DNA from: a virus
Reading direction: 5' to 3' (one strand)
Length of the DNA stretch: 64,000 nucleotides
IMG/VR virus record: IMGVR_UViG_3300037119_003505
Coordinates: 3,733 to 67,732 of that record
Part shown: positions 1 to 64,000 of the stretch, in pieces
How positions within the stretch are numbered: position 1 is the first letter of the stretch
Layout of the letters: every line of letters begins with the position of its first letter
Notes under the pieces: generated by a model
What the model saw: only the letters and a program-made list of their open reading frames with translations
Told to the model about the DNA's origin: nothing
Databases searched by the model: none
Translations under genes and position numbers: made by a program

Positions 1-1196
1 TGCTCCACATAATCCACTCCCGGCGGGATCACGCACATGCCGTTGCTGATGATGATTTGTCCGGTCGGCCCAACGGTGTTGGTTTTCTTGAACATCGTCG
101 CCATTGAGAGGCGGTACTTGTTCACCAGATCGTTCAGAATCTTGGTCAGCGTTTGGACGTAAGCGAACTGGTCGTAGCCCTGCCCACGGATGCTGTGGTA
201 ATGCCCGTCCCCGATGTTCAGGCAGAATATCGTGAAGGGGTTGCTGTCGGGAGGGAAGCGGGAGACTTTCTTGTAGAGGAATTCCGCATCCTTGTCGCCT
301 TCCTTGGTACCGCCTGGGTTCCGTTCCGCGATGTAGTGGCTGAAACTTCCGTCGAACTCCCGCACCCATCCGTGCATCAGCAGCACGCGGGTGTCGTTCA
401 CAAAGCTGCCGTAGAGGTCGTTCCCCTTCATCATCTCGTTCACCTTGTTCCACTCCAGACTCCATTGGCTTCCCATCTTCCTGCCGACGTACGTGGTGGC
501 CCGTACCAGCGCCTTCCGAACCGCAGCGACGTTCCATCCCACCGCCGTCGCGGCCTTCTCGTTCTCGATCATCCGATACAGAGTCGAAGGAATCATGTCC
601 TCCTTTTGGATCAGGTATTCCACGAACTCCTCAGAGTTTCGGGTGTTGCGCGGGATGAGGAAGTTGTCCAGTCCGGCGAAGTCGAACTTCCAATCGAAGT
701 CCTTCGGGAAATGGCCGAGCGACACGCCGTTCTGCACGAACTGCTGCGCCCCAAGCTGGAACCTCGAATCGAAATCGTTCCAGTCCCGCATCATGGTGGT
801 GAACTCCGCCGCGATCACATCCTCGGCGTTCTGCCGCGTCGAAGCGTCGTACTGGTCAATCGGAATCTCCGGCGCGATCAACGCCTTGAGGCTGTCCAGC
901 ATGTCGAAGAACGGCACGAGTGTCTGCGTAATTCGAGCGCGCGCGAGATTGAAGTTCAGGTTGCTGCCATCCATCGCGCCGGCCTTGGCTTTCTCGGACT
1001 GCTTGTATGGCAGCCCTCCGTTGACCGCGTATTGGATGGCGCTGCGCTGAATCTGCGCCAACTGATCGTTGTAAAGCTCCTTCCAAAATAGCGCCTGAAA
1101 GGATTGCGCGTCCCTGAGTCGTGAACCTGTCGGCTTGCCGGTCTCCGGAAATGCCGCCAGCCTGCCGTCATTTTGTGTCAGGTTGTCAGTGGGCAT
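1..1196 (-). CDS. Probable portal protein (partial, runs off left edge)
   Basis: Not in the ORF track because it has no stop in the window. Manual translation from ATG 1196 (MPTDNLTQNDGRLAAFPETGKPTGSRLRDAQSFQALFWKELYNDQ...) is open for about 398 codons, two genes downstream of TerL. Portal call rests on position, size and helical character. Confidence 0.6.
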   Translation of the reverse strand, partial: MPTDNLTQNDGRLAAFPETGKPTGSRLRDAQSFQALFWKELYNDQLAQIQRSAIQYAVNGGLPYKQSEKAKAGAMDGSNLNFNLARARITQTLVPFFDMLDSLKALIAPEIPIDQYDASTRQNAEDVIAAEFTTMMRDWNDFDSRFQLGAQQFVQNGVSLGHFPKDFDWKFDFAGLDNFLIPRNTRNSEEFVEYLIQKEDMIPSTLYRMIENEKAATAVGWNVAAVRKALVRATTYVGRKMGSQWSLEWNKVNEMMKGNDLYGSFVNDTRVLLMHGWVREFDGSFSHYIAERNPGGTKEGDKDAEFLYKKVSRFPPDSNPFTIFCLNIGDGHYHSIRGQGYDQFAYVQTLTKILNDLVNKYRLSMATMFKKTNTVGPTGQIIISNGMCVIPPGVDYVE

Positions 1197-2049
1197 TCGG
1201 GATCAATCTGGAAGGACGTTTTCGCAGCGCGGAACGACCACGCTTCCGTTTGTTTATCTGATGCAACGCCTCTTGTCTATCAGTTTCTCTACTGTCTCGC
1301 AACAGCTTCAGCAGGCTGCCGTCCTTGCAGCCGTGCAGCACGACGGCATCAGGCCGCACCGGACGGGTTACGGACCGGCCCGCCAGCGCCACCCGAAACG
1401 TGACGGGCTCGCAAACGATTCGTCCCCACGAGCGGTGATAATTGCCGGTGCTCCAGTTGTCCTGACACAGCGGCGTGTTGCGGGCGTGTGGGCGGATCTG
1501 CGGCGCGATGGCGTGATCGAACGCGACGGTGGCGTTGAGGTGCGCGGTTGTGTAGTGGCTGAGGTTCGGCGGATACACCGCGCAGCCGCACAGATGCTCG
1601 CCCGTCTTCACGAGTTCGCCCGAGATGCTGTTGACCGAATACGTCGTGTCCACCACCCCCATGAACGGAAGCGAGAGGTCGCGATTATATTCGTCCGCCA
1701 GCGCATCGGCCCAGCCTTCGCGCATCGGCGTCACGTCTGGCTCCATGAAGTACCACGCCTTGTGAAACTCGGGTGTCCGCCAGATCAGTTCAGCGGCCTG
1801 TCGGAAGATCTCGTTCGGCGCATCGGGCCACTGTTGCGTCGGTATCCGCACCGTGAAGGCTATGGGCGGCGCAGCCCAGCCGCACTGTCGCGCGTTCACC
1901 GCGACGGCTTCGCGCTCGTCTGGAGACAGTTCCTCGCTGTAGGCCAGCAACAAGTTGTGGCGATCATACGGGCCGAGTTCGCGCATCCACTGCATCAGCG
2001 GGATCGCGAGTGCGAGGTCTTGTTTGGAGAACGGGAAGACGATCAGCAT
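1186..2049 (-). CDS. GT-A-like nucleotide-diphospho-sugar transferase-like protein with basic C-terminal tail
   Basis: WYFMEPD (DxD-like) motif, GCAVYP, late HGCKDG motif; start taken at MLIVFPF (ATG 2049), just after the TerL stop. Confidence 0.5.
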   Translation of the reverse strand: MLIVFPFSKQDLALAIPLMQWMRELGPYDRHNLLLAYSEELSPDEREAVAVNARQCGWAAPPIAFTVRIPTQQWPDAPNEIFRQAAELIWRTPEFHKAWYFMEPDVTPMREGWADALADEYNRDLSLPFMGVVDTTYSVNSISGELVKTGEHLCGCAVYPPNLSHYTTAHLNATVAFDHAIAPQIRPHARNTPLCQDNWSTGNYHRSWGRIVCEPVTFRVALAGRSVTRPVRPDAVVLHGCKDGSLLKLLRDSRETDRQEALHQINKRKRGRSALRKRPSRLIPNAH

Positions 2050-2051
2050 GA

Positions 2052-3944
2052 TTACGGAAAGAATCCCAAGTCCACTTCCTCCTGCGGTTCCGGCCACGCG
2101 CCGACGAGTTCGCCATCCTGTTGCTGTTGCGCGAAGTCCTGAAGGTGCATCGGCATCGCCGTGGTGTTGGCGGATGCGGCCTCACGGCTCATGCGCTCCC
2201 ACTCGGCTTCGGCGTTCTTGTTCGCGATGACAGCAATCTCGGAACGGAAGTCGTATTTCGTGCGGCACAGGTCGCACAAAAGCGCCAGACAATCTCCCGA
2301 GTCGGGACTGCGCTTGATCCGTTTCTTCATCACGCGCTTGGATTCCACCGACCGTTTCGTGCTGGTCTGTCCGAGTTTTCCGGTGGTTTCCTTGCGCGCC
2401 AAAAGGTCTTCGATGATGTCGGTTGTCAGTCCCTTGATCTGGCCGCTGCGGATGAAGTCCTTCATCACCATCCACAGTTCCGTCACCCTGCGGTCGTAGA
2501 GTTCGCTGCACGGTTTTTGATCAACTCCGTGTGGTAAGTCGGAAGGTTTGCCGTTGAAATCCACCGCATGAAGGACGGCGTTGTTGAACATGTAAGTTAT
2601 GACGCCGCCAATCTCGCCCGCAGCCCCGGTTGAGTCGTAACCAACATTCTCGGGCGACACACCATGCTCACGACAGAACGCCACGAACTGTTTGGAAATT
2701 TGAATGATAATCGGATCGGGATCGCTTTTGCTGTCAAAAAACTCGGTCGTGCTCGTAACGAGCAACACTCTTTGCCCACTCTTAGTGTGCCCAAGTAGTG
2801 CCAAGGCGGCCTTGTAGGCGTCTCCACCTGATCCGCGTGCCGGATCTAACACCGCCAGACAGGTTGTGCCTCCAGCCCAATCCACATGCGTCTCTGTCAC
2901 TCCACCGTCAACGAGGTCCGCTTCCGAATAGACACATTCCGGATCGCTTCCTTCAGGTGGCCAGAACCCCCGGCATTGACTCCAGTGTTCCAAGGAATCA
3001 GGCCCGTTCGCTTCTTCGCTGGAACGTATGGTTTCGCAAGTCGGCAAGAATGGATAGATGACTCTGCCGGTCAAAACATTCGGCGATTGATACGAGTCGA
3101 ATCGGATGGCGTAGCCAAGCTTCGTTTCCCACTCGTAATCGTTTTCCGAGATCGAATTCCACCCGCCCTTTGGTTCCGAGATGAGTCCGTGTGGATCGTA
3201 TTTAGAGGCAGGGTTGCCGATGCCGATGAACTGGAACCACGGATTCTTTGCGAGGTTGCCTTTGGCGAATTTGAGCAGCGCGTGTGAGAGCTTCGGAAAC
3301 TCGTCACCAACCATGATTACACGCTTGTTGTGACAGCCATCCAGCTTGTCGGCGCTCGCCTTGTCCTGCGAATCTTCGCCGGCCACCAGAGAGATTCCAG
3401 CCTTGTCTGAAATCTTCCGTCCGTCTGCGGAAATCGTGCGGATGATCCCCATGCTGTCCACCAACTTTCCGGGCATGTGGTCCGCTGCGGAGTAGTAGTC
3501 CACAATCGATCCCCAAATCCGTTTCTTGGCTGAGCTTACGGTCGTGGAGGTGACGATCACCATTGTGTTGATCGGATCGCACAGCCAGTTGATGAGCGTC
3601 CAGATCGCGAAGAAATCCGATTTGCCGATGTTTCCAGGGCCGCTCACGCTCAAGTACTGCCACTTACATGAATGCTCCAGCATTTTGTCTGCCCACGGAT
3701 GCCAGATGAACTCCTTCCGTTTGTTGTGTGACCCCCAAATCAGCAGTGCTGCCCGCTTGAAATGTCCGGCCTGCCCGAGTCCGCCAGCATCGACTTTATG
3801 ACTCGCGCGGAAGCAGCGCAACTCGATGCTCAGGTCGTCAATTCCTTCCGGCCACTCAAGGTTGTATTTCACTGGCACGACCGCCCTTTTGCGGATTAGC
3901 GCAACTTTTGCAAGACAAACTCCGCGTAAGCTGTAGGAATACAT
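2052..3944 (-). CDS. terL: Terminase large subunit
   Basis: Walker A SGPGNIGKS, Walker B VGDE, coupling motif GNP, RNase H-like nuclease DPARGSGGD...RSPDSGD; true start may be GTG 3878. Confidence 0.9.
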   Translation of the reverse strand: MYSYSLRGVCLAKVALIRKRAVVPVKYNLEWPEGIDDLSIELRCFRASHKVDAGGLGQAGHFKRAALLIWGSHNKRKEFIWHPWADKMLEHSCKWQYLSVSGPGNIGKSDFFAIWTLINWLCDPINTMVIVTSTTVSSAKKRIWGSIVDYYSAADHMPGKLVDSMGIIRTISADGRKISDKAGISLVAGEDSQDKASADKLDGCHNKRVIMVGDEFPKLSHALLKFAKGNLAKNPWFQFIGIGNPASKYDPHGLISEPKGGWNSISENDYEWETKLGYAIRFDSYQSPNVLTGRVIYPFLPTCETIRSSEEANGPDSLEHWSQCRGFWPPEGSDPECVYSEADLVDGGVTETHVDWAGGTTCLAVLDPARGSGGDAYKAALALLGHTKSGQRVLLVTSTTEFFDSKSDPDPIIIQISKQFVAFCREHGVSPENVGYDSTGAAGEIGGVITYMFNNAVLHAVDFNGKPSDLPHGVDQKPCSELYDRRVTELWMVMKDFIRSGQIKGLTTDIIEDLLARKETTGKLGQTSTKRSVESKRVMKKRIKRSPDSGDCLALLCDLCRTKYDFRSEIAVIANKNAEAEWERMSREAASANTTAMPMHLQDFAQQQQDGELVGAWPEPQEEVDLGFFP

Positions 3945-3946
3945 GG

Positions 3947-4738
3947 ATGCCGAAGAAAAACGAGGACGATCTACCGAAGCTGGCTGTGTACGAGAAAGTT
4001 GACCCCTGTAACCCTAGAAATTTCTCGGATGAAAAGATCATCGAGATGACGAAGGACTGGCCGCTGCCGCTCGTGATGGGTTGCGAACAAGCCGAGATAC
4101 AAGAGTGTCGCGACCGTTTTGAGCGACACTGGATCACTGGTTCGGACCACGGGTTGAGCATGTTCATGAATCTGCGGGCGCGGTGGAAGCAGTGCCGGGA
4201 TCTTTTTGAAAGCGGCACATCACTGGCGAGTCTCAACAGGATGTTCCGGTTCAGCAAGGAAAGCATCGTGCGGCGTTCGTTGCGGCATCATTGGAAAGTT
4301 CCAATTACCAGCCCGACGGCGATCAGGACTGAGTATGGAAAGTCGTGCGATCAGCCGATCAGCCTCATCACATCGCAGGAGGAGCAGGAGCTTCCAGCCT
4401 CCACGCAAGAACTGATGCGGGAGCGTCGGCTCCTGAACCTCGCGGGCGCGCAGTGGGACGCGGTGCCGTTCCGTGACCAGAAGGAAGCGTTGCGGATGCG
4501 GATTCACAAGCTGGCGCGACGGGCGCTCAGTTGGTACGAGGAACAGACCGATGAACAGATCGCGCAGGCCGATACCGTCAAGACCCTCAAGGAACTCGCC
4601 GCCATTGCGGAGAAGGTCGCGCCCGTCGAGGTGGAGCAGCAGCCGATCCGCGCTGGCGCAATGCTGCACGCCTTGGTGATGCAGGGCGGCGACGTGCTGC
4701 CGCCACGGGCGACGGTGCGGGAGATTAAAGCGGGGTAG
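3947..4738 (+). CDS. Putative terminase small subunit (HTH plus helical oligomerisation region)
   Basis: WKQCRDLFESGTSLASLNRMFRFSKESIVRRSLRHHW resembles TerS N-terminal HTHs; helical C-terminal half; head-to-head with terL. Confidence 0.5.
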   Translation: MPKKNEDDLPKLAVYEKVDPCNPRNFSDEKIIEMTKDWPLPLVMGCEQAEIQECRDRFERHWITGSDHGLSMFMNLRARWKQCRDLFESGTSLASLNRMFRFSKESIVRRSLRHHWKVPITSPTAIRTEYGKSCDQPISLITSQEEQELPASTQELMRERRLLNLAGAQWDAVPFRDQKEALRMRIHKLARRALSWYEEQTDEQIAQADTVKTLKELAAIAEKVAPVEVEQQPIRAGAMLHALVMQGGDVLPPRATVREIKAG

Positions 4739-4793
4739 AAAGATTTCCCTTGCAATCTTTCGGACAAAGTAGTTTGATTCGCGTCAATGAGCC

Positions 4794-4907
4794 ATGACGA
4801 TCAAACAGATGCAGCAAAAGGGAGGTCGCTCCAAGTCGCCTAAGAAGCTGCGCGCAGTGAAGCGCAACCTCAAGAAAGCTTGGGCCGCGCGACGCAATCG
4901 CCGATGA
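4794..4907 (+). CDS. 37-aa basic peptide MTIKQMQQKGGRSKSPKKLRAVKRNLKKAWAARRNRR
   Basis: Manual translation; KGG-type basic peptide; TTGCAA -35-like hexamer at 4750-4755. Confidence 0.55.
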   Translation: MTIKQMQQKGGRSKSPKKLRAVKRNLKKAWAARRNRR

Positions 4908-4938
4908 CGTTCAGTGAGGCGGCAAGCATTTTCGAGTG

Positions 4939-5196
4939 ATGCAACTGATTACCAAACGACCGGGACTGAATCTGAATTGCGTGCGCTGCAACTCAGCGGT
5001 GATTCTTGAAAAAGACGATGTTCAAGATAAGCTCGTTTATTTCGAATTCAGCACACATCCGGGACTGCAATCCACGCAGTTCTGGTTTTGGAGTTGCCCC
5101 GTGTGTCGTCACGACAACGCGGTGACACGACACACTCTCCCGATGGAGTGGCCTGCGTATCAACCGATTCCGCAATACGCCGCAATGCCAGCATGA
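4939..5196 (+). CDS. Zn-ribbon protein
   Basis: CVRC...CPVC; stop overlaps next start (ATGA). Confidence 0.6.
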   Translation: MQLITKRPGLNLNCVRCNSAVILEKDDVQDKLVYFEFSTHPGLQSTQFWFWSCPVCRHDNAVTRHTLPMEWPAYQPIPQYAAMPA

Positions 5197-5777
5197 GCCG
5201 CGAAAGCACGAAGGCCATGAAGCGCCGTTTTTTAGAAGACCAGTCCGGCACGCTGCCGTTCCGGTGGTGTGACGTGTTCATGGGCGACGGGATCGACATC
5301 GGATGCGGCGACGACAAGCTACCGTTTCCGTCGTGCAAGGGATTCGACACAAAGGATGGCGACGCCAACAAGCTGAGTGACTACTTCCCATCTGAGAGTC
5401 AGGACTTCGTGGCAGGCTCGCAAGCGCTCGAACACATGCACAACCCTGCGGCTGCGCTGCACGAGTGGCTGCGTTGCGTGAAACGTGGCGGATACATCGT
5501 GCAGACGATCCCATCGTGGGAATTATACGAAGGCATGGTGTGGCCTTCGCGCACGAATGGGGATCACAAATCCACATGGAGCATGTGGCAAAAGGGCAGT
5601 CCAGCGCCGCATCACTGCAAGATGCCAGAGTGGCTGGAGCAGTTCGGCTGCGAGGTGCTGATCTGTCGTCTCGTGGATAACGGATACGACTACAAGATCG
5701 GAACATCCAAGGATCAGACGTGGATTCCTGAGCATGGTGTTGAGGCGTTCATCGAATTCGTTCTGCGCAAGCCATGA
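5193..5777 (+). CDS. Class I SAM-dependent methyltransferase
   Basis: GIDIGCG motif I, QDFVAGSQALEH, WLRCVKRGG. Confidence 0.85.
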   Translation: MSRESTKAMKRRFLEDQSGTLPFRWCDVFMGDGIDIGCGDDKLPFPSCKGFDTKDGDANKLSDYFPSESQDFVAGSQALEHMHNPAAALHEWLRCVKRGGYIVQTIPSWELYEGMVWPSRTNGDHKSTWSMWQKGSPAPHHCKMPEWLEQFGCEVLICRLVDNGYDYKIGTSKDQTWIPEHGVEAFIEFVLRKP

Positions 5778-6355
5778 AGACCCCGACACAGCTACTCTGG
5801 GAACGGTTCGGTACAACCGAGCATCCCGCCGAATGGGACGGACGCGACGGCAACGGCGGCATCGGCTCGCAGCGGTTCTGGGAGTATCTGTGGGTGCTGC
5901 AACAGATCGGTACGCCGCAGAGCGTGCTGGATGTGGGCGGCGGTGCTGGGTTCTTTGCTGCGATACTGAACGACTCGGCAATTCAAGCGAACGTAGTTGA
6001 CCCGCTTCTTCCAGAATGGGGGAAAGCCGACTTCAAAAGCACACTAGAGCAATTCGTTGCAGCATCATTGACAGCAGACAATCGCTCAGGTTATGAATGG
6101 CTGGTATCAATTTCAGTACTCGAACACGTGCCAGACAAGCCCGCCTTCTGCGCCGCTCTAGACAGCTTCGACGCCCCGATTGCCCTCACGTTCGAGTTCG
6201 GGCCGGGATGCATCGAGATGCCCGAAGTGTACCGATGCTTGGCTGCCTTCAAGCGGCACCACATCACGAAGATGGAACTGTGCCCCGTCGTGGCCGACAA
6301 TAGCGACGCCTCGCGCTGGCGTCCGTTCGGCATCGTGCTGCAACCGAATTTATGA
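5774..6355 (+). CDS. Class I SAM-dependent methyltransferase
   Basis: VLDVGGGAG motif I, SISVLEHV. Confidence 0.8.
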   Translation: MKTPTQLLWERFGTTEHPAEWDGRDGNGGIGSQRFWEYLWVLQQIGTPQSVLDVGGGAGFFAAILNDSAIQANVVDPLLPEWGKADFKSTLEQFVAASLTADNRSGYEWLVSISVLEHVPDKPAFCAALDSFDAPIALTFEFGPGCIEMPEVYRCLAAFKRHHITKMELCPVVADNSDASRWRPFGIVLQPNL

Positions 6356-7071
6356 ATACCTTCACCGTCACGGTCGCGAACCGTATTCCGACTGAGCCGT
6401 ACTACCACTACGCCAGTTATCTGAACAGCCTCGCGCGGTTCGGCGTGGTGCCGGAAGTCGTAGGACTCGGCAGGCAATGGCTCGGCCTGATGACCAAGCC
6501 GGTGCGTTTTCGGAATTGGCTGCGTGACCAGCACTTCGAGGAACAGGATCGCGTCATCTACACAGACAGTTGGGACGTGCTGTTCGCCGCCTCGCCTGAC
6601 AGCATCGCGGCCAAGTGCGCAGAACTGTTCGGCGACGCTGTGGTTTACTGCACTGAAAAATCCTGCTGGCCCCTCGCAGAACTGGCGCATCACTTTCCAG
6701 ACGAAGGCACGCCTTGGCGCTACCTGAACGGAGGGGCTATGTGCGGGCCTGCGTGGAAGCTGCGGACGATGTTTGAGAGCATGAATCTGGAGCAGTATGG
6801 ATTCGACCGCGAAGATCTGGACAAGCCACGCATAGAGCCGAATGACGCGGTGCCGCTCGTCAAGGCTTTCGTCGAGCAGCCCGTGCTTGTGAAGGTGGAC
6901 GCCCGCTGTCAGGTGTTCCAGTGCTTCTCGGAATGCAGCGCGGATGAATTCGAGATCACGGAGGCCGGCGTGAAGAACAAGCTGACCGGAACCGTGCCTG
7001 GAATCCTGCATTTCAATGGGGGCAGCAAAGAATCCTTGATGCCTGCGGTTCTGGCCGCGATGAATTTATGA
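6352..7071 (+). CDS. PLOD/LH3-type GT-A glycosyltransferase domain
   Basis: YTDSWDV (DxxD), TEKSCWP, YLNGG, DARCQVFQ, ILHFNG match the order of motifs in the PLOD N-terminal GT domain. Confidence 0.75.
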   Translation: MNTFTVTVANRIPTEPYYHYASYLNSLARFGVVPEVVGLGRQWLGLMTKPVRFRNWLRDQHFEEQDRVIYTDSWDVLFAASPDSIAAKCAELFGDAVVYCTEKSCWPLAELAHHFPDEGTPWRYLNGGAMCGPAWKLRTMFESMNLEQYGFDREDLDKPRIEPNDAVPLVKAFVEQPVLVKVDARCQVFQCFSECSADEFEITEAGVKNKLTGTVPGILHFNGGSKESLMPAVLAAMNL

Positions 7072-7430
7072 AAGTACTGAACAACGACGAACGCGGCACC
7101 ATTATCGAAGTCGCAAAGAAAGCTGATGTGCTTCTCATCAGCAGCAGGGTTGGAAGCCGCCGCGCCAACCATTACCACAAGCGATTCGGACATCTCTGCA
7201 TCGTGGCAGAAGGATGCGTGCATTACTACGAGCGCGAGGTTGGCTCAAAGGAAAAACCAACAATGAAGGCATACGCGAAAGGCGAGACCTTTGATACAAG
7301 GCCGATGATGGAGCATCTGATGCTGTTTCCTGTAGAGACGGTTTTTTACTGCTACAGCTACGGCGCAAGGGACAAGGAAAACTACGAGGACGACACCGTG
7401 CGGCTGGCATTCCAACTGGACGAGCAATGA
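7068..7430 (+). CDS. Cupin (RmlC/FdtA-like sugar isomerase/epimerase)
   Basis: DERG, RANHYH cupin motif, position inside sugar cluster. Confidence 0.65.
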   Translation: MKVLNNDERGTIIEVAKKADVLLISSRVGSRRANHYHKRFGHLCIVAEGCVHYYEREVGSKEKPTMKAYAKGETFDTRPMMEHLMLFPVETVFYCYSYGARDKENYEDDTVRLAFQLDEQ

Positions 7431-8638
7431 TCACCGCACACCACAAATGCCGCCTCTGCGACAGCGGCAACATCGAGGAGGTCATCGACCTCGGCTACAG
7501 CCCGCTGGCGAACGCATACCTGACGAGCGACCAACTGGCCGACGTGCTGAGCGGCAAGCGCGAGGAAATCTTCACGCCGCTGCGCTGCTTCCTGTGCATG
7601 GAGTGCGGTTCAGTGCAGTTGAGCCACAGCGTCCCATCCGAAGTGCTGTTCGGCGACTACCTGTACGCTTCCTCAACGTCGCCGTCGTTCGTGCGGCATT
7701 TCGAGGACTTGGCGGTGCATTGCGTTGACCTTGGATTTGTGAAGGCTGGCGATGCCGTGGTTGACATTGGCAGCAATGACGGGATCGCGCTGAAGGCGTT
7801 TCAGGACAAAGGATGCAGGATTACAGGCATCGAACCTTCTGACAGACTGAGCGACATGGCGAACTCACGCGGGCTGGCGACGGTTTGCGAATACCTTGAT
7901 CCGAAGGTTGCGAAATACGTCTGCGGTGGAATCGGACCAGCCAAGATCGTCCTCGCCACGAACGTCTTCGCGCACCTCAGTGACCTGAAGGGCTTCGTCG
8001 AATCCGTGAAGCTGTTGCTCGACAAGGACGGCATCTTCGTGTTCGAGAACAGCTACCTCGGCGACGTGGTGGACGACATGCTGTTCGACACGATCTACAT
8101 GGAGCATCAGTTCTATCACTCGCTGACTCCTCTGGTGCGGTTCATGGAAGCAATGGAACTGCCTGTGTTTTACGTCGAACGGATCAATACTCACGGAGGA
8201 AGCATTCGGGTGTTTTGCGGACAGCGACCCGGTAAAGATTCTTCCGTTCTTGAAACCGTTGGCCGTGAGAGTCATCTGTGTGACCCGCGCACCTACCGCG
8301 CCCTCATGGACCGCATCCAGTGCTACAAACATCGATTGCATTCGGTGTTGCGACCAATTGGCAAAATGGCTGCGTTTGGATGCCCTGCAAAGTTCACCAC
8401 CTTCACTCACGCGCTGGATCTCACAGAGCGGTTCGATTATGTCGTGGATGATTCTCCGCTGAAGGTCGGGATGTTCACGCCGGGAAGTCATTTGCCGATT
8501 CAAGAGAAATACAAACTTGACGGCACGGTGACTGCGTTCGTGTCCGCATGGAACTTCTTCGATCCTATCTATGAACAAAACAAGGAACGCACAAAAGGCT
8601 GGATTCGTCCGCTGCCGCAACTGGAGGTTCTGCCATGA
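7427..8638 (+). CDS. NDP-sugar C-methyltransferase (TcaB9/NovU/EryBIII-like)
   Basis: N-terminal Zn site CRLC...CMEC, DLGYSPLAN, DIGSNDG, IYMEH, GCPAK, YVVDDSPLKVG. Confidence 0.88.
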   Translation: MITAHHKCRLCDSGNIEEVIDLGYSPLANAYLTSDQLADVLSGKREEIFTPLRCFLCMECGSVQLSHSVPSEVLFGDYLYASSTSPSFVRHFEDLAVHCVDLGFVKAGDAVVDIGSNDGIALKAFQDKGCRITGIEPSDRLSDMANSRGLATVCEYLDPKVAKYVCGGIGPAKIVLATNVFAHLSDLKGFVESVKLLLDKDGIFVFENSYLGDVVDDMLFDTIYMEHQFYHSLTPLVRFMEAMELPVFYVERINTHGGSIRVFCGQRPGKDSSVLETVGRESHLCDPRTYRALMDRIQCYKHRLHSVLRPIGKMAAFGCPAKFTTFTHALDLTERFDYVVDDSPLKVGMFTPGSHLPIQEKYKLDGTVTAFVSAWNFFDPIYEQNKERTKGWIRPLPQLEVLP

Positions 8639-9669
8639 CTGATTTGGAACTGAAGGACTGTTATGAAATTGAAAGTTCGCTAGGTTTTTCGGCGCATAGT
8701 TTCACGGGGAAACGAATCCTCATTCCAGGCGGGAACGGCTTTCTCGGAAAGGTGTTCATCAACTTCTTCCAATACCTGAACGCACATGCACTCACTGCCC
8801 CAGTAAAGATCGTCGCGGTGGACAACTACATCGTCGGAGTGAACCCAGTTCAACAGTCCACCGAGCACGTCACCTACCTGACGCACGACATGACGACACC
8901 ACTGCATCTTGCCGTGCGTGGACGGTTCGACTACATCCTGAACCTCGCCGGAATGGCGTCGCCTGCGGCCTACCAGAAGGTTCCGCTGGCCGTTCTGGAC
9001 GTGAGCTACATCGGCACCCGCAACGTGCTGGAACTCGCGGCGATCCACGGTTCCCGCGTCCTGAACTTCTCAAGTAGCGAGTGCTACGGAGATCCAAGTC
9101 CTGAGAACATCCCGACTCCAGAAACATACGACGGGCAACTGAGCAGCACGTCGAAGCGTGCGCCGTACGACTGCGGCAAGAAGGTTCTGGAGGCGCTGTC
9201 GCACGTCTTCCGCGAGCACTACGGCGTGGACGTGTCGATCATCCGGCCATTTAACGTCTATGGCTACATGCACCGCAACGACTACCGCGTGATCCCGAAC
9301 TTCGTCCATCAGGCACATGACTTCAAACCCATCCGCGTGTATGCGCCCGGCACACAGACGCGGACGTTCTGCTGGTACGGCGACTTCCTTGCTGGTGTCC
9401 TAACGGTGCTGTTGAAGGGGGGTGATTTCTGCTACAACGTGGGTGCGCAGGTTGGCGAGATCACGATGATGGAGCTTGCCCGCGCAGTCGAATCGGAGTT
9501 TGGCGGCAATGGGTTGGTGCAGATGGTGGATGCGCCGCCAGTTTACGTTCACGAACCGCAGCGTCGTTGTCCCGATATTTCCAAGCTGCGCGCGCTCAGC
9601 TACGAGCCGAAGGTGTCACTCCGCGAAGGACTCAAACGAATCCGCACATGGCTAACTTCTGCGTCATAG
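8635..9669 (+). CDS. UDP-glucuronate decarboxylase (UXS)-like NAD-dependent epimerase/dehydratase
   Basis: GGNGFLG, LAGMASP, SSSECYGDP, YDCGK (YxxxK), RPFNVYG, QTRTFC, PQRRCPDISK. Confidence 0.88.
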   Translation: MTDLELKDCYEIESSLGFSAHSFTGKRILIPGGNGFLGKVFINFFQYLNAHALTAPVKIVAVDNYIVGVNPVQQSTEHVTYLTHDMTTPLHLAVRGRFDYILNLAGMASPAAYQKVPLAVLDVSYIGTRNVLELAAIHGSRVLNFSSSECYGDPSPENIPTPETYDGQLSSTSKRAPYDCGKKVLEALSHVFREHYGVDVSIIRPFNVYGYMHRNDYRVIPNFVHQAHDFKPIRVYAPGTQTRTFCWYGDFLAGVLTVLLKGGDFCYNVGAQVGEITMMELARAVESEFGGNGLVQMVDAPPVYVHEPQRRCPDISKLRALSYEPKVSLREGLKRIRTWLTSAS

Positions 9670-10403
9670 GCACCGGCCCGTGGGGGCGCACAGTGGCGGC
9701 GAAGATTCAGGAACTCGGCCACGAGTGCGAGTCGTGCAGTGCGCGCGGTGATGACTATAAGATGCTGATTCTGCGCAATGAAATCGTGTTTGTAGCCGCG
9801 CACCCTGATGTCAATGTGGCGATTGCGGAGTTTGCGATACAGAAGGGCAAGCCCGTAATTGTGGAGAAGCCGGTCGCGTTCTCCGCCACGGCTGTCAAGG
9901 CGCTGCTGACTGCGTCCATCAAGGCCAAGGTGCCGTTCATTGTGGACTACATCCATCTGTTCGACAAAGACCTCTTGAAGATTCGGGACGGCACTCCGCA
10001 CAGCATGTCGGTCGCGATGGGTGGCGACACGGTGCGGGATTACTCGTCGCTCCACGATTACGGCAGTCACGCCTTCGCGGTCGCGCTGGAGTGTTTCAAG
10101 ACCCCCGTGACGGCCATTGAGGTGCTGCACCCTGGCGAGGCGTACCGGCTACGGTTCGGTTCCGGAATGGCGGAAGTGTTTGTCGGGAACAACTGGCCTG
10201 AGAAAGTTGTGAAGGTTAGGGCCATCGGGCAGGACTGGGATTTGCTGTGGCAGGACAGCCGCCAGAACGATCCGCTCGCCGCGCTGCTGAACAAGGTCGT
10301 GGAACTGCATGAACATGGGCGCTACTGGAGCAATGGGAATCTGGCCTTTCTGGTCACGGCGCTGCTTGAGAGGCTGCACAACGAATCGCCCGTCTTGAAA
10401 TGA
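9648..10403 (+). CDS. Gfo/Idh/MocA-family oxidoreductase
   Basis: VIGTGPWG Rossmann motif, VEKPV, DYGSH. Confidence 0.82.
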   Translation: MANFCVIGTGPWGRTVAAKIQELGHECESCSARGDDYKMLILRNEIVFVAAHPDVNVAIAEFAIQKGKPVIVEKPVAFSATAVKALLTASIKAKVPFIVDYIHLFDKDLLKIRDGTPHSMSVAMGGDTVRDYSSLHDYGSHAFAVALECFKTPVTAIEVLHPGEAYRLRFGSGMAEVFVGNNWPEKVVKVRAIGQDWDLLWQDSRQNDPLAALLNKVVELHEHGRYWSNGNLAFLVTALLERLHNESPVLK

Positions 10404-11392
10404 AGGTGGCATTTTTCCTCTCATCCACAGGCGGCAGCCCCCTACAGGTCGGCCTTGATCGCGGCCTTGTGTCGCTCGGCCATCAGGTCGAGCCGTGGCG
10501 AAGTGACGGCGGCTACGATCTCATCGTCGCGTTCAGCCAGTCCGCGCACTGCCCTTACGTGTATCCCGAACCGCCGTCGTGCCAGACACCGCTCGTGTTC
10601 GTGGACAGCAGCGAGTATGGCTGGAATACTCGCTTCACTACGGAACAGCGCCGCTCGTTCTGTAACTTCTTCGCCGCCGCCTCGCTGAAGCACGACACAA
10701 AGGTTGAGGTCGAGACGTTGCGCCTGAAACGCTACCTCGAAGGCCGCAGCTTCCCGTACTTCCTGCGCGAGTTTTATTCTGACCTGACCTTTCCGTCCTG
10801 CTACCACCCCATCGACTACCCGCTCTACGCCCACAGCCTGTGTCCGGCACGTCCGAGCTTGGACGACTACGTTCGGCGGCAAGAAGACCTGTTCCTCAGT
10901 TGGGGCATCAGCCACCCGTGGCGGCGCAACCTGACCGATCTGCTGCGGGCCGCTCCGGTGCGCTCTACAGTGCTGGCCCTTGAGGAGAACGGCACACCCA
11001 GGATGCCGCAGGCTGAGATGTTCGCCCGCACCCACTCGGCCCGTTGTAGCGCCAGCTTCGACGGCTACGGCAGCAGCAGCTTCCGACTCACTGAGGTGAT
11101 CGTACGGACGCTGTTGCTCAAGGGGCCGCTCTGCATCAAACTGCGTGAAGACCTGACCGATGGGCTGAACTGCGTCGAGTATCAGGTGACGGGCGACGGC
11201 GACACCTTTGTGAGCAGCAACATCGTGGAGCGGATGCTGTGGGCACTGGAAGATCCGGAGCGTGGCTTCCGTATCTACGAGGCTGGCTACCACCACTGCA
11301 TGTCTCGCTGGACGGAGACAGCGACCGCGCAGTACTTGCTCGATACGGTGGCGCGGCACGACTACTCGCAACCGACGCAGCTTGATCTATGA
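10400..11392 (+). CDS. GT-B fold glycosyltransferase-like protein
   Basis: C-terminal FDGYGSSSFRLTE...DGLNCVEY...ERGFRIYEAG resembles the Glyco_trans_1_2-type C-terminal domain; cluster context. Confidence 0.6.
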   Translation: MKVAFFLSSTGGSPLQVGLDRGLVSLGHQVEPWRSDGGYDLIVAFSQSAHCPYVYPEPPSCQTPLVFVDSSEYGWNTRFTTEQRRSFCNFFAAASLKHDTKVEVETLRLKRYLEGRSFPYFLREFYSDLTFPSCYHPIDYPLYAHSLCPARPSLDDYVRRQEDLFLSWGISHPWRRNLTDLLRAAPVRSTVLALEENGTPRMPQAEMFARTHSARCSASFDGYGSSSFRLTEVIVRTLLLKGPLCIKLREDLTDGLNCVEYQVTGDGDTFVSSNIVERMLWALEDPERGFRIYEAGYHHCMSRWTETATAQYLLDTVARHDYSQPTQLDL

Positions 11393-11602
11393 GCAATGAC
11401 TCAGGCGCAACTAACACTACCACCAAGAGCCATCGTGTTTACGGATGGTTTAAGTTCCGAGTCGGACGTAAGATTCAGGGCCGGACGCATTGCATGTCTT
11501 GCGAGAAGGTACAAGCCATTGGCGGGACTTCAAGATGACAGCTACTATTCCAGTCCTGCGTTTATCAAAGGATATTACTGGCAGAGAAATTATTGCCCTC
11601 TT

Positions 11603-12694
11603 ATGACCAAGCCCAAACGCACCCACGCCGTCACCGATGCTGTCCGCGCCGGACTCGCCAAGGCCCGCGCTGCCAGAGCAGCTAAGGCTGATCCTGTCTT
11701 GAAAAAGGCGCTCAAGGAACTGGCGAACCAGCGTCCGATGAAAACAGATGAACGCAAGTCTCTTGATGAGTTTTGTAGGTCTGAGTTTCGGGCGCTGACC
11801 GAACTGAGTCTCGACGAAGTGATGGGCCAAGCCATGCAACAGCATCCCGAGATGCAGGACTACGTGACATGCTGGCAGGTGGCGCAACTCGGCATCGCGC
11901 TGCCGCCGTGCAGCATGGACGAGGCGGATGCGGCGCTGAAGCGGGCGCAGATGCGGCATCGTGTCACCGTGACGGGCGAGCAGACGTTCGTCCACAGCGC
12001 GGACCTTGGCGACATTATTGCGGCGCTGCCGGTCATTCGTGCAATGGGTGGAGGTAAACTCATCATCACCGAACTTCCGCAGGGTCCGTTCCACGGGCGC
12101 GAAAGCCTCAGGGGTGCCCGATTTGACTCACTGAAGCCGTTGCTAGAACTGCAACCTTACATCACCTCTGTTGAGTGGGGTGAATCGCCGTTCGGAGTGA
12201 TCGATTTTCGCGGTTTCAGGCACGGCCTGCCCGGTGGTGAGAACCTGACGGTATCGCAGGCCCGCCACGTTGGCTGCGAGGACTTCAGCTTTTCCAAGTG
12301 GCTCGACGTTCCTGATCCGATTCCCGGCCCTGCGGTGTTCGCCCGTTCGCCTCGCTATTGGCAGCCTCGCATGAACTGGAGCATCATGTACGCTAAGCAT
12401 CCGGACGCGGTGTTCGTTGGAACAGAAAACGAACATGCCGAGTTTCAGAAAGCCACCAACATCACGTTGCCGCACCGAAAGACCAAGGATTTGCTGGAAC
12501 TGGCGCGAGTGATCGCAGGTTGTGAGCGGTTGTTCTGCAACCAGTCTTGTCCGCTCTGGATCGGGTTCGGCTTGGAGCATCCGCTGGTGCTGGAGGTGTC
12601 AATGGAGAACTCAATTCAGAACTCCATCATCGACAATCCGAAGTTCTTCTACATCGGCAACCAAACGCAGGCCGGGCGCGGAAACTGGCGCTAG
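11603..12694 (+). CDS. GT9 (heptosyltransferase)-like glycosyltransferase with basic N-terminal extension
   Basis: HSADLGDIIAALP and DLLELARVIAGCERLFCNQSCP motifs; start taken at MTKPKR (11603), ORF is open from 11396. Confidence 0.65.
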   Translation: MTKPKRTHAVTDAVRAGLAKARAARAAKADPVLKKALKELANQRPMKTDERKSLDEFCRSEFRALTELSLDEVMGQAMQQHPEMQDYVTCWQVAQLGIALPPCSMDEADAALKRAQMRHRVTVTGEQTFVHSADLGDIIAALPVIRAMGGGKLIITELPQGPFHGRESLRGARFDSLKPLLELQPYITSVEWGESPFGVIDFRGFRHGLPGGENLTVSQARHVGCEDFSFSKWLDVPDPIPGPAVFARSPRYWQPRMNWSIMYAKHPDAVFVGTENEHAEFQKATNITLPHRKTKDLLELARVIAGCERLFCNQSCPLWIGFGLEHPLVLEVSMENSIQNSIIDNPKFFYIGNQTQAGRGNWR

Positions 12695-13305
12695 TTCCGC
12701 TTCCAGCAAAATGACGGTGGTGGCGGAAGCTCTGATTCGTTCGGCACGATTGCTTCCAGCGGCGCGAAGACGAGGACCGACAACTGGCACCCACAATGCC
12801 CGCACGACTTCAGGCTCGCGCCGTGAACTGTGGTCTTGTTTCCGATGAAGCTGAAGATCCTCGCCGCCAGATCGGTGCAGCCGCCGCAACCTGGGAGGTA
12901 CGACGATTGATTCAGTGGACACGTCACGCAGATGGCTGCGCGGCGATCCGCCTCCGCTTGATCGACACAGGTTCCGTTGCTCCACCAGTCACGAATCTTG
13001 GAAAAGAATGTCTTCAGGTCGTCCCAAGTGATGAGTCGCTGCTGTTTCAAGAACTCAGGCGTGTCGGTGCCGATACGACGACAGGCTTCGGCGCGAAGGC
13101 TTGGCGACAGGGCACGGCAGCACGCATCGCTGAAGACTGCGAGTTCGTTGTCGAACTTCAACCCAAGTTGTTTGCAACGTGCGTCGAACAATTCTTTAAC
13201 CTGCTCTGCCGATCCAGCCCGCACCACTTCATCGGTGCCGGGTATCACGGCAGCGTCCCTCGGTGCTCCGTTGCGGCTCCACCAGTATTCGACGTTATCG
13301 GCCAC
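12691..13305 (-). CDS. Cys-rich putative Zn-binding hypothetical protein
   Basis: RRAAICVTCP, CGGC, CGHCGC; last gene of the virion operon. Confidence 0.65.
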   Translation of the reverse strand: MADNVEYWWSRNGAPRDAAVIPGTDEVVRAGSAEQVKELFDARCKQLGLKFDNELAVFSDACCRALSPSLRAEACRRIGTDTPEFLKQQRLITWDDLKTFFSKIRDWWSNGTCVDQAEADRRAAICVTCPLNQSSYLPGCGGCTDLAARIFSFIGNKTTVHGASLKSCGHCGCQLSVLVFAPLEAIVPNESELPPPPSFCWKRN

Positions 13306-16300
13306 GGCGACTCCGTTTCTCGTCCAGTGTGTTGCGCAGTCCTGGGATGCCAGACTTCAGGTACTCGGTCAGCGTCTCAGTCTGCCGCTTCACGGGTTCG
13401 CTGTTTTCATCCTTGTCTATCTGTTTCGCGATCCATTGCAGCAGCGCCGGTTCGATGCGGCTGCGCGCCAGTTCACCCCAGTACTTGTGCCGGTCGTTCG
13501 GACTCATGGCGGTGCTGATGTTGGTCATCTCTTTGATGAACGGAATCTGGTCGGCCAGTCCGACTGCGGATGCGTAGATGCCTGCGCCCATTCCCTGCGT
13601 TTCGGAATCCGCCTTACGCGCTTTGGATTCCGCGACCTTCCGCACGGTCGCGCCGACTTGCAGCATCTCGATGGCGGGGTTGTGCAGCAACGTGTGCGAA
13701 ACTGTGGAGTCACCAGCCTTCACGTCGCCGGCCTTCAAGTCGTCATCCTGTTTCTTGCCGCGCTGGTAGTAGCCGCCGATGAACTGTGGCAGTAAGTATC
13801 CGGCAAGCAGCAGCGCGCTGCCGACAGAGCCTTTTTTGAGTTGCCGCATGATGGTGTCGGCTTCCTCTGGTTTCAGGTTGCTGATGCCTTCCTTAAAGGC
13901 GCGTCGAACCTTGAATCCGCCAACCAGATGTCCGGCGATGTAGTCAAACGCCTCCGCGACGATGTTGGTCGGAATCTTGACGATGGGGAACGTCGTCTTG
14001 AGGGCTGTTTGCAGCAGCTTCATTCCACGATTCACTTTGCCTGTGATCTTGTCTGGTTCACCCAGCGACCGCACGAACCGCTGGTAGCGTGACACTAGCG
14101 CGTTGTCGTGCATGAAGATCGCTCGCTGCGCGTCCTTGTAGGAGTCCACTTGCAACTTGGTCAGCACATTCGGGTCCGTCACATCCACACCATGATTCGC
14201 CGCAAACTCGATCCGCATCTGGAGGGCGCGTTCGTACTCGCCGCGCTTCGTTGTGCTCTTGAGTGCGCCGTGGATGCGTCCCGGAATCTCCCACCAGTCA
14301 TGATCCTCGATGCGGCGCTTTCCTGACAACACCTCGAATTCGCTCTCGCCTTTCGTCAGCAAGTCCCAAGCATCCTTACCGCCTTTCGTGATGCCTTTCG
14401 TGATGGCGGCGATCTGTGCGGAAGTGTTGAATCCGCTGTGGCGCGGTGACGCTGCCGCAATGGCGTCCAATCCCGGAATCTTCGACAGTCCAGCGCCAAC
14501 CAAATCTTCAATCGGCGTGAAGACTGCGCGCCAAGCTGCCGCTGCCGTGAGTTTCGCGAGCGTGACGGGCGAAGTGAGGAGGTTGAACCGGCTGGCTTTC
14601 GGGATGATGTCCAGAAGCTTCTCCCATCCGGTTCGGTTCGCTTGCTGTGCCTTGTGGTTGGCGCGGTCAAACTCCAGCTTCGCGGCTTCGATCTTAGCCT
14701 TCGTGGCGTTGGCCGCTGCGTCCAGCGTGACGGTCTTGCGCGGCTTCTTGCTGAAGTCACTGCGTGCCGTCCTGTCCAGCAGATCGGCCAGTCGTTTCTC
14801 GGCGCGCGACTTCCAAATCTTCAAAGCCACTTGATCTGGTGTCAGCTTCGGCTTCGCGGCCTTGCGCATGTCGGCCAACTGCTTGTTCAGTTCGGCCAGC
14901 TTCGCGCGTTTCTCTGCGTTCTCTGGTGTGTCGGTGCGCTTGGCACTCACCTTCGCCGACAAGTCGCCTGCCGCGATCTTTTTCTCCAGTGCATCAATGC
15001 GCTGATCAAGTGCGTCGCTTTCGATGCCGGGCTTCCGAATGGCTGCTTTCTGTTTAAGCAACGCATCACGCCGCGACTTCAGTGCCGACACCTCGGCAGT
15101 ATCAGCCGTTGGTGTGCCGGGTGATGGTTCCAACTCGCCGGTGGCGATCTGTTGCTCCAGTGCCGCGATGCTCTTTTTCAGCGCGTCCTCTTTCGCGCCT
15201 TCAATCGCAGCGGTGTCGATGCCGAGCATGTCGGTGTATTCCTTACGCTTAGCCCGCACGTCCCTGCGCAACTGAGCAGTCTCGGCGTCGTCCTCCAGTG
15301 TCCGCTTGTTGGACGGAATCCGCTGCTTGGTTTCAAGTGCGCGTTGCAGTTCCTCCAGCTCATTGCGCAGCCGTGACTTGATGGCGTCACGCGCGCTCTT
15401 GAGTTGGTTCTCGTCGGTCGCCTCAAGGCCGAGTTCCTTTTTCACACGGTTCACCTCTTTGATGAGAGTGCGCTCGTCAGCGGATGGCTCGCGACGCTCT
15501 ACACCGGTCTTGCTCGGCAGCTTTCCTTCCTTCAGCATGTCGTCGAGCTTCGACACTTGTTGCAACTGGCCTTTCAGATCGCGCAGCTTCACTGAGATCT
15601 CGTCCTTGCTCAGTTCGTGATAATCGCCGTATCCGCTAATCGCGTCCCGGATCTCGCGGTTCGTGGACTCTGGAAGGATTGGCTTCACGGCATCGTGCAC
15701 CGCAGTCACCAGCGCCTCGCGTTCGGTGATGCCTTGCGCGACGAACAGCTTGGCAAGTTTCTGGATGTAGCCGCCGATGGCTTCTGGCGTGTCAGCTTTG
15801 CGCTTCAGTGAGTCGAGAACGTCCTGCTTCTTTTCCTCAACGGTCTGATCCTTTTTTGCGGTGCGCTTGACCTTTGGGCGATCTGGTTTCGGCACGTTGG
15901 CGTCCACGGTGTCGTCGAGGAACTTCTTCGACTTCTCAAATGCCTCGTCCAAGTGCGGTTTGATGAAGTCGCCCAAGTCTTCCAGCATCGCGGCGCTCCA
16001 CTTCACGAAGTTTTCCCCGACAGTCAGGAGCTTATCCGCGCCGATGATCGACACGTCGTACAGGACTGTCGGATCAATTCCAGCCGATGCTTTGCCGAGT
16101 CGTTCACGAATGCGTTCACGCGCCTTCTCGGCTTCACTGTGCAGCCCTTTCTTGATTCGCTGATAGATGGACTGCGCCATCGGATCGGTCCTTTCCTGTT
16201 CGGCCTTCATCCTCTTGATCGCCTCGTCAATCGCCTCGTTCTTCACACGCTCCAGTTCGACTTCGCGGTTCCTCAAGTCCTGTTCGTGCTGCTGCTCCAA

Positions 16301-19300
16301 CTTCACGATCCGTTCGTTCAGCTTCGTGACGTAATCGGTTTCCGCTTGTGTCAGTGGTTCACCACCGAGCGCGGCGCGGCGCTTGTTCAGCATATCGACC
16401 AGTGTGTAGTCCTCGCGCGCCAGCTGTTGGCGGAACACACCCAAACGTCCCCACTCCGTTCCTGCCGCCTTGGTAGCGTTGTCGATGTCGTTCATCCGAT
16501 CCAACAGGACGGCGCTTTCGAGTTGCGCGGATGCCTTTGCTTGTGGCGACGATTCGGGATCGTTCACCACGTCCATCTCGCGGTAGAAGGCGTTCTGAAC
16601 GTCGATCTTGTGCCGCAGCATGATGGCTTCCTCGGTGGCCGTCACGGTGCGTGGCTTGCCGTTGATCTCCGCGACCAGTTTTTCGCCGGCCATCGGGTTG
16701 CGCTCCAGTTCCATCATGGCGGCGTCCCACACTTCAGGATGCGATTGCCGTAGCGCCGTCATCATGGGCGGCAGCCCGCGCGCGACACGTTCCTCGTCCA
16801 CAATCTCGTTCTTGGTGGCGGTGACGCGCGGTTCACGCACGCCCTTGAGCGGATTCACGACCGCGCCAGTTTCGCGACTGCTCAGCGGACGCAGCCTGCC
16901 TGGCGACGGTTCGTTGCTGTTGCTCGGCATCGGCCTGTCCTGCGGTGTGGCGGCGCTAGGTAGCAGATGCGACTCCAGCGCCTCCTTGGCGGCAGTCTCG
17001 TCCATCTGGTGTCCGGTGCTGCGGAAGTGCTCCAAAGCAGCCGCAATGGCCCGTGCGACGCTTCTGGTGGCCTTCAGGACGCCGATGGCGATGTCGATGC
17101 CGGTGTTCCAGATGGCGCGGAAGCTGGCGGGATCGAGGCCGGGGAAGATACTGATTTGCAGCGTGTCGGTCGGCTTCTTCTTCGCGGCTTGGAGGCGCGC
17201 GATGGCGGCGTCGATTGCGCCGGGTTTGTCGAAGATGTCAGCCTGTGGGTCTGGCGGCGCGAACATGTCCACCTCGGGGCGGATGTCGTCCTTTGCCAGC
17301 AAGCGTCTGCTCTGCGCGAGACGGAAGTCTTGTTCCTTTTGGAGTTCCGCTTTGGCTGCTTCGTCCGCGACTCGCTCGGCTTCTAGTTGCTCTGGTGTTT
17401 TCTTTGCGTCACCGATTGACATTTCTGGAGTGCCCCACTTCTCCAGTCGCACTGCGAGTTCGTCGGCGTTCAGTTGCGTGAACTTGTCGCCGCGCTCCAC
17501 AGACTGCCTCAACCGATCCACCGATGTTGCAATGTTCCGGTTGTAGTCTGGCCCGTATTGCGTGTACGGCGCGGCGAGTGCCAAAAGTTCCTGCGGTGTC
17601 TTTCCGGCGAACGCAGTGTCATCTTGCGTCTTGAATCCCCCTGCTTCCGCCTTTTGTGCTGCGGCGATCTTCCGTGCATCTTCCTGCTGGCGCTGCCACT
17701 CAGCCTTTGCGCGAGCATCGTTGGGAGACACACCATCCGGCCCGCGCTGCGTAACGCCTTCTTTGCCAGCGCGCAGTCCTTCGAGGAATTTCACCACATG
17801 GAACGTGCCGCCCGCAATCTCGCGCGTCTCGCCAGTGTACTCGGCCTTGTCGCCGTTGATGTAGGTCGTCGGCGCTACTTCGCCGCCTGTCGCCGCAACT
17901 TCAGACGCATCAGCCTGCCCTTGGGTGTCAGCCCGTTGTTCCGATGAAGCTGCTCCAGTCTCTCTAAGAGGAAGTTTCGCGGTTTCGACGGGCTTGGCGG
18001 CGTCATGGACGAGGATGTAGTCATTGGCCTTCTCGGGTGTGTCGAGGCTAGGCCATGCGTCCTCTGGGTCAAGCAGGAATTCCTCGCCCAAGGTGTCCGG
18101 TTCCATCGCCGCCACAGCCTCATCGTGCGCCTGTTGCTTCGCCATTTCGGATTTGCTCTTGTCCACCATGTTGCGCAGCTTCGGCAACAGTTCGGACTGC
18201 GCGATGGAGTCGTCGGCGTGAAGGGTGGCGGGGTCGCCGCCCAGCGCCTTCATGGCGTCCTCGATGGCGAGACGCCGATGCTGTTTCTGCGCGATCTCCG
18301 CTGCGGTGCCTTCCATGCCGAGTGAGTGCGGCAGGTAGAAGCCGAGTTCCGGATGCGCTGTCACCAGCTTCTTGAACTCGGTGGCGTCCTTTTTGATGCG
18401 CTTCCGATCCTCTGGCTTCATGCCCTCGAACTGTTGCTCGTTCAGCGCCCTCGTTCTTGCAGCCTTGGGCAGCATCACGTTGCCGAGCGGCACGCTCTGT
18501 GTCTCGCCGCCTTTGAAGCTGACGCTCTTGTCGAACTTCACCTGAACGCTGTCGCCCTGCACATCCAGCACGGTTGCCTTGTGGGCTTTGTTGCTGCCCT
18601 TCCGCAGCGTCACCTCTACGGATGCGCTGGGAATGATCTTGGATGGCTGCACGGCTTCCTGTGCCGGTGTCGGCGCTGCTACCGATTCGGTAGGTTTCGG
18701 TAAAGCGTCGGTAGCTGAAGCAGTCCCAGCCGCCTCCACCGGAGCCTCGGTTGCCTGCGCCTTTGTCGCGGCGATTGGTTCCGGTGTTCGCTCAGGCAGC
18801 GGCGCTTCGACCGGCGCTGGCGGCTGGGGTGAAGGAGTTTCGAGTGGCTTCGCTACTTTCGATTCTGGCACTGCTGAATCGGTTTTCGGCAGCGCTTGCA
18901 CGCTTTCTGTTTTGGCTTCATCGGGTTTCTTGGATTCGGGTTCAGCAGCCTTCTTCTCGGCCTTCTGTTTGATCTTCGTTTCGAGTCTCTTGATGGCAGC
19001 CGACACGGCAGTTATGATCTCCGCCTGCGCGGTTTCGGCGTGCGCGTCGCCGGTCTGTTCGTGCAGTTCCGCCCCGATGTCGTGCTGCTCTGCCGTCTGC
19101 ACGAAACCGTCGTCACGGGCCTGTTGCGCGGCTTCTTTGGACGCCTCAGCGGCTTGGTATGAGGCTTCCGCTGCCGCAATGTGGGGTTCGGCCTTCACGG
19201 CTTCGTCTCGGAACTCCGCATACATGTCGGCGTCATCCAGGAACGACTCTCGTTCCTTTGGCTTCATACCCTTTGTGAAAACATCGTCCACCCGTTGCGT

Positions 19301-20812
19301 TGCTTCGTTGAGCGCTGCGTCTCCAATGGTTCCGTTGTCGCGCCGCATCCTCCATGACGCGAGCGCGAGTCGCCGCGCCTCCATCGTGTCGAGATACGTC
19401 TTGGCGTTCTTGTACGCCCCAATGCCGCCGATGGCTGCGCCCAGCCCGATGTCCATACCGAACTTACCGAGCGGTGCGCCCGTGCGCTTGCCGGTCTTGT
19501 AGTCCATCGGACCCAGCATGTCGTCCTTGAGCTGATCGGTGAACGACTTGTGGCCGTGCAGCATCGCGTCCGCCACTTCGACGGCTCGCATCGAAGCGAA
19601 GTTTGCCGCGCCGGCCCCAAGTGCGCCGCCTGCTGTGGCGACGTATGGGTTGTACTTGAGCTTCGGTGCCAGCATGGGCATCAGTCGCTTGCCTACGAGG
19701 TTGCCGGTCGCCTTGCCGACGACGTGCATCAGCGCCAGCTTCGCGGACTCAATCGCCATGTCCTTGAGGTAGCCTTTCTCCAATGGGCTGAAGGTCGTGC
19801 CGTGCTTGGCGCTGGCGATGTTGGCCGCTGCGGTCGTGGTGGTGAGGACGGCTTCAAGGTTCTTGAGGCGTTTCGCCGCCTTGAGGGTCTGTGCGGCTTT
19901 GCTGGCGACACTGACGTATCGAACACCCTTCACTGTCGAGCCGACAACTTTTGCCAGTCCGCCGAATCCAGAGACAGCACCCACAAGGTCGCCCGTCATG
20001 GCGGCATAGGGATGCTGTTCCTGAATCTGCTGTGCCCAGTAGTCGCGGATTGCCGCCACGTACGCGGCCTGCTTGGGATCGGACGGGTCGTAGTTGGCGG
20101 TCGTGAGTTTGGAGAAGATGTTTTGGACGTTTCGGCCGAGCAACGATGTCGCGAGTGAAGCGGCGGAGGTTGTCCATCGGTCTGCCGTCACGGACGCCGA
20201 ACTCACGTTCTTGTTGGCGTACTTCCGAAGCTCAGTCTCGATCTCGTTCGCGCTCTTGTTCAGCCATCCGGTCTTTCCGGTCACGTCACCCGGCAGCCCT
20301 GACTGCGCGGCCACAGGTGCGCCTTTCTTGAACGCATCGGAATGCAGCGCTGCGGTGTAGGCGTCGTACCATTGCTTCGCCACGGGCTTTTTGTCTGGCG
20401 TCAGGTCTTTGATGTCAGGATGCGACTCGTCCATCGCGGCCTCCTGTTCCGCTGCGGTCATCGGGCGGTCGCCGTTCGCGATCATCTGCTGCGCGGTGTC
20501 GTGCTGTTGCTGATACAAGCTGCGGATGTGCGAGATCACGGGCGCGGGCACGTTCTGGTCGTGCAGCGAATCCAGTTCCGCGTCCTTCTGCTGGTGCCAC
20601 GCAGTCATGGCCTTTGCCTGCCAGTCCTTCGGTCTCTCGGCGAAGAGACGGTTTTGCATCAGTTCATCGAAGCTGTTCAGGCCGGTAGTGGCGACTTCCT
20701 CTGGATCGATCTGCGGCTCCGGTGGTGCAGCGGCATTGAAGACAGTCGGCCCCACGGATGGGGTGGACTGCGGCTTGGGTAGCGCTTCAGGTTCGGGTGC
20801 GTACTCGACCAT
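13295..20812 (-). CDS. Giant 2505-aa internal virion/ejection (large polyvalent-like) protein
   Basis: Size, Ala/Lys/Glu-rich coils, position after two other low-complexity virion genes; no catalytic motif recognised. Confidence 0.7.
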   Translation of the reverse strand: MVEYAPEPEALPKPQSTPSVGPTVFNAAAPPEPQIDPEEVATTGLNSFDELMQNRLFAERPKDWQAKAMTAWHQQKDAELDSLHDQNVPAPVISHIRSLYQQQHDTAQQMIANGDRPMTAAEQEAAMDESHPDIKDLTPDKKPVAKQWYDAYTAALHSDAFKKGAPVAAQSGLPGDVTGKTGWLNKSANEIETELRKYANKNVSSASVTADRWTTSAASLATSLLGRNVQNIFSKLTTANYDPSDPKQAAYVAAIRDYWAQQIQEQHPYAAMTGDLVGAVSGFGGLAKVVGSTVKGVRYVSVASKAAQTLKAAKRLKNLEAVLTTTTAAANIASAKHGTTFSPLEKGYLKDMAIESAKLALMHVVGKATGNLVGKRLMPMLAPKLKYNPYVATAGGALGAGAANFASMRAVEVADAMLHGHKSFTDQLKDDMLGPMDYKTGKRTGAPLGKFGMDIGLGAAIGGIGAYKNAKTYLDTMEARRLALASWRMRRDNGTIGDAALNEATQRVDDVFTKGMKPKERESFLDDADMYAEFRDEAVKAEPHIAAAEASYQAAEASKEAAQQARDDGFVQTAEQHDIGAELHEQTGDAHAETAQAEIITAVSAAIKRLETKIKQKAEKKAAEPESKKPDEAKTESVQALPKTDSAVPESKVAKPLETPSPQPPAPVEAPLPERTPEPIAATKAQATEAPVEAAGTASATDALPKPTESVAAPTPAQEAVQPSKIIPSASVEVTLRKGSNKAHKATVLDVQGDSVQVKFDKSVSFKGGETQSVPLGNVMLPKAARTRALNEQQFEGMKPEDRKRIKKDATEFKKLVTAHPELGFYLPHSLGMEGTAAEIAQKQHRRLAIEDAMKALGGDPATLHADDSIAQSELLPKLRNMVDKSKSEMAKQQAHDEAVAAMEPDTLGEEFLLDPEDAWPSLDTPEKANDYILVHDAAKPVETAKLPLRETGAASSEQRADTQGQADASEVAATGGEVAPTTYINGDKAEYTGETREIAGGTFHVVKFLEGLRAGKEGVTQRGPDGVSPNDARAKAEWQRQQEDARKIAAAQKAEAGGFKTQDDTAFAGKTPQELLALAAPYTQYGPDYNRNIATSVDRLRQSVERGDKFTQLNADELAVRLEKWGTPEMSIGDAKKTPEQLEAERVADEAAKAELQKEQDFRLAQSRRLLAKDDIRPEVDMFAPPDPQADIFDKPGAIDAAIARLQAAKKKPTDTLQISIFPGLDPASFRAIWNTGIDIAIGVLKATRSVARAIAAALEHFRSTGHQMDETAAKEALESHLLPSAATPQDRPMPSNSNEPSPGRLRPLSSRETGAVVNPLKGVREPRVTATKNEIVDEERVARGLPPMMTALRQSHPEVWDAAMMELERNPMAGEKLVAEINGKPRTVTATEEAIMLRHKIDVQNAFYREMDVVNDPESSPQAKASAQLESAVLLDRMNDIDNATKAAGTEWGRLGVFRQQLAREDYTLVDMLNKRRAALGGEPLTQAETDYVTKLNERIVKLEQQHEQDLRNREVELERVKNEAIDEAIKRMKAEQERTDPMAQSIYQRIKKGLHSEAEKARERIRERLGKASAGIDPTVLYDVSIIGADKLLTVGENFVKWSAAMLEDLGDFIKPHLDEAFEKSKKFLDDTVDANVPKPDRPKVKRTAKKDQTVEEKKQDVLDSLKRKADTPEAIGGYIQKLAKLFVAQGITEREALVTAVHDAVKPILPESTNREIRDAISGYGDYHELSKDEISVKLRDLKGQLQQVSKLDDMLKEGKLPSKTGVERREPSADERTLIKEVNRVKKELGLEATDENQLKSARDAIKSRLRNELEELQRALETKQRIPSNKRTLEDDAETAQLRRDVRAKRKEYTDMLGIDTAAIEGAKEDALKKSIAALEQQIATGELEPSPGTPTADTAEVSALKSRRDALLKQKAAIRKPGIESDALDQRIDALEKKIAAGDLSAKVSAKRTDTPENAEKRAKLAELNKQLADMRKAAKPKLTPDQVALKIWKSRAEKRLADLLDRTARSDFSKKPRKTVTLDAAANATKAKIEAAKLEFDRANHKAQQANRTGWEKLLDIIPKASRFNLLTSPVTLAKLTAAAAWRAVFTPIEDLVGAGLSKIPGLDAIAAASPRHSGFNTSAQIAAITKGITKGGKDAWDLLTKGESEFEVLSGKRRIEDHDWWEIPGRIHGALKSTTKRGEYERALQMRIEFAANHGVDVTDPNVLTKLQVDSYKDAQRAIFMHDNALVSRYQRFVRSLGEPDKITGKVNRGMKLLQTALKTTFPIVKIPTNIVAEAFDYIAGHLVGGFKVRRAFKEGISNLKPEEADTIMRQLKKGSVGSALLLAGYLLPQFIGGYYQRGKKQDDDLKAGDVKAGDSTVSHTLLHNPAIEMLQVGATVRKVAESKARKADSETQGMGAGIYASAVGLADQIPFIKEMTNISTAMSPNDRHKYWGELARSRIEPALLQWIAKQIDKDENSEPVKRQTETLTEYLKSGIPGLRNTLDEKRSRRGR

Positions 20813-22194
20813 TACGCATCAGTGGTGGACTTCTCCGGTTCCACCGTCAACCTTGGTTCCTCTGCGTGCGGCACGATGAAGGGCTTCACGCCTTGCGCGA
20901 TGGATGCGTGAACCTGCTGGATCTCGGGTTCCAGCATCCCGCCTGCGGACAGCGCTGTGTTGAGCGCTTCGGTGGACGACTCAACGTTGCCGCCGTCCGC
21001 CTTCACGGTCTCCATGTGGCTGTCCAGTGCCTCCGTGGCGGCAGCGTGATGATCCGCGACAGTCGGGGCTGTTGGTTCAGCGCTGGATGTCGGCATGAAC
21101 TTCTTTAGGAATTCGTCCGTCTCCGATGCGGGCTTCGATTTCGGAGCGGTGACAGGGGTTGCTGGCTTCGGAGTTTCCGTGACTGGCGCGGGCGGCGGCG
21201 GAGACTGTGTTGCGGGCTGCGCGGTTGGCTGGGCTGGCATCGGTTGCGCTGTCGTATCCAGCGTCTTAAGTTCGTCCTGAAGTTTCTGGTTTTGATTCAC
21301 CAAGTCTGCGGTCCTCGCCTTCACGTAGGCTGTGTGTCCTTCTTTTCCAGTCCAACCGTGCTGTGCGGCAATGTCGGTGTAGTTCTCGGGCCGCGTAGCC
21401 ATCGCCGTAAGCTCAGAATGATTCTTGGCGATCTGGTTGCTCAGATCGATGCGCTTCTCTTTCTTCACCCGCAATTCTTCTGCCCGATCCTTCGCCGCTT
21501 TGGCGTCTGGATCAACCGGCTTCGGTTCCGCGATGGCGACCTGTCCGGTCGGCGTGACCGTCACGGTTCCGTTCGGCACCATTGCGCGCTTGTCGGCAAT
21601 CTTCTGCTTCGCGACCGCTTGGTTCAGCCCGATGGTGTTGATGGAATGGAACGATCCATCCTTCGCATTGTATCGTGCGAATTCCCGCACCGCATCGAAT
21701 CCGATGGTTTCTTCCGCATCGCGGTACTTTGCCTGTGTGACCTTGAATCGGTCCTGAATGCTGCCGGGGCCGTGCGCGAACTTCTGTCCTTCAGGTGTTC
21801 CGGAGGCTGCCCAGTAACGGGCGTCCAGCGCTTCGAGTTCTGAATCAAAGTCCGGATCAATCGGGTTCAGGCTCGCGACCGCGATCTTGTACGGCCCCAT
21901 CTGCGCGAGCGCGTTCAGCTTTTGTTCCGCCTGAAGATGATCGCCGATGGCCTTCTCTGCCGCAGCTTCCTGTCGCGCCGCCCACTCGATTTTCTGCTGC
22001 GCAAATTTCTGCTGCGCAAACGCGCGCGCTTCCTGCCTGTCCTTTTCCACCTGAGCCTCGCGCTTCACTTCGTCGTCGTGACGCTTCGCCCTGTCGTCTG
22101 CTTCTCGGATGCGTTCCGCGAGCGCGCCGTTGTTGCCGTTGTTTCCGAACGGGGCGACCGGAAGCCTGCGGGCCATTGTGAATTTTTGCGCCAT
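20812..22194 (-). CDS. Putative ejection/internal virion protein
   Basis: Coiled coil plus Pro/Thr/Ala-rich linker; abuts neighbouring genes. Confidence 0.55.
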   Translation of the reverse strand: MAQKFTMARRLPVAPFGNNGNNGALAERIREADDRAKRHDDEVKREAQVEKDRQEARAFAQQKFAQQKIEWAARQEAAAEKAIGDHLQAEQKLNALAQMGPYKIAVASLNPIDPDFDSELEALDARYWAASGTPEGQKFAHGPGSIQDRFKVTQAKYRDAEETIGFDAVREFARYNAKDGSFHSINTIGLNQAVAKQKIADKRAMVPNGTVTVTPTGQVAIAEPKPVDPDAKAAKDRAEELRVKKEKRIDLSNQIAKNHSELTAMATRPENYTDIAAQHGWTGKEGHTAYVKARTADLVNQNQKLQDELKTLDTTAQPMPAQPTAQPATQSPPPPAPVTETPKPATPVTAPKSKPASETDEFLKKFMPTSSAEPTAPTVADHHAAATEALDSHMETVKADGGNVESSTEALNTALSAGGMLEPEIQQVHASIAQGVKPFIVPHAEEPRLTVEPEKSTTDA

Positions 22195-23360
22195 TAGGAT
22201 TCAGGGATAATGGGTTTCGGAAGCTGTCCCGGCATCGCGTCTGGAAACAATGGATCAAACCCAGGCAACTGAAGATTGGCGTTGGCGACGGGCGCGACCG
22301 GGTTTGCGGCTGGCAACGATGGTCCGCTTGTAGCGAACCCAACGATCTTGCCGTCCTTGCTGGCGGTGCGGATGGTGTTGGAAGGCAGCGGTGAAAATGG
22401 AGTTCCAGTGCCGGCACCAACTGCTTCCGCAGTTTGGTCTGGAGTCCACCATTGGCCGACTGGCGGGATGCCGAGTTCGCCGCGCAGCAGCGTAGCGCGA
22501 TCCTCCGGAGTCGCATCCGCCCACTTGCCTGCAAAGTGATGATTCAGAATGTCACCACTGCCGAGCGGCCTGCTCATGTCCACCCAGTTGCCGGTTCCGG
22601 GATTCCCGTCCTTTCCAATCCCGCGCTCCTGATAGACTCCATTCTCGGTGCGGGTCTTCGCGGTGTCATCCGCAGTCCATGTTTTCGGAAACAGTTTTGC
22701 CCATTCCTCATCACTGCTAAGTCCGGAACGCTGCTTTGGCGCGGTATCGCCCCATTCGGTTCGGAACTGATCCTTCATGCCCTCTGGGATGCGCGCCGGG
22801 TTTCCGCCGACGTTCTTTGGCGCGGCGCTGAACCATCCGTCCGGCAACACGCCGCCGTTATTGTTCGCCTTGTTGGCTCGCGCCTCGTGCCACTTCGACC
22901 ATAGTTCCTTGTCGGGTTCTTGTGGCTCTGCCTTTTTTCCAGCTTTCTCATCTGCCAACTTTTTGTCCTGCGCGCGGATGAAATCTGAGATTTCACCCGG
23001 AGTGCGTCGGACAAGTTCGCCGTTGACGATCTTCCAGTGCATGTTGTCCTGACCGCCCGGCGGCTTGGGCGCAAACGGATCGTCCTTCGTACCTACCTCT
23101 GGATTTTGTTTCTGAGGAATCTGCACCGATGGTTCCGGTTTGATGATGCCGCGCAGCTTCATTGCATCCGCGTGCCCGATTGTCCCGTCGCCTGTCGGCG
23201 CTGACGGCAGCGCGCCCCATCCCGTTGAAGCAACGCCGCTCGACTTAACCTCCGGATCGTTGTTTGGTTCGCCGAGTGCCGAATTGTAACCGCGCACATT
23301 CGCGAGGGCTGATGGACGTTTAAGTTTTCCCATCGTTACATTCCTGGGGAAGACGGCCAC
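22194..23360 (-). CDS. Putative ejection/internal virion protein
   Basis: Gly/Pro-rich; first of three consecutive ejection-type genes. Confidence 0.5.
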   Translation of the reverse strand: MAVFPRNVTMGKLKRPSALANVRGYNSALGEPNNDPEVKSSGVASTGWGALPSAPTGDGTIGHADAMKLRGIIKPEPSVQIPQKQNPEVGTKDDPFAPKPPGGQDNMHWKIVNGELVRRTPGEISDFIRAQDKKLADEKAGKKAEPQEPDKELWSKWHEARANKANNNGGVLPDGWFSAAPKNVGGNPARIPEGMKDQFRTEWGDTAPKQRSGLSSDEEWAKLFPKTWTADDTAKTRTENGVYQERGIGKDGNPGTGNWVDMSRPLGSGDILNHHFAGKWADATPEDRATLLRGELGIPPVGQWWTPDQTAEAVGAGTGTPFSPLPSNTIRTASKDGKIVGFATSGPSLPAANPVAPVANANLQLPGFDPLFPDAMPGQLPKPIIPES

Positions 23361-24349
23361 GACTCAAGTTCATCCATATTCAGGAACATGGGCTGCTGCT
23401 GATTGGACGGCTGGAACTTCTCGGACTCCGCTCCCATTATCTTCATCGCCCAGTTGAAGGCATCCTGCGTGCCTTCCTTGTCCAGCGCGTTTCGGCGATC
23501 CACCCAAAGGGTCCAGTAGTAGAGGGCGTTGAAGTTCTCGATGCAGACCGGATCGTTGTCCAGTTCTGCCGCCACGTAGCGTGTACGGCACCACGCCACT
23601 GCCGCGTACGGATCGTCGCCGTTCGGGCCTTTCGGCACCTTGTATCGTCGGTACGTTGGCAGTTTCTCGCTCGGCTCGTATTCGGCGATCTTGTGCTCGT
23701 TTGTGGCCGGATTTGCGTCGTCCGGATCAATGGCGAAGACTGAGATGATTCCGTTGGTGTTGGGCTTGATGGCCTTCGTGAGTGTCGTGTAGCTGTTGGT
23801 CGTAGTGACGGTTCCCGCTGCTCCGGTCAGATCAACCGCTTCTCCAAATTGGATAATTCCTCCAACCGTTGTGCGTATAGGATTGCCACTGCCATTCAGT
23901 CCGCAAAGTCGGATAATCGACTCATCCACTTCCACTCCGCTTGCGGCGTCGGTGTAAAGTTTCAGCCGACATCCTGCCGCGTTCACGTCGCCGGGTTCTC
24001 GGAAACAGCACCATCCGTCCCCCATGTCGCAGCCTTCGCCAAGAACCGCGCAGTCGTCGGCGCTGAGGCGCGAGCCAGTACCCGCCAGCCCGAACTCGAA
24101 CCATTCGTTTCGGATCGGCAACGGCTGCCTGTTGTTCAGCAGCCCCTCGCAGACCGCGTACCGTCTCGGCAGCGTCATGATGCCGTTGTAAACCATCACG
24201 TCGATCCGCTTCATCGCGTACGGATGCCGCACGAACGTGTCGGCCATCAGGCACGCCTGATTGATGACGTTCCTGCGCTTGTTCGACGGCACAGACGCCC
24301 ATGCGTCTGTCTCTCCAAGTTGCCAGTCTGCGGATTGTAGGGTGAGCAA
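23336..24349 (-). CDS. Putative head-tail adaptor / tail tubular protein A-like
   Basis: INQA...NGIMTLPR...PIRNEWFEF pattern; position ahead of ejection genes; TTG start. Confidence 0.5.
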   Translation of the reverse strand: MLTLQSADWQLGETDAWASVPSNKRRNVINQACLMADTFVRHPYAMKRIDVMVYNGIMTLPRRYAVCEGLLNNRQPLPIRNEWFEFGLAGTGSRLSADDCAVLGEGCDMGDGWCCFREPGDVNAAGCRLKLYTDAASGVEVDESIIRLCGLNGSGNPIRTTVGGIIQFGEAVDLTGAAGTVTTTNSYTTLTKAIKPNTNGIISVFAIDPDDANPATNEHKIAEYEPSEKLPTYRRYKVPKGPNGDDPYAAVAWCRTRYVAAELDNDPVCIENFNALYYWTLWVDRRNALDKEGTQDAFNWAMKIMGAESEKFQPSNQQQPMFLNMDELESWPSSPGM

Positions 24350-24405
24350 GGTTCGTCGAGGTGGCCGACGAAGCGCTTGGTCGGAAGGTTTGCAGCTTCG
24401 GCGCG

Positions 24406-24434
24406 ACTCTATGGAGTCTGTGCGGCGGTGTCAA
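24406..24434 (-). promoter_or_regulatory. Sigma70-type promoter TTGACA-N17-TAGAGT
   Basis: Perfect -35 and 17-bp spacing upstream of the adaptor/ejection operon. Confidence 0.7.
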
Positions 24435-25300
24435 CCACGAATGAACAGCGCGCCTTCGTTCGTGGACTGCTCTGCGAATTTCTTCCACGCAACGGCGTTA
24501 TTCGGAAAACTCATCTCCGCCATCAGCATCAGTGCTTCCTTGAAGTTGGCGTTGACGATCAGCGCCTTCATGCACGCATCCCTTGCTTCGGAGCCTCGTT
24601 TTTCGAGCCAAAGAATCTTGGCGATGTAGAGCCATGCGTCCGCCTTCTCGGCTGGAAACTTGCTGTGCTGAGTGCATCTCAAGAATAATTTACCGGCGTT
24701 GGCATAATCCTTCCGGTACCAGTATTCACGGGCGAGGTAGTAAAGGTTTCGCGCGTGATCTGGATTGAGCGCAACCTGCTTGGAAAGAATTCGGATGTAT
24801 CGATCCGGATCGAGTTTGTGTGCAGGGCTGTAGAGACATTCGCGCCGTAAACTGCCCCTCATTCCGTTTAGGATACTTTGATTCTCAAACAGGTTTTCGT
24901 GCGCCTCGCCCATCCAATGGATACTTGGCAGATTTTTCCACAGCACCGTGCGCCAGCGTTGCGCTTGATCTTGCAGTGCGATGGCATTGCATCTGGCCTC
25001 TTCGGCGCGGACAATCTCAGTCTTTATTTCAGCAATGCTGGAGATGATCCTGTGATCGGCGTCAAGACTCAGAACCCAATCACCCGTAGCCCGCGCCTTT
25101 GCACTGTTTCTAGATGCGCTGAAATCATCCGTCCAAGGCTCTGAAAATACGAGTGATGTAAACTTGCGCGCGATCTTCTGTGTGGAGTCGGTGCTGCCAG
25201 TGTCCACCACCACAATCTCGTCCGTCTTGCGAACGCTTTTCAGCGCGCCCTCAATCATCTCTCCCTCGTCCTTCGCGATCATGACAACCGAAAGCCTCAT
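24431..25300 (-). CDS. GT2 glycosyltransferase with C-terminal TPRs (SunS/SgtA-like)
   Basis: [36 protein letters not shown]; TPR-like RNLYYLARE...AWLYIAK. Confidence 0.9.
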
Positions 25301-25887
25301 ACTCCAGGCCAAAACACTATGAGGGATTGAGTAGCGCCGTCCCAGTCCAAGTAATGCAGATTGATTTGCGGCGGTTCAAACGGCGGCCCGGTCGGACCTA
25401 TGGGGCCAGTGGGTCCGGTTGGTCCCGTAGGACCAGTCGGCCCTGTTGGACCGTCTAATCCCGTTGGTCCCGTAGGGCCATCGTCACCAGTCGGACCTGT
25501 CTCACCAGTCGGACCCGTGGGACCGTCGCCACCCGGAGTTCCGGCTGTGCCTTGCTGCCCGTCCTTGCCAGGTCCCGGAACCTCACCCATCGGCCACACC
25601 GGAGGTACGTAGGGCGTAACTGACGGCGCGAATGACGGCATTCGGCTCTCAAGCGGTCTCGTCTGTGGGCCTTCTTTCCAAGACGGAACCGCGTTACGCA
25701 TCGCCTCGGCAAGACCGTCCAGCGTGACGGCTGGAGCGTTCTTGCTCGGCGTCGGGTTCGGCTGCCGCTGCATGTCCTTGAGCTTGTCGAGCGCGGATCG
25801 CTGATCCAGCTTTGCGAGCGCCTTCTCGGCATCACGCGCAGTTTTGCGCTGTGCCGCTTTCTCAGGAGTCCATTGTGCGTCCGGCAT
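25297..25887 (-). CDS. Collagen-like (GPT-rich) protein, probably virion fibre/decoration
   Basis: About 21 uninterrupted Gly-X-Y triplets, mostly GPT. Confidence 0.8.
25381..25569 (-). repeat. Gly-X-Y collagen repeat (9-bp degenerate tandem)
   Basis: [39 protein letters not shown] (GPT)n GPI GPT GPP read from DNA. Confidence 0.9.
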
Positions 25888-25888
25888 C

Positions 25889-27652
25889 TTATGGGTAAGG
25901 GTAAAGCCCCTCGATGATGGTGTACTCCCACAGCTTGAACCCTACCTGCCGATGTGTGATCTCAAACACCACCCATTCGTCAAACGGCGGAATTGTCTGA
26001 GTTGGGGTTGCGGGAAGCGAGGCGGTGTAGAAGCCGCCGTCGTAGAAAACGGAGCTTCCGTACAGCCCAACCGTGATCTCTGGATGGATGGTTTCGGGGA
26101 TCGTCCATGTCCTTGAGTCGCTGATCGGCACACCGTCGATCCGAACAGACGCAAATCCCGCCACGATGGTGTCGGCCCGCTTGAGCCACTTCTTGATGGT
26201 CGGCAGGCCGGCGAAGAAGTTCGCACTGGTGGGGTCGGAGGTGTAGCGTTTCGTGAAGCGCGCCACACACGGACCCCGGTACGCCTGCTTGATGTACGCC
26301 CCCATCGCGATGCTGGCCGAATAGCCTGCTGATTCGGCCCGATAGAGCGTCACGGCCTCCAGCACGTCGGGCCAGTAGTTGTAAACGTGCAGCCCGTAGC
26401 TCAGGATGTCGAAGCGGTTGTCCAGATTGATCATCCAGTCAAGATTCCGCCAGTCCCGTTCCGACACGATCCGGATGCTGCGCAGCCCGTCCATCCCCAT
26501 CGGCTTGTACTCGATCTGCACCTCGGAACCGCCCGTGAAGGCTGCCGTCATCTCGGCAGTCAGGAGCGCCGGAGTGGCCGGCATGGCGGATTGCGCGATG
26601 ATCTGTTTGGTCGTGCGGGCTGCCCGAAAGGTCGTCTGATCCACGTCGCTCTCGGGAATCAACGGCCCATAGACCGGCTCGTAGATGCGGATCAGCGCGA
26701 CGATCTTTTCCTTCTCTCGCTCGTAGGATTGGTCGAGAAGTTTCAGGTAGTATCCGACCGTGAAGGTCAGGCTGCTGTGCGTCCCTGTGGCGGCTGCACT
26801 GAGGACAAAAACAGTCCCGCTGGTGATGCTGACGACGGTTGCGCCTACCGGGATGTCGGTGCCGGTAATCAAAGCTCCGGGATACAGCCTGGCGGTGGAG
26901 GCGACCGTGACGGACGTGGTGCCGTTGGTTGCGCCTCCAGTCAGCGGCGTGGTGTCACCGAACACCGCTGTCGTGTAGCCGGGAATCGGACAGGTTGTTG
27001 TGAGGGGTGTTGCTGGAACTTCGGAGTTGCACGGGACGCGCCATGTAACACGAGGCCAGTTAATCAGGCCGTACGGGTAATCGGTTTTTGTGCCGAACAA
27101 TTTAGCGGCAGCGAGGTCGCCAGAGTCCGACAAATCCGGCACCTCCATGAAGACGCGCGTGACCTTGATGAACAGGCTTTGCAACACCTTGTCGTCCACG
27201 TCTTCCTCCTTGTCCGGAAGCACCAGGATGCAGCCCGGAAACATTGCCTCGCTGTCGCCGTTCTTGAGTCCCGGATCTGCGGTGCCGAGCGCGAGCGGTC
27301 CATCTTCAAGATACTGCTCGCGCGGGTAAACGTACGTCCGTGTGATATGCGGGAACGCATTGCTGCCGGTCGGATAATCGACGGTGAAGTTGTAGTCATC
27401 CTGACGCTCCCGGTCTTTCGCGTAAACGATGATTGACCATCCATCGCCAACTTCCTTGTCCGGTGCGATGAGGCAAACCTTGTGCTCGGGCCACTCTATC
27501 CGGTACTTTTCAGGAACTTGGTCTCCATACTGCGGAAACTTGTAGCCTTGCCCGAACGTCTGAACCCGTTCGTAGAGGTAAACGTCCTCTATGGTCGGGG
27601 TGGAGAAAGTTGCCTGAAAGAGCTTCCCAGGCACCGGAACGGTCTGCGGCAT
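25889..27652 (-). CDS. Virion structural (tail) protein with inserted Thr/Gly-rich beta module
   Basis: 587 aa at the head of the virion operon; [35 protein letters not shown] module typical of fibre/surface proteins. Confidence 0.55.
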
Positions 27653-27691
27653 CGCGTCCCGTTACACGAACCCGCGCTGCACGTCAACGAC

Positions 27692-27877
27692 TCAGATGCA
27701 GTACTCGCAGATCCGCACCGCCCGATTCGGCTTCTGCTCGCGCAACCGGAGCTGCGCCTCAAGGAACCGCTGGCTCCGCTGTGCCGCGTCCTGTTGCTCG
27801 CGCTGATGCCGCTCCAGCGCAAGCAGCCGCACGGACTCCGCGATCACGGAGTCGGCATCTGTGGGCTGCGCGTTCAT
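27692..27877 (-). CDS. Small hypothetical protein
   Basis: ATG lies 7 nt after a TTGACA-N17-CAACCT promoter. Confidence 0.5.
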   Translation of the reverse strand: MNAQPTDADSVIAESVRLLALERHQREQQDAAQRSQRFLEAQLRLREQKPNRAVRICEYCI

Positions 27878-27884
27878 GGGGCGT

Positions 27885-27913
27885 AGGTTGGCGGGATGGT
27901 GAAGGAGTGTCAA
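27885..27913 (-). promoter_or_regulatory. Promoter TTGACA-N17-CAACCT (leaderless)
   Basis: Read from sequence; heads the virion operon. Confidence 0.6.
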
Positions 27914-27928
27914 GTGTATTTGTGGCGG

Positions 27929-28573
27929 TTATAGCATGAGGCTTTCAATCTCCCTTGCCAGTGCGAGAATCAGATTGCGAGTGCCGACACGCTGCTTTGA
28001 TTCACAAACCAACGCATGAAGCGCCTTCGGGAAGTCCTTTACCATCGAAGGCTGTGCGGATTGAACTTGAGTCATCTCCCCGTTGCCTCGCAGCTTCTTG
28101 TACACGATCAGCGCATTCGCCATCAGACTCGCTTTGTTGCGGTCGTTTTTGTACCGTTTCTTGACGAACTTTTTGAACTGGTGCCGATCCAGTCTTGCAA
28201 CAGCCTGAGCGATTTCCGGCGTAGCCGCCATGTGCGACTGAATCCTCTTTGGTTCTGACAGATTCGGCAGCGGCACCGCAACCATTCCGTCTCTCAGTAG
28301 CAGGACTGTTTTCTTGCGCAGTTCCAGTGGTATCCCAGCCCGTGAGATGTTGCCGATCTTGATGTGCTCCTCGATGCCTTCGTGACAACGGCGACAGAGC
28401 GGCATCAGGTCTTCGAGCGGTTCCTTAAAGATGCGGGCGTACGTCAGGTGGTGTACCTGCATCTCTTGCGCCGAGCCGCAGGCTTCGCATCGGTTGCCGC
28501 TTACGGTCATGGCGTTCAGGCGCTTCTCCTTCCACTCAGGGCTGTCCAGATAGTCTCGGTATTCTTGTGTCAT
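27929..28573 (-). CDS. HNH endonuclease
   Basis: YLDSPEWKEKR, CEAC, VHHLTY, LCRRCH. Confidence 0.85.
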   Translation of the reverse strand: MTQEYRDYLDSPEWKEKRLNAMTVSGNRCEACGSAQEMQVHHLTYARIFKEPLEDLMPLCRRCHEGIEEHIKIGNISRAGIPLELRKKTVLLLRDGMVAVPLPNLSEPKRIQSHMAATPEIAQAVARLDRHQFKKFVKKRYKNDRNKASLMANALIVYKKLRGNGEMTQVQSAQPSMVKDFPKALHALVCESKQRVGTRNLILALAREIESLML

Positions 28574-28701
28574 GTTACTAGAATTGAAAGTTACTCACAC
28601 CACTCGCCACGGGCACCCGCTCGCGAAGCTCGCTCTGCCTACTGCCGCAGCCAAGGACCGCCGCGAAGAACTCCCGCATTGAAGTGATTTTAAAAATGCG
28701 T

Positions 28702-29052
28702 GCCCCCCGCCCCCCCCCATTGACAAGAGCAGTGAAAAACTCCTGCCGTCTCATGTAGAAACGGCAGACGTTCGCCACTTGCTGAACCGGGAGCATGCCC
28801 ATCCTTGCCGATTCCGATCACCAGCACCGAAAACAGTATCCGGGCCGATCACCGCCTGAGTATCGGGCTCGTTGCCGTTGCCGAGAAGCATCGGGGCAAA
28901 GAAAAACCCGCTCAATGGTAGCACACGGCGGGTTCTTCCTATGCAGTTTCTCGGCTGCCAAGCATTCGGGCTATTCGCCCAAAGTATGAAAGTTTTTTCG
29001 TCGCGTGCTACTGCGATACCGCCACTCTGCCGCAGCATCCGCACGGGCGCAA
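28702..29052 (-). ncRNA. Structured ncRNA cassette E1 (promoter, attenuator module, conserved 3' module, terminator)
   Basis: TTGCGC-N17-CAGAGT promoter at 29052-29024; hairpins; aligns over about 170 nt with 49000-49162. Confidence 0.6.
28898..28934 (-). terminator. Intrinsic terminator/attenuator of cassette E1
   Basis: AACCCGC...GCGGGTT stem followed by TTTCTTT. Confidence 0.6.
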
Positions 29053-29208
29053 GAACTTTCTTTGGAAACTTTCAGCGCTTCCCGAGCAACAGATCCCACT
29101 CCGGAAACCCGAACCGGTTCTCGATGGTGGGACGCTGGCGACGATTCCGTTTGACGGCAGCGGGCGGCTGTGCGAAACGGGAAGTCCACGCTCGGTAACG
29201 CCGAGCAC

Positions 29209-29258
29209 CGCCGCTTGGATTTAAGCCCATAAAGCTGAACTGAGCGGCGTTCTTTTTT
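29209..29258 (+). terminator. Intrinsic terminator-like hairpin
   Basis: CGCCGCTT...GAGCGGCG followed by TTCTTTTTT. Confidence 0.55.
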
Positions 29259-29322
29259 CGGCGAACAGCGCGCTCCCCGAACTTCCTTGCATCCGTGTCG
29301 GTTGCTGCGACGGTGCGGCACT

Positions 29323-29493
29323 ATGACGCTTCAACTCCTGTTCTGGATTCTCATGCTGCTCTGGCTCGTGTTCGGCATCGCGCCGACGTGGCCGGCTGAC
29401 CGCAACTTCCGTCCGTTCGGCGGCTCACTGCTGCTGTTCGCTGTGATCGCGCTGCTCGGCTGGCAGGTGTTCGGCCCCGCACTGCACCGCTGA
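29323..29493 (+). CDS. Small two-TM membrane protein
   Basis: MTLQLLFWILMLLWLVFG...LLLFAVIALLGWQVFGP. Confidence 0.7.
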   Translation: MTLQLLFWILMLLWLVFGIAPTWPADRNFRPFGGSLLLFAVIALLGWQVFGPALHR

Positions 29494-29540
29494 GGCTGGT
29501 GTTCCTCTTTACGGCGCTCGGCATCAGGCTGCCGTAACAC

Positions 29541-30044
29541 TCAGAGTAGCGACTGCTGCACAAAGGCCGGACTGCTGACTCGCAGCGGCATCGTCGTGAC
29601 GGGCGCGCTCTCAGGCTCGCCCAGCAGCCGGTCGCACCAGTTCACGATGCGGAACGGGCCGCCACCGAGTCCACTCCATTCGCCCGCGTATTCCTTCTGA
29701 CTGGATCGCGCGGCTGTGTGGAAGCTGACCTGTCCGGTCGGGATGTCCACATACAGCACCCAGCAGTGCAGTGCTTGCGCAGGATCGCGCTTCCATCCCC
29801 ACGTGATGCCGAGCGCCTGCGCGTGCTGAGTTAGCGCTGCATCCAGGTTTCCGAGCGACCATTGCTTGCGACCGTACGCCTCGCCCTTGAACCGCCGGCT
29901 GTATTCCTTGGCGCGTTCGCTGCACTTCGCCGCACGGAACAGGTTCAGCGCGATGGTGCCGACTGGCCCCAGTGCTTCCAAGCGTCCGTACAGCGCCTTG
30001 GTGGCGTCGCCGTTGCTGCCTTGGTATGTCGCGAAGGTGGTCAC
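29541..30044 (-). CDS. Conserved-type phage hypothetical protein
   Basis: WVLYVDIPTGQVSFH motif; coupled to neighbour. Confidence 0.6.
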   Translation of the reverse strand: MTTFATYQGSNGDATKALYGRLEALGPVGTIALNLFRAAKCSERAKEYSRRFKGEAYGRKQWSLGNLDAALTQHAQALGITWGWKRDPAQALHCWVLYVDIPTGQVSFHTAARSSQKEYAGEWSGLGGGPFRIVNWCDRLLGEPESAPVTTMPLRVSSPAFVQQSLL

Positions 30045-30223
30045 GGCTCTAAGCCTTCATCCTCGTCCTCTTGGTTCTTCTGCGCGTGAGCCATCAGGTT
30101 GTGCATCTTGAACGCCAGCACGCCAACCGCAGACGCCGTGGTGAGGTCGAATTCATCGCAGTAACGACCTACGAGTTTGTCGAGGTCGTCGGCAAAGGCT
30201 TGGATTTGGTCACGCTCAGTCAT
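30041..30223 (-). CDS. Small acidic hypothetical protein
   Basis: Overlap-coupled ORF. Confidence 0.55.
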   Translation of the reverse strand: MTERDQIQAFADDLDKLVGRYCDEFDLTTASAVGVLAFKMHNLMAHAQKNQEDEDEGLEP

Positions 30224-30270
30224 AGTCTCAGTTCATCACAGCCGCAGCCCCACGCTCAGGTGCCGCTGCA

Positions 30271-30864
30271 TCATAGCTGCCACGGAATCTTCACGACACC
30301 GTGCATCTTGAACTCATCTGCGAACGCCTTCACGTTTTGCCCATAGTAGGTGACGACGCTGCCTTTCGTCACGCCCTTGAAAACCGTCCCATCAGGCAAC
30401 AGGTAGTTGGTGCGCGGGGAAAGGAAGCACTGAGGGCGCTTCAGCAGTGGCAGGAACCACTTCTCGGAGGTGCAGGCATACGCGATGCTGCACGCCTCGG
30501 CGACGTTGCCACAATCGAATTCAGATTCCAGTTTGTTGATCCATGCGGCATTTCCGTGGTACGGAAAGTCGTGATGAGCATGTTTCTTTGTGCAGCCTGC
30601 TGGACAGGCCGCTTCAGCGCGCCCGAACGGATGATTCATCCACACCTTGCTCGGCGCGCCATTCTCCTTACACCAAGGTTGTGAAATGCCGCTGTTGTAC
30701 CTTGTAAAAATGCGGGACGCCTTCACTCGCGAATTGGCTTCTCCGCTACTGGCCGGATCAAGATCGATCCTGCCCATGACGAGTCGCGCGCTGATGACGA
30801 TTGTTTCTGGCGTGTAGTACTCCACGATGCCGGAATTTTGGTTGATGAGTTGAGCGTCGTTCAT
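30271..30864 (-). CDS. Phage DNA N6-adenine methyltransferase (Dam-like) with NHPF motif IV
   Basis: EYYTP, IDLDPAS, VWMNHPF. Confidence 0.75.
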   Translation of the reverse strand: MNDAQLINQNSGIVEYYTPETIVISARLVMGRIDLDPASSGEANSRVKASRIFTRYNSGISQPWCKENGAPSKVWMNHPFGRAEAACPAGCTKKHAHHDFPYHGNAAWINKLESEFDCGNVAEACSIAYACTSEKWFLPLLKRPQCFLSPRTNYLLPDGTVFKGVTKGSVVTYYGQNVKAFADEFKMHGVVKIPWQL

Positions 30865-30874
30865 TTGAAAAGAT

Positions 30875-31084
30875 TCATGGTTGCCACTCCCAGCCGTGCT
30901 GCTTCATATCGGCGGCCAGCACGTCCTTCATTTCGCGCAGCACCTTCTCACGAGTCATCCGGAAACTCACGCGGTCGCCGCTGTTCATCAGCTTCGTGGC
31001 CTGTCCCTCGGTGAGTTCCCCGGCTTCGTAGAGGCACACGATGGCGTGGATGCTCTCGGTCAGCTTGTCGCGGCGCTGTCTCAT
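30875..31084 (-). CDS. Small hypothetical protein (HTH-like)
   Basis: MRQRRDKL...LYEAGELTEGQATKL; coupled start. Confidence 0.5.
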   Translation of the reverse strand: MRQRRDKLTESIHAIVCLYEAGELTEGQATKLMNSGDRVSFRMTREKVLREMKDVLAADMKQHGWEWQP

Positions 31085-31539
31085 AGCTGTGGTTGCTGCG
31101 CCTTCATCATGGCGCGGTAAGCCTGATTCGTGGAGAGGTAGCGGCGACCGGGCTTGCCGGGCCGCTTGGACGGTGCGCGCCAGTAGAGGCTCATGGTCTG
31201 GCATTGCAGCCACGGGTCTTGCCGGTTCGTCGGATTCGGAACTTCGCTCGTCCATCCGGCGAGCATCAGCGGCACGGCCTGTTGCTCGAAGTCTTCGCGG
31301 CTGCGCTGCTGCATGTGCGCCAGCCCGAGTAGATCAATCAGCGGAGTGACGCCACGATCATCGTTCACGAGTTGGCAGTACGTCTTCGGATCGATTCGGA
31401 TGCCGACAGTTTCCAGTTCTTCAATCGCGGCCTTGCGGAATTCGTCCTCATCGAACATCTCCAAGGCTTCCGCGTAGCTCATGCCCTCGCGTACGAACCG
31501 CTGGAACTCGTCTCGCAGGATGTCGATTGGCGTGCTCAT
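31081..31539 (-). CDS. Hypothetical protein
   Basis: Coupled ATGA overlaps at both ends. Confidence 0.55.
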   Translation of the reverse strand: MSTPIDILRDEFQRFVREGMSYAEALEMFDEDEFRKAAIEELETVGIRIDPKTYCQLVNDDRGVTPLIDLLGLAHMQQRSREDFEQQAVPLMLAGWTSEVPNPTNRQDPWLQCQTMSLYWRAPSKRPGKPGRRYLSTNQAYRAMMKAQQPQL

Positions 31540-31769
31540 GCGCGACGATTCCAAGCGGCAGCAGCTTCGGCGGCGGTGTAGCGCAGGTTGTTCCAAGTCT
31601 GGACGCCGCATCCGTAGCAGCAGACCCGGTAGCCGCCCTCGCTCAGTTCTTCTAGCTTCGGCGTCGAGGTGCACGGCGCACTGCGCTTCATTTTCGGATG
31701 ATCGGGCAGCCACGCGCCGCCACAGAACGGGCACGGCAACAGTTCGGGTTCGGCAGCAAGGTCGCTCAT
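31536..31769 (-). CDS. Lar-family restriction alleviation protein
   Basis: LLPCPFCGG...CYGCG...EAAAAWNRRA. Confidence 0.8.
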   Translation of the reverse strand: MSDLAAEPELLPCPFCGGAWLPDHPKMKRSAPCTSTPKLEELSEGGYRVCCYGCGVQTWNNLRYTAAEAAAAWNRRA

Positions 31770-31775
31770 GGCGGC

Positions 31776-31857
31776 ACTGTGGCGCGGGGTGGTGTCGGGG
31801 TCAAGTGAAAGAAAAAAGTATTTTGTTGTTGCATGAAATCGTGGCGCGTGTTTCTGT
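31776..31857. promoter_or_regulatory. Divergent promoter pair: TTGACC-N17-CACAGT (minus, 31804-31776) and TTGCAT-N17-TTCTGT (plus, 31829-31857)
   Basis: Read from sequence around an AT-rich spacer at the strand switch. Confidence 0.6.
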
Positions 31858-31869
31858 CTCGCAAATCCA

Positions 31870-32034
31870 ATGACCAAACCCCGCAAGAAACTAGGACGCC
31901 CGAGACAGATTCAGGAACCGCAGGTGATTCTCTCGGCGAAGATCCGCACGAGCACGAAACAGAACATCGACCGGGCGCGAAAGCCCGGCAACCTGAGTGT
32001 GCGGCAGATTCTTGAGCAACGCTTTGACGCATGA
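31870..32034 (+). CDS. 54-aa AT-hook/RHH-like DNA-binding protein
   Basis: Not in track; MTKPRKKLGRPRQIQEPQVILSAKIRTSTKQNIDRARKPGNLSVRQILEQRFDA; first gene after promoter. Confidence 0.6.
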   Translation: MTKPRKKLGRPRQIQEPQVILSAKIRTSTKQNIDRARKPGNLSVRQILEQRFDA

Positions 32035-32038
32035 ATTT

Positions 32039-32227
32039 ATGAACCAATCCAAGAAAACCAAACGCCCACGCAGCGCCGCAAAGGCTGCCCGCGCCAAAGC
32101 GCACACCGAACGCAATAAGCGCAACGCCAAGCTGCGTCGCTCGCGCCGACGCGAAGAAATCCTTGAGGGTCTTCGCACCGCGTCGCCGACATGGTGGCGA
32201 AACTACCGCAAAAGCCAACGCGCATGA
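32039..32227 (+). CDS. Small basic protein
   Basis: Arg/Lys-rich 62 aa. Confidence 0.5.
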   Translation: MNQSKKTKRPRSAAKAARAKAHTERNKRNAKLRRSRRREEILEGLRTASPTWWRNYRKSQRA

Positions 32228-32592
32228 CCCCGACACCCGCCACAGCCCCCAAGCAGCGCGGGCTGCTGCCGCAACGCATCCAGCTACGGCGCACGCGCGG
32301 CTGGAGGATGCCGACGAATACCGTGAAGGTTGACCGTACTACGAAGTGGGGGAATCCGTTCTACGTTGCTATCGCGCCAGAGGAAGGAAACTTCAACGAC
32401 AATTACTGGTGCCTCGGTGCCGAAGAAGCCGTGGCGAAGTTCCGCCGATTCCTTGGCGAGACAACGAAAGGCGCGCGGCTTTTTGACGAGGCGAAAACAG
32501 AGCTTCGCGGCAAGAACCTAGGATGCTGGTGCCGCGAAGGCGATCCGTGTCACGGAACTGTGCTGCTCGAAATCGCCAACAGAACGCCATGA
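32224..32592 (+). CDS. DUF4326 protein
   Basis: VDRTTKWGNPF, LRGKNLGCWC, CHG. Confidence 0.85.
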   Translation: MTPTPATAPKQRGLLPQRIQLRRTRGWRMPTNTVKVDRTTKWGNPFYVAIAPEEGNFNDNYWCLGAEEAVAKFRRFLGETTKGARLFDEAKTELRGKNLGCWCREGDPCHGTVLLEIANRTP

Positions 32593-32837
32593 AGTCCCCG
32601 CTCGAAATCAGCATCGCGATCCACTACGCCACCCATGCGAATGCGTTTGAGCCGCGCACGGAACTATCGGACGAAATCACTGTTCAGTTCGTGCATGACG
32701 ACATCCTTGAGCGGCACGACCGCGACCAACCGTACACGTCCGATTACCGCGCAACCGAGCGCGGACAGGCTTGGCTCGACCTGATCTGCGCCACTCCGTA
32801 TCCGGTCAGCAAATGGATCGACCCGCGCAACCCATGA
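32589..32837 (+). CDS. Hypothetical protein
   Basis: ATGA-coupled ORF. Confidence 0.55.
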   Translation: MKSPLEISIAIHYATHANAFEPRTELSDEITVQFVHDDILERHDRDQPYTSDYRATERGQAWLDLICATPYPVSKWIDPRNP

Positions 32838-33100
32838 CGCTCCAGAAACCAGACGGCACAATCGAGTTCGGCTACAGCGCGTGCTGCTGCCCGCCAGGCC
32901 CTCGTCGTCCCGGCCAGCACACGAACTGCACAACCACATGGTTCCGCACGAACGGCGGCGAATGGCGGCGGTTGGTTCGGCAAACGCACGTCAACACGCT
33001 CGCGCGGGCGGCAGAAACAGTTGCCGAGTTTGAGGCAGCGCTGATTGAGAAACCAGAGCCAGAAGCCGGCAACGTGACGGACTACCTTCACAACCCATGA
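32834..33100 (+). CDS. Hypothetical protein
   Basis: ATGA-coupled ORF. Confidence 0.5.
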   Translation: MTLQKPDGTIEFGYSACCCPPGPRRPGQHTNCTTTWFRTNGGEWRRLVRQTHVNTLARAAETVAEFEAALIEKPEPEAGNVTDYLHNP

Positions 33101-33480
33101 ACACAGAACTGGAAACTTTGTCGCAGGAGACGAAGCGCATCCGGCTGGCGGAGGCGGCTGGATGGAAAGTCAATCCAGACCAGATGCTCGCCCTCGCGTT
33201 TCCCGACCAGCGAGTTGACCCGACAACCGGAAAGATTCAAGTGATCCCGCGCTACTTCTCCAGTCTGGACGCCATCGCGCAGATCGAGGCGACGCTGACT
33301 GAGCCTCAGCTTCAACGGTACGGAGACGCGCTACAGGACGCCGTGAATTATTACTGCGTCGGATACGTGCCGAACCACGGGCGCGACCTCGTATCATTGG
33401 CGCGCATTGCAACCGCGAAACCGGAGCAACGCTGCGAGGCGCTTGGGCAGACGCTCGGCCTCTGGCAGCCGGGACAGTAG
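33097..33480 (+). CDS. Phage ABA-sandwich-like domain protein
   Basis: LAEAAGW...PRYFSSLDA...ATAKPEQRCEA pattern. Confidence 0.6.
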   Translation: MNTELETLSQETKRIRLAEAAGWKVNPDQMLALAFPDQRVDPTTGKIQVIPRYFSSLDAIAQIEATLTEPQLQRYGDALQDAVNYYCVGYVPNHGRDLVSLARIATAKPEQRCEALGQTLGLWQPGQ

Positions 33481-33482
33481 CG

Positions 33483-33695
33483 ATGAATGCAAAAGACGAA
33501 CAAGTTGGCGGCAGTCACTATAAAGGCTTGGCGATCCAGCCCGCTGAGTATTGCCAGCGCAACCGGCTGCCGTACTGCGAATCTAGCGTCGTGCGCTACG
33601 TGACCCGCCATCGCGAAAAGAACGGACGCGAGGACATCGAAAAGGCCATCCATTGCCTGCGCCTGTTGCTGGAGATCGAATACCCGAAGCCATGA
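33483..33695 (+). CDS. DUF3310 protein
   Basis: QVGGSHY, VRYVTRHREKNGREDIEKA. Confidence 0.85.
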   Translation: MNAKDEQVGGSHYKGLAIQPAEYCQRNRLPYCESSVVRYVTRHREKNGREDIEKAIHCLRLLLEIEYPKP

Positions 33696-34147
33696 ACCCG
33701 AACCTCGCAGCCCAGATCCGCCTCCACGAAGCCGAGCGCAAGCAGCGGGACGCCGAGCAGCAGTTGCGTGATGCGCGGACCATCGCGGCACGGTTTCCGA
33801 ACATGAGCCGCACGGCCCGCGCGCGAAACAACCCCTATGCCAACCACCATCACGCTACGACTCAAGTATCGGCCACCGAACCCCCGCAACCAACGCCTCC
33901 ACTGGCGCGTGACCGTGAAGGAAAAGCACAAGGCGCAGGATGCCCTGCTGTCCGCTTTACTCTCCGCAAGTGCCGGCCATTCGACGTTGACGGGAAGTAC
34001 ACCGCAATCAAAGACCTGTTGGACGGCTTACAATACGCTGGCCTCATTCGCGGCGACAAAGAGGGAGAAGTCAGTCTCGAAGTCGTGCAGGAAACCGTCA
34101 AGACGAAGGCGGAAGAAGAAACGCTGATCACCATCACATACCCATGA
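33692..34147 (+). CDS. RusA-like Holliday junction resolvase catalytic core
   Basis: RPFDVDG...KDLLDGLQYAGLIRGD acidic triad pattern. Confidence 0.65.
   Translation: MNPNLAAQIRLHEAERKQRDAEQQLRDARTIAARFPNMSRTARARNNPYANHHHATTQVSATEPPQPTPPLARDREGKAQGAGCPAVRFTLRKCRPFDVDGKYTAIKDLLDGLQYAGLIRGDKEGEVSLEVVQETVKTKAEEETLITITYP
33837..34127 (+). CDS. Nested overlapping ORF with RusA N-terminus-like sequence
   Basis: MPTTITLRLKYRPPNPRNQRLHWRVTVKEKHKAQDALLSAL; preceded by AACCCT. Confidence 0.35.
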   Translation: MPTTITLRLKYRPPNPRNQRLHWRVTVKEKHKAQDALLSALLSASAGHSTLTGSTPQSKTCWTAYNTLASFAATKREKSVSKSCRKPSRRRRKKKR

Positions 34148-35181
34148 ACGCCACAGAGCACCCAACCTACGAAATCAAAACAGTTGCCGACTTCCTCAAG
34201 GTTCCAGAGGATCGTCGCGCCGCCTGTCTGAAAGAGTTTGTGGACTTTCTCGACCTCGCTGGAGCGACCCTCGAAATGGCGAATTCGCTTTCGGATCTGA
34301 TGAAACTGCCCAAGGATCAGAACCGCGTCGAGGCGTTCACATGGATCGACGACGGCGAGCAAAAGAGAACACTGAACTTGATCGCAGTTCCCGACCCCGA
34401 CCCCGCCTCCGCCACCAGCGCCAGCGCTGAAGCCGCGCCGACGCCAGAAACCGATGCAGCGAACGAAGCCATGCTGCACCGTTACATGGTGCTGCCGATG
34501 CCGTGTCCAATGACCGAGTTTTCGCGCTGGATGGAGCGGCAACGGGACGAGGCTCGCGCGAAGATGAAGGAAACCGCGAAGGACTTTGAGACAGCCTTCC
34601 GCTTGGTGCGACTAGAGAACGACTCGCTTCGCGTCGAACGCGACGCCTTGATCGCCAAGCACACGCATCAGATGCTGGACGACAGTAGCACCATCGACCA
34701 GCTACGCATCGACCTCGCAGCCGCACAGCACCAGAACGAAACCTTGGCCGCCAGCAACACCACGTTCCAGCGGCTCTGCGGCGAGGCCCAGGACGCGGCG
34801 GCGGAGGCGTGTAGGCAGCGGGATGAGGCGGTTTCAGAGCGTGATGCGCAGCGCGATTCCGACAAGCGTTTCCGTGATGCCGCGTGGCGCATGGGTGAAT
34901 GGTCCCAAGCTGGCGCTCCCAAGGACGACCAAGGTAATCCAATCACATGGAAAACAACTATCGAGCAACGCGACCGAATCGCTGCGGCCTTGCGACTATG
35001 CCGTGGCGCGCTGAAGCTTGCGATGCAGAATGCTTCTGGATTCCTTGAACTGGAATCGGCTGAGTCTGCCGTCGCCGCAGCGGATGCGGTACTGGACGCG
35101 AAGGAGGCTGAACCGGAAAGCGTGGCCGGGCCAAGCGCCGGCCAGTGCAACGACATCCTCGGAAAGCCGGGCCACTACTGA
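34144..35181 (+). CDS. Hypothetical protein with coiled-coil C-terminal half
   Basis: 345 aa, coupled start. Confidence 0.6.
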   Translation: MNATEHPTYEIKTVADFLKVPEDRRAACLKEFVDFLDLAGATLEMANSLSDLMKLPKDQNRVEAFTWIDDGEQKRTLNLIAVPDPDPASATSASAEAAPTPETDAANEAMLHRYMVLPMPCPMTEFSRWMERQRDEARAKMKETAKDFETAFRLVRLENDSLRVERDALIAKHTHQMLDDSSTIDQLRIDLAAAQHQNETLAASNTTFQRLCGEAQDAAAEACRQRDEAVSERDAQRDSDKRFRDAAWRMGEWSQAGAPKDDQGNPITWKTTIEQRDRIAAALRLCRGALKLAMQNASGFLELESAESAVAAADAVLDAKEAEPESVAGPSAGQCNDILGKPGHY

Positions 35182-35186
35182 AACCC

Positions 35187-35417
35187 ATGATCGACCACAC
35201 CGCCGCCGATCTGCTGCGCCGGATCGACCGCTACCGAGCCAGTCTCGACGAACCAGCGAACGTCACGGTGCCGCTGCCGCGCCGCTCCTTCTGGGGCCGT
35301 GTCGCACGGATGCCGCGCGTCTGGCGGCACTGCTGGGCGTTCGGGCGCGCCCTGCCGCTGTGGCAGAGGGTGCGGCTGTGCTGGCTCAATGTGCGGTTGC
35401 TGTTCAGGAAGCCATGA
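35187..35417 (+). CDS. Hypothetical protein
   Basis: AAACCC-ATG start, coupled to next ORF. Confidence 0.5.
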   Translation: MIDHTAADLLRRIDRYRASLDEPANVTVPLPRRSFWGRVARMPRVWRHCWAFGRALPLWQRVRLCWLNVRLLFRKP

Positions 35418-35680
35418 AGCCGCCACGATACACTGAAGTGGGTCGGTATGCCTATCACTTTTGCTGCACCAAAATAGAGCCTTACAGCCAACACCTGATC
35501 CAGCGTGCGGAGTTGTCGAAATGCGCTGGTGCTCCGTGGCTCAAGGAAGGCGCTACACATGGCTGTTGGTGTTCGGCTTGGAAGAAACAAGAGGACGGGA
35601 CATTTTTGCATTGGCGCGATGGCAAGTGGCAGGCACCGCGACGTGGCTGCATCAAGAGCAAGCCAGTGCTGATCCTATGA
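35414..35680 (+). CDS. Cys/Trp-rich hypothetical protein
   Basis: Coupled start MKPPRY. Confidence 0.45.
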   Translation: MKPPRYTEVGRYAYHFCCTKIEPYSQHLIQRAELSKCAGAPWLKEGATHGCWCSAWKKQEDGTFLHWRDGKWQAPRRGCIKSKPVLIL

Positions 35681-35717
35681 AGCCGCAACGACGAAGCCGT
35701 GGCGCGGGGACGAAGCT

Positions 35718-36419
35718 ATGATGCTGTGTATGAAGCTACGAAAGCACATTCCGGCAAAGGACATGACGCCCGATGAACTGAAAAAGGTCAGGGCCACACG
35801 CATGGAGTTTTACTACAGGAATCGGGACAGAATTCTGGCGGAACGTAAGGCGACGTACCCACTGAGGGCAGAAAAGGCCCGCGCCAATGCCGCCGCATGG
35901 CTCAAGGCGAATCCTGAACGTGCAAAGGAAACCGCACGACGATACCGCGAATCGCACCGTGAGGCGTTGAATGCCGCACAGTTGAAGCGGTATCATTCCG
36001 ATCTTGAAAAGCACCGCGCCAAAAATGCTGTGCTCAGAAATCAATTTCGGATGAATCTCCGAGCAATGGCGGCATGGAACTCAAAGAACCTCACCGACTC
36101 TTACGTGCGCAACCAGCTTTCCAAGTACTCAGAAAAGAGCACGCGCGAATGGACCGCGGAAGAAGTGTCGGCAAAGCGCGCGAAGATGATTGCGAGCAGG
36201 AAAGCCAAAGCAGAACGGCAGGCCAATCGTGCGCGTGTGATCTCGCCAAGGCTTTGTGAGTGCGGGTGCGGGCGCGTTACCAAACAAAACCTTTATGATC
36301 GACCCAGCGCAGGAATTAAGGCCGGCGATTACAACGCCTTTCTGATTGGACATCATCCGGCTGACGCTGTGGCGATTTTGCAACTTTCTCAATTCGCTCT
36401 AACCCAAATAAAAACATGA
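35718..36419 (+). CDS. Basic helical protein with CECGCG...GH module (homing-endonuclease-associated DNA-binding type)
   Basis: YYRNRDRILAERK-type repeats, LCECGCGR...FLIGHH; no HNH triad seen. Confidence 0.55.
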   Translation: MMLCMKLRKHIPAKDMTPDELKKVRATRMEFYYRNRDRILAERKATYPLRAEKARANAAAWLKANPERAKETARRYRESHREALNAAQLKRYHSDLEKHRAKNAVLRNQFRMNLRAMAAWNSKNLTDSYVRNQLSKYSEKSTREWTAEEVSAKRAKMIASRKAKAERQANRARVISPRLCECGCGRVTKQNLYDRPSAGIKAGDYNAFLIGHHPADAVAILQLSQFALTQIKT

Positions 36420-36967
36420 ACCTGACCAAAATACCCACAGCCCAAGAAATCGCAGATCGCATCCGCTCCATCAGCGACAATCTGCTCGAAGTCGCCAAGG
36501 ACATCGCCGCCGCCCTTGACCTGAATCCGGCGCTCGCCGACGAATTACAGGCGTGCGGCATCAACCGAAACATTATTCATCGCCTTGAGCGGCTCGGTCG
36601 CGGCCAAATCCACACTTCGCTTGTCTTCTCCACGACACCTGGCGGACTGCGGTTGGTGAGCGCACCGATGAGCGAACAGCAGAATGCCATCACCAACGGA
36701 GTCGAAGTGCTGGACGAAAACGAAACCGACACGCGGCTGATTCCGGTTCACGAACTCTCGCAATCGCAGGCCAGCCAGTGCATCGCCCGAGGAGCCATCC
36801 GCAGCATTTCAGAGCAGCGGACATGGATTCGGAAAAAGAAGTCCAAGGTCGCGCCCGCAACGGTGCGGGAACAGGACTTCAAGGTTACGTCCGATGCGGT
36901 GACGATCCATCGACCGGGCAAGTATTCGCGCGAGATCGTGCTGTCATGGATCATTCAGATGGGGTAG
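36416..36967 (+). CDS. Hypothetical protein
   Basis: 183 aa coupled ORF. Confidence 0.6.
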   Translation: MNLTKIPTAQEIADRIRSISDNLLEVAKDIAAALDLNPALADELQACGINRNIIHRLERLGRGQIHTSLVFSTTPGGLRLVSAPMSEQQNAITNGVEVLDENETDTRLIPVHELSQSQASQCIARGAIRSISEQRTWIRKKKSKVAPATVREQDFKVTSDAVTIHRPGKYSREIVLSWIIQMG

Positions 36968-37176
36968 CGCCACGACCGCAAAAACTGAACCGCGCCTCAG
37001 CCCGGCATCCGCTGCCCACAGTGCGGACACAGCGGCGCTGAAGTAGCTTGACATGGCGGCAGGACCGCGCCAGTGTCGGACATGTCTGCAACATCCAGAC
37101 TCCACTCAGCAAACGCCGGAGGCGTGCCGTACCTTTTCGGGTTCGGGATGTTCGCGCCTCCGGCACCTGCTGGGCC

Positions 37177-37731
37177 GTGAAGCACCGTCGCCCTCCCTTA
37201 CCGCATTGGAGGTCGCCAAAAGGAACGTGCCGATGGTGCGGCGAGCTCGTGCTGAAGGTGGACGGCAGTGCCTCGACGGGCCGCTGGCATCCCGCCTGCG
37301 TGACGGCCTACAAGATCGCCGCATGGCCGGCAGAGGCGCGGGTTGCGGTGTACAAGAAAGACAAGGGCCGCTGTGTGTGCTGTCGCCTGCGAGTTGGAGA
37401 CTTTCGCAACATCCTGAACGCTTGGCACTGGAGCGTCCGTCATGGCGTCGGCGCGACGGTTGAGCAAAGCGGACAAGCAATCGCAACGCTGAATCGACAC
37501 GCGGCACGGTTGAGGACCGCATGGGAGTCTCGGAACCGAAAGTGGCAGTGCGACCACATCGTAGAGCTAAAGGACAGCGACCGCAGTCTCGCGCACTGGA
37601 GCGTCGCCAACATGCAGGTGCTGTGTTGCGCCTGCCACGCGGCCAAAAGCGCTGCCAGCAGGCGACAGCGCAGCCAGAAGGCCATCCTCAGCCCCAAGCC
37701 GACCGCTCCCCAGCAGAAGGAGCTTTGGTGA
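37177..37731 (+). CDS. HNH endonuclease
   Basis: CRWCG, CVCC, WQCDHIVEL, NMQVLCCACHAAKS; GTG start inferred. Confidence 0.8.
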   Translation: MKHRRPPLPHWRSPKGTCRWCGELVLKVDGSASTGRWHPACVTAYKIAAWPAEARVAVYKKDKGRCVCCRLRVGDFRNILNAWHWSVRHGVGATVEQSGQAIATLNRHAARLRTAWESRNRKWQCDHIVELKDSDRSLAHWSVANMQVLCCACHAAKSAASRRQRSQKAILSPKPTAPQQKELW

Positions 37732-38060
37732 AGTCGTTCCTCAAGCCAAAAGGCCCGAGGTTCGCCAAAGCCTTCAAGGTGCTGTTGCAAGATCCCCGCA
37801 TCAGCCCATCGGCCAAGACGCTGCTGTTTCTCCTCAAGGCCCACGCCGACCAAAACGGTCGCTGCTTCCCGTCCCTGAAGACGCTCTGCGGTTGTCTCGG
37901 CGCAAGCCGCAACTCTGTGCTGAAGTGGCTGAAGGAACTGGTGGCGTTCCGCCTCATCCGTGTGGAGCAACAACACATCGGTGCCGCCCACCTCAACAAC
38001 ATCTACTGGATCGAAGACCTGCATTTCGCCCAGCACCTCGCCAAACCATTCAGGCGGTAG
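37728..38060 (+). CDS. Winged-HTH (HTH_36-like) replication initiator-like protein, possibly truncated
   Basis: DPRISPSAKTLLFLL...CFPSLKTLCGCLGASRNSVLKWLKEL...NIYWI. Confidence 0.7.
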   Translation: MKSFLKPKGPRFAKAFKVLLQDPRISPSAKTLLFLLKAHADQNGRCFPSLKTLCGCLGASRNSVLKWLKELVAFRLIRVEQQHIGAAHLNNIYWIEDLHFAQHLAKPFRR

Positions 38061-38588
38061 TGCAGATTTTGAACCACCCCCTAGTTCAAATTCTGAACCC
38101 CAAGGAGATCTAGTTGAAGCAGAAGCGGAACCGCTGCCGAACCGTTGCCGCCGCAGCCCTGTTGCGTGACCGCTACGGCGTCTGCGCAGCGAACATGCGG
38201 CTGTTGCGAGATACGGTTCAGGAAGGTTAAGGACACGCTGAGGCCAAGGGACAATTTTTTACAGGAATTTTTGTGATGGCTTGCCTACTTATACGTATGC
38301 GTACCACGTTTCCCCCTACCGATCCACCCTCCCCCTGTCACTGTTTCCAGCCCCGCAGCAGCCCCGCCAGCAGCGGCGCGGCTCCTCGCTGCTATGCTGC
38401 GCCCATGTGCAGGGCCGGCGCTAGCACGGGGCTGCGGTGTAGCGGCTGCTGTTACTGTAGCGGCTGGAATGCAGGTGATCGGATCGTGGCCGTTCTGCGC
38501 TGTTCTGCTCTATGGTTTGTCGAGTGACGTTGCGGGACAGGCACTTACGAAGCAATTCCACATGACCGATATTGTCAACCGGTTATCA

Positions 38589-38698
38589 GTTCCACAGCTT
38601 TTCGAGATGTTCCACGCGCAGTTCTTACGGCGGCTACGTAAATAGTCGAGTTGTCGCGGACTTAGCGTAAGTTCTACGTGGAACATGGGGTGGAACAT
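38589..38698. promoter_or_regulatory. Cluster of GTTCCAC/GTGGAAC half-sites including a parS-like palindrome AGTTCTACGTGGAACA (38670-38685)
   Basis: 14/16 match to TGTTCCACGTGGAACA; four half-sites within 110 bp. Confidence 0.45.
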
Positions 38699-38767
38699 GA
38701 AGGCTAGATTCTATCCAGCTGGATACTTTCTATCCACTGCGCTAGTAACGCGCTTGTGCTGTTGCCG

Positions 38768-39328
38768 TTAACGCCTCGCATCTCGTGCTCTGCCGCCGTT
38801 CCATGAGTCGTTCTTGCTCCAGTTCTCGGCTGCCCAAAGCGGTTGCAAGTTGGTGAAGTGGAAGCACGCGGCTTGCTCTTTGGCGAGGAGCAGGTTGAAG
38901 CTGGCGCAAGGCCGGATATGATCGACGTGCCACTCGCCGTGATTCTGCCAAGTCATACCTGGCTTGAACTGCTTCTCGATGTGCGCTCGTAGTTCATCTG
39001 ATGTGCATCCGACAAGCTGCGCGGATCGGCTGTGCTTGCGCTTGCCTCTCAGGGCTTGACCGGCGCGAGCGCGAACCGTCATCATCATCTTGAATGCCGG
39101 ATCGTTCTTGAGCCTGTCGCGTACGTATCGGAGGTTGTTCACGCGCTGATTCTCGTTCAGGTGACGGCGAGCAGCCTTTACGAATACGGGATCGGACTCT
39201 ACGCGGCGGATGATCGGCCCGAGTCGGTCAAGTGTGCCGTCTGGGTTGCGTTTGGTTTCCGGCTTGAACAGCGGAAGCAGTGCTTGTCCTTTGTGGCTTT
39301 GGGCTGGCGGCGGATTCGGGTATGGCAT
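38768..39328 (-). CDS. HNH homing-type endonuclease
   Basis: GMTWQNHGEWHVDHIRPCASF...FHFTNLQPLWAAENWSK. Confidence 0.85.
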   Translation of the reverse strand: MPYPNPPPAQSHKGQALLPLFKPETKRNPDGTLDRLGPIIRRVESDPVFVKAARRHLNENQRVNNLRYVRDRLKNDPAFKMMMTVRARAGQALRGKRKHSRSAQLVGCTSDELRAHIEKQFKPGMTWQNHGEWHVDHIRPCASFNLLLAKEQAACFHFTNLQPLWAAENWSKNDSWNGGRARDARR

Positions 39329-39577
39329 CCGCCACAGTGGCACGTTTCCGCAGCTCTGCAACGCGCTGTACGCCCCGTGGTACGCCTTGAACTGCTCCAG
39401 TCGGCTCTGTTCTGCGCTGTCCTGGTCTCGCTTTGTGGGGTGGCTTCTCTGTAGCGGGCCGCCGGTTGGCTCGTTTCCTTGGCTGTCCTGCTATTGCTTT
39501 GGGGCGGCTCGGCATCGGTACGCGACAAGCGCCGGCTTCTCCGCGTGAGACTGGCCGGCGCTTGAAGGTGAAGGCTG

Positions 39578-39778
39578 TTACTTTGTGGCGAGGGCTGTGT
39601 GCGTGGCTGCTGCCAGTTTCCGCTCTGCGATCTGCTGGGCTGGCTGGGTGTAGAGCGCGACTGATTCAATGATTGCGGACTTGGAGGCGACGCGCAGGGC
39701 TGCTTCATGATTCTCGGCGCGGATCAGTTGCGAGCCTTTGCGTCCGCGCTTTGTGCCGGTGACTTTCCAGAGCCTCAC
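39578..39778 (-). CDS. Small hypothetical protein
   Basis: GTG start overlapping upstream stop. Confidence 0.45.
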   Translation of the reverse strand: MRLWKVTGTKRGRKGSQLIRAENHEAALRVASKSAIIESVALYTQPAQQIAERKLAAATHTALATK

Positions 39779-40446
39779 GACTCGTCTCCCTTCATCGCAT
39801 CGGCCAGCGAGGCCAGCGAGCGGTTTGTCCGTTCTTCGTTCGGTGACTGTGCGGCGCTGGGTTGCCCGGTTTGCTTGTCGATTCGTAGGGTTGCGGGCGC
39901 GGGCGGCATGGTGATGCGTTTCCAGAGCAAGCACACGTCCCGGCTATCCCGGTATCCTGCCAGTTCGGGCCATTTGGCGATTTGGTCCTTGGATGCGTAT
40001 TTGACGCGGGCCGGCGCGCCATCGTCTGTCTCGCTCCATGCGTAGTGGTACTGATTCCACCATACGGCGATGCCCTTTGCCCTCGCGTCCTCGATGTCGG
40101 ACTCGCTGAACCGTTCGCCCTTCTCATTTCGGGACGTGTTGCCGATCACGCACTCGGCGCGGTCGATGCTTCGGAATTGCTGGCCGTTGATCTGTTGAGC
40201 CTGGCCGATGATGTCACGGCGCGCACCGACCGCTAGCAGTTCGTATCGTTCGCCGCCGATCTTTGCGGTGCGGGTTGGCTGTTCCGCGCCCTCGACTCTC
40301 AGGCATCCGTGGTTCTTTCCGCCGCAACTGCAACGGCATTCATCCTCGCGGGCGTGCCAGCAAGGTTCTCCGCAAGTGATGTCCGCCCAGACTGAGAACG
40401 TGACGCCCGGAATGCGGGGCGGTTCGAGACAGATCGTGAGGCTCAT
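39775..40446 (-). CDS. Hypothetical protein with CRCSCGGKNHG Zn motif
   Basis: CWHAREDECRCSCGGKNHG. Confidence 0.6.
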   Translation of the reverse strand: MSLTICLEPPRIPGVTFSVWADITCGEPCWHAREDECRCSCGGKNHGCLRVEGAEQPTRTAKIGGERYELLAVGARRDIIGQAQQINGQQFRSIDRAECVIGNTSRNEKGERFSESDIEDARAKGIAVWWNQYHYAWSETDDGAPARVKYASKDQIAKWPELAGYRDSRDVCLLWKRITMPPAPATLRIDKQTGQPSAAQSPNEERTNRSLASLADAMKGDES

Positions 40447-40447
40447 G

Positions 40448-41671
40448 TCAGTTGCCCTCCTTGTGCGCCAGTGCGGCCTTGGCTCGGGTGATGTCGCCAC
40501 GCTCGCAGTCCCTCGGCGATCCAGTCAGTTCGAGCAGCCGTTTGTCCATTGCTTCGGCTCCATAGACCAGTTCTTCGAGTGCCGTCCTCAGCTTCGCCGC
40601 TTCCGCCTCATGGCTCGCGCTGGCGTTCCGGGCGTTGTCGCGCTGGCTGACCAGGATCGCGACGGCTTCGGCGGGCGAGCAACCTTCAGCGGCTTCCCCG
40701 AGTTCTGCGCGCAGAGTGCCGATTGCATCCCAGCAACGTGCCGCGTGCGTCTCTGCCGTGGTTGTCAGCGGCGCGACTCCTCCGCACTCAGGGCAGAGTG
40801 AATCATATTGGCCGTGAGGCTGCCAAGGTCCGAGCTTTCCGCATGACTCGCAGGCACCATGCGTCACGCTTGCCAGTCCAGTACCGCCGATCGCCTTGTC
40901 GCCGGGCTGCGAGCCCCAGAGCGTTGCGCTGCTTGCCGGGATGCGGTCGCTCGGCGTGTGTGCCGGCTGCGCTGCGGTGGCGGGCACGGCAAAGCTCGGC
41001 TCCGGCTCGATGTCCGCACCTTCGCAAAGCCGATCCGCGTAAGCATTCACTTCGGCGAGGTCGGTTTCGAGGCTCGTTCCGTAGTCGCTGATAACGTCGT
41101 GACCGTCGTTGCCCATGACGAAAAAGACGAATGAGCCTTTGCCGTCCTTGTTGGTAATCAGTCTCGCCTCGTCAACTCCCATGATGGACTTGATCAAGGC
41201 CCGCTCATTGCCCATGCAGAGTTCGTCGCCGTCCCCGTCGTCAACCTGCAACGTGTAGCCTTTGGCTGTCAGGGCGCGGATCGTGGATCGGATGATCGCC
41301 ACTTCCATCCGAGCACGGCGCTTGACGCTTGGATCGTGGTTTGCGATCATGGCTTCGGCAAACTGCCGGTCTGATTCTGTTGCGGCATCCGCGACGGGCG
41401 CGGGGCTGCTTTGTGGCGGGCGCTCGACAAGCATCTGGTCTGCCTCGTCAAGTGCGCCGTGCATGGACTCGCCGCGTTCCGGCTTCCACGTGCAGCCGGT
41501 TGAACCGTTGGCCAGCTTCACACCTTGCAAGATCAACTCGCGGCCTTCTTGGAAAAGCTGCGTGCGGTTGAGGCTGTGCTTGTCGCGGAGTGTCGCGATG
41601 CGTTGTTCGATAGTCTGTGCGCCGGTCGTCGCTGGCGCTGCGTCTGGTAGTGGTGATGTAGTGGGTTTCAC
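40448..41671 (-). CDS. Mosaic early-type hypothetical protein
   Basis: GTG lies 6 nt after TTGCGA-N17-CAGATT; FVFFVMGNDGHDVISDY domain plus Zn knuckle and coil. Confidence 0.6.
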   Translation of the reverse strand: MKPTTSPLPDAAPATTGAQTIEQRIATLRDKHSLNRTQLFQEGRELILQGVKLANGSTGCTWKPERGESMHGALDEADQMLVERPPQSSPAPVADAATESDRQFAEAMIANHDPSVKRRARMEVAIIRSTIRALTAKGYTLQVDDGDGDELCMGNERALIKSIMGVDEARLITNKDGKGSFVFFVMGNDGHDVISDYGTSLETDLAEVNAYADRLCEGADIEPEPSFAVPATAAQPAHTPSDRIPASSATLWGSQPGDKAIGGTGLASVTHGACESCGKLGPWQPHGQYDSLCPECGGVAPLTTTAETHAARCWDAIGTLRAELGEAAEGCSPAEAVAILVSQRDNARNASASHEAEAAKLRTALEELVYGAEAMDKRLLELTGSPRDCERGDITRAKAALAHKEGN

Positions 41672-41882
41672 GCTGCTAATCTGAACGAAACCGATTCCAT
41701 TCGCAACAACAATCTTGCACTTTCTTTCGTGCCATGCTGTTCTTGTTTCTAGTTCGGTGCGGATTCGTTTCCGTTTGGCATGATGCCTGCTACGGAACTG
41801 TTTTCGCTCACGATGCGAAATCGTTTCCAGTTGGCACGCATCTTGTATTTGACGGATTCGGTTACGTTGATACAGTGTCGCC

Positions 41883-42086
41883 ATGACTGAACCCACGACA
41901 GAGCCACAGAACCAGGAACCCCACAAGTGCCGCGCCGCGCAGCAGCTTGGACGCCGCAACAAGGGCGTCCCAAAGAACATGAGCGCCGAGGCTTTTGCGC
42001 AGCGTCGCGCTGCTGCTGCCGCCAGCGTTGTTGAGAGGAAACAGAGGGCGCAACAGAGCGGAAACGCCTCTCAAAACACCCCTTGA
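41883..42086 (+). CDS. Small basic peptide (AAQQLGRRNKG type), leaderless
   Basis: ATG 6 nt after TTGACG-N16-TACAGT (41849-41876). Confidence 0.55.
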   Translation: MTEPTTEPQNQEPHKCRAAQQLGRRNKGVPKNMSAEAFAQRRAAAAASVVERKQRAQQSGNASQNTP

Positions 42087-42106
42087 AAAAAAGATCGAAA
42101 TAATCC

Positions 42107-42134
42107 TTGCGTAACGAAAACGCTTCCGTATTGT
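42107..42134 (+). promoter_or_regulatory. Promoter TTGCGT-N16-TATTGT (leaderless, early operon)
   Basis: A-tract upstream; GTG start 6 nt downstream. Confidence 0.65.
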
Positions 42135-42140
42135 GAGGAC

Positions 42141-42647
42141 GTGAAACACAACCTGACTACCACTAACGCCACGGCGCGATGCAGCCGCAACCTGACCCCC
42201 GAACAGACCGCGAAACGCGATGCCCGCCGCGCAGCGCTTCAGGCCCTCGCCAAACAGATCGCCGCGATGTCGCCCGATGCCCGCGCCGAACTGGCGGCAC
42301 GTTCGCCCATCGTCACCATCGAGGGCCGCGCCCTGTCGCCGTTCAATCAGTGCCTTGTGGCGATGCAGCTTCCGTCCGCTACGGTCGTTGGCGGCTTCCG
42401 GCAATGGCTCAAGGCTGGCCGCGCAGTGACGAAGGGTAAGCACGGCGCGAGCATCTGGGTGCCGTGCGGCGCGAAGTCCGCGCCCGATGCGGACGGTGAG
42501 CAGGCGACGGAAAAGACGTTCTTCACGTCCGGGGCTGTGTTTGACGTTTCGCAGACTGCCGAGATCGAGGACGCGAACGAGGACAGCGCGCCCGGCACTT
42601 GGGCGGACGTGATCGAAACGAATCCCGCAACTCTGCAACCCGCCTAA
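42141..42647 (+). CDS. ArdC N-terminal (ssDNA-binding, anti-restriction-associated) domain protein
   Basis: SPFNQCL, GGFRQWLKAGRAVTKG, VFDVSQT. Confidence 0.85.
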   Translation: MKHNLTTTNATARCSRNLTPEQTAKRDARRAALQALAKQIAAMSPDARAELAARSPIVTIEGRALSPFNQCLVAMQLPSATVVGGFRQWLKAGRAVTKGKHGASIWVPCGAKSAPDADGEQATEKTFFTSGAVFDVSQTAEIEDANEDSAPGTWADVIETNPATLQPA

Positions 42648-42650
42648 CCG

Positions 42651-43247
42651 ATGAAACTTCATTCTTCACCTTGGGGCGGCATACAGCATCAAAAGGAACT
42701 TGCGCCCGGCATCGTGGAAGTCTCCACGGCATCGCACGGCGGCATCTATTTGGACGACGACCGTTGGAGCGCGCTGAAAGCAATGTTCCCAATGGTGCAG
42801 CCTTGGGCTGGCGCGGGATGGCTGGAGGAGGATTGCGACTGGGCAATCGCGGCGCTCGCCTTCCCGTTCGCCTTTGATACGAAAAGCCAGATCGCAGCGG
42901 AAGACACCGTTCGCAACTGGCATCCTGAAGTGTGGGAGAAATACAAGGGCCGCGCCTTGCTTCCCGGCGAGTCCATGCGGCGCGACGAGGACACGTTTTA
43001 TGCCGCGAACGTCGGCAAGATGGCATCGTGCGCAGCGTGGGGAGACTGGCAGAAAGGCGTGCCGTCCGGCTTTGTCGGGCTGTGTGCGCGTCCGCTTCGC
43101 GCTCGCAAAGATACTCGCTACATTGCCGGCGATGATCGTTACTACTTGGTGCCGGAAGCCGAATACGACAAGCGCGGCGGCCAGCCATTTCTGATTCAGC
43201 CGCACCACGTCGAGGTTGCCAACTTCACGCTTCCAGTCGCAGCCTGA
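42651..43247 (+). CDS. DUF7007-like protein
   Basis: STASHGG, WLEEDCDWA, VRNWHP. Confidence 0.7.
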   Translation: MKLHSSPWGGIQHQKELAPGIVEVSTASHGGIYLDDDRWSALKAMFPMVQPWAGAGWLEEDCDWAIAALAFPFAFDTKSQIAAEDTVRNWHPEVWEKYKGRALLPGESMRRDEDTFYAANVGKMASCAAWGDWQKGVPSGFVGLCARPLRARKDTRYIAGDDRYYLVPEAEYDKRGGQPFLIQPHHVEVANFTLPVAA

Positions 43248-43328
43248 GTCCGTTCCCGTCCGCTCGCGGCTACGGTCGCGGGCGGCAGGGAGCGGTCACA
43301 CGCTTCGTAAAACTCAACACTTCAAACC

Positions 43329-43541
43329 ATGAACCACGAATCCGAAGATCAAAACCGCCTTCGCCGCTCAGCGGCGACAATCGCCACTTGTATGGAGCGC
43401 GAAAAAGAAGCCCGTAAAGCCCTTGCCGGCGCAGAGGCGGACACAAGGCGCGCCCGCGAGCGTCACAGTGAGCTATTCCAAGCCGCAGAAAATCGCGAAG
43501 TTGCGCGCCGTAAAGCGGACTACCGGCATTGCACCAATTAA
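43329..43541 (+). CDS. Small coiled-coil protein
   Basis: CAAACC-ATG start after hairpin. Confidence 0.55.
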   Translation: MNHESEDQNRLRRSAATIATCMEREKEARKALAGAEADTRRARERHSELFQAAENREVARRKADYRHCTN

Positions 43542-43545
43542 GACC

Positions 43546-44220
43546 ATGATCACAACCATCATCGAAGACGAGGCCGCGCTTTTGCCCGGCTCAACTCCAC
43601 TCGCGGCGTATGCCACGACGCCACACAAGACCATCGAGGAACTGTGCGCGATGGCGACGGCCCGCGCGGCGGCTGGAGAGCATCACGCCGACATCGTGCA
43701 AGACATCGTGAACGGGTACGCCTTGGGCTGGCAAAGCGCCAACCATCGAGCGATTGAAAGGGCGGCGAGGACGGCGAACGTGGCCCCGCTCCTCAGTGCC
43801 TCGCAGCGCGCCGTCATCGAACAGATCGCCGACGCGGGCCGTGATGCCGTGATCGTCGCGATCCGCAAGGCCCTCAAGGTCCGCAGCGGGAAGCCTTGGA
43901 GCGTCACTGGCGGGCGCGGTACCGCTTGGGGTTGGATCACCGTGGAGACACCGCCAGCGCGTCGGACGCAGCGGTGCAGGCTCAAGGCTGGGGCTGTGAC
44001 GAATTGGCCGGATGATTACGAAGTCTATGACAGCGGCGAACCCGGCGGCGGGATGCTGGTCGGTGATGCCGCTGAACTGGCTGCACTGCTCGGCATCGAG
44101 GCGCATCAGTGCCGCCAGCATTGGAGCATCCCGGCGCAACGGGACTTTCAGCGCGTCGCGCTCTGTCGGGCGATGCACGGGCACGCTGGCGGCTTCACGG
44201 CGGAAGCGAATTGGGACTGA
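43546..44220 (+). CDS. Hypothetical protein
   Basis: AAGACC-ATG start; VTGGRGTAWGWI motif. Confidence 0.55.
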   Translation: MITTIIEDEAALLPGSTPLAAYATTPHKTIEELCAMATARAAAGEHHADIVQDIVNGYALGWQSANHRAIERAARTANVAPLLSASQRAVIEQIADAGRDAVIVAIRKALKVRSGKPWSVTGGRGTAWGWITVETPPARRTQRCRLKAGAVTNWPDDYEVYDSGEPGGGMLVGDAAELAALLGIEAHQCRQHWSIPAQRDFQRVALCRAMHGHAGGFTAEANWD

Positions 44221-44223
44221 CCT

Positions 44224-44685
44224 ATGAAACACCAACCCATGACCCTTGAACAAGTGGAGACGCGGATCGCTTCCCTGTCCCGCAAAGATCGTTTCGCCGA
44301 TTCGTTCCCGCTTGGCTGCGGGCGCGGTGGGCGCCAGCGCCGAAGCAACAAGAGTATTGATCGCGGCATTGACGCATCTGTGCGGCGAGCGACTGAACTT
44401 GTGACGTTCTACAAGCGCCGCGACATCCTCGCAGCGCCAACGAAGCCCGAACGTCCGCGACCGACGAAAGAGCAGCAACAGCGGTACGCCCTCAAGTGGT
44501 TCGATTCGCTCAAGGTTGGCGATACCTACCAGCCCGGAAACTACCCGCTGCCGATCATCAAAAAGACGCTCGCTGCGATATTCACGGAAAATTGCCGTTG
44601 GTCGTTGCAGGAATTGACCGGCATCAAGCCTAAAGAGGCAGCCGCGCTCCGCGCTGTATCTGAAACCGTAACCGCAACCCTGTAG
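44224..44685 (+). CDS. Hypothetical protein
   Basis: In operon. Confidence 0.55.
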   Translation: MKHQPMTLEQVETRIASLSRKDRFADSFPLGCGRGGRQRRSNKSIDRGIDASVRRATELVTFYKRRDILAAPTKPERPRPTKEQQQRYALKWFDSLKVGDTYQPGNYPLPIIKKTLAAIFTENCRWSLQELTGIKPKEAAALRAVSETVTATL

Positions 44686-44772
44686 CAGTGCCCCGCCACA
44701 GCGTCCCGTGTCCGAGCACGGGCTGCTAGGCGCGGTTCTGCGCAACTGAAACCAGCTCCAACTCCAAACACT

Positions 44773-45504
44773 ATGACTAAAAAACTGATCAAACCAACGA
44801 AACGCCACGCCGTCAAAATCATCGAACTCCTGAGCCACGGCCTCACGGAAGGAAAGGGCGTACAGAAACCGGGCGAGATGTGCGTCGAGGCCGCTGTGTG
44901 CTTCGCGTTCGGGCTGCCGCACGGCGACAATCCGCCATGCGTCGGCAGTGCAGTGCGGGACTTCAAGATAAAACTGAACGACTGCCGATGGTCATCAAAT
45001 GAGGCGCGGGCGAACGGAATGCGGAAGCTGGCGATTGCGCAGATTGGCAGTAACGAGATCGATCAACGAAAGTTCGGCGAGATGATGTTTGTGCAGAGCA
45101 CGAAAAAACTTCTCCCGTTCGTCTTTCGCAAGATCGCCGATGATAAGGACGTGAAGAAAGAAGTGGCTGACAAGTATCGCGAACACGCGGCGCTTTGCGA
45201 AAAGTGCGTGACGTTGGATGACGCGAAGCGTGAGTCCGCATACGCATCCGCATCCGCATACGCATCCGCATACGCATCCGCATCCGCATCCGCATCCGCA
45301 TCCGCATACGCATCCGCATCCGCATCCGCATCCGCATCCGCATCCGCATACGCATCCGCATACGCATCCGCATCCGCATCCGCATCCGCATATTTCAAAA
45401 ACCACTTCGGCGATGAACTGCTGAACCTCACGGCAGGCGTTGGCCTCCAATGCCTTGTCGAACTCAAATCGCCGGGCTGTAAATGGCTGAACCTTTGCAA
45501 ATGA
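44773..45504 (+). CDS. Hypothetical protein with (SA/YA)n low-complexity tract
   Basis: CVEAAVC...GDNPPCVG N-terminal domain; repeat in frame. Confidence 0.65.
   Translation: MTKKLIKPTKRHAVKIIELLSHGLTEGKGVQKPGEMCVEAAVCFAFGLPHGDNPPCVGSAVRDFKIKLNDCRWSSNEARANGMRKLAIAQIGSNEIDQRKFGEMMFVQSTKKLLPFVFRKIADDKDVKKEVADKYREHAALCEKCVTLDDAKRESAYASASAYASAYASASASASASAYASASASASASASAYASAYASASASASAYFKNHFGDELLNLTAGVGLQCLVELKSPGCKWLNLCK
45235..45390 (+). repeat. 26 x 6-bp tandem repeat TCCGCA/TACGCA
   Basis: Read directly; 156 bp. Confidence 0.95.
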
Positions 45505-45532
45505 ACCGCCCCACCGCCACCGCAACCGCCAA

Positions 45533-45760
45533 ATGAACCCGTCACCACTCACGCCCTACGCGCTCAACGTCCTCAAGCTGGCGCAGGAGTCTGCCGCCGG
45601 ACTGCACAACGAACTGAAAGCCCTGAACACCGCCCTCACGACCAACGGCACCGGCACCGTCGCGGAACGGCTGGCGCACGTCATTTTGCTCGACGTGCTG
45701 CAAAAGCAGCAGATCGCCACGGACGCGCTGAACGAGCTGGCGGAAGCTGTGAAGGAGTAA
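45533..45760 (+). CDS. Small helical hypothetical protein
   Basis: In operon. Confidence 0.5.
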   Translation: MNPSPLTPYALNVLKLAQESAAGLHNELKALNTALTTNGTGTVAERLAHVILLDVLQKQQIATDALNELAEAVKE

Positions 45761-45764
45761 CGAT

Positions 45765-46016
45765 ATGGCCTCAACCTCACAGCCTCAGAATCCCGCACAC
45801 TCAACGGTCCCGTGTGACTGTGGACATCCCATCGCATCGTTTCGCGGCGAACGTCGCGGGATGCGGGTCTATCGGTGCGACAACTGCGATCGAATCGAAG
45901 ACGCGATCTCCACGCTTCGGAGCGACTACGTTCAGCGTAACAAGTTTCGCCTTGGCGCGCTCGGCGCTAGCGACATCGATCAAGCGCTCGCAATCCTCAC
46001 ACGAAAGGCCGAATGA
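45765..46016 (+). CDS. Small Zn-ribbon protein
   Basis: CDCG...CDNC; AAGGAG upstream. Confidence 0.5.
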   Translation: MASTSQPQNPAHSTVPCDCGHPIASFRGERRGMRVYRCDNCDRIEDAISTLRSDYVQRNKFRLGALGASDIDQALAILTRKAE

Positions 46017-46170
46017 AAACGCCCCTGCTACTCTGCATCCTCGACCTGTCGCACCTCCGCCGCCAGCCGTGGCGCGACACCGTGCTGTTCCTAAAGCGCA
46101 GTCACGGCCACCAGCCGGCGCGGAACTGTCGCGTGGTGCGGCGGCGCTTTGCACTGAAGCCGCAACTGAC

Positions 46171-46383
46171 ATGAAAAAGAAGATCAAACACAAGCGACCA
46201 CCCAAGGGTTGGAGGCGAGTGCGCATCGGCGAAAAGTCCAAGCTCGGCGACTGGCTAGAGCCCGTCTTTGAAGGCCCGTGGTGGAAGCTGCTGAAGAAGT
46301 ATTGCGGAAGGCCCACCGAGAAAATAATGCGAGTTATCATCCGCCGCACCACATCACGCAAACGCAGCCCGAACTCGCCATGA
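46171..46383 (+). CDS. Small basic hypothetical protein
   Basis: Coupled ORF MKKKIKHK. Confidence 0.4.
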   Translation: MKKKIKHKRPPKGWRRVRIGEKSKLGDWLEPVFEGPWWKLLKKYCGRPTEKIMRVIIRRTTSRKRSPNSP

Positions 46384-46847
46384 CCGCACCCCGATACCGC
46401 TGCCGCGCCTGCGGAACCGAGTGGCCGGAAAGCTTCACGTGGATTGCCGAAAGCACTGGCGACCGAATCTGCCACGAAGACGGTTGCCGAGGCGTCTGCG
46501 ATCCGGTGCCGGAAGCCGTGCAGGCTAAGGCCGTATCCGAGTCGTGGTTTTCCCGTCACCCAATGGGCGGACTGGAAATCTACCCGAACGGCGAAACAAA
46601 CGAGCCGCTGGCAACCTTCCGTCGAGAGGACGACTGCTGCAAGGCCATCGAAGCACATAACGCCACGCACGGTTCCGGCATCGCGCCCGCAGTGGTGCCG
46701 TTGCTGCTGGAGGCGCTGGAAGACTTGTTGAATTTCACCATGCAGATCCACAAGAATGACGGCTGGAATCCCGATGTTGTGGAAGATTTTCCTGTCTGGA
46801 AAAATGCCCGCGCCGCGCAGGCTGCCGCCAAGCTCTCCAACACCTGA
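46380..46847 (+). CDS. Zn-ribbon-containing hypothetical protein
   Basis: CRAC...CHEDGC. Confidence 0.5.
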   Translation: MTAPRYRCRACGTEWPESFTWIAESTGDRICHEDGCRGVCDPVPEAVQAKAVSESWFSRHPMGGLEIYPNGETNEPLATFRREDDCCKAIEAHNATHGSGIAPAVVPLLLEALEDLLNFTMQIHKNDGWNPDVVEDFPVWKNARAAQAAAKLSNT

Positions 46848-46851
46848 CACC

Positions 46852-47112
46852 ATGAAAATCCAAGACAAACTCGAAGCCCAACTCGTCAATCACGGTCTTT
46901 TTGAAGACCAAGCCAAGGCCATTCTCGAAGAAGCCAAGGCGTCGAAACTCTGCGAACCGATGGCAGGAAGATGGCAGGAAGATGATTCCTGCTATCCGCC
47001 GATGATGCTGGTCGTCGTGTGGGCTTCCGTGAAGCATGTGGCGGCAGAATGGCTCAAACGCAACGCGCCTCAGCATTGGGCGCTGCCGATGTTTGAAACC
47101 CCGCAGCCATGA
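46852..47112 (+). CDS. Hypothetical protein
   Basis: CTGACACC-ATG start. Confidence 0.55.
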   Translation: MKIQDKLEAQLVNHGLFEDQAKAILEEAKASKLCEPMAGRWQEDDSCYPPMMLVVVWASVKHVAAEWLKRNAPQHWALPMFETPQP

Positions 47113-47852
47113 TCCTCGACATCGACCCCATGAGCCAGCCACAGTTCTACACGCACGAGGACTTCCCCGAGCTTCCAGTCGGTACCGGATTCCATAAACC
47201 ACCGTGGCCGCACACCGCTTCCGTGCAGAACGAGAACGGCAAATGGTGCCTGACCATCGCGGCGAAAAAGGAAGACGTGGACGCTTGGCACTCGGAACAT
47301 CTGCCATCTCGCGAAACCTTCGCGCTGGCGCAACAGTGGCACGGCCAGCCCGACACGGTGCCGCGCGCCGACTACGACGCCCTCGCGATTGAATTGGGGG
47401 CATTGATGAAGTGGCACCGCGACCAGTCCAATGCTGCCGTCGTCTCCATCAGACACGCCTTGGCGCGCGGCGATCACACAGACGCCACGAAATGGCTCGC
47501 GATCCGAGGAGTGAGGAGAGATGAAGTGCGGCAACTTATCGGCGTCCTGCGACGGCTCCGAAGCGCCACCAAAACAGCCGCACCCGACCCGCTCGCAGCC
47601 CGCGTCAGCGACCTTGCGGCCTCGCTGCTGAAGCAGGCGCGGCTGCTGAACGAGAACGGAGACACCATTGACGCGCAGGCGTTGCAGTTGTTGCGGCTGC
47701 GGGCGGCGTTACTGGACATGTTCCAGATGATGCAGGACGGCATCCTGGTGCGCGACACCCGGCACGACGGGCTGCTGGGTGCCGGGCTGCTGTTGCTGGA
47801 CTTCGTGCGGCGCATCAAGGCGGCACGTGACGCGATGGGAGGTGCGGCGTGA
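47109..47852 (+). CDS. Hypothetical protein
   Basis: Coupled ORF. Confidence 0.55.
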   Translation: MILDIDPMSQPQFYTHEDFPELPVGTGFHKPPWPHTASVQNENGKWCLTIAAKKEDVDAWHSEHLPSRETFALAQQWHGQPDTVPRADYDALAIELGALMKWHRDQSNAAVVSIRHALARGDHTDATKWLAIRGVRRDEVRQLIGVLRRLRSATKTAAPDPLAARVSDLAASLLKQARLLNENGDTIDAQALQLLRLRAALLDMFQMMQDGILVRDTRHDGLLGAGLLLLDFVRRIKAARDAMGGAA

Positions 47853-48208
47853 ATTACGATCTCACGACACCTTGCGGCCTGTGCCCGTTCCGAAATGATG
47901 CGAAGCGACTGCACGTGTCCGCAGATCGGTTAGCCGAGATGGCGAGCGGCGAGTTCTGCTGCCACAAGACCACGGAAGCCGATGACGAGACAGGATCGTA
48001 TGCGCCAAAGCCTGATTCGCAGCACTGTGCCGGGGCGCTCATATTTCTTGAAGCGCAGGATCGCCCTCACCAAATGATGAGGATTTGCGAACGTCTCGGG
48101 ATGTACGATCGTAAGAAGCTGGACATGACGGCCCCGGTGTTCGGCTCGCTAGCAGAGGTGCGGCGCGCAGATCGGAAGCCTCGCAAATCCAAACAACCCA
48201 CACCATGA
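47849..48208 (+). CDS. Cys-rich conserved-type phage protein
   Basis: PCGLCPFR, FCCHKT, HCAGA. Confidence 0.65.
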   Translation: MNYDLTTPCGLCPFRNDAKRLHVSADRLAEMASGEFCCHKTTEADDETGSYAPKPDSQHCAGALIFLEAQDRPHQMMRICERLGMYDRKKLDMTAPVFGSLAEVRRADRKPRKSKQPTP

Positions 48209-48582
48209 ACCCCGACCTACAAGCCAAGCTGGCAGCCATCCGCACCGAACTGAACCGCACCATCGAACTCGACGGCAAGAGGACGACTGGCGAGTGGCAA
48301 GTCACGGACGGAACGGTTTGGGACGAGAACGGATGCGCGGTCGTATCGGACTACAGCGCAGACACGTCCGCCTTCATCGCGCACGCCTCCCAGTTCAGCG
48401 CCGTCACCGCCAAGGCGCTGCTGCGGGCGCTGGACGGGCTGGAGCGGGAAGCTACGCTTGGGATTCACCTCACCATGTCGTGCGCGTATGGGCGGCTGCT
48501 GCACGAGGACTGTCACAAGTGCGTTGCTGTCGCGGCCCTGCAAGCGATCTGCGAGCTGTGGCCGAAGCTGGAGGCGGCGTAA
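48205..48582 (+). CDS. Ead/Ea22-like protein
   Basis: TTGEWQV...AFIAHA...ALLRAL. Confidence 0.5.
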   Translation: MNPDLQAKLAAIRTELNRTIELDGKRTTGEWQVTDGTVWDENGCAVVSDYSADTSAFIAHASQFSAVTAKALLRALDGLEREATLGIHLTMSCAYGRLLHEDCHKCVAVAALQAICELWPKLEAA

Positions 48583-48590
48583 AAAAGTGC

Positions 48591-49162
48591 TTGCAACGAG
48601 GATTCGATTGCGCTTCTGTGCGGCGTTCGCAGGTGAATTGCGAGCGACGAAACTTTTTGAATTTGTCAACAGCCGCAAGGCCGAGACAGAAGGTTGCGGA
48701 ACCAAATAATCCGAGCGCCGCTGTGATTCACCCACAGCGGCGTTTTCTTTTTCCGACTAGCGGGAAGGATGTTCTTTGAAATTCAGGAGTTGTGAAATCT
48801 GCGCGCGTCCGATTGGCGGTTACACCCGGTCGCGATTGATGGCGGAAAACGCAAACTAGAAACGGGCGCAGGTCGCGTATATGTGCGCGGCAACCTCTCC
48901 AAGCCGGAGGTTCACCGTTTATGAGGATACCATCGGCCAACCCAAAACCATCCTTCTCCTGAATTTCAACGAGCATCCTTCAGCGCCTCAGAAAGACGCC
49001 GATACTGGCGCGGACGTATCGGCTTCGCTACTGCTGCGAGTGCTGGTGATCGGAGCACGCAGGGACAGACCTACCTACCGGCTCGCACGTGGCAGAACGT
49101 CTGCCGTTTCCAACGAGACGGCAGGAGTTTTCTCACTTGCTCTCTCTTGGGGGGCGGGGGGC
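48591..49162 (+). ncRNA. Structured ncRNA cassette E2 (promoter, attenuator, boxA-stem-enclosed cloverleaf, conserved 3' module, terminator)
   Basis: TTGCAA-N17-TTCTGT promoter; multiple stems; no downstream sense gene (meets convergent operon); homologous to E1. Confidence 0.7.
48716..48752 (+). terminator. Intrinsic terminator/attenuator of cassette E2
   Basis: Perfect 10-bp stem CGCCGCTGTG/CACAGCGGCG, loop ATTCACC, TTTTCTTTTT tail. Confidence 0.8.
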
Positions 49163-49320
49163 CAGCTCTTTTAATTATCACTTATCCGGCGGGGCTTCGG
49201 GCGGGACAGGGCGGTGGCGAGAGTGAGCCTTGCGAACGGGTCGCCGAGGCGGGTCACTGGTAGCCTGTCGCCGTACAGCCGAGGCAGCCGATCCGTAGCC
49301 GTAGCCGTCACCGCCCCGCC

Positions 49321-49578
49321 TCAGTGCGGCTTGTGCAGGCGCGACATGATGAAGCGCCAAACGGCTCTGGAGTGCCGGCACGTAAGCCTGCTCGGCACCG
49401 TACCGCTCTTGAGTGGGTAGCCGATCCGGATGCGCCAGTCGGGACAGTCGCAACGCCCCAATGGGAACTTCTCGTCGCGCAAATCCACCGTCCAGTCGAG
49501 ATGCTGCGGATCGGTGGCAGAGATCACGTGAAACAGCCCTGCTTCCGCGTCCGGTAACACGTCCAAAGGCCGGTTCAT
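49321..49578 (-). CDS. SWIM-type Zn-finger protein
   Basis: GRCDCPDW...TCRH. Confidence 0.65.
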   Translation of the reverse strand: MNRPLDVLPDAEAGLFHVISATDPQHLDWTVDLRDEKFPLGRCDCPDWRIRIGYPLKSGTVPSRLTCRHSRAVWRFIMSRLHKPH

Positions 49579-49742
49579 GCCCCAGGCTCCCGTTCCTCCG
49601 GCAGCCGCAACCGCTCCAGCCCTTCAAGTCGTGACTGTTCCGACGCCGCAAGTTGCCGCTTCAGTTTCCCTCGCTCGCGTCTCAGTGCCTTGATAATGAG
49701 GCGCAGGCTGGCGATTTTCTTGTCCTGTTGGGTCTTGCTCAT
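49575..49742 (-). CDS. Small coiled-coil protein
   Basis: MSKTQQDKK; coupled. Confidence 0.45.
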   Translation of the reverse strand: MSKTQQDKKIASLRLIIKALRRERGKLKRQLAASEQSRLEGLERLRLPEEREPGA

Positions 49743-49927
49743 GGATCGAGGTGACGGAAGCGGCGACAGTTCCGGCACATGCGGCCTTTGCCTTTTTGTG
49801 AGGCTGTCGCTTCGTGGAAGTGCAGCCCGCAAGCCGTGAGTAGCTGCGTGTTGACGTGATCGGTGACTTGGTGGTGCCGTTCGCCGGCCCGAAAACAATA
49901 GAACCCATTGATCATGATTTCCTTCAT
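49739..49927 (-). CDS. Small Zn-binding protein
   Basis: H...TACG...CRNC. Confidence 0.45.
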   Translation of the reverse strand: MKEIMINGFYCFRAGERHHQVTDHVNTQLLTACGLHFHEATASQKGKGRMCRNCRRFRHLDP

Positions 49928-50364
49928 AGCTTCAGTTCGGCGGTTTCCATGCGCTGCTCGGTGGGGCGGAACAGCGCTAGATTGCCCCAGTAGTCTTCCA
50001 TTACCTCGATTCCTCCGCGCCGCTCGCCCCACACTTTGCGACCCGGTAACGGGAAGCGTTTCACGAACTCCGACAGCCCATAGCGTCCGCACGACCAATC
50101 GCCTTGTAGATCGATTCCGAAAGCGGCGGCGAAGAAGGCCACGATCTTGTTGCCAGCGCGGTCCCGTTCCCACACCGGCCCTCGTAGCCATCCCCAGCCG
50201 CCATCCTTGTTGCGCTTTTGGTAGCCGGGATCGTCGCGGAGGTAGAGATGCCAGCCCATGTAGATGTCGTGGCCGCAGTATTCAGCGACCAGCCAGCGCC
50301 GAACCAGCGGAGGCGTCAGCTTTGTGTCGTACGTTGACTCGTCCGGATTCACGGCTTCTCCCAT
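49924..50364 (-). CDS. Trp/Gly-rich hypothetical protein
   Basis: Coupled ORF. Confidence 0.5.
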   Translation of the reverse strand: MGEAVNPDESTYDTKLTPPLVRRWLVAEYCGHDIYMGWHLYLRDDPGYQKRNKDGGWGWLRGPVWERDRAGNKIVAFFAAAFGIDLQGDWSCGRYGLSEFVKRFPLPGRKVWGERRGGIEVMEDYWGNLALFRPTEQRMETAELKL

Positions 50365-50699
50365 CCATTTCGTTCCGCCAGCCGTGCGCAGGCATCGCGC
50401 GGATCGTCGCCTTCGGCACAGTGGCCCCGATCGTACAGGGCCGCGACGCTGAACTCGTGCATGAGGTCCACGAAACGGGCGCTCCCTCCTGCCTTCAGCG
50501 GCACGAGGTATTTGTAGCACATGAAACGGTAGCGCCTGCCTGCTCCGTTCAGTTCGATGACCACGACCATGTGCAGGTTCTTCCACGCGCTCAGGCTGCC
50601 GTCGCGGGCGTCCTTGGGTGGCTTCGGTGGCTTCGGGCTGCTGCGACGCTGTGGCGGGCGTGCTGCGGCGTTGCGCGGGGCTGTAGCGGTGCTGGTCAT
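50349..50699 (-). CDS. Hypothetical protein
   Basis: Coupled ORF. Confidence 0.45.
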   Translation of the reverse strand: MTSTATAPRNAAARPPQRRSSPKPPKPPKDARDGSLSAWKNLHMVVVIELNGAGRRYRFMCYKYLVPLKAGGSARFVDLMHEFSVAALYDRGHCAEGDDPRDACARLAERNGWEKP

Positions 50700-50893
50700 G
50701 GGATGTGTTCGGCGTAACAGCTTGGGCAGCCGTCGTGGTGGAAGTGCAGCGTGTCGCCTTTCGGGCAGATGATGGTGCCGCACACGCTACACTCGCCACC
50801 TTCCTCGGTGCATTGGTTCAGCAGCGCGTCGAGTTCCGAACCGATGCGATCCAGTTCGGCTTTCTTCTGTCGGATTTGGTCGTGAAGGTTCAT
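50696..50893 (-). CDS. Coiled coil plus Zn-finger small protein
   Basis: CSVC...HHDGCPSC. Confidence 0.5.
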   Translation of the reverse strand: MNLHDQIRQKKAELDRIGSELDALLNQCTEEGGECSVCGTIICPKGDTLHFHHDGCPSCYAEHIP

Positions 50894-51065
50894 AGCTGCG
50901 CGGCCTTCATTGCTGCACAGAGGATGTAAAGCTCGCCTACAAGCAGTTTTCGCAAGTCGTCTGGAAGTTGCATCTCGGGATGCTCTGGAAACCGGAACCG
51001 CGCCTCTGACTTGCACTCGCCTTCGGTGTCGAAAACCATGTCGAACGTGACTTGAACCTTGGCTT

Positions 51066-51281
51066 TCATTCTTCGGAGTCCTCCTCAACCGCTCCTGCGT
51101 GTTCGTGGCAAATTGAGCAGATGTCGTTATCCGGCCAACCTGGACAACTAAAACGGGCGTGACAACATGAACTGACCGGCATCTCGAAGCTGGTTCGCGG
51201 CAACGGCGCTGCCCGTCTCGCGCCTGCCAGCCAGTCGTGGCGCGGTGTTTCGTCGGGGTTGTGTCGGGCGTAGCGGCTCAT
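51066..51281 (-). CDS. Small Cys-rich protein
   Basis: SSCC...CSICHEHA. Confidence 0.5.
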   Translation of the reverse strand: MSRYARHNPDETPRHDWLAGARRAAPLPRTSFEMPVSSCCHARFSCPGWPDNDICSICHEHAGAVEEDSEE

Positions 51282-51295
51282 GGGTTGGGTTCGGG

Positions 51296-51607
51296 TTATT
51301 TCAAGTATCCGTTCTCGCGGGCAGCGCGTGGGTTGGCATGGATCGACGCATGATGCCGGTTACAGCAGGCCATCCAGGTCTCTTCGCGCAGCAGGTTCGG
51401 CCCGCGCCCTTGCATGTGATGAACCTCGGTTGCGCCGTTGCAGCACTGTCCCGTCAGGACGCGATACTGACACCGTGGATTCCGCTGGAGGAACTGCACG
51501 CGCTGCAATGAGTATTGCCGCAGCTTCGGTGCCAGCTTCTTGGAGACGGCGCGCAGGCGTCCGGTGCGCTTGAGCAGTGTCTTACGGTGTAGAGGCGAGC
51601 GTTTCAT
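51296..51607 (-). CDS. HNH nuclease (NinG-like region)
   Basis: MKRSPL, ATEVHHMQGRG, ACCNRHH. Confidence 0.75.
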   Translation of the reverse strand: MKRSPLHRKTLLKRTGRLRAVSKKLAPKLRQYSLQRVQFLQRNPRCQYRVLTGQCCNGATEVHHMQGRGPNLLREETWMACCNRHHASIHANPRAARENGYLK

Positions 51608-51807
51608 GGTTCGAGTGAGGTCAAAAGGTCTTCGAGTGAAATGAACTCGTGTAAGTCCTCGTGTCCGGGCCATTGCTGCGCTCGGCCACAGAAGCGTCCA
51701 TCGGCGCAGAGGTGAAAACACGGCACGCCTTGGTGCATCACGATCTGCATCCAGTCCATGTCTTTCGCGGCCAAGAGTAGTGATTTGAAGCGTCGTTTGT
51801 TGATCAT
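51604..51807 (-). CDS. Small hypothetical protein
   Basis: Coupled ORF. Confidence 0.45.
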   Translation of the reverse strand: MINKRRFKSLLLAAKDMDWMQIVMHQGVPCFHLCADGRFCGRAQQWPGHEDLHEFISLEDLLTSLEP

Positions 51808-51811
51808 GGTT

Positions 51812-52003
51812 TCAGGTTTGTTGGCTTGAACGCTTGAACGCTTGAACAGACCAGTAGATCGGCCAGAACGCCGCACAGACGGTCGAGACCAGCGGCTTTT
51901 CCGCCGATGCCACTTCACTCGGATACTCGATATGATGCCAAGAATGTCCGAAGGTCACGAACGCTGCGACGATATACAGGTAGGCGAGAATGCGGGCGAT
52001 CAT
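51812..52003 (-). CDS. Small membrane protein
   Basis: Hydrophobic N-terminus, AAFWPIYW. Confidence 0.55.
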   Translation of the reverse strand: MIARILAYLYIVAAFVTFGHSWHHIEYPSEVASAEKPLVSTVCAAFWPIYWSVQAFKRSSQQT

Positions 52004-52206
52004 GACTCAAGTGCTTTGATTAGGATTTGGCAGCCGTCGTCGTACGGTCGCGCCGATTCAAGGAGCTTGGCAGACGCCTTCTTGATAGCGACTTGCAGGC
52101 GAAGAATTTCCGCAATGGCTTCTTCGCAGCATTTCGCCACGTAGAAGTGACTGTTTTCGGTCGTCGCCTGCTTGTGCAGGTCTTTCAGTTTTTCGATGAT
52201 GGTCAT
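52000..52206 (-). CDS. Small hypothetical protein
   Basis: Coupled ORF. Confidence 0.5.
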   Translation of the reverse strand: MTIIEKLKDLHKQATTENSHFYVAKCCEEAIAEILRLQVAIKKASAKLLESARPYDDGCQILIKALES

Positions 52207-52445
52207 AGTGCGGAAAGCGTGATGAATCCAGCCGGGTCTTTGACGTAGGTGGTTCGGACGTCCTCTGTAATGGCAAGCAGCGTCACCTCGTCAATGACGA
52301 CCGGCTCGCCGATCTGCCGCAACAGCAGCCAGATGACCTTGCGGGCCTGCTGTAGCTCGCGCTCGGCTGCCTTGGCGCGGGCGTAGTCGGCTTCGAGGCT
52401 CCGAAGGGTATCGGCGGTAGTTGGATGTTTTGGAATCGGGTTCAT
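52203..52445 (-). CDS. Small hypothetical protein
   Basis: Coupled ORF. Confidence 0.45.
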   Translation of the reverse strand: MNPIPKHPTTADTLRSLEADYARAKAAERELQQARKVIWLLLRQIGEPVVIDEVTLLAITEDVRTTYVKDPAGFITLSAL

Positions 52446-52591
52446 CGCATCAGCGCCTCCCGGCATTCGCCACGAACGGCATCTGGGCGACCGCAGCGAG
52501 CAGCCGCGCGAATCCGGCGCGGGCTTCGGCGACGGGCAGCTTGCGTGCGGGGTGTAACGTGCGGGGTGGTGGGATGGGTGGGAGTGGTGGC

Positions 52592-54508
52592 TTAGTCATG
52601 TCTCTTTCTCTGTTTGGGTTTGTAAGAACTGTCGCCTTCAACGCGCTTGGCTTCTTTCTCGCCGGCTAGAATGCCTTTGTCGGCAAAGACGCATGTCAGC
52701 GGGTTGAAAAAGAATAGGTATGCTTTTTTGGCGATGTTGCGCCCTTTCACGACGCGCGCGATCATGTGGCTTTCCTCGCCTTCCTCCAGCGCAATCACCG
52801 TATGGGCGTCGTGGCCGATGGCGCGGGATTCTCGGAGCTTTCCCTCTTCGTTTAACTGGCTCACAGCGATCACCGGCACGTTGCATTCCTTCGCCAACGC
52901 CTTGAGCGCACGGCTGATTCCCGCAACCTGTTGCTCACGGGTTTCTCGATCTCCTGTCGTGTCCACAAGTTGCGCGTAGTCCACCACTATCAGCCGGATG
53001 TCCTGCTGCGCACAGAGAGCCACAGATTCCGAGCGGATGTCGGCGCAGGTGTGATACGGATCGTCGAACACCCACAGCGGCAGCTTGGCAATCTCTGGCG
53101 ACCTGTCGCGAATGAGGTTCTGATCTAGTTCGCTGAACTTTCCGGTGTTGAAGACGTTTCGGTTGATGCCCGCGTTCATGGAAAACAACAGGTCGGTGAT
53201 CTCCTCTTCCGTCATTTCCAGCGTAAAGAGCGCCACCCCTTCACCGCGCCTCACCACGGCGTTTACGATGTTGAGCGTGAAGGAACTTTTCCCCACGTTG
53301 GTTTGCGCCGACACGACGATGAAGTTGCCTTTCTTCAATCCACCCGTCTCGGCGTCGAATGTCTTGAATCCCGTCATCAGATTCGGGGCGTCCTGATTCT
53401 TGAACAGAAACTCGTACCGCTGGATCGCGTCCACGACCAAGCGACGCATCGGCAGCGCGGAGATCAGCGGCACTTCCAGACGCTTCAGCAGCAACGCCAC
53501 TCCCGCAATGTCCAAAGCGACGCAATCAGGATTCAGATACAACATCCGCTGAAGCCCGTCCCCGCCTGTCTTGATGCTGCGAACCGCGCCAGGAAGCCGC
53601 GTCAGCCGCGACGGATTCTTGTTCCCTCGGTCGAATCCGAACGGAAATAGCGCGTCCAGCAACGCGCCAGAGAGGTCAGAAAATTCCTTGGCGCTATCCG
53701 CCTTCAGCCTCACGAGCGCGTGGGCGCTTTTGTCGCCACTGGCCGTCACGCACGCAACAGGGATGCCGAGCTTCGTGAACATCGAAAGCTGAACCTCTAT
53801 CGGGAGATCGTCACTCTCGACCAGCACGTGCCGGAACTTCGCCACATCAGCGTCGGTTGTCGCGCCATCCTTTCCAGTTCCAAGCGCGGCCACGGGATTG
53901 AGTCGGACCCACGCCCCAGCCGAGGACTGTGGCACGCCTTGGCTGGTGAACCATTCCACCCAATCCGAACATGGGAGCGTCTTGCCAGCGCCTTGCGGCG
54001 CGGCCTTGCCGTCCTCCTTGAGAAAATACTTCGTGATGATGTTCAGCCGATCATCCGGTTCAAAAATCCGCGTGAACATGGAAGCTCCTGCGGCGTGCTT
54101 CTCTGGAATCGGAACGGGGCTGCCAGCGATGAAGTCCTCCAAGCTTGTGCGGTAGCCGTCCAGCCACCATTCCGCCTGTCCTGTGCGTTGCTCTGGCGTG
54201 GCTGTCCTTGCGGCCTGCGGAGCAATAGGGGCTGTCTTGGCGCGTTTCGCGGCTCTCGGCGCGCTGGCTGTGCCGTAGCCGCTCGGCGCTGGGTTCTTTC
54301 GAACCGCTCCTTCAACCAAGTCGCGGATCTCCTTGTCTGGAATGTCTGGCGAATTGAATCGCTCTCGCAACAGGCTGAACACCATCTCGGTCGGCCACTG
54401 GTTTCCGATCAGCGAAAAGGAAATTTCCTTCATCACAGTATGCCGAGTACCGTTGACGGGATGCGCGTCAAGCAACTGCTGCGTCTTGTCTGGAATGTAA
54501 TAGTTCAC
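52592..54508 (-). CDS. AEP-type primase fused to DnaB-like (SF4) replicative helicase
   Basis: Primase motifs LVESD, SGDKSAH, NPSRLTRLPG; helicase SAQTNVGKS, FTLEM, IVVDYAQL, SQLN, LRESRAIGHDA. Confidence 0.85.
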   Translation of the reverse strand: MNYYIPDKTQQLLDAHPVNGTRHTVMKEISFSLIGNQWPTEMVFSLLRERFNSPDIPDKEIRDLVEGAVRKNPAPSGYGTASAPRAAKRAKTAPIAPQAARTATPEQRTGQAEWWLDGYRTSLEDFIAGSPVPIPEKHAAGASMFTRIFEPDDRLNIITKYFLKEDGKAAPQGAGKTLPCSDWVEWFTSQGVPQSSAGAWVRLNPVAALGTGKDGATTDADVAKFRHVLVESDDLPIEVQLSMFTKLGIPVACVTASGDKSAHALVRLKADSAKEFSDLSGALLDALFPFGFDRGNKNPSRLTRLPGAVRSIKTGGDGLQRMLYLNPDCVALDIAGVALLLKRLEVPLISALPMRRLVVDAIQRYEFLFKNQDAPNLMTGFKTFDAETGGLKKGNFIVVSAQTNVGKSSFTLNIVNAVVRRGEGVALFTLEMTEEEITDLLFSMNAGINRNVFNTGKFSELDQNLIRDRSPEIAKLPLWVFDDPYHTCADIRSESVALCAQQDIRLIVVDYAQLVDTTGDRETREQQVAGISRALKALAKECNVPVIAVSQLNEEGKLRESRAIGHDAHTVIALEEGEESHMIARVVKGRNIAKKAYLFFFNPLTCVFADKGILAGEKEAKRVEGDSSYKPKQRKRHD

Positions 54509-55344
54509 AGGACAGTAGTTTTCACTTCGACCGGCTGGTTCCGGTTGTCGAAGTAGGTGGCAAACTTGGTGGGATTGAAAAGCGTTTCAGGGCGGAGGTA
54601 TTGCGCCATCTCGGTGCCCTTCCAAAGTTTTACTTGCCGCACGATCATCTTTTCGCATTCAGCCGGATCAACGCCGTCCTCACCGAGCCTTGCCGCGATG
54701 AACTTGAGATGCGTTTCGCCCGGTCGGAAAGAAGTTCCGGCTTTTGCGTTCAGGAAGTTCAGAAGCAGCCCGGCGTTCTCGCGGTCGATCTTCCGATTCT
54801 CACGCGCCAGCTTCTTCTCTTCTTCGGAATCATCGCCCACGACTTCATTATGTGGGGCTTGCCCCACGGTAGGTTCTTTCTTGGTAGGATCTGCCTCTTC
54901 CTCTCCCTCTGAATGTGTTACATCGTTTAACGCTTCTTTACGCGAGTTACCATTTTTAACATCGGTTACATCATTGTCCTTTAAGGCTTTACGTCGTTGC
55001 GCCATGTATTCCCGCATGTAAGCCTTCTTCTCTTCTGCTGTTTTTATCGACCTGTAGGTGCAGTAATTTACAACTCGATACCCGCGCCCTGACTCACTGG
55101 GAACGAGCCTGCGGCCTTCGTGAACCTGCGAATTTGAGTCCGCGTCCGGCTCCATCAACCGCGCCACGCATCGCTTGAAAGTGTCCAGCGGCAAGTTCAC
55201 TGTGCGGGCCAGCGCCACGTCCGTTCCGATCACGTCGCCGCCCGAATCCGCAATCGCCAGCAGCATCATGAAGCAGTATCGCGTCTCCACGTCCTCCTCC
55301 ATCAAGGAGCTTTGGGCGATGCGCGAGAACAGCTTTGCGTACAT
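54505..55344 (-). CDS. Phage replication initiator (O-like) with conserved C-terminal domain
   Basis: YAKLFSRI N-terminal wHTH; LNAKAG...YLRPETLFN..KF C-terminal domain; directly upstream of the helicase. Confidence 0.8.
   Translation of the reverse strand: MYAKLFSRIAQSSLMEEDVETRYCFMMLLAIADSGGDVIGTDVALARTVNLPLDTFKRCVARLMEPDADSNSQVHEGRRLVPSESGRGYRVVNYCTYRSIKTAEEKKAYMREYMAQRRKALKDNDVTDVKNGNSRKEALNDVTHSEGEEEADPTKKEPTVGQAPHNEVVGDDSEEEKKLARENRKIDRENAGLLLNFLNAKAGTSFRPGETHLKFIAARLGEDGVDPAECEKMIVRQVKLWKGTEMAQYLRPETLFNPTKFATYFDNRNQPVEVKTTVL
54915..54990. repeat. Iteron-like repeats inside the initiator gene (probable origin)
   Basis: GTTACATC at 54917 and 54965, GTTACCAT at 54946, TTTAAC twice; AT-rich in a 60% GC genome. 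Confidence 0.5.
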
Positions 55345-55450
55345 GGAGGGCAGCATGAGTCCTGTTAAGTTTGGTGTAAAGAACTTTTTTACGGAAAGTT
55401 TAACACGCCAGTTTCATGCACGGTGCTGGCAACGGTGCGGCTTCATGGCT

Positions 55451-55663
55451 TCAGTGTCCGGCAGCGCAGTCCGGGCAGCCCTTGTGACTGTGCGCCCATC
55501 CGTGCTTGGCGCAGGCGCGCGGTGCGTCACCGTCGCGGCACTGCGGACACGGCTTGCCGGCGCAGTCCCATCCGTGGTAGTGACAGGTGAAGAAGCGAAC
55601 GCGATGGTGTCGCATTGGAGGATCGTTGTCCGGTTCAAGTGGTTGCCAGTCGTAGAGGTTCAT
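55451..55663 (-). CDS. Small Cys/His-rich protein with duplicated CxxHG...CPxC motif
   Basis: CHYHGW...CPQC and CAKHGW...CPDC. Confidence 0.55.
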   Translation of the reverse strand: MNLYDWQPLEPDNDPPMRHHRVRFFTCHYHGWDCAGKPCPQCRDGDAPRACAKHGWAHSHKGCPDCAAGH

Positions 55664-55872
55664 GGCTGCGGATTCATGATGCGCCAGACGCGCCGTATTT
55701 CGGCTTGCGTCAGTAAGTGGTCGAGTTGCGTCAGTTCGGCGTGCAGGGCGTCGCGCTGCCGTTCCAGTTTCTGCGCGAAGGCGAAGACGGCACGCTGATT
55801 CGGCGTGAAGTCCTCGACCGGCCCGAAACATCCGAAGGCCGCATCCGTCTCTGGCGTCGGTCGCTTGTTCAT
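55660..55872 (-). CDS. Small hypothetical protein
   Basis: RPTPETDA...FAQKLERQRD. Confidence 0.55.
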   Translation of the reverse strand: MNKRPTPETDAAFGCFGPVEDFTPNQRAVFAFAQKLERQRDALHAELTQLDHLLTQAEIRRVWRIMNPQP

Positions 55873-55880
55873 GGCTTCGG

Positions 55881-55955
55881 TTACTTGCGGCTGAACCCGT
55901 AGCCGAGCGCCGCCGCCACGGTGACGGTCACGAGGAGGGCGAGGATGCGGATCAT
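55881..55955 (-). CDS. 24-aa single-TM peptide MIRILALLVTVTVAAALGYGFSRK
   Basis: Manual translation; fills the gap between coupled genes. Confidence 0.45.
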   Translation of the reverse strand: MIRILALLVTVTVAAALGYGFSRK

Positions 55956-56212
55956 GGTGCGGGTTCTGTTGCTGGAGGCAGTTCTGGTAACGATGTAGGC
56001 GTGTCGAAGCGCACGATAATGCTGTCCTTTACGGAACTAAATCCACTCCGTTGCCGCACCCACCCGCCCGCGCACTCGTAGAATTGGCCGTTCATGATCT
56101 TGGCGGTCTTGTCGCCCTTTGAAATCGAGTTGACCACGTTTTCCTCCCAAGGCGTCTCTGGCGTAAGCACCAACTGAGTAATGCCGTCCTCGATATAGAT
56201 AGCTGTCTTCAT
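55952..56212 (-). CDS. Hypothetical protein
   Basis: Coupled ORF MKTAIYIEDG. Confidence 0.55.
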   Translation of the reverse strand: MKTAIYIEDGITQLVLTPETPWEENVVNSISKGDKTAKIMNGQFYECAGGWVRQRSGFSSVKDSIIVRFDTPTSLPELPPATEPAP

Positions 56213-57459
56213 CGCGCCTCCCTCGCCTGTTGCAGCGCCGCTTCGGGTTCCGCGCCGAGCGATGCGGCCTGAGTCTCGATCCAATCGGCGAATTTGATGC
56301 ACTGTTGCGCCAGCTTCTTCCAAAGTGCGTCACGGTCAGTTGAGAGTTCTGGAATCGGCAGTGCCCGCACAGTGGCGGCAAAAGCTCGCAGCTTCTCCTT
56401 GTCAGGAGCCAGTGCGGCCTTCTGTTCGGCAGCCAGCTTGGCGGCAGCGGCGTCGGCCTCGTGCTGCCGTTGTGCGGCCAGTTCGGCTTCGGCGGCTTCG
56501 CGAGCTTCGCGTTCGCGGAACATGACAAGATCGGCTTCGCGCTGTTTCCTCATTGCCACTTCCTCCAAGGCTGCCTTCTCCGCGTCGGCCTTCTGTTGCA
56601 GCACCTTGGCCCGCTCGTCCGCTTCTGCGCGCTCCTGGGCCAGCTTACGTTCATGCTCGTCCCGTTCGGCTGCGATGCGGGCTTCACGCGCCTCGGCTTC
56701 GGCCCGTAGGCGCTCGTTCTCGACGTATTGCTGCTGGCGCTCCTCGTCATGCAGGCGCTTCGCATCCACGATCTTCGAGAACATGGACGCGAACTGTTCC
56801 TCCGGGAGTGTGCCGAGATCCAGCCCGATGAACGGTGCCGAGAAGTCGCTGTATGGCGCGATCTCCAAGCGCCGATCCGCGCGCAGCTTGTCCTTTCGTG
56901 CTGTCTCGGCAGCGGCAGCCGCTTCCTCAGCCTCGCGCTTCAGCCGGTCTTCGTGCCCCACTTTGATGTCGGCGAACTGCGCCTCCCACACCGGAACGTC
57001 CAACAGATGCAGGTTCAGGTTCGCGGGGTCGATTCCGGGCCGCAGGTACGGGCGCACCGCGTCCTCGCGCTCGCGCTTCAGGGTGGCGACTCGCGCCTCT
57101 TCTTGCTTGGCTGCGTAGTCCTCCCTGTCCTGCAACTTCAGTTCCCATGACTCGAACAGTTCGCGGATGCGCTTTGCCTCAGCGTCGATTTCGGCGAGTT
57201 CGCGCTTGCGGCCTGTGACGAGTGACTGCCGCGCCTTCTCTAGTCCGATGCGATGCTCACGGAACTTGAGCCGCGCCTGTCGGGCAAGCTTCTGGGATGC
57301 CGGATCGTCGGGCTTCAGCGTCAGCGCGCCTTCTGCCACAGCGACCAACTCGGTCAACTGGTGCTGGTAGCTTTTGAAGGGCTGGATCGGCTTCGCGCCG
57401 GCCAGATCGGCGTCGCTCACTGGTGCGGGTTCGGTTGCGGGTGCGGTGTCAGGTTTCAT
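56209..57459 (-). CDS. Long coiled-coil protein
   Basis: Glu/Ala/Arg-rich heptads, 416 aa. Confidence 0.7.
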   Translation of the reverse strand: MKPDTAPATEPAPVSDADLAGAKPIQPFKSYQHQLTELVAVAEGALTLKPDDPASQKLARQARLKFREHRIGLEKARQSLVTGRKRELAEIDAEAKRIRELFESWELKLQDREDYAAKQEEARVATLKREREDAVRPYLRPGIDPANLNLHLLDVPVWEAQFADIKVGHEDRLKREAEEAAAAAETARKDKLRADRRLEIAPYSDFSAPFIGLDLGTLPEEQFASMFSKIVDAKRLHDEERQQQYVENERLRAEAEAREARIAAERDEHERKLAQERAEADERAKVLQQKADAEKAALEEVAMRKQREADLVMFREREAREAAEAELAAQRQHEADAAAAKLAAEQKAALAPDKEKLRAFAATVRALPIPELSTDRDALWKKLAQQCIKFADWIETQAASLGAEPEAALQQAREAR

Positions 57460-57469
57460 GGTGTCAGGG

Positions 57470-57676
57470 TTATTCAGGTTTCGGAAGTGTAGCGACGTGT
57501 GGATAGCCGTGCGCGACAGCCCAAGCCGTCACGTCTGGCCCGCCGTCCCAAGTGGCTTGATCGGCCACGCCGTCAACCTCGGCTTCGCGGTCAAGCGTGG
57601 CGACGACCTCGTTCGAGTCGGTGGAGTAGAACTGCGCGACGTTGCCGCGATCATCTACTTCGTAAGGTTCAGGCAT
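57470..57676 (-). CDS. Small acidic hypothetical protein
   Basis: AACCAACAACCTGACACC-ATG start. Confidence 0.55.
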   Translation of the reverse strand: MPEPYEVDDRGNVAQFYSTDSNEVVATLDREAEVDGVADQATWDGGPDVTAWAVAHGYPHVATLPKPE

Positions 57677-57700
57677 GGTGTCAGGTTGTTGGTTAATGTT

Positions 57701-58123
57701 TCACTTTTGCAGTTCCCAGTCCTCGTCGTCGAGTTGCGGTTCTTTCCATCCTTCGATCACGCCTTCCGCGGTGATCTTCAGGATGATGTAATCGCCGAAT
57801 CCGCGCTCGCCGACTGCCAGAATGTCCGGCACATAGTCGCCCTTGTATTTGGCGCGCCGTCCTTCTTTGTCTTCCAGGTGGTATTCACCGGCATCGCAGA
57901 CCTTGTAGTGGATGTCTGCCGTCGTGTCGGTCGGCCAGTTCAGAACCTTTCCGGTTGCGAGTTCGATAGCGGGACGCCACAGGTCGCCAGATCGGAATGG
58001 GATCAGGGTTCCAGCTTTGTCGGAAATGCCGTTTACCTCGGTGTCCTCCCAGTAGCGAACTCCTGCGCTTACGAGTAGCCGGACTGGCGTGAATTCGATG
58101 GTGGATGGGATTTGGATTGTCAT
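57701..58123 (-). CDS. Conserved-type phage protein
   Basis: VRYWED...HYKVCDAG...YVP...GDYI. Confidence 0.7.
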   Translation of the reverse strand: MTIQIPSTIEFTPVRLLVSAGVRYWEDTEVNGISDKAGTLIPFRSGDLWRPAIELATGKVLNWPTDTTADIHYKVCDAGEYHLEDKEGRRAKYKGDYVPDILAVGERGFGDYIILKITAEGVIEGWKEPQLDDEDWELQK

Positions 58124-58147
58124 GGGTTGGTCAGGTTGTTGGTTGCG

Positions 58148-58420
58148 TTACAGCGGCGGATACTCCGTGAAGTGCGGTTGCGGTGGCCGATCCGCCGCTG
58201 CGGCTGGCATGTGCGTGCTGATGGCGGTGACGCGGGCCAGTTCGGCGCGGCACTCAGCGAGTTCCCATGCGAGCGTGAAGATCAGCCCGTCGCCACAGCA
58301 GTCTCGCCAAGGCTCTCCGTATCGCAATGCAACAAGTCGTCCAGATGCGTCGTGCTGGACGGTGTATTTTCCGTCGCCGACTGTGACGCTGAATGTGGCT
58401 GGTTCCTTTGTATCGCTCAT
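58148..58420 (-). CDS. Hypothetical protein
   Basis: GKYTV...ALRYGEPWRD. Confidence 0.55.
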   Translation of the reverse strand: MSDTKEPATFSVTVGDGKYTVQHDASGRLVALRYGEPWRDCCGDGLIFTLAWELAECRAELARVTAISTHMPAAAADRPPQPHFTEYPPL

Positions 58421-58423
58421 GGT

Positions 58424-58606
58424 TCAGTGGTTGTGGTAGAATTCTTGCGCTTCCTGCTGTGTGGTTCCTGCGGGTGCGACCACGATAGCGTATTCATCAG
58501 CCCCGGTTTCGACTTCGATAATTTCCGCATCCGGTTCCTGCTTCAGTGCTTTCTTCACAGCACTCCAGTTCGGTTGCGCTTTCCAGTCCCAAGAAATGAT
58601 TGTCAT
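58424..58606 (-). CDS. Small hypothetical protein
   Basis: In operon. Confidence 0.55.
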   Translation of the reverse strand: MTIISWDWKAQPNWSAVKKALKQEPDAEIIEVETGADEYAIVVAPAGTTQQEAQEFYHNH

Positions 58607-58953
58607 AATTCAGTCTCCAGCTTCGGCGCATCGGTCCTGTATTCCAAAGACAGCCACTCCGGACGTTGCAGCACGTTGAGCTGCTCGACAGGTCGCCAGC
58701 GCGGCTCGTCGCCGAACTGCTTGGCGACCCATTGCCACAGCGGACGCCCCTCAGCGAATGCGTCAAAGAACGGCCTCATGGCTGCGCACTGCTCGGGCCA
58801 CATATCGGCACTCGCCAGCGGGATCGGCGCGAAGTCCCGCACGTCATGGACGCCGAACCGCTCGTCGCGGATGCGCTCGGCAGCAAGCCGCTCGGCTGCG
58901 GCGTCGCGCTGAAGCTGGAAGGCGTCCTGGGTGTTGGAGAGGAACTGCGGCAT
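58603..58953 (-). CDS. Hypothetical protein
   Basis: In operon. Confidence 0.5.
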   Translation of the reverse strand: MPQFLSNTQDAFQLQRDAAAERLAAERIRDERFGVHDVRDFAPIPLASADMWPEQCAAMRPFFDAFAEGRPLWQWVAKQFGDEPRWRPVEQLNVLQRPEWLSLEYRTDAPKLETEL

Positions 58954-58955
58954 GG

Positions 58956-59504
58956 CTAGCAGCCGCAACTGAAGTACGTGTCGCGGTCCCCAATCTTGCC
59001 GGTGATGCGCTCCCAATGAGTCCACCATTCGTCGTCGATGTGGTCGCGCGAATCCTCGTACGGGCCGACAGTGTGTTCGTGTCCCGCATGGATCGCGGAT
59101 GCGTAGGCATCGTCCTCGGAACGCTGGCCACCATCGCCGTAGTAGTCCTCGCCCATGTGCTTCACCGCCCACTTGCGCATCCACAATTCGGAGTCGGTTT
59201 TCTGTGACGCTGGCGCGGCGATTGTGGTGAACGCCGGATGCGCCCACTCGTGCCGCAGCGACGTGATGCTGCCGGGATACAGAAACAGCCAGCATCGCGC
59301 GCCCTTGTTCGCCGCGCCGATCAGGAACGGGTCAATGACGCCGACGTATGGCTTCACGTACTCGGATGCCAGTCCGTCCGCGTCGATGCCGCAGTGCCGT
59401 CCCGCTGTGGTAATGTGCGCGACCGTGACGGGCGCTACCGCCATGTGGATCGCGTCGCGCTCCTGCGGTTCGGTGATGAGTTGTCCGATTTTGAGTTTGT
59501 CCAT
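58956..59504 (-). CDS. Hypothetical protein
   Basis: RDAIHMAVAPV...GVIDPFL...LYPGSITSLRHEW. Confidence 0.65.
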   Translation of the reverse strand: MDKLKIGQLITEPQERDAIHMAVAPVTVAHITTAGRHCGIDADGLASEYVKPYVGVIDPFLIGAANKGARCWLFLYPGSITSLRHEWAHPAFTTIAAPASQKTDSELWMRKWAVKHMGEDYYGDGGQRSEDDAYASAIHAGHEHTVGPYEDSRDHIDDEWWTHWERITGKIGDRDTYFSCGC

Positions 59505-59572
59505 AATTTTGAAAAGTTTCGCGGTCTCTCCCGCGCGTCACGCTCTAGTCGGCGTTGACTGGATTCGTTTTT

Positions 59573-59998
59573 TTACGAGGTCGGGGCCTCGCCATCAAAA
59601 GGGACATCGACCGGCTCCAGATCGGGATCGTCTGGCGGCGGAGGCGGTGTCTGCCGTTGCGGCGGACGCTGCGGCGCTTGCTGTTGCTGCGGCGGCTCCA
59701 GCGCGACACGAATTGCGGGCACGAGCTTGCCCTGAAACTCGACCTTTTTGGTGACGAGCCAGATGGTTTCGCCCGGCCAGTCGTCGGTGTCTTGCTTGCC
59801 GGTGACTTCCGCGATGATGGAGGCATTGGTCTTATTGCAGACCAGCGCCTTGTCCTTGCCCTCGAAGTGGACGATCAGCTTATCGCCGTCGTCAAACTCC
59901 TTCACTTCCACTTTGTTGATCTTGACCCTGACGTTCCTGCCGCCGAGGTCTTCGGCCTTGAGGAAACCCCCGCCGAATACTGAGTTGATGTTTGCCAT
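59573..59998 (-). CDS. Putative ssDNA-binding protein
   Basis: FLKAEDL, LVCNKTN OB-like core; Pro/Gln linker and acidic DVPF tail. Confidence 0.6.
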   Translation of the reverse strand: MANINSVFGGGFLKAEDLGGRNVRVKINKVEVKEFDDGDKLIVHFEGKDKALVCNKTNASIIAEVTGKQDTDDWPGETIWLVTKKVEFQGKLVPAIRVALEPPQQQQAPQRPPQRQTPPPPPDDPDLEPVDVPFDGEAPTS

Positions 59999-60057
59999 GT
60001 GCTTGTCTTGTTCTTGTTCTTGGTTTGTTTGTTGAATGCCGGTTCTACCGGCGAAAG

Positions 60058-60354
60058 TTACTCAGCCTCCCGCTCCACGATGGCGACGCACTCCCCGAAC
60101 GACGCAGCCGCAGCCCGCAGCGCGAAGAACGGAGCTTTGCCGCTCTGAGGCTGCCCCATGACGACGCAGCGCCACGGCAGCGTCACCACGGTGCCAAGCT
60201 GGCAGCGGAAGCCGTTGCCGCGGTTCTCGCCCAGCGGCATGACGTAGCGGGCAGTCAGTTTGGTGCGGCGCTCGGCGTCCTCGGCTGCCTGGTGCTGCTC
60301 GGCGCTGGTGCCGGCGAGGCTGACGAGCGGGCTGATGGGGTCGTGTGGTGTCAT
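60058..60354 (-). CDS. Hypothetical protein
   Basis: In operon. Confidence 0.4.
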   Translation of the reverse strand: MTPHDPISPLVSLAGTSAEQHQAAEDAERRTKLTARYVMPLGENRGNGFRCQLGTVVTLPWRCVVMGQPQSGKAPFFALRAAAASFGECVAIVEREAE

Positions 60355-60357
60355 GGG

Positions 60358-60630
60358 TTAAACGGGTTGGTGAGCCATGATCACCCATCCGGTCGCCAGT
60401 CCGTAAATCGGCCCTCGCAAGATGTAGGTGACTTGGGCTTTGATGGAGTATCCGGTGTAGATGAGCGGGCTGCCGTTTTTCATCTCCAATCCAGTGTGCT
60501 CAGTCTCCTGAAGAATCAGCATGTCGCCGATCTGATAGTCTCGGTCGTTGAATCGAATCTCGAAGTTCTTCTTTCCGTCCTGAGTAGCGTCGAATACCTC
60601 GGAGTCTGTTTTGAGTTCGTGTTGTTTCAT
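60358..60630 (-). CDS. DUF3850 / ASCH-PUA domain protein
   Basis: HELK...GKKNFEIRFNDRDYQIGD. Confidence 0.85.
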   Translation of the reverse strand: MKQHELKTDSEVFDATQDGKKNFEIRFNDRDYQIGDMLILQETEHTGLEMKNGSPLIYTGYSIKAQVTYILRGPIYGLATGWVIMAHQPV

Positions 60631-60645
60631 AGATTCGTGTCTCAG

Positions 60646-60987
60646 TTACTTGCTCGCCACGGTTCGGCGCGGCTTCGGCAGCAGCGACTTCAGGAACGCG
60701 AGCATCCGGGCGGCGGCGGCGCGGAACTGCGGGCTGTCGAGGCCGTGCATGTAGCAGGCGATCCTCGCTTTATTGTACGGCGTGCCCGCGCAACCCGGCT
60801 GGCCGGTCTTGAGAAACACCGGACACTCGACGCAACTGTCCACGCGCAGGATGAACCTCACACATAATGCGCAATCGTATGCGCCAATAGACTCGTTCTT
60901 GCGGCGCTTCCCGGTCGCCAGCCGCGTCCAGTGCGCGATGCTGGCACGTAGGTCGGGCAAGGTCTTGGCGGGCATGGGCGGCTTCAT
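60646..60987 (-). CDS. Cys-rich hypothetical protein
   Basis: CALC...CVECP...GCAGTPY. Confidence 0.6.
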   Translation of the reverse strand: MKPPMPAKTLPDLRASIAHWTRLATGKRRKNESIGAYDCALCVRFILRVDSCVECPVFLKTGQPGCAGTPYNKARIACYMHGLDSPQFRAAAARMLAFLKSLLPKPRRTVASK

Positions 60988-61406
60988 GAGTTGTCCTCCA
61001 CCACGGCAGTCACGCCGTCTTTGTCCATCGCCAATGGGATCAGCCAGCGCAGGTTGGGGATTGTCTGTAAGTCCTCGATGTTCTGAGTGCGGAAGATCGC
61101 CACTTGCTCGGCCTCAGCTGATTGCAGCGCCATCAAATCCCCAGTCGTCTCGAAGAAGTGGATCTCACCGCCACGAAACTTCAGGACGCAGAAGTGCCGC
61201 CACTGAGTTTGCAGCACTCCGGTTTCCTCCTTGAACTCCCGAACCATCGCGTCCGTAGGGTTCTCGTCCGTCTCCTCGATCTTGCCGCCAATGGCGTTCA
61301 GCTTTCCGCGCTGCCAGTCAGGCTTCTGCTTCCTGATGAGCGCGACGTAGCGACGATCTGCGCTGAACATGAAGCCAGCGACGTAGTTGGTCCGCTTGTC
61401 GCTCAC
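60984..61406 (-). CDS. Nudix hydrolase
   Basis: GGKIEETDENPTDAMVREFKEETG Nudix box. Confidence 0.85.
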   Translation of the reverse strand: MSDKRTNYVAGFMFSADRRYVALIRKQKPDWQRGKLNAIGGKIEETDENPTDAMVREFKEETGVLQTQWRHFCVLKFRGGEIHFFETTGDLMALQSAEAEQVAIFRTQNIEDLQTIPNLRWLIPLAMDKDGVTAVVEDNS

Positions 61407-61612
61407 TTGCTCCTCCTCGCGTTCTGCCGCAGCGCCGCCGTCTGCGCGGGCGTCCGCTTCCGTTTCTTGGCGGCGTGCGCCAGCTTCGAGATGCGGCGGT
61501 AGTGCGCTGTGGTGCGGCGCTTCGAGGCTCCGGTGCCGTTGCGGCCCCCGCGCTCGCCGCCGTCTGTTACGGCGCGTCCGATGCGAGCGGCTTCTGTGTC
61601 GGTGAGTGGCAT
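61403..61612 (-). CDS. Small basic peptide (GGERGG type)
   Basis: Arg/Lys-rich, coupled to Nudix start. Confidence 0.5.
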   Translation of the reverse strand: MPLTDTEAARIGRAVTDGGERGGRNGTGASKRRTTAHYRRISKLAHAAKKRKRTPAQTAALRQNARRSK

Positions 61613-61626
61613 GATCGTAGTAGTGC

Positions 61627-62148
61627 TTATTGAACAACCTGCGGCGGATAGTCAGTGCCGCGAATCTTGGCGATGCACTCCAGTAGTATGCGGCCAGACT
61701 GGCGAGCGTCGTAGAGTGGATGATGTTTCGGCAGTTCGTATGGCAGCCGCTCGTATGTCCCGACAGGATCGCGTCCGGCGAGCAACAGCGCCGTCGCGAC
61801 TTCGTGCAGTGGGTAGGGATTCAGACCGCACTCGCTTAGGAAGTTTGACTCCACCGGAACGCCGCAGTCGGAAGTCGGGCAGCAATCCTTATGCGTCTCG
61901 ACAACGCCAACAAACCATTCGCGCAAGCCTTCCAAGGACAGTGGAGATTCAGGATGTGTGACTCCTCGCGGAAGATTCTCCATCAGCCACATCAAATCCT
62001 CCGAGGCACACGGAACCGAGTTGATCCCAGCACTGCGCCAATCCGATTCCATCGTCATACCGGATTCGTCATCGACGATGCAGTATCCCACCGCGAAGCC
62101 TTGGCCGCAAAGGCCGGCGCTCTCAACATCAAACACGAGAAATTTCAT
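61627..62148 (-). CDS. DEDD 3'-5' exonuclease
   Basis: VFDVES (Exo I), HHPLYDA (Exo III). Confidence 0.75.
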   Translation of the reverse strand: MKFLVFDVESAGLCGQGFAVGYCIVDDESGMTMESDWRSAGINSVPCASEDLMWLMENLPRGVTHPESPLSLEGLREWFVGVVETHKDCCPTSDCGVPVESNFLSECGLNPYPLHEVATALLLAGRDPVGTYERLPYELPKHHPLYDARQSGRILLECIAKIRGTDYPPQVVQ

Positions 62149-62241
62149 GGGCGCACTATTGCCGCAACCGCAAGCCCCTTGCAACAACTTTCTCGCACCG
62201 CACTGAGACTGTCTCAGCATCACAGTGATGCCGACTCGGTA

Positions 62242-62409
62242 TCACAGCCTCGGTCGCCGATTCGCCACGACGCAGCAGATCGCCACCGCTACGAACAGCA
62301 GCGCCAGCACGAACACGCCGCCCCGCACAGCGCCGTGCGCGGACTCGCTACAGCCCGTCAGGCACAGCAGCGCGAGCAACAGCAACAGTGCCCAGTGCTG
62401 ACATGTCAT
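62242..62409 (-). CDS. 55-aa putative lipoprotein with C-terminal TM
   Basis: Not in track; MTCQHWALLLLLALLCLTGC (lipobox) SESAHGAVRGG VFVLALLFVAVAICCVVANRRPRL. Confidence 0.5.
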   Translation of the reverse strand: MTCQHWALLLLLALLCLTGCSESAHGAVRGGVFVLALLFVAVAICCVVANRRPRL

Positions 62410-62828
62410 GGCGCGGAGAGTCGCAGTGCCGTCACGACGTTGAAAAGCTTTTGCGTCAGGTCCATTGGATGCGCGGCGTCCTGCCGTTTCGTCACCACTT
62501 CAACGGCGCGCGGGATCTCGGTTTCAGGATTCGTCAGCGACCCCTTGCACACGAAGCCGTCGCACACCTTGATCAGATCGGCCCGCGCTTCTTTTCCGGT
62601 CAGCATGATGAGGGGGCACTTTCGACACGCCACCCTCGCTCTCGCGATCACGATGGCGGCGGAATCGCCGAACGCCGACATGTCCACGAAGCAGGCGTCG
62701 TAGTGTTCCGCCACCAGCACATTCTCGGCTTCCTCTACCGTTTTGGCGAGGGTGCAATGATGGCCTTTGAGCGCAGATGCCACCCAGTCGAAGAATGCCT
62801 TGTCCGTTTCCAGAAAAATCAGATTCAT
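62406..62828 (-). CDS. Stand-alone response-regulator receiver (CheY-like) domain
   Basis: LIFLETD, ACFVDM (phosphoacceptor Asp), LIMLTG, FVCKG. Confidence 0.75.
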   Translation of the reverse strand: MNLIFLETDKAFFDWVASALKGHHCTLAKTVEEAENVLVAEHYDACFVDMSAFGDSAAIVIARARVACRKCPLIMLTGKEARADLIKVCDGFVCKGSLTNPETEIPRAVEVVTKRQDAAHPMDLTQKLFNVVTALRLSAP

Positions 62829-63091
62829 TTGCGCGCCTCGTCGAGTTCCGAAATGGTGTCGCGCCCGATCTGTTGCAGAGACTTCAGCTCGGACGAGATC
62901 AAAAGGTTCGCGACGGTTCTGCAAAGACGGTCGGTAGCGGCGATGCTCTCGTCAAGCTTCTTGCCGACACCCGACACGTATAGTTTCAGCCCAAGCGCCG
63001 TCAGGATTCCACCCATCACAAGCCCGAGCGTCACGCCGGACTGTCCGGACAGCAGGTGTTCAAGTGAGGTGGAGATGTCGGCGAGGCTCAT
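62825..63091 (-). CDS. Single-TM plus coil membrane protein (holin-like)
   Basis: GVTLGLVMGGILTALGL TM. Confidence 0.5.
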   Translation of the reverse strand: MSLADISTSLEHLLSGQSGVTLGLVMGGILTALGLKLYVSGVGKKLDESIAATDRLCRTVANLLISSELKSLQQIGRDTISELDEARK

Positions 63092-63093
63092 GT

Positions 63094-63561
63094 TCAGTGA
63101 CGGTAGAACGCCAGCGCCAGTGCCGCCAGCGCGAGGATGTAGCCGATGATCTCGCGGATGCCGTTTCCGCTGCCGTCCTTGACAGAGACGCGGACAGTGA
63201 GGGCAGCAATCTTGTCGTCGGTGGACTTGTGGTGACTCTCCATCAAATTCTTCTGCGCATCGATCTGTTTGGTGAAACTTTCTTCGCTTTTGGCCGCAGC
63301 CTCTTTCTGCGCGGTGAGCGCCGCATCGACCCTCTGTGCTGTGTCGGATTTTTGTTCCAGTCGCGCCCTCTCTAGTAGATCGAATTGCTGCTGAACCTTC
63401 TGGAACTTGACCTCCTTGAGACCAGTAATCGCATCAGTCTTCAAGATGATCACTTCTTCTAGGCACTTGAGTCGCGACTCAACCACATGCTGCAACGCCC
63501 CGATGTCACGTCGGAGGGCGTCGGTTGTGAGTGTGCTCGGATCTGGATTCGCAGTGCTCAT
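63094..63561 (-). CDS. Coiled-coil protein with C-terminal TM anchor
   Basis: Heptads then IIGYILALAALALAF. Confidence 0.6.
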   Translation of the reverse strand: MSTANPDPSTLTTDALRRDIGALQHVVESRLKCLEEVIILKTDAITGLKEVKFQKVQQQFDLLERARLEQKSDTAQRVDAALTAQKEAAAKSEESFTKQIDAQKNLMESHHKSTDDKIAALTVRVSVKDGSGNGIREIIGYILALAALALAFYRH

Positions 63562-63567
63562 TTTGAG

Positions 63568-63595
63568 TTGCACGACACACACCAATCAGTAAAAT
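63568..63595 (+). promoter_or_regulatory. Promoter TTGCAC-N16-TAAAAT followed by a leader hairpin (63600-63634)
   Basis: Read from sequence upstream of the HNH gene. Confidence 0.55.
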
Positions 63596-63662
63596 AGACG
63601 CGTTCGCCGAGGTGATTCAGACCACGGCAAACGCTAACCAACAACGAACGTAAATTCGCAAT

Positions 63663-64000
63663 ATGGCTACTCGACAACTCCCAGAACTCACGGAATCGGA
63701 CAAGGAAAGATTTTGGAAAAAGGTCAACAAGGACGGTCCTGTAATTAGACCTGAACTCGGTAGGTGCTGGATCTGGACAGCAGGCGCGATCAAGGACGGG
63801 TATGGCAGTTTTGGAATTCGTGACGGCGTGTTTTTGTCCCACCGCATCGCATGGAAAATTCGGTTCAGGCAATTCGACGAAACCCTCAGCGTGCTGCATT
63901 CCTGCGACAATCCGGGGTGCGTTCGGTGGGGCCATCTCTTTCTTGGAACGATGCGCGACAACATGAAGGACATGGCCCGCAAGAAGCGGCACCCCTGGTT
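63663..64000 (+). CDS. HNH homing endonuclease (partial, runs off right edge)
   Basis: Manual translation RFWKKV...CWIWT...GYG...SHRIAW...VLHSCDNPGCVRWGHLFLGT..DN. Confidence 0.9.
   Translation, partial: MATRQLPELTESDKERFWKKVNKDGPVIRPELGRCWIWTAGAIKDGYGSFGIRDGVFLSHRIAWKIRFRQFDETLSVLHSCDNPGCVRWGHLFLGTMRDNMKDMARKKRHPW

Follow-up and report, generated by a model that had tools for sequence, protein, structure and literature searches.

An operon of an uncultured soil phage predicted to make a C-methyl-branched pentose, possibly for a virion glycan

An uncultured soil phage with a 74-kb genome (CheckV completeness 94%) carries a ten-gene operon (4936-12694, plus strand; all positions refer to the window, the 64,000-nucleotide stretch analysed) that would be a cytoplasmic glycan-building unit of a probably lytic phage. 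On our best reading, which we hold with moderate confidence, a C-methyl-branched UDP-pentose is made and built into a virion glycan, with a virion protein as the acceptor. That acceptor may be a collagen-like Gly-Pro-Thr protein encoded next to its own glycosyltransferase, and the pathway would need only common host metabolites (UDP-glucuronate, SAM and NAD). The four-gene core of the operon is widespread in bacteria, archaea and other viruses and apparently uncharacterised there.

Operon layout and gene families

The ATGA coupling described in the initial annotation was verified at seven junctions (86-aa gene/MT1, MT1/MT2, MT2/PLOD-GT, PLOD-GT/cupin, cupin/C-MTase, C-MTase/SDR and Gfo/GT-B; abbreviations as in the table). 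The ATG of the Gfo gene at 9648 produces a 22-nt overlap with the SDR gene, and 3 nt separate the GT-B gene from the last long frame. The nine genes listed initially are all open plus-strand frames free of internal stops, and each of their family assignments was upheld by profile or structure matches. Two starts had to be corrected. The operon starts at 4936 instead of 5193, since an 86-aa gene is ATGA-coupled upstream of MT1, and its last gene starts at 11603 instead of 11396, as indicated by the database call (363 aa) and by orthologues of 356 and 358 aa; beginning at the in-frame ATG of 11396 would lengthen the protein by 69 residues without support from any orthologue.

The operon is transcribed from the strand opposite to both flanking structural blocks, and scans for promoters and terminators returned chance-level signals only. 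No operon protein contains a hydrophobic segment above 1.6 (the mark of a membrane helix) and no integrase was found in the 74-kb genome, which together argue for a cytoplasmic, non-lysogenic role. In five related phages the operon occupies the same place, between TerL and the tail-fibre/giant-protein genes; the argument from its late-module placement is a positional one only.

Table. Genes of the operon and related genes elsewhere in the window
Feature	Position	Strand	Basis
86-aa CxxC...CxxC protein	4936..5196	+	phrog_2834 (unknown function), 2.8e-5; ATGA-coupled to MT1
MT1, small class-I SAM methyltransferase, 194 aa	5193..5777	+	PF08241, 3.3e-8; PF13489
MT2, small class-I SAM methyltransferase, 193 aa	5774..6355	+	PF13489, 6.8e-7
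PLOD-GT, stand-alone PLOD/LH3-type GT-A glycosyltransferase, 239 aa	6352..7071	+	PF25342, 5.2e-25
Cupin, CapF/WbjC-like (NDP-4-hexulose epimerase type), 120 aa	7068..7430	+	model pLDDT 88
C-MTase, TcaB9/MtmC/TylC3-type NDP-sugar C-methyltransferase, 403 aa	7427..8638	+	PF08421 + PF13489 + PF08484
SDR, UXS/ArnA-type extended SDR, predicted UDP-glucuronate decarboxylase, 344 aa	8635..9669	+	PF01370; human UXS1 match
Gfo, short Gfo/Idh/MocA-type NAD(P) oxidoreductase, 251 aa	9648..10403	+	PF01408, 7.2e-8
GT-B-fold glycosyltransferase, 330 aa	10400..11392	+	Atlas model; Glyco_trans_1_2 / RXYLT1_C / GT90-like neighbourhood
GT9-like protein, 363 aa	11603..12694	+	database gene call; model pLDDT 85
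Probable GT-A-like glycosyltransferase, between TerL and 794-aa head-region gene	1186..2097	-	Atlas neighbours
GT2-TPR glycosyltransferase	24431..25300	-	PF00535, 1.1e-16; weak TPR matches; phrog_13126, 2e-39
Collagen-like protein, 196 aa, ~20 Gly-X-Thr triplets (mostly Gly-Pro-Thr)	25297..25887	-	PF01391, 5.5e-8
Modular fibre-like protein, 587 aa (context only)	25889..27652	-	conserved N-terminal ~230 aa, variable C-terminus

For MT1 and MT2, initially called O-methyltransferase-like, the matches point to no more than a generic class-I SAM fold, and any O-specificity is putative. Orthologues occur in related loci (MT1 in L001 and L003 at 74-80% identity, MT2 in L003 and L006 at 59-61%); MT1 had no informative relative among solved structures.

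The sugar-making core and its substrate

At the site that distinguishes the two classes, decarboxylase SDRs carry S-E and 4,6-dehydratases D-E. The phage SDR has human UXS1 as its best solved relative (9.3e-46, 160 bits; next 3e-20), with other SDR classes reaching at most 76 bits, and its S-S-E, YxxxK and Q-T-R motifs recur in 74-77 of the 77 cassette SDRs. The first Ser (74 of 77) occupies the position of Thr in UXS, ArnA and EvdS6, and the T-S-E triad and conserved Arg of UDP-GlcA decarboxylases have been described (PMC10338323). Judged from these residues, the enzyme is of the decarboxylase type and is a predicted UDP-glucuronate decarboxylase.

The C-MTase finds its solved relatives in 4rv9 (D-mycarose 3-C-methyltransferase, 6e-56), 5t64 (1e-51) and TcaB9 (3ndi, 9e-49), and alignment A3 shows no variation at its four Zn-site Cys or its Y-x-E-H motif. 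It is nested within a UXS-linked clade (support 0.92-0.95). Among 80 cellular and 80 viral loci sampled around the C-MTase, the core cassette of cupin, C-MTase and UXS-like SDR, with or without Gfo, was present in about 67 cellular and about 11 viral loci; the SDR adjoins the C-MTase in 67 and about 11 of them, respectively. In 14 loci the two are fused, in both orders (SDR-C-MTase once), as confirmed by Pfam in five of the fused loci, and fusion in both orders ties the decarboxylase to the methyltransferase. Since the C-MTase is linked, and in other loci fused, to a UXS-type decarboxylase and not to a 4,6-dehydratase pathway, its substrate is probably a UDP-4-keto-pentose. The decarboxylase signature, the adjacency and the 14 fusions thus lend support to the C-methyl-branched, pentose-derived sugar predicted initially; no paper that we found describes such an SDR with a SAM C-methyltransferase downstream.

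The modelled cupin has CapF as its best PDB match (TM 0.76, E 1.5e-7) and WbjC residues 254-369 as its best Swiss-Prot match (TM 0.78); Cap5F was the sole match in a profile search, and PF14667 scored under the family cut-off (6.7e-5). A cupin homologue lies directly 5' of the C-MTase in 57/80 viral and 59/80 cellular loci. The Gfo protein, 251 aa compared with ~320 aa in cellular versions, matches its family within the N-terminal Rossmann/EKP part only, where GxGxxG and EKP motifs are visible. Gfo homologues 3' of the SDR occur in the relatives and in 7 viral and 17 cellular loci (80 each sampled).

Going by its homology and its conserved catalytic residues, the SDR would oxidise and decarboxylate UDP-GlcA to a UDP-4-keto-pentose. 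The C-MTase would then methylate a carbon next to the keto group (C3 by precedent), as homology, linkage and fusions suggest. In what is the weakest step, the CapF-like cupin might epimerise or isomerise the keto-sugar, and the Gfo protein or the NADH retained by the SDR might reduce the keto group, giving a C-methyl-branched UDP-pentose. A pentose has no stereocentre at C5 and C3 methylation fixes C3, so a CapF-type C3 epimerase has no obvious job; the order of steps or the methylation site may therefore differ from this model.

UDP-glucose dehydrogenase (PF03721), nucleotidyltransferase (PF00483) and thymidylate-synthase-like (PF00303) genes were all absent from the 74-kb genome. The lack of the first two, previously noted for the window, hence extends to the whole genome and bears out a precursor supplied by the host. 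In favour of a uronic-acid precursor, compact UDPG_MGDP_dh genes adjoin the cassette in two viral loci (L039 and L047), and this family is encoded in 30/30 cassette-bearing cellular genomes checked.

Glycosyltransferases and the candidate acceptor

Of five glycosyltransferase-like genes proposed initially, the three in the operon and the GT2-TPR gene stood. The gene at 1186, which matched nothing in Pfam or PHROG, is assigned from Atlas neighbours only: its feature neighbours carry the name 'Glycosyltransferase family protein' (0.98) and its structural neighbours belong to GT8 and GT2 (TM 0.57-0.61). It is found in L001, L003 and L006 at 59-71% identity.

The PLOD-GT, found in 6/6 related phages, matches the LH3 GT domain (6wfv, 1.7e-14) and Mimivirus R699 (9.4e-11), its TDSWDV aligning with VDSYDV of LH3; the family glycosylates collagen in animals and Mimivirus (PMC9546862). 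The GT-B enzyme, with no Pfam match, resembles a viral Glyco_trans_1_2 cluster (Atlas model, TM 0.75) and is 51-80% identical in all relatives. The GT9-like protein joins a helical N-terminal part of ~125 aa to a GT9-like Rossmann part with a conserved GDLGDII..LP motif, and the best PDB matches of its model are 3tov (GT9, 3e-7), WaaC, TibC and WaaF.

Located 11.7 kb from the operon end, the GT2-TPR gene is ATGA-coupled to the collagen-like gene, its start overlapping the collagen-like stop. It scores far under the cut-off of TIGR04195, the SunS-type peptide S-glycosyltransferase model (1e-12); its closest homologues are 47% identical, with none on the relatives' contigs. PHROG tail-fibre families match the collagen-like protein via its repeat. 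In a representative search, many proteins matched the neighbouring fibre-like protein over residues 1-230 only. An 811-aa orthologue of that fibre-like protein sits at the same place in L174. The collagen-like protein has a positionally conserved orthologue in a related phage (P0421; N-terminus 48% identical, E 7e-22), which carries Gly-Tyr-Ser repeats and adjoins a different glycosyltransferase (phrog_1962, 3e-38). A collagen-like gene occurs no more than 10 kb from the C-MTase in 11/80 viral and 0/80 cellular loci, a raw count without a viral background rate, and in L047 a 1036-aa collagen protein directly adjoins the full cassette.

The PLOD-GT, the GT-B and GT9-like enzymes and the 1186 protein would assemble an oligosaccharide containing the branched sugar, which MT1 and MT2 would methylate; relatives may instead or also carbamoylate or pyruvylate it. 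From position and comparison, the acceptor would be a virion protein, likeliest the collagen-like one, primed by its coupled GT2-TPR. In the five relatives the core is kept and decoration genes are exchanged (PF02543/PF16861 carbamoyltransferase, PF04230 pyruvyl transferase, PF13578), a pattern that suggests a surface-exposed, diversifying glycan.

Alternative readings and known systems

The same enzymes could instead remodel a host envelope glycan (O-antigen, capsule, S-layer or wall polymer) via lipid-linked intermediates at the cytoplasmic face, which could block superinfection or keep progeny from sticking to debris. We consider this possible but rather doubtful. Cellular cassettes are surrounded by GT4 and Glyco_trans_1_2 glycosyltransferases and FkbM methyltransferase, as in ordinary surface-polysaccharide clusters, so a lipid-linked acceptor is possible, and soluble glycosyltransferases can use undecaprenyl-linked acceptors. 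The carbamoyl and pyruvyl decorations encoded by the relatives are typical of exopolysaccharides. However, the operon has no flippase, polymerase, initiating phosphoglycosyl transferase or predicted membrane segment, and the lack of a detected integrase makes classical lysogenic seroconversion unlikely. It also lies, with a further glycosyltransferase, inside the morphogenesis region in all relatives, and the pairs of glycosyltransferase and collagen-like genes point to a protein acceptor. That last point, along with the PLOD-type enzyme, likewise counts against a glycan on phage DNA, a base hypermodification that would shield from restriction and that we regard as very improbable. T4 glucosyltransferases do have GT-B folds. 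DNA hypermodification with diverse glycans is a known activity of virus glycosyltransferases (Pyle et al. 2024, as cited in PMC12619734), but a thymidylate-synthase-like hydroxymethylase is missing from this genome (94% complete), which makes DNA an unlikely acceptor, and none of the phage proteins scanned looked like a further base-modifying enzyme. The initial preference for virions over DNA appears strengthened by the missing hydroxymethylase, the lack of membrane-helix segments, the operon position and the collagen-glycosyltransferase pair.

Concerning the sugar itself, it is conceivable, if unlikely, that the SDR is no decarboxylase in vivo and that the operon follows L-mycarose logic (TylC3 C3-methyltransferase, TylK cupin 5-epimerase, TylC2 4-ketoreductase), converting a host NDP-4-keto-6-deoxyhexose or 4-keto-hexuronate into a C-methyl 6-deoxyhexose or uronic acid. 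Every C-MTase relative with a solved structure takes dTDP-4-keto-6-deoxy sugars as substrate, a cupin epimerase is chemically sensible only if C5 is substituted, and the top NCBIfam model for the SDR is dTDP-glucose 4,6-dehydratase, albeit with a score of 77 bits where the cut-off is 365. Against this, the SDR scores twice as high with UXS1 as with any dehydratase, epimerase or reductase, the decarboxylase S-E and conserved Arg are kept in 77/77 cassette SDRs, the phage lacks a 4,6-dehydratase and a nucleotidyltransferase, and UDPG_MGDP_dh genes stand beside the cassette in the two viral loci named above.

Virion glycosylation with a branched pentose, our preferred reading, has partial parallels. 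Spore glycoproteins of the BclA/SgtA type in Bacillus and Clostridioides combine Gly-Pro-Thr collagen-like repeats beside a GT2-TPR enzyme with unusual methylated sugars; the likeness is one of description, and the phage collagen-like protein is only 196 aa and not a bacterial spore protein. The mycobacteriophages Che8, Corndog and Myrna glycosylate their virions (Freeman et al. 2023, cited in PMC12619734) and likewise encode soluble glycosyltransferases, some with methyltransferases, and modify virion proteins, an acceptor only proposed here. They are not known to have a nucleotide-sugar C-methylation pathway, and they modify capsid and tail-tube C-termini and not a collagen-like protein; in the present phage the glycan is a prediction from genes. 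Mimivirus/Megavirinae fibrils (PMC9546862, PMC9614988, PMC10117803) share viral nucleotide-sugar pathways, glycosyltransferases and collagen-like proteins, with PLOD-type L230 and R699, the latter matched directly by the phage PLOD-GT. These are, however, eukaryotic giant viruses with a hydroxylysine acceptor, whereas the phage has no lysyl hydroxylase and Thr in the Y position; 'C-methyl' and 'branched-chain' have zero occurrences in a 2022 review of their glycosylation.

Among the enzymes, CapF/WbjC, the closest structural match of the phage cupin, combines a UDP-4-hexulose C3-epimerase cupin and a 4-reductase in one protein and acts on a UDP-4-keto sugar, whereas the phage cupin is stand-alone and 21% identical and scores below the Pfam cut-off; the resemblance is one of fold. 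ArnA, RsU4kpxs, CalS9, AtmS9 and EvdS6 are UDP-GlcA decarboxylases that release UDP-4-keto-xylose (PMC10338323). They share with the phage SDR the extended SDR form, triad, Glu and conserved Arg, and pass the keto-pentose to a tailoring enzyme; ArnA is even fused to its partner, as the cassette SDR elsewhere is to the C-MTase. Their triad is T-S-E (ArnA/EvdS6 type), whereas the phage SDR has S-S-E, a SAM C-methyltransferase downstream and a predicted release of the keto-product. Finally, TcaB9, KijD1, MtmC and TylC3 from actinomycete deoxysugar pathways follow the same logic of methylation next to a 4-keto group, and the phage C-MTase has their Zn ribbon, SAM and C-terminal domains and Y-x-E-H (E 1e-48 to 6e-56), at only 30-40% identity. 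The phage type is found in a phage and in cellular glycan clusters, not in those for antibiotics.

Layout of the operon and its counterparts in related phages

The source record is a single linear IMG/VR virus of 74,062 bp, rated 94% complete by CheckV. Its glycan unit is a run of plus-strand genes with minus-strand morphogenesis genes on both flanks (see the table of features), and the junctions within the operon comprise seven ATGA overlaps, one 22-nt overlap and one 3-nt gap. The GT9-like gene is listed from its orthologue-supported start; because in the relatives this gene overlaps the GT-B stop directly, the in-frame stretch ahead of it could have been inserted, could extend the N-terminus or could be non-coding. 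In no operon protein does a 19-residue stretch exceed a hydrophobicity of 1.6, the value usually expected of a membrane helix. Scanning the surroundings of the operon for promoters and terminators gave chance-level results, and no GenBank phage matched the operon by megablast. The presumed head, tail and giant proteins yielded almost no matches when scanned against PHROG and Pfam; with capsid, portal and tail genes thus unassigned, the late character of the module is judged from TerL and the fibre-like genes only. Preceding the glycan genes on the plus strand are a gene divergent from the TerL start, whose conserved helical product (24-29% identical in relatives) is possibly a small terminase, and a short ORF for a very basic peptide.

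Features of the window and of the other loci discussed (locus names precede coordinates outside the window)
Feature	Location	Strand	Remark
GT-A-like gene	1186-2097	-	beside TerL
Large terminase (TerL)	2052-3944	-	phrog_2
Helical protein	3947-4738	+	263 aa
Basic peptide ORF	4803-4906	+	34 codons
CxxC protein	4936-5196	+	86 aa
MT1	5193-5777	+	small SAM methyltransferase
MT2	5774-6355	+	small SAM methyltransferase
PLOD-type GT	6352-7071	+
Cupin	7068-7430	+	120 aa
C-methyltransferase	7427-8638	+
UXS-like SDR	8635-9669	+
Gfo/Idh/MocA protein	9648-10403	+	short
GT-B	10400-11392	+	330 aa
In-frame stretch	11396-11602	+	69 codons
GT9-like protein	11603-12694	+	ATG at 11396 would add 69 residues
Giant protein	13295-20812	-	2505 aa
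GT2-TPR gene	24431-25300	-
Collagen-like gene	25297-25887	-	196 aa
Primase-helicase	52592-54508
Carbamoyltransferase and PF13578 methyltransferase in relatives	L001:6466-9469; L003:6879-9221; L006:7145-9402
HNH endonucleases and IS1595-type transposase in relatives	L003:12262-12930; L006:6462-7148, 15223-16194; L004:6377-7333
Collagen-like orthologue, fibre region of a relative	L174:12440-14390
Short dehydrogenases, viral loci	L039:3950-4804; L047:3374-4168
C-methyltransferase/SDR fusions, cellular loci	L100:7950-10265; L145:7974-10274; L166:7968-10259; L126:620-2974; L155:374-2722

Homologues of the C-methyltransferase with 59-74% identity were found on five other phage contigs (34-76 kb). 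In all five the operon lies between TerL and a convergent gene for 205-250 aa, which is followed by a protein of 2300-2700 aa. The PLOD-type GT, cupin, C-methyltransferase, SDR, Gfo protein and GT-B are constant in all relatives; the three closest also have the GT9-like gene and, next to TerL, the GT-A-like gene. The variable part is that of MT1 and MT2: in relatives, a PF13578 methyltransferase, a NodU/CmcH-type carbamoyltransferase (PF02543 and PF16861) and a pyruvyl transferase (PF04230) accompany these genes or take their place, and the window has none of the three. A fixed predicted sugar core with swappable decorations is the pattern that diversifying selection on an exposed glycan would be expected to leave.

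The carbamoyltransferase and the PF13578 methyltransferase were located inside the operons of three relatives, one of which (L001) also encodes the polysaccharide pyruvyl transferase. Between operon genes of some relatives there are also HNH homing endonucleases and an IS1595-type transposase, which mark the operon as a hotspot for mobile insertions. The giant protein in the relatives shows ddrB-ParB and ART-PolyVal family matches, both of them marks of polyvalent proteins. Its counterpart in the window has long coiled-coil and Pro/Ala/Thr-rich stretches and no PHROG match; the domains of the relatives' proteins suggest that it, too, is polyvalent and possibly injected.

A predicted route to a C-methyl-branched pentose

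The C-methyltransferase carries PF08421 (2.2e-18), a class-I SAM domain (PF13489) and PF08484 (3e-19), and in the PDB it matches D-mycarose 3-C-methyltransferase (4rv9, 6e-56), a sugar 3-C-methyltransferase (5t64, 1e-51) and TcaB9 (9e-49). Both the zinc site (C8, C11, C57, C60) and the Y-x-E-H motif (Y224, E226, H227), which aligns with YHEH of 4rv9, are invariant in an alignment of 16 sequences. By domains and motifs it is a predicted NDP-sugar C-methyltransferase of the TcaB9/TylC3 type. All TcaB9-type enzymes known to us methylate next to a 4-keto group.

The closest solved relative of the SDR is human UDP-xylose synthase UXS1 (9e-46, 160 bits; the next class reaches 76 bits). The NAD motif GGNGFLG and the YxxxK motif (YDCGK) are present, with Y and K found in 77/77 cassette SDRs. 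The triad S147-S148-E149 and the arginine of Q-T-R243 occupy the positions of the decarboxylase T-S-E and conserved Arg, and the D-E of dehydratases is lacking; T-S-E, YxxxK and the conserved Arg together form the decarboxylase signature (PMC10338323). Among the 77 cassette SDRs, the triad position holds S or T in all (Ser in 74), the glutamate is likewise universal and the arginine is kept in 75, a near-invariance beyond what a mere ketoreductase would need. On signature and nearest relative, the SDR is a predicted UDP-glucuronate decarboxylase of the UXS/ArnA type. The serine of 74 of these 77 sequences (the phage SDR and 76 homologues) stands where UXS, ArnA and EvdS6 have threonine, and in EvdS6 mutation of the triad Thr abolishes the reductive half-reaction (PMC10338323).

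The cupin has no significant Pfam match, its score against PF14667 being 23.4 bits (cut-off 28.7). Its predicted model (pLDDT 88) most resembles the cupin domains of S. aureus CapF (TM 0.76) and P. aeruginosa WbjC (TM 0.78), these two being the top matches in both structure libraries; a profile of six orthologues found Cap5F as its sole PDB match (E 0.024). In view of the Pfam score and this E value, we describe it as probably working like a CapF/WbjC-type cupin and do not assign it to PF14667. The cupin domain of CapF/WbjC epimerises C3 of a UDP-4-hexulose. The R-A-N-H-x-H-K motif of the cupin may also point to an FdtA/QdtA-type 3,4-ketoisomerase, a conceivable assignment that was not adopted, such enzymes ranking 12 and 36, below CapF. 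The Gfo protein matches PF01408 (7.2e-8) in its N-terminal Rossmann/EKP part only, with GTGPWG and VEKP in the sequence; Pfam gave no match to a C-terminal substrate domain, and the protein measures 251 aa versus about 320 aa in cellular cassette copies.

A single-sequence search of viral contigs for the C-methyltransferase gave no matches; an alignment-based profile succeeded, retrieving 334 IMG/VR relatives and, from species-representative genomes, over 520 more, and the best 80 loci of each were examined. A cupin lies directly upstream of the C-methyltransferase in 57 of the best 80 viral and 59 of the best 80 cellular loci. An adjacent UXS-like SDR was seen in 11 of these viral loci (34-44% identical) and 67 of the cellular ones (36-44%), with a Gfo homologue following it in 7 of the 11 and in 17 of the 80, respectively. 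The cellular loci span CPR bacteria, Woesearchaeota, Methanosarcinales, Chloroflexota, Proteobacteria, Verrucomicrobiota, Acidobacteriota, Nitrosopelagicus and Pelagibacter, and in one example GT4 and Glyco_trans_1_2 transferases and an FkbM methyltransferase surround the cassette. In the C-methyltransferase tree, the members of the phage family group together (support 1.0) beside other viral copies and within a mostly UXS-linked cellular clade (0.92-0.95). A separate large viral clade (about 55 loci within L014-L076) keeps the cupin and has no UXS-like neighbour; it presumably serves another pathway to a C-methyl sugar, one that starts from a different keto-sugar.

In 14 of 76 loci, a single open frame of about 765-795 aa encodes both C-methyltransferase and SDR, among Woesearchaeota, Methanosarcinales, Gammaproteobacteria and CPR bacteria. 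The SDR comes first in one of these fusions (L155), and Pfam confirms both architectures. Adjacency in dozens of phyla together with fusion in both orders argues that the two enzymes act on consecutive intermediates, and the two domain orders suggest a hand-over between the active sites. The simplest scheme compatible with the gene content is that the SDR would convert UDP-GlcA to a UDP-4-keto-pentose, the C-methyltransferase would then C-methylate it, and the methylated keto-pentose would be reduced. Release of a keto-pentose has precedents within the UXS family in ArnA, RsU4kpxs, CalS9, AtmS9 and EvdS6 (PMC10338323). Either the Gfo protein or NADH kept by the SDR may supply the reducing power. 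Once C3 of a pentose carries a methyl group, an epimerase for C3 or C5 would have no evident task, so the cupin may act first or be a keto-isomerase, or the methyl group may sit elsewhere.

The precursor would have to come from the host. The initial annotation had said so from the window, and the conclusion extends to the 74-kb genome (94% complete), where neither a UDP-glucose dehydrogenase nor a nucleotidyltransferase was found. The UDPG_MGDP_dh family is encoded in 30/30 cassette-bearing cellular genomes tested; a member lies within 8 kb of the cassette in 7 of the best 80 of more than 520 cellular loci, a neighbourhood that weakly supports this precursor in cells. In two viral loci, L039 and L047, the cassette has a compact UDPG_MGDP_dh gene as its neighbour. 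The products of these genes are unusually short for the UDP-glucose/GDP-mannose dehydrogenase family (264-284 aa) and match its N-terminal (in part) and central Pfam domains, with no match to the C-terminal one.

Glycosyltransferases and the candidate acceptor

The PLOD-type GT scores 88.5 bits against PF25342 (cut-off 27 bits) and aligns with the GT domain of LH3 (1.7e-14) and Mimivirus R699 (9e-11), its acidic metal/UDP motif TDSWDV lying at VDSYDV of LH3. PLOD/LH3 enzymes act on collagen hydroxylysine that a linked lysyl hydroxylase domain makes; the phage GT is a stand-alone protein of 239 aa without such a domain, and the collagen-like repeats of the phage contain no Lys. GT-B has no Pfam sequence match; its Atlas model shows the two Rossmann domains of a GT-B fold and resembles a Glyco_trans_1_2 cluster (TM 0.75 by query, 0.79 by hit), 91% of whose members carry PF13524. 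Its Atlas neighbours include RXYLT1_C and GT90, families that contain xylosyltransferases, which offers a lead at most. The GT9-like protein likewise has no Pfam match and is not placed in PF01075. Its model, a helical N-terminal part and a Rossmann part, is closest among solved structures to the GT9 enzymes 3tov (3e-7, TM 0.46 over the whole query), WaaC and TibC, the last a protein heptosyltransferase; in the Atlas, a GT9 neighbour appears only at rank 35. In other proteins the C-terminal domain is fused to methyltransferases and other GT domains. MT1 and MT2 show a generic SAM-methyltransferase fold only, and PDB sequence searches with MT1, MT2 and GT-B gave nothing informative.

As to what these enzymes modify, the initial annotation had preferred the virion to DNA. 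DNA is indeed an unlikely target, as no thymidylate-synthase-like hydroxymethylase is encoded in the 74-kb genome (94% complete), and seroconversion of a lysogen is unlikely because no integrase was found in the genome. A virion protein is kept as the favoured acceptor, judged from gene position and the kinds of GT. The phage-encoded GTs lie within the morphogenesis region and are conserved among relatives, the operon and the extra GT-A-like gene being inside that region in all of them; the operon enzymes have no predicted membrane segments; and the GT kinds (PLOD-type, GT2-TPR and one with a GT9-like fold, as in TibC) point the same way.

The best candidate acceptor is the collagen-like protein, which has about 20 triplets, mostly Gly-Pro-Thr. 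Its gene has a gene for a modular fibre-like protein on one side and the GT2-TPR gene, whose start its stop codon overlaps, on the other; the GT2-TPR/collagen pair lies 11.7 kb from the operon end. The closest GT2-TPR homologues are 47% identical, and none is on the relatives' contigs. Through a representative search, we reached the fibre region (L174) of the phage carrying the L003 operon, where the collagen-like protein has an orthologue, 48% identical over the N-terminus (E 7e-22). There, a Gly-Tyr-Ser type of repeat, about 17 Gly-(Tyr/Trp/Phe/Leu)-Ser triplets, stands in place of Gly-Pro-Thr, and the neighbour is not GT2-TPR but a protein of 457 aa with a PHROG glycosyltransferase family match (3e-38) in its C-terminal half; a PDB sequence search with this neighbour gave nothing informative. 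Thus, across different repeats and different GTs, a hydroxy amino acid at the Y position of the triplet and an adjacent non-orthologous GT are both kept. Collagen-like genes occur within 10 kb of the C-methyltransferase in 11/80 viral loci (best of 334), for which the viral background rate is not established, and in 0/80 cellular loci. In the viral locus L047, a 1036-aa collagen protein lies directly between GTs and the full cassette.

Significance and relation to known systems

In the literature we found no description of a phage-encoded sugar C-methyltransferase or of a pathway joining UXS and a C-methyltransferase, and 'C-methyl' and 'branched-chain' occur nowhere in a 2022 review of giant-virus glycans. 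Tentatively, and as a chain that is less likely than not to hold in full, we propose that the cassette makes an undescribed C-methyl-branched pentose from the 4-keto intermediate of UDP-xylose synthase, that this sugar is used across many bacterial and archaeal phyla, and that phages captured the cassette to coat a collagen-like fibre of Thr/Ser repeats, with decorations (methyl, carbamoyl, pyruvyl) diversifying between sister phages. The four-gene core, which occurs in CPR bacteria, DPANN archaea, SAR11, Nitrosopelagicus, Acidobacteriota and Verrucomicrobiota, would be a compact, widespread and apparently uncharacterised nucleotide-sugar pathway. An identified product would extend the short list of C-branched sugars and supply enzymes for glyco-engineering.

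To our knowledge, self-glycosylation of virions has been shown only for a few mycobacteriophages and giant viruses. The present phage family hints at a wider occurrence and a more varied chemistry, with phages probably bringing a complete tailoring pathway for a branched sugar. Exchange of decoration enzymes between close relatives fits a surface under selection by host receptors, defence, grazers or antibodies. Self-glycosylating viruses and each of the enzyme families are already known; what is possibly new is the sugar and the collagen-like acceptor. As predicted from its genes, the system would work like the autonomous glycosylation of Mimivirus fibrils and that of mycobacteriophage virions, and its predicted sugar chemistry resembles C3-methylation as in actinomycete deoxysugar pathways, here coupled to a decarboxylase of the ArnA/EvdS6 type.

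Follow-up and report, generated by a model that had tools for sequence, protein, structure and literature searches.

Phage glycosyltransferases are usually presumed to target DNA or the host envelope, and a locus in which such an enzyme is encoded immediately behind a collagen-like protein raises the question of whether its acceptor is the product of the neighbouring gene. The locus belongs to the 74,062-bp genome of an uncultured soil phage, identified as such by its terminase, its primase-helicase and its near-identical ends, and was analysed in a window of 64,000 nucleotides, the whole stretch of DNA under study. No RNA dataset was listed with this stretch; three soil metagenome DNA runs contain it and may be its source.

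A collagen-like gene is coupled to a glycosyltransferase gene

The sole collagen-like frame in the whole 74,062 bp adjoins the sole GT2-TPR gene found, and both sit inside a long late-type operon. The following features define the pair:

25297..25887, minus strand: collagen-like protein of 196 aa, with a conserved N-terminal domain (aa 1-104), a collagen-like region and a 27-aa C-terminal tail (open reading frame; Pfam Collagen)
25381..25569, minus strand: collagen-like region, aa 107-169, with the proposed acceptor Thr residues (triplet count)
25297..25300, minus strand: ATGA stop/start overlap coupling the collagen-like gene to the glycosyltransferase gene (sequence read directly)
24431..25300, minus strand: GT2 (GT-A fold) plus TPR-like glycosyltransferase of 289 aa, homologue of SgtA and GmaR (Pfam, PDB profile search, AF2, Foldseek, BLASTP, hhalign)
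25055..25063, minus strand: DAD motif (D80-x-D82) of the GT-A domain (invariant in 24 homologues)
24461..24808, minus strand: helical TPR-like domain, aa 165-280, presumed to recognise the protein substrate (model helices; sub-threshold Pfam TPR)

An overlap between the end of the collagen-like gene and the start of the enzyme gene at 25297-25300 had been claimed in an earlier note, and direct reading confirmed it, the stop codon TGA (25299-25297) sharing bases with the ATG (25300-25298) in the string gtATGAgg. This ATG is the real start of the enzyme, because all 23 aligned homologues begin at its Met (M-K/R-I/L-S); the same comparison ruled out both an upstream TTG at 25312 and the later Met of the database gene call. 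The collagen-like gene is also a real gene; the first 71 residues of its product are nearly identical to those of the orthologue of another phage.

The enzyme resembles glycosyltransferases that modify proteins

The 289-aa enzyme matched Pfam Glycos_transf_2 (PF00535) at 1.1e-16, and in its AF2 model (pLDDT 95.7) a GT-A domain precedes seven helices, arranged in pairs, that occupy aa 167-278. The TPR matches of this helical part were below the Pfam threshold (TPR_14, 6e-4; TPR_2, 4e-3), and many homologues bear Pfam TPR families. The columns D80, D82, D33, D38 and H134 were invariant among 24 homologues with identities of 39-49%; on the general pattern of GT-A enzymes, we take D80 and D82 to be the metal and nucleotide-sugar site.

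The enzyme was compared with SgtA of Clostridioides difficile, for which the 358-aa glycosyltransferase of the sgtA-bclA3 locus served as reference; the locus was identified because the published BclA3 peptides are contained in the adjoining gene. Both BLASTP (31% identity over 230 aa, E 3e-27) and hhalign (probability 100%, E 2.4e-43, 236 columns) detected the relationship, so that, by sequence, the phage enzyme is a true homologue of SgtA. It is shorter, lacking the last ~100 SgtA residues, and nothing in it aligned to SgtA residues 250-358, which include the annotated TPR block of that protein; the helical domain did align with the helical part of SgtA, and with that of SunS/ThuS. In vitro, SgtA puts beta-O-GlcNAc on Thr/Ser of collagen-repeat peptides, UDP-GlcNAc having been the sole donor used (PMC7157674).

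Among solved structures, the best sequence match was GmaR, the flagellin O-GlcNAc transferase and MogR anti-repressor of Listeria monocytogenes (2e-45 in the PDB profile search, 4e-22 with the single sequence); between residues 3 and 99, about half of the positions are identical. GmaR also carries a GT domain followed by TPRs, and its cytoplasmic target is a structural protein in the folded state (PMC9638930). It differs in its length of 637 aa, with linker and anti-repressor domains where the phage enzyme ends after the helical repeats, and in its substrate, flagellin rather than collagen repeats. By fold, ThuS and SunS were the sole strong Foldseek matches (TM 0.71-0.74, E 1e-18; next best 1e-8), the match extending over the whole chain, GT-A and helical domains alike, and the PDB profile search detected them at 1e-28. 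Their identity to the phage enzyme is 16-20%, however, and by their PDB names they are S-glycosyltransferases of small glycocin peptides. The acceptor of SunS/ThuS is Cys, and the sunS gene is located in prophage SPbeta. Judged by these alignments, the enzyme is placed in the protein-glycosylating branch of GT2, a family which is not restricted to collagen substrates, GmaR acting on flagellin and SunS on a peptide.

The neighbouring protein carries Thr-rich collagen repeats

The 196-aa protein passed the curated cut-off of Pfam Collagen (PF01391; 5.5e-8), and its aa 107-169 form 21 uninterrupted G-X-Y triplets, with Pro at X in 13 of them and Thr at Y in 12; G-P-T-type triplets are thus present, as in BclA-family glycoproteins. 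Two orthologues, P0121 (50% identity) and P0274, were found in sister phages. The PHROG tail-fibre matches of the protein fell mostly on the repeats, and a distal domain is not present.

In a model of three copies, aa 103-170 lay in a three-chain interface with an ipSAE of 0.58, compared to 0.00 for the best control; in calibration, the ipSAE mark was reached by 20 of 30 proteins solved as one-chain pairs and by 1 of 23 solved single chains. With contact agreement between runs of at least 94% and pLDDT of at least 77, the model supports a predicted triple helix at aa 103-170, although collagen helices already solved, and known to the predictor, may account for it.

The earlier note had described the two genes as a BclA/SgtA-like pair. 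This central description holds, backed by the homology of the enzyme to SgtA, by phage synteny and by the covariation of enzyme and repeat described below. No C1q-like or globular C-terminal trimerisation domain (~130-150 aa) follows the repeats, which are succeeded by just 27 residues, and the genes are those of a phage rather than of a spore former. As this C1q-like domain is lacking, the collagen-like protein does not belong to the BclA family; on sequence grounds it is a BclA analogue, not a BclA member.

Taken with the evidence of the next two sections, we consider it probable that the enzyme O-glycosylates Thr residues of a collagen-like virion fibril.

The pair recurs in many viral lineages

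A relative of the enzyme was encoded by at least 498 viral contigs, and a Thr-rich collagen-like ORF was found in 64 of the best 80 of these loci; many of the other 16 were incomplete at their ends. The ORF was within 300 bp of the enzyme in 31 of the best 80. Within 2 kb, it was upstream in 46 cases and downstream in 6, usually directly upstream on the same strand, often with a gap of a few bases or an overlap. Dereplication at 70% identity left 40 lineages holding a collagen-like ORF. The recurrence across related phages that the earlier note had suggested looking for was thus found, with 15 of the 40 lineages adjacent (within 300 bp) compared to 2.46 expected by random placement, and none of 200,000 simulations reached 15; chance adjacency of the two genes is rated unlikely on these statistics. 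Loci collected through the P22-like coat protein of L029 were unusable as a baseline, as almost only the same lineage was returned; the few more distant coat relatives, in short loci, had neither the enzyme nor a collagen-like ORF.

In the collagen-like ORFs next to the enzyme, Y was Thr in 69% of triplets; for bacterial collagens overall, the value for Thr at Y is 31.6% (PMC8968730). These neighbours matched PHROG tail-fibre families, some of the matches reaching non-collagen C-terminal parts. Among bacterial relatives of the enzyme, 18 of 80 loci had a collagen-like gene beside it, all of them in spore-forming Firmicutes and none in other phyla. In the family of C. difficile, SgtA-sized relatives were present in 28 of 41 sampled genomes, and a collagen-like gene was seen at 2 of the 22 loci fetched, which span ~1.5 kb on each side.

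Another reading is that the enzyme glycosylates other virion proteins (the 587-aa protein described below, the capsid or the tail), its adjacency to collagen genes reflecting a shared variable tail-fibre module. The varied substrates of the family (flagellin, glycocins) agree with it, as do the 25 of 40 lineages in which the ORF is beyond 300 bp and the 16 of the best 80 loci that have none; moreover, tail-fibre regions are hot spots of gene exchange (PMC10202952). This reading is nevertheless improbable in view of an adjacency far above random placement, of the position of the ORF, mostly directly upstream on the same strand with few-base gaps or overlaps, and of the sister phages, in which the repeat chemistry shifts with the enzyme type between constant flanks.

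Repeat type and enzyme type change together in sister phages

In the sister phages L081 and L166, gene order and the conserved N-terminal domain are retained, and the repeats are G-Tyr-Ser or G-Ser-Arg. The gene that follows their collagen-like gene encodes a glycosyltransferase of phrog_1962 (5e-35), 75% identical between the two phages and unrelated to the GT2-TPR profile (hhalign probability 0.2%). In a more distant relative, there are no collagen repeats and the next gene encodes a Methyltransf_21 plus Glyco_transf_29 protein. The flanking genes are unchanged while the repeat and the enzyme type differ. Where the orthologue has G-Tyr-Ser repeats, the glycosyltransferase gene behind it is of an unrelated type, so that repeat and enzyme covary within the phage's own lineage, as far as the compared sequences go.

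Neighbouring genes and a sugar operon

The genes on both sides of the pair, and a second operon, were the following:

25889..27652, minus strand: modular phage protein of 587 aa, immediately upstream after a gap of 1 nt, perhaps part of the tail or of a fibre (homologues; sister-phage synteny)
23336..24349, minus strand: protein of 337 aa of unknown family, next downstream (ORF lists; no Pfam/PHROG match)
5088..12694, plus strand: sugar-nucleotide tailoring and glycosyltransferase operon (Pfam)

The 587-aa protein had 426 homologues with a common N-terminal part of ~170 aa and variable C-termini, and was syntenic in sister phages; its structural and family leads were all viral and weak. Its leads in the ESM Atlas were all below noise level, its AF2 model (pLDDT 75) had no Foldseek match in the PDB at E <= 0.001 and matched in BFVD uncharacterised phage proteins only, and VIA-align gave Z values up to 6.0, with tail-tip proteins at 4.3-5.0 (aa 82-174), within noise. 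In sister phages, a 333-aa protein occupies the position of the 337-aa gene. Nothing usable came from Pfam and PHROG searches with the neighbouring proteins (587, 337, 388, 460, 2505 and 204 aa) or with the products of the presumed head genes (794 and 416 aa). The placement of the pair inside a virion operon, also put forward in the earlier note, is plausible by gene order and tight coupling, but the neighbours are without a recognisable virion fold. Since the 587-aa protein had no match above noise, a virion role of the operon is something that we infer.

In the operon at 5088..12694, Pfam identified two methyltransferases, GT_PLOD (5e-25), a sugar C-methyltransferase, a 4,6-dehydratase/epimerase and a GFO_IDH_MocA oxidoreductase. 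The complete sister phage G001 is without the GT2-TPR and without three genes of this operon, and in another lineage tailoring enzymes stand directly behind the GT2-TPR. From these gene contents, it is possible that the operon supplies further sugars to the same glycan. Homologues of the enzyme were also found fused to, or succeeded by, PIG-L de-N-acetylase and methyltransferase domains, an association that may hint at a HexNAc.

Host-directed, DNA-directed and chaperone roles of the enzyme

A moron that acts on envelope glycans of the host or on phage DNA, and blocks superinfection or restriction, is the type of role usually proposed for phage glycosyltransferases (PMC10202952). The enzyme matched PHROG 13126, which is filed in the moron/auxiliary class under the name beta-1,4-glycosyltransferase, suggestive of host-envelope glycans, and its distant homologues in the cultured jumbo phages PaBG and Y3 are not beside collagen genes and are near a DNA ligase gene. 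Such a role is very unlikely here, however, as the confident model is compact, soluble and without a membrane segment, the closest characterised relatives all target proteins or peptides, and the gene belongs to a long late-type operon, where its translation is coupled, and is in conserved synteny with collagen genes.

A gene behind a tail-fibre gene usually encodes a fibre-assembly chaperone. That the enzyme is mainly such a chaperone, with catalysis secondary or lost, would suit its position directly downstream of fibre genes and the protein-protein contacts made by TPR domains (PMC9638930), but is scarcely credible given the nucleotide-binding and DxD residues kept invariant in the 24 homologues, which argue for selection on catalysis.

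A probable phage counterpart of the SgtA-BclA3 system

Glycosylation of the collagen-like protein therefore remains our preferred reading, and from the sequence comparisons the pair is most likely the phage version of the SgtA/BclA3 system of the C. difficile exosporium. In both, a homologous GT-A plus helical-repeat enzyme is encoded next to a collagen-like gene of the same orientation with Thr at Y. The systems differ in their setting, a spore there and a phage here, in that the phage enzyme gene comes second and is ATGA-coupled, opposite to the order sgtA-bclA3, and in the substrate, as the phage protein (196 aa, 21 triplets, 27-aa tail) is without a BclA-type C-terminal domain.

In the scheme that we infer for the transfer, its acceptor residue, its donor, its timing before trimerisation, the place of the fibril on the virion and what the sugars do, the 289-aa enzyme would be a soluble, cytoplasmic, metal-dependent GT-A glycosyltransferase, whose TPR-like domain would grip the unfolded or folding 196-aa chain, translated just before from the same mRNA. 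The catalytic domain would move a sugar from a nucleotide sugar, by analogy to SgtA and GmaR most likely UDP-GlcNAc, to the Thr hydroxyl at Y of the G-P-T triplets. Three glycosylated chains would then form a triple helix of ~18 nm, giving a short fibril of glycoprotein held on the virion by the conserved N-terminal domain. In this fibril, the sugars might stand in for hydroxyproline by hydrating and stabilising the helix, and would provide a glycan surface.

Two viral systems offer partial parallels. Mycobacteriophage glycosyltransferases, in work by Freeman et al. of 2023, reportedly decorate their own structural proteins (capsid and tail-tube subunits) in the host cytoplasm, and to our knowledge it is only for some mycobacteriophages that glycosylation of phage-particle proteins has been shown experimentally. 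As proposed here, the enzymes are phage-encoded and the acceptors are the phage's own structural proteins, but those acceptors are capsid and tail-tube proteins, the enzymes are of other families and collagen repeats are not involved. According to PMC8968730, which cites Luther et al. 2011, mimivirus encodes a collagen-like protein and its glycosylating enzyme. Both partners are thus virus-encoded, as they are (the enzyme putatively) in the soil phage, but mimivirus is a giant eukaryotic virus in which hydroxylysine is glycosylated by a PLOD-type enzyme. No hydroxylase was found in this phage, whose collagen region has one Lys. The phage does bear a PLOD-GT-like gene, at 6352-7071. In the open-access literature, searched for phage collagen-like proteins together with glycosyltransferases or O-glycosylation, no paper was found that describes this pairing.

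A broader generalisation, which we advance tentatively and towards which we lean somewhat less than halfway, is that collagen-like fibres of tailed phages are generally glycoproteins made from a cassette of acceptor repeat and cognate glycosyltransferase, both halves being swapped together, which would give a quickly changeable glycan coat on host-contacting fibres. Under this generalisation, an SgtA-like GT2-TPR would go with G-P-T repeats, a phrog_1962-type enzyme with G-Tyr-Ser repeats and a GT29-like enzyme with a tail that is not collagen-like; if it is true, there would be a layer of virion diversity unseen by host-range prediction based on sequence.

Hundreds of viral contigs encode this abundant family of phage enzymes, and the finding ties it to a specific acceptor that is plausible on chemical grounds, namely collagen repeats rich in Thr, which phage fibres very often contain. 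As the same gene pair occurs in many phage lineages, phage particles may commonly bear collagen fibres coated with sugar. If Thr glycosylation takes place as proposed, it would account for the stability of phage collagen helices that have no hydroxyproline, would provide small soluble enzymes with matched repeat substrates for glycosylated collagen-like biomaterials, and would add a glycan layer to the way in which phages recognise hosts, withstand the environment and are visible to immunity.

Genome context of the collagen-like and glycosyltransferase genes

The window spans positions 3733-67732 of one viral record of 74,062 bp, rated 94% complete by CheckV, both ends of which share, as judged by eye, a near-identical stretch of about 125 bp. 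The record encodes a large terminase, a primase-helicase and a replication initiator, and its DNA was present in three soil metagenome runs. The pair lies in a minus-strand run of tightly packed genes that extends from an HNH endonuclease down to 12691, and no strong minus-strand terminator was found beyond 28768-28742 down through this run. The features concerned are:

27929-28573, minus strand, HNH endonuclease gene, directly ahead of the operon holding the pair
25889-27652, minus strand, gene of a 587-aa protein
25297-25887, minus strand, collagen-like ORF of 196 aa
24431-25300, minus strand, GT2-TPR glycosyltransferase ORF of 289 aa
13295-20812, minus strand, ORF of 2505 aa that closes the operon
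128-931 of the genome, plus strand, second HNH endonuclease gene

One base separates the end of the 587-aa ORF from the collagen-like ORF, and reading of the sequence confirmed the overlap described in the earlier note between the stop of the collagen-like ORF and the ATG of the glycosyltransferase ORF (ATGA, 25300-25297). A promoter-like site (TTGACA-17-TAGAGT, 10/12 matched, 24406-24434, minus strand) overlaps the glycosyltransferase stop and precedes an 81-nt gap followed by a 337-aa gene; such sites were not above chance in the region (6 found vs 3.9 expected).

The 2505-aa ORF matched no Pfam or PHROG family; by eye, its translation seems rich in charged, repetitive stretches, with a hydrophobic C-terminal part, and a role in ejection or as a tape-measure-like protein is possible. 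Residues 233-300 of the 587-aa protein form a segment of about 65 aa that recurs in very large proteins of a representative library (up to 4166 aa, with as many as 12 matched stretches) and seems to be an undescribed repeat domain found in surface proteins of phages or bacteria. No recognisable fold was detected in the neighbours of the pair. A virion location of the pair is suggested by gene order and by a peptidoglycan-binding domain found in a downstream protein of sister phages.

The collagen-like protein

The 196-aa protein passed the Pfam Collagen cut-off and is the sole collagen-like frame of the genome. It consists of a 104-aa N-terminal part, a repeat region (aa 107-169) of 21 uninterrupted G-X-Y triplets, in which X is Pro in 13/21 and Y is Thr in 12/21, and a 27-aa tail. 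When three copies were modelled, aa 103-170 were placed in one three-chain interface (score 0.58 vs 0.00 for the best control), with runs agreeing in at least 94% of contacts and a pLDDT of at least 77; in the calibration, the mark was reached by 20/30 proteins solved as one-chain pairs and by 1/23 solved as single chains. Solved structures include many collagen helices, so the model would show likeness to a collagen helix only.

The enzyme and its characterised relatives

The 289-aa enzyme matched Pfam GT2 (1.1e-16), with TPR matches below threshold only, and in its AF2 model (pLDDT 95.7, pTM 0.86) seven paired helices come after a GT-A domain. When the enzyme was aligned with 23 metagenomic homologues (39-49% identity), D33, G35, S36 and D38 (nucleotide-binding), the D80-x-D82 motif and H134 proved invariant. 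When the family profile was compared with solved structures, the glycosyltransferase domain of Listeria GmaR ranked first (2e-45), ahead of the glycocin S-glycosyltransferases SunS and ThuS (1e-28). By fold comparison, strong matches were confined to ThuS and SunS (TM 0.71-0.74, E about 1e-18), and E values were ten orders of magnitude poorer for the following hits, such as TarS and RmlT. GmaR glycosylates flagellin with GlcNAc, presumably recognising the protein substrate through its TPR (PMC9638930). The characterised relatives of the enzyme are all active on proteins or peptides.

Homologues fused to a SAM methyltransferase or to PIG-L, a GlcNAc de-N-acetylase domain, were also observed (P0004, P0029, P0037, P0063, P0103 and others). 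PIG-L or methyltransferase domains as fusions or follower genes hint at a first sugar that is a HexNAc, subsequently de-acetylated or methylated.

Comparison with SgtA of Clostridioides difficile

SgtA, whose gene immediately precedes bclA3, is an enzyme of 358 aa with GT-A and TPR parts; in vitro it attaches beta-O-GlcNAc to Thr (and Ser) in peptides of collagen repeats, with UDP-GlcNAc as its only donor (PMC7157674). A search with the profile of the phage enzyme through 41 genomes from the Paeniclostridium hominis family, which includes C. difficile, gave matches at E <= 1e-20 in 28, the best-scoring ones being of about 360 aa. One 4.1-Mb genome encodes a 358-aa enzyme with a collagen-like gene directly downstream; this gene starts with MSRNKYFGPFDDN and holds VGPTGPMGPRGRTGP and TGATGLIGPTGATG, which are the published BclA3 peptides SML7 (a near-exact match), SML8 and SML3 (PMC7157674). 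Because it contains these peptides, the locus was identified as sgtA-bclA3.

The phage enzyme and SgtA were 31% identical over 230 residues (3e-27), and their profiles matched with a probability of 100% (E 2.4e-43, 236 columns) in columns that span the catalytic domain as well as the first of the helical repeats, the phage enzyme being shorter at its C-terminus. In an Oscillibacter MAG (L117:5580-9074), two tandem BclA-like genes, each of 376 aa with a conserved N-terminal motif and a globular C-terminal part, precede a 360-aa SgtA-like enzyme (E 3.7e-42), which suggests that the arrangement extends beyond Clostridioides and Bacillus. On these comparisons, the phage enzyme is a true homologue of SgtA.

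The genomes of the C. difficile family often carried 2-7 matches each, in ORFs of about 360, 500 and 750 aa, and a collagen-like gene was present at 2/22 of the loci fetched, which extend about 1.5 kb to each side. The enzyme family also serves non-collagen substrates.

Pairing of the two genes across viruses and bacteria

The enzyme family is abundant in viruses, with relatives encoded on at least 498 viral stretches; among species genomes, the nearest relative, from a 2.7-kb contig, had 37% identity, the others being near 30%. Collagen-like ORFs with 8 or more triplets were found in 64 of the best 80 viral loci, in 31 of them within 300 bp of the enzyme gene, usually on the same strand and directly upstream with gaps of a few bases. 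After enzymes of >70% identity had been collapsed into 52 lineages, 40 had a same-strand collagen-like ORF, within 2 kb in 33 and within 300 bp in 15. Random placement of the same ORFs within the same loci predicted 2.46 adjacent lineages, and none of 200,000 simulations reached 15.

In the adjacent collagen-like proteins, Y was Thr in 69% and X was Pro in 45%; the literature puts Thr at Y at 31.6% in bacterial collagens as a whole and at 48.3% in those of Gram-positive bacteria (PMC8968730). PHROG tail-fibre families were matched by 15/16 adjacent neighbours, some matches reaching the non-collagen C-terminal parts. In another viral lineage, L029, a P22-like portal and coat are encoded upstream of the pair, and a PIG-L/methyltransferase fusion (L029:10888-11937), a DUF6625 protein and a sugar C-methyltransferase follow it. 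Bacterial relatives had collagen-like neighbours at 18/80 loci; these 18 were confined to Clostridia and other spore-forming Firmicutes, with no case in other phyla. In cultured jumbo phages, the homologues were near DNA ligase and head protease, not collagen genes.

Covariation of enzyme and repeats in the phage's own relatives

Among the results on the pair, the most informative came from the phage's own relatives.

Table. Genes around the small protein in the window and in related phages
This window: 587-aa protein; small protein of 196 aa, repeats G-P-T; next gene, GT2-TPR, 289 aa
L081 (sister phage, 78.5 kb, complete, terminal repeats): 587-aa homologue, 49% identical; P0121, 189 aa, 50% identical, repeats G-Tyr-Ser and G-Ser-Arg; next gene, 478-aa protein with C-terminal half matching phrog_1962 'glycosyltransferase' (5e-35)
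L166 (sister phage, 75.9-kb contig): 587-aa homologue, 65% identical; P0274, 191 aa, repeats G-[Tyr/Trp/Phe/Leu]-Ser; next gene, enzyme 75% identical to that of L081
L165 (more distant): 758-aa gene in the 587-aa position, putative counterpart; P0123, 170 aa; next gene, Methyltransf_21 plus Glyco_transf_29 protein

The N-terminal 71 residues of P0121 are nearly identical to those of the 196-aa protein, and a short C-terminal motif is similar; P0123 keeps the N-terminal domain and has no collagen repeats. The L166 enzyme shows no relationship to the GT2-TPR profile (hhalign probability 0.2%), and GT2-TPR is absent from the whole genome of the complete L081 phage. The slot behind the small protein holds a glycosyltransferase in all four, and a switch of enzyme family is accompanied by a switch of repeat chemistry with the flanking genes unchanged, which is how an enzyme and its acceptor would be expected to behave.

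The sugar operon

The plus-strand operon at 5088-12694 encodes two methyltransferases, a PLOD-GT-like transferase, a sugar C-methyltransferase, a 4,6-dehydratase/epimerase and an oxidoreductase. The dehydratase, C-methyltransferase and PLOD-GT-like genes were also absent from the complete sister phage without GT2-TPR, in a search where the dehydratase query was matched in genome G000 as a positive control. C-methyltransferase homologues were within 10 kb of GT2-TPR in 15/80 loci, all listed examples being of the L029 type. Together with the fusions of homologues to methyltransferase or PIG-L domains, these observations are only suggestive of a link between operon and pair. Against a general link counts the rarity of tailoring domains among the 66 genes that follow the enzyme in dereplicated lineages (PIG-L 3, DUF6625 3, methyltransferase 2, GT9 1). 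Most phages probably add a simple sugar.

Implications

The pair described in the earlier note is confirmed, and the SgtA/BclA-like reading advanced there is supported by SgtA homology, synteny in phages and enzyme/repeat covariation; sugar transfer to the collagen-like protein and extension by the sugar operon are putative steps. No paper describing a phage collagen/glycosyltransferase cassette was found in the open-access literature.

The aromatic G-Tyr-Ser and G-Trp-Ser repeats of the sister phages (L081:11768-13731, L166:8440-10390) are an unusual collagen composition. The enzymes at these loci have two domains, the C-terminal half matching phrog_1962 and the N-terminal half weakly resembling a sialyltransferase PHROG (0.007). 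If Tyr or Ser of the aromatic repeats is glycosylated, this would be new chemistry.

Follow-up and report, generated by a model that had tools for sequence, protein, structure and literature searches.

Terminator-ending leaders are a classical means by which phages time gene expression. In the cobalamin riboswitch, the L5-L13 kissing contact engages the regulatory hairpin; the putL and putR elements of phage HK022 consist of two stem-loops that modify RNA polymerase, without a terminator; and a 4-nt loop pairing between molecules of the phi29 pRNA builds a ring on the portal. The CI RNA of P4 and the C4 RNA of P1 are released by processing and target, in trans, sites that overlap ribosome-binding regions or bring about termination. 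In Stx phages, the terminated RNA of the PR' late unit is the sRNA StxS (PMC7547250), and in the guanidine-IV riboswitch (mepA motif) a kissing loop is formed with the regulatory hairpin (PMC11611296).

The locus considered here comprises two cassettes, E1 and E2, in a stretch of 64,000 nucleotides of phage DNA (the window). A sequence-only reading had described them as paralogous, modular RNA elements specific to the transcribed strand, and this observation is confirmed by our analysis. We propose, with a probability of about 0.5, that E1 and E2 are two copies of a cis-acting, promoter-proximal leader (attenuator) RNA cassette, which probably throttles transcription into the genes behind it. 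As in that reading, no known family was recognised: Rfam 15 at gathering thresholds gave no match in the whole window (including C4, the cobalamin and guanidine riboswitches and group I introns), and permissive scans of both cassettes (E up to 5) returned chance-level matches only (E 0.3-3.6, 13-20 bits against thresholds of 37-93). The C4 antisense RNA model was below threshold in the window, and there was none among the sub-threshold matches to the cassettes. Neither cassette matched any of 50,697 GenBank phage records by blastn. A covarying kissing contact between a terminator loop and a 5' hairpin is absent from Rfam, and a text search of a collection of papers found no description of a terminator loop held in this way.

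Organization of the two cassettes

Three sequence blocks were recovered in both cassettes as originally reported: GTGCTGGTGATCGGA at 28827-28813 on the minus strand and 49040-49054 on the plus strand, with no further perfect copy within the window; GAACGTCTGCCGTTTC at 28773-28758 (minus) and 49095-49110 (plus); and GAGACGGCAGGAGTTTT, whose first positions are 28752 and 49115. The 3' modules of E1 and E2 share 72% identity over 199 nt (blastn, E 2e-24), and local alignment extends the homology beyond the second terminator, T2, and the G-run to 28602 and 49254 (score 113 vs 26 +/- 3 in shuffles). A shared 3' module is therefore retained from the earlier description, but its length of about 170 nt is replaced by a repeat unit of ~285 nt by local alignment. 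Similarity between the two 5' modules lies below blastn detection, and the link between them runs through orthologs in other phages (E1-L103, E 6e-22; E1-G001, E 1.5e-8; E2-G001, E 4e-5; blastn). The independent sequences number four to five for the 5' module, and for the 3' module they are the two paralogs alone. MAFFT mis-registers T1 and H2 between members, and RNAalifold, pair counting and a descriptor scan of our own were used.

The conserved core is the 5' module, composed of a promoter-like box, hairpin H1, a single-stranded linker, two small hairpins and the intrinsic terminator T1. It opens with a promoter-like GAAAGTTCTTGC box. In E1, the promoter-like region (29024..29075, minus strand) is an A-rich stretch followed by the conserved GAAAGTTCTTGCGC box, with a -35-like TTGCGC (29052-29047), a 17-nt spacer and CAGAGT (29029-29024). 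The corresponding region of E2, AAAGTGCTTGCAA (48584..48619, plus strand), begins 2 nt past the stop codon of the upstream gene (48205-48582) and contains TTGCAA (48591-48596), a 17-nt spacer and TTCTGT. Boxes related to that of E1 stand at the start of the G001, L103 and E2 cassettes (the E2 version being AAAGTGCTTGC), the box of L248 is more divergent (GAAACTTTCCCGTTGACC), and in this genome the box was found at E1 and E2 only. For the TTGC-N17 promoter postulated earlier, conservation of the box, its sole support, was thus upheld, but conservation did not extend to the -10 position. The start of transcription can therefore only be guessed, and the promoters of E1 and E2 are putative. A sigma-54 promoter and a Bacteroidota -7 box at the linker were a misfit in spacing when read by eye, and both were rejected because the covariation described below requires H1 to lie inside the RNA. 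A Sigma70_r4 protein was also considered as the cognate factor and rejected, as it occurs in G001 and L079 only and is absent from this genome.

In E1, H1 (29001..29016, minus strand) has the stem UCGC/GCGA and the loop AGUAGCAC, with the kissing residues GUAGCAC at 29011-29005. It is followed on the same strand by the conserved single-stranded linker CGAAAAAACUUUCAUACUUUGG (28981..29000), by the small hairpins at 28943..28980, namely H2 (GGGC-GAAUA-GCCC, 28980-28968) and H3 (GCAG-CCGAGAAA-CUGC, 28958-28943), and by T1 (28897..28932), which has the stem CCCGC/GCGGG, a 16-nt loop and the tail UUUUUCUUUG; the T1 loop residues GUGCUAC (28924-28918) are the complement of the H1 loop. In E2, all on the plus strand, H1 (48625..48645) has a 7-bp stem and the loop GGUGAAU (48632-48638); the linker, H2 and H3 occupy 48646..48714, with helices listed from the sequence (H2 GCC-GCAA-GGC, 48672-48681; H3 GGUU-GCGG-AACC, 48692-48703); and T1 (48715..48752), flagged by the terminator scan, has an 11-bp stem, a U-tail and the 7-nt loop AUUCACC (48726-48732), every nucleotide of which is complementary to the H1 loop. 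Both cassettes thus carry the CGAAA(AA)ACTTT linker and the pair of small hairpins, as claimed. The linker 13-mer TTTCATACTTTGG is the same in E1 and L103 and has close variants in G001 and E2, and the linker-H2-H3 stretch of E2 is 78% identical to that of G001 over 58 nt (E 4e-5, blastn). Each cassette also has the two U-tailed terminators previously assigned to it; the terminator scan flagged T1 and T2 in E2 and T2 alone in E1, where T1 was read from the sequence and also recovered by the descriptor scan. All terminator predictions in the cassettes were confined to the minus strand in E1 and the plus strand in E2.

Covariation between the H1 and T1 loops

The loops of H1 and T1 match over 7 nt by Watson-Crick pairing in all five copies, and the letters differ each time: GUAGCAC/GUGCUAC in E1, GGUGAAU/AUUCACC in E2, and AUUAGGG/CCCUAAU, GUGACAC/GUGUCAC and AUACGAC/GUCGUAU in the three further copies. 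In E1, E2 and the three orthologs, a 5' hairpin loop is therefore a perfect 7-nt complement of the loop of an intrinsic terminator further along the RNA, and this complementarity is maintained among the homologs by compensatory changes. Shuffling gave p values of 0.0008 to 0.005 for four copies (0.002 for the E1 loop complement and 0.005 for E2), the L248 pair being read by eye. Covariation among homologs was found both by RNAalifold, which chose the long-range H1-T1 helix unaided, and by pair counting, in which the seven pairs were 100% paired and five of them had changed on both sides, compared with 26-40% paired in controls with sideways-slid partners. The descriptor scan detected five loop pairs of at least 7 nt in 656 kb of related phage DNA vs 0-1 in shuffles. 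The H1 stem is unchanged across the aligned sequences, and its loop covaries with that of T1. In addition, H3 covaries (GCAG/CUGC in E1, CCAG/CUGG in L103, CAGGA/UCCUG in G001 and GGUU/AACC in E2). At the level of sequence, the loop covariation is a strong sign of a kissing loop or pseudoknot. It is the most telling feature of the cassettes, and one that the earlier description of the pair had lacked. The pairing uses the terminator loop rather than the stem, and its relevance may be confined to the released RNA.

These changes also bear on the idea that the repeats act as DNA, flanking a 20-kb central segment as inverted repeats for recombination or inversion, for packaging (cos/pac) or for protein binding. 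The 3' modules are indeed inverted repeats lying 20 kb apart, the words GATCGG/CCGATA recur, and the G-rich run downstream of T2 is similar to the G-rich cohesive-end sites known from certain cos phages. However, compensatory changes maintain the helices and the G-U pairs work on one strand only, and the H1/T1 words differ between E1 and E2, so that one DNA-binding protein cannot read both. Moreover, 72% identity is insufficient for homologous recombination, the large terminase gene is distant (2052-3944), and the relatives carry a single cassette, all of which makes a DNA-level element highly improbable.

Distribution and gene context

The core module was detected in three other uncultured phages, namely G001 (IMGVR_UViG_3300005338_000001; module at L077:7969-8160), L103 (L103:3912-3741) and L248 (L248:4846-5000). 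The modules of G001 and L248 directly precede orthologs of the HNH gene that lies downstream of E1 (27929-28573) and is followed by a leftward operon of ~16 kb, and the L103 module heads an operon whose first gene is RNase H-like. With promoters inferred from the box, a position between promoter and first gene holds for E1, G001, L248 and L103 and fails for E2. The leader or attenuator reading is preferred because these four copies sit directly before genes, as in L248, where the T1 tail ends 5 nt from the ATG start codon.

A search with a 587-aa neighbour protein led to the relatives G001-G003, L076, L078, L079 and L098-L105, of which only G001 and L103/L104 have the module (the L104 cassette is 1 nt off that of L103). 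The same promoter box is found with other leaders in G002, G003 and L099-L102, and other leaders in G001-G003 are likewise headed by a promoter-like box. In one relative, found through P0008, a 157-nt gap upstream of the HNH gene equals the L248 cassette in size. The genes immediately upstream of the cassettes differ between phages and looked unrelated by eye, for which reason a conserved regulator gene directly upstream was rejected. No antiterminator was named by Pfam and PHROG among ~40 ORFs including the cassette neighbours, most of these ORFs being without any family.

IMG/VR was scanned with five patterns (the invariant 15-mer; the E1-type linker; the E2/G001-type H2 word; linker plus H2; P2 loop plus 15-mer), and among the matches listed there were chance or coding matches only, plus G001 itself. 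Protein alignment and DNA pattern scans found no prophage relatives in genome contigs, the sole DNA-pattern match being a chance one inside a Chloroflexaceae gene. The cassette sequence was seen in soil-metagenome DNA contigs only; a contig from a possibly-RNA run covers the promoter side only, with a 165-nt deletion upstream.

E2 sits at a convergent junction, facing the 3' end of a replication operon that encodes a DnaB-like helicase and a Phg_2220_C protein, and has no gene to regulate. The lack of a sense-strand gene downstream of it had been recognised correctly, the next gene being a minus-strand SWIM-like ORF (49321-49578). Descent of E2 from a lost HNH cassette was considered and rejected: the sequence after 49254 retains no similarity to the HNH gene of E1 (score 33 vs 24 +/- 4 in shuffles). 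From the lack of a downstream sense gene the sequence-only reading had concluded that the RNA is likely the product. In that form the conclusion is not supported, as four of the five core-module copies directly precede a gene on the same strand and E2 is the exception.

The RNA could nevertheless be the product, which we consider possible but rather unlikely. A ~125-nt RNA ending at T1, a longer one ending at T2, or both, would then be stable trans-acting or structural RNAs and the downstream genes incidental; in a variant, the kissing loop would shield the 5' and 3' ends from nucleases or link molecules head to tail as in phi29. Besides the orphan position of E2, a second copy of the promoter box in G001 precedes an orphan unit of ~130 nt that spans promoter to terminator and lies at a convergent junction, the linker is conserved more than the stems, as for a seed or a protein-binding site, and a loop-loop contact would be likelier after release than at the moment of termination. 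The short terminated PR' transcript of Stx phages acts as an sRNA (PMC7547250). On the other hand, apart from the gene order just described, a search of the window for complements of the invariant 15-mer gave best other sites with 2-3 mismatches, about the level of chance, and the loop letters are private to each copy, so that a common trans partner is not apparent.

Structures downstream of T1

Judged from the sequences compared, the 3' module (P1/P2, T2 and the G-run) is phage-specific. Its proximal part in E1 (28820..28885, minus strand) contains a mini-hairpin (CUCG and CGAG around 10 nt, 28885-28868), P1 (28866-28845) and P2 (28849-28820). P1 and P2 are mutually exclusive because AUCGG belongs to both, and their folding energies in E1 are -6.1 and -13.7 kcal/mol, respectively. 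The invariant GUGCUGGUGAUCGGA lies at 28827-28813. In E2, the proximal part (48998..49054, plus strand) has P1 at 48998-49023, P2 at 49018-49047 and the invariant 15-mer at 49040-49054. RNAalifold identified three compensatory pairs in P2 between E1 and E2. The 'invariant loop' noted earlier is ambiguous: GCUGGU is the 3' strand of P2, the most stable hairpin, and a weaker alternative hairpin exposes a 13-mer of this region as a loop.

An insert found in E2 only (48767..48980, plus strand) forms the 23-bp stem P0 (48767-48789 with 48958-48980) around 168 nt. Its 5' arm contains GUUCUUUGAAA, and the E1 counterpart position is occupied by the 4-bp mini-hairpin. G001 has an equivalent of P0 of 22 bp whose distal letters differ from those of E2. 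As an antisense duplex P0 is less stable (-24.2 kcal/mol, vs -30.5 on the sense strand) and the stems contain G-U pairs, and the strand assignment made earlier is thereby borne out. The word GUUCUUUGAA occurs in the 5' arm of P0 in E2 and G001, downstream of T1, and is absent in E1 and L103; we take it to resemble boxA, the site of Nus-factor antitermination, and a literature text search on boxA yielded no support for this likeness. BoxA is bound by NusB/NusE on the nascent RNA, upstream of the terminators that are overridden (rrn leaders, lambda nut).

T2 of E1 (28732..28773, minus strand) has an 11-bp stem, a U-tail and a folding energy of -23.6 kcal/mol and was flagged by the terminator scan; T2 of E2 (49095..49135, plus strand) was likewise found by the scan and by folding, and the stem arms have the same sequence in both. 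The region after T2 is homologous between the copies by local alignment. In E1 (28602..28731) it contains a G9-C-G6 run (28718-28703), TTTTTAAAATCACTT (28696-28682) and a GC-rich tail that stops 29 nt upstream of the HNH start codon (28573); in E2 (49136..49254) it contains G6-C-G6 (49149-49161), TTTTAATTATCACTT (49169-49183) and again a GC-rich tail, beyond which the minus-strand gene 49321-49578 has its 3' end.

The G-runs raise the question of a replication origin, in which DNA synthesis would be primed by a persistent R-loop or hybrid quadruplex built from read-through RNA that carries the run, with the folds and terminators setting the firing frequency. G9-C-G6 and G6-C-G6 lie on the RNA-like strand 20-30 nt past T2, each with an A/T-rich stretch behind it, a G7 run occupies the corresponding place in G001, E2 adjoins the replication operon with its helicase gene, and the L103 cassette is upstream of an RNase H-like gene; the region is presumably comparable to mitochondrial CSB II and ColE1 RNA II. 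Yet two strong terminators precede the G-run, the L103 and L248 cassettes have no adjacent G-run, the cumulative GC skew has no clear turning point at E1 or E2, and a pair of inverted origins at a distance of 20 kb would be unusual. Transcription-primed origins are thus a very unlikely explanation of the 3' modules.

Short frames are also present in E1, and the cassettes might encode small proteins or leader peptides, such as a 47-codon frame beginning at the conserved CCCGAUG after T1 of E1 and a 33-codon frame after TAAAAT. E1, L103 and L248 all have a conserved AUG just past the T1 tail, and in L248 this AUG is the HNH start codon. Against this, of the 16 gap runs in the alignment of E1 with E2, 13 are not multiples of three, the two copies read the invariant 15-mer in different frames, and their stop-codon patterns differ too; no frame is kept between the copies. 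The short peptides of E2, G001 and L103 differ in length and sequence. We regard a coding function as extremely improbable, and the gap and frame comparison of E1 and E2 agrees with the earlier statement that no conserved peptide is present.

Proposed mechanism

In the leader model, the promoter-like box would initiate a transcript of which H1 is the first element. Past the linker and the two small hairpins, RNA polymerase would reach T1, a canonical intrinsic terminator. Seven nucleotides of the T1 loop would pair with the loop of H1, giving a kissing loop or, with an extended pairing, an H-type pseudoknot that stacks on the stem of the terminator. The majority of transcripts would end at T1 and yield an RNA of ~125 nt, locked end to end, and the fraction that reads through would carry P0, the exclusive P1/P2 and T2 before reaching the genes. 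In vivo, T1 and T2 are inferred to act as terminators, the pairing of the loops to tune termination or the stability of the RNA, and some phage or host factor to raise read-through. The read-through may well be functional because structures 3' of T1 are kept with compensation (three double changes in P2; the distal arms of P0 in E2 and G001). E1 would throttle or time the HNH gene and the long operon behind it, and E2, as an orphan, would give RNA only and would insulate the plus-strand operon from the replication operon, which runs the other way.

An extension of the leader model, which we regard as unlikely, is that the cassette is a self-contained, address-coded gate of a kind not yet described. 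Each terminator would be locked by a private 7-nt loop pair, the gate in this phage would work in two stages, the kissing-loop terminator T1 first and the P1/P2 switch plus T2 second, and through the orphan E2 and the G-runs the read-through RNA would gain a further role, for instance as a trans-acting RNA or in R-loop priming near the replication genes. Should the loop pairing indeed tune termination or the stability of the RNA, it would amount to a simple, programmable RNA part in which any 7-mer pair could serve, and it would offer a handle on the throttling of mobile HNH genes and late operons in uncultured phages.

Comparison with known systems

For the paired put elements of HK022, the likeness to E1 and E2 lies in paralogous, promoter-proximal structured RNAs on opposite strands that act in cis through terminators; the present cassettes, however, have the terminator within the fold and share no sequence or model similarity with them. 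Like the RNAs of the phi29 pRNA family, they would be small phage RNAs with two loops in which complementarity rather than sequence is conserved, but the pRNA is not a terminator-ending leader before a gene, and its fold and context are dissimilar.

The P4 CI RNA (seqB with seqA/seqC) and the C4 RNAs of P1/P7 resemble the cassettes in that words in leader loops are complementary within the same transcript and the specificity letters vary among relatives. Here, in contrast, both partners are loops of one small unit. The guanidine-IV and cobalamin platforms are also similar, as an upstream hairpin pairs, loop to loop and in a tertiary contact within a 5' leader, with the hairpin on which termination depends. 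Their loops, however, are conserved in sequence and build the ligand site, whereas in the present cassettes the loops differ from copy to copy and complementarity alone is kept, a ligand pocket is not evident, and no Rfam riboswitch model is matched.

The lambdoid late unit, PR'-6S RNA-tR' released by Q, shares with the cassettes a promoter, a strong intrinsic terminator within ~125-200 nt and a long late operon, and its short terminated RNA is the default product, which can itself be functional. It differs in that no Q-like gene, Q-binding element or sigma-dependent pause signal was recognised here. The form found in the present GC-rich soil phage has accessory hairpins and a conserved linker in a two-terminator version with an orphan copy. 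The lambda leader has no pairing between the loops of a 5' hairpin and the terminator, whereas here such pairing is joined by a second terminator and an orphan copy.

Gene setting of the two cassettes

The virus record from which the window is taken (as bases 3733-67732) is 74,062 bp long and is estimated to be 94% complete, and the reads behind it come from soil metagenomes. The window has a GC content of ~59%, very few of its ORFs match any family, and no tRNA genes were found in it. Cassette E1 (28702-29052, minus strand) stands at the head of a minus-strand gene block, from 28573 down to ~12.7 kb, that includes an HNH gene (27929-28573; PHROG HNH families, best E 6e-11), a 73-codon ORF, the gene of a 587-aa protein of unknown family next to E1 (25889-27652) and several large ORFs, one of 2505 aa. 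As the sole terminase-like match, the 630-aa ORF of the large terminase (2052-3944, minus strand; phrog_2, 8e-9), lies outside this block, it is the gene sizes that suggest a late or virion operon.

Its paralog E2 (48591-49162, plus strand) comes after the last gene (48205-48582) of a plus-strand block and opposes the 3' end of a minus-strand block with a SWIM-like ORF, a DnaB-type helicase (52592-54508; DnaB_C, 1e-45) and a Phg_2220_C protein. The 85-aa SWIM-like ORF (49321-49578, minus strand), the last gene of this replication-side operon, has the CxC...CxH pattern typical of SWIM zinc fingers and no Pfam match at E up to 0.01.

Divergent from E1 is a plus-strand gene for a small hydrophobic protein (29275-29493), preceded by a conserved word, GGATGCAAGGAAGTTCG, that also occurs in the uncultured phage G001 (L077:9175-9420). 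One contig of sequencing run X5 joins 29109 straight to 29275, so that a variant without these 165 nt exists. Many unrelated metagenome contigs pile up at 29323-29380, on the first ~50 nt of this small membrane-protein gene, with a summed contig depth of up to ~800 vs ~128 on the flanking stretch, which suggests a widely shared N-terminal (signal-like) sequence.

Paralogy of E1 and E2

The 3' modules of the two cassettes are 72% identical over 199 nt (blastn, E 2e-24), and the homology extends through the second terminator (T2) and a G-run to 28602 and 49254, respectively, with a score of 113 vs 26 +/- 3 for shuffles. The three exact shared blocks reported in the sequence-only reading were recovered in place and have no other perfect copies in the window. 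Global alignment of the ~285-nt repeat unit gave 202 identical columns out of 296 and 16 gap runs; since 13 of these runs are not multiples of three, and an invariant 15-mer lies in different reading frames in E1 and E2, conserved peptide coding, the alternative considered in that reading, is excluded. Both cassettes are more stable than shuffled sequence (folding z-scores -4.0 and -5.5), and terminator-like hairpins are predicted only on the strands assigned to them, namely T2 in E1 and both the first terminator (T1) and T2 in E2. The T1 of E1 was identified by reading the sequence, and is also recovered by a descriptor scan.

Relatives and the conserved 5' core

Annotated phage records gave no match to either cassette, and the matches listed by exact-word scans of IMG/VR with cassette words were due to chance. 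Relatives were reached via two neighbouring proteins. The 587-aa protein has about six homologs in a set of 5.8 billion protein clusters (811 aa long in one relative), and through these the complete phage G001 (78.5 kb; IMGVR_UViG_3300005338_000001 = Ga0068868_100000029), the relatives G002 and G003 and several JGI and ENA contigs were reached. From the HNH protein came L248, a different 66-kb phage, in the Logan assemblies. By blastn the 5' module of E1 matches G001 (E 1.5e-8) and the phage contigs L103/L104 (71% over 178 nt, E 6e-22), and that of E2 matches G001 (E 4e-5), while the L248 copy was spotted by reading the 158-nt gap ahead of its HNH gene. The 5' modules of E1 and E2 are too dissimilar for blastn and are linked through these orthologs, E1 being closest to L103 and E2 to G001.

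One common plan is present in all five independent copies (E1, E2, G001, L103 and L248). It starts with an A-rich stretch and the box GAAAGTTCTTGC (variants AAAGTGCTTGC, AAAATGCTTGC and GAAACTTTCCCGTTGACC), followed ~30-45 nt beyond the box by the 5' hairpin H1, with stem UCGC(G)/(C)GCGA and a loop of 7-8 nt. Next come a single-stranded linker, ACUUUCAUACUUUGG, with a 13-nt identity between E1 and L103 and close variants in G001 and E2, and two small hairpins, of which H2 is GCC-GNRA-GGC in three copies and H3 has 4-5 bp and differs in letters from copy to copy. A purine tract then leads to T1, a GC-rich hairpin with UUUUUCUUU-like tails. The L248 module is shorter; the assignments of H2 and H3 are from the other four copies.

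The box occurs in this phage at E1 and E2 only, and twice each in G001, G002 and G003. Because the expected position of the -10 hexamer is not conserved among copies, it is from conservation and position that the box appears to be a promoter. In the G002/G003 lineage this box also stands at the head of two further types of leader (G003 37451 and 36498, minus strand; G002 19919 and 18966; sequences L100 and L101). In one of these, the word UUCCUCC of a small hairpin has its complement, GGAGGAA, within the large loop of a terminator-like hairpin before an ATG.

Complementarity of the H1 and T1 loops

The H1 and T1 loops share a perfect 7-nt complementarity in each of the five copies, with a different word each time: GUAGCAC/GUGCUAC in E1, GUGACAC/GUGUCAC in L103, GGUGAAU/AUUCACC in E2, AUUAGGG/CCCUAAU in G001 and AUACGAC/GUCGUAU in L248 (H1/T1). 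Shuffling of the terminator loop gave p = 0.0008-0.005 per copy in the four copies tested. The long-range loop-loop helix is the main consensus helix in RNAalifold of the five sequences, with double changes at five positions. Pair counting on a specified structure gave 7 pairs, 100% paired and 5 changed on both sides, compared with 26-40% paired when the partner was slid by 1-3 columns, and the covariation score was higher than in any of 500 shuffles. A DNA-binding protein cannot explain these repeats, as E1 and E2 use different words in one genome; RNA pairing can. Opening of H1 would lengthen the complementarity to 9-12 nt in E1, L103 and G001, giving an H-type pseudoknot that stacks on the stem of the terminator.

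Across 656 kb of DNA from related phages, a descriptor scan for hairpin-loop/terminator-loop complements of at least 7 nt gave five matches, against 0-1 in shuffled genomes: the four cassettes present in the scanned set and one inside a G001 gene. The latter (67948-68027, plus strand) is a hairpin and terminator-like pair with the 7-nt complementary loops AUGCGCU/AGCGCAU, antisense inside the coding region, and may be due to chance or be an antisense RNA.

Structure beyond T1

Directly past T1, E1 and L103 have a 4-bp mini-hairpin, and E2 and G001 have instead a stem of 22-23 bp (window 48767-48980, -30.5 kcal/mol, enclosing 168 nt; L077:8206-8339, -34.2 kcal/mol, enclosing 90 nt). Both long stems are less stable on the antisense strand; their 5' arms begin with GUUCUUUGAA, which we take to resemble boxA, and their distal arms differ with compensation. 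The enclosed RNA is branched, and the stem length would suit RNase III.

The 3' module proper is specific to this phage. Two hairpins, P1 (CCGAUAC/GUAUCGG) and P2 (AUCGGC and five variable pairs, loop UACUGYU, then GCUGGU), compete in it for the word AUCGG; P2 is the most stable hairpin (-13.7 and -13.5 kcal/mol), with three compensatory pairs between E1 and E2. An invariant 13-mer would form a loop, as proposed in the sequence-only reading, in an alternative hairpin that is weaker than P2; on the two sequences, either hairpin may be the one that forms. T2 is strong (~-23.5 kcal/mol), with stem arms identical in E1 and E2, and is followed by the G-run (G9-C-G6 at 28703-28718; G6-C-G6 at 49149-49161), then by a TTTT(T)AA..ATCACTT word and a tail rich in GC. 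The contigs of runs X1 and X3 agree across the E1 G-run. In G001, a G7 run and the reverse complement of ATCACTT lie shortly ahead of the HNH start codon, with TTTTAAGTGATCCC directly before the ATG (L077:8610-8632), and the unrelated phage L248 has a G17 run in a 717-nt gap (~7035-7055). That structure past T1 is conserved and strand-specific implies that RNA reading through T1 is made and is of consequence.

Behind T2 of E1 (28578-28690, minus strand), a -10-like TAAAAT lies 7 nt before the ATG of a 33-codon frame that ends 4 nt before the HNH start and is not conserved in E2. It may be a second start site, of leaderless type.

Reading of the cassette

The core is a promoter-proximal leader ending in a terminator. 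Three phages have it ahead of orthologous HNH genes, and a fourth has it ahead of an RNase H-like gene. The distance from the end of the T1 tail to the ATG is 5 nt in L248, and the word CCCGAUG found there also comes after T1 in E1 and L103. From this position ahead of genes, the cassette is read as a putative cis-acting attenuator, in which the kissing loop would either belong to the gate or lock the RNA once released. Pfam and PHROG scans of ~40 ORFs, including the cassette neighbours, identified no factor relieving termination.

E2 stands as an orphan: there is no plus-strand gene after it, in agreement with the sequence-only reading, and no remnant of an HNH gene was found behind it. An orphan unit running from promoter to terminator is present in G001 too, at a junction where genes converge. 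As both phages have them, orphan units may be functional in themselves, either as a separate RNA or by insulating converging operons from each other. In the G001 unit (65530-65700, plus strand), a second box copy (GAAGAAAGTTCTTGCGC) directly follows a stop codon, with an intrinsic terminator ~130 nt past it; the unit resembles E2, but its RNA is unrelated and has no loop-loop complement.

Comparison with known systems

Neither cassette matches a family of Rfam 15, in line with the earlier failure to recognise one, and text searches turned up no account of a kissing-loop terminator leader from phages or ahead of homing-endonuclease genes. In function, the closest analogies are the lambdoid PR'-6S-tR' unit, which in Stx phages yields a terminated RNA that is the sRNA StxS (PMC7547250), and riboswitch platforms such as that of guanidine-IV, in which termination is decided by a kissing-loop contact with the regulatory hairpin (PMC11611296). 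Unlike these riboswitches, the phage cassette conserves only the complementarity of its loops and not their sequence.
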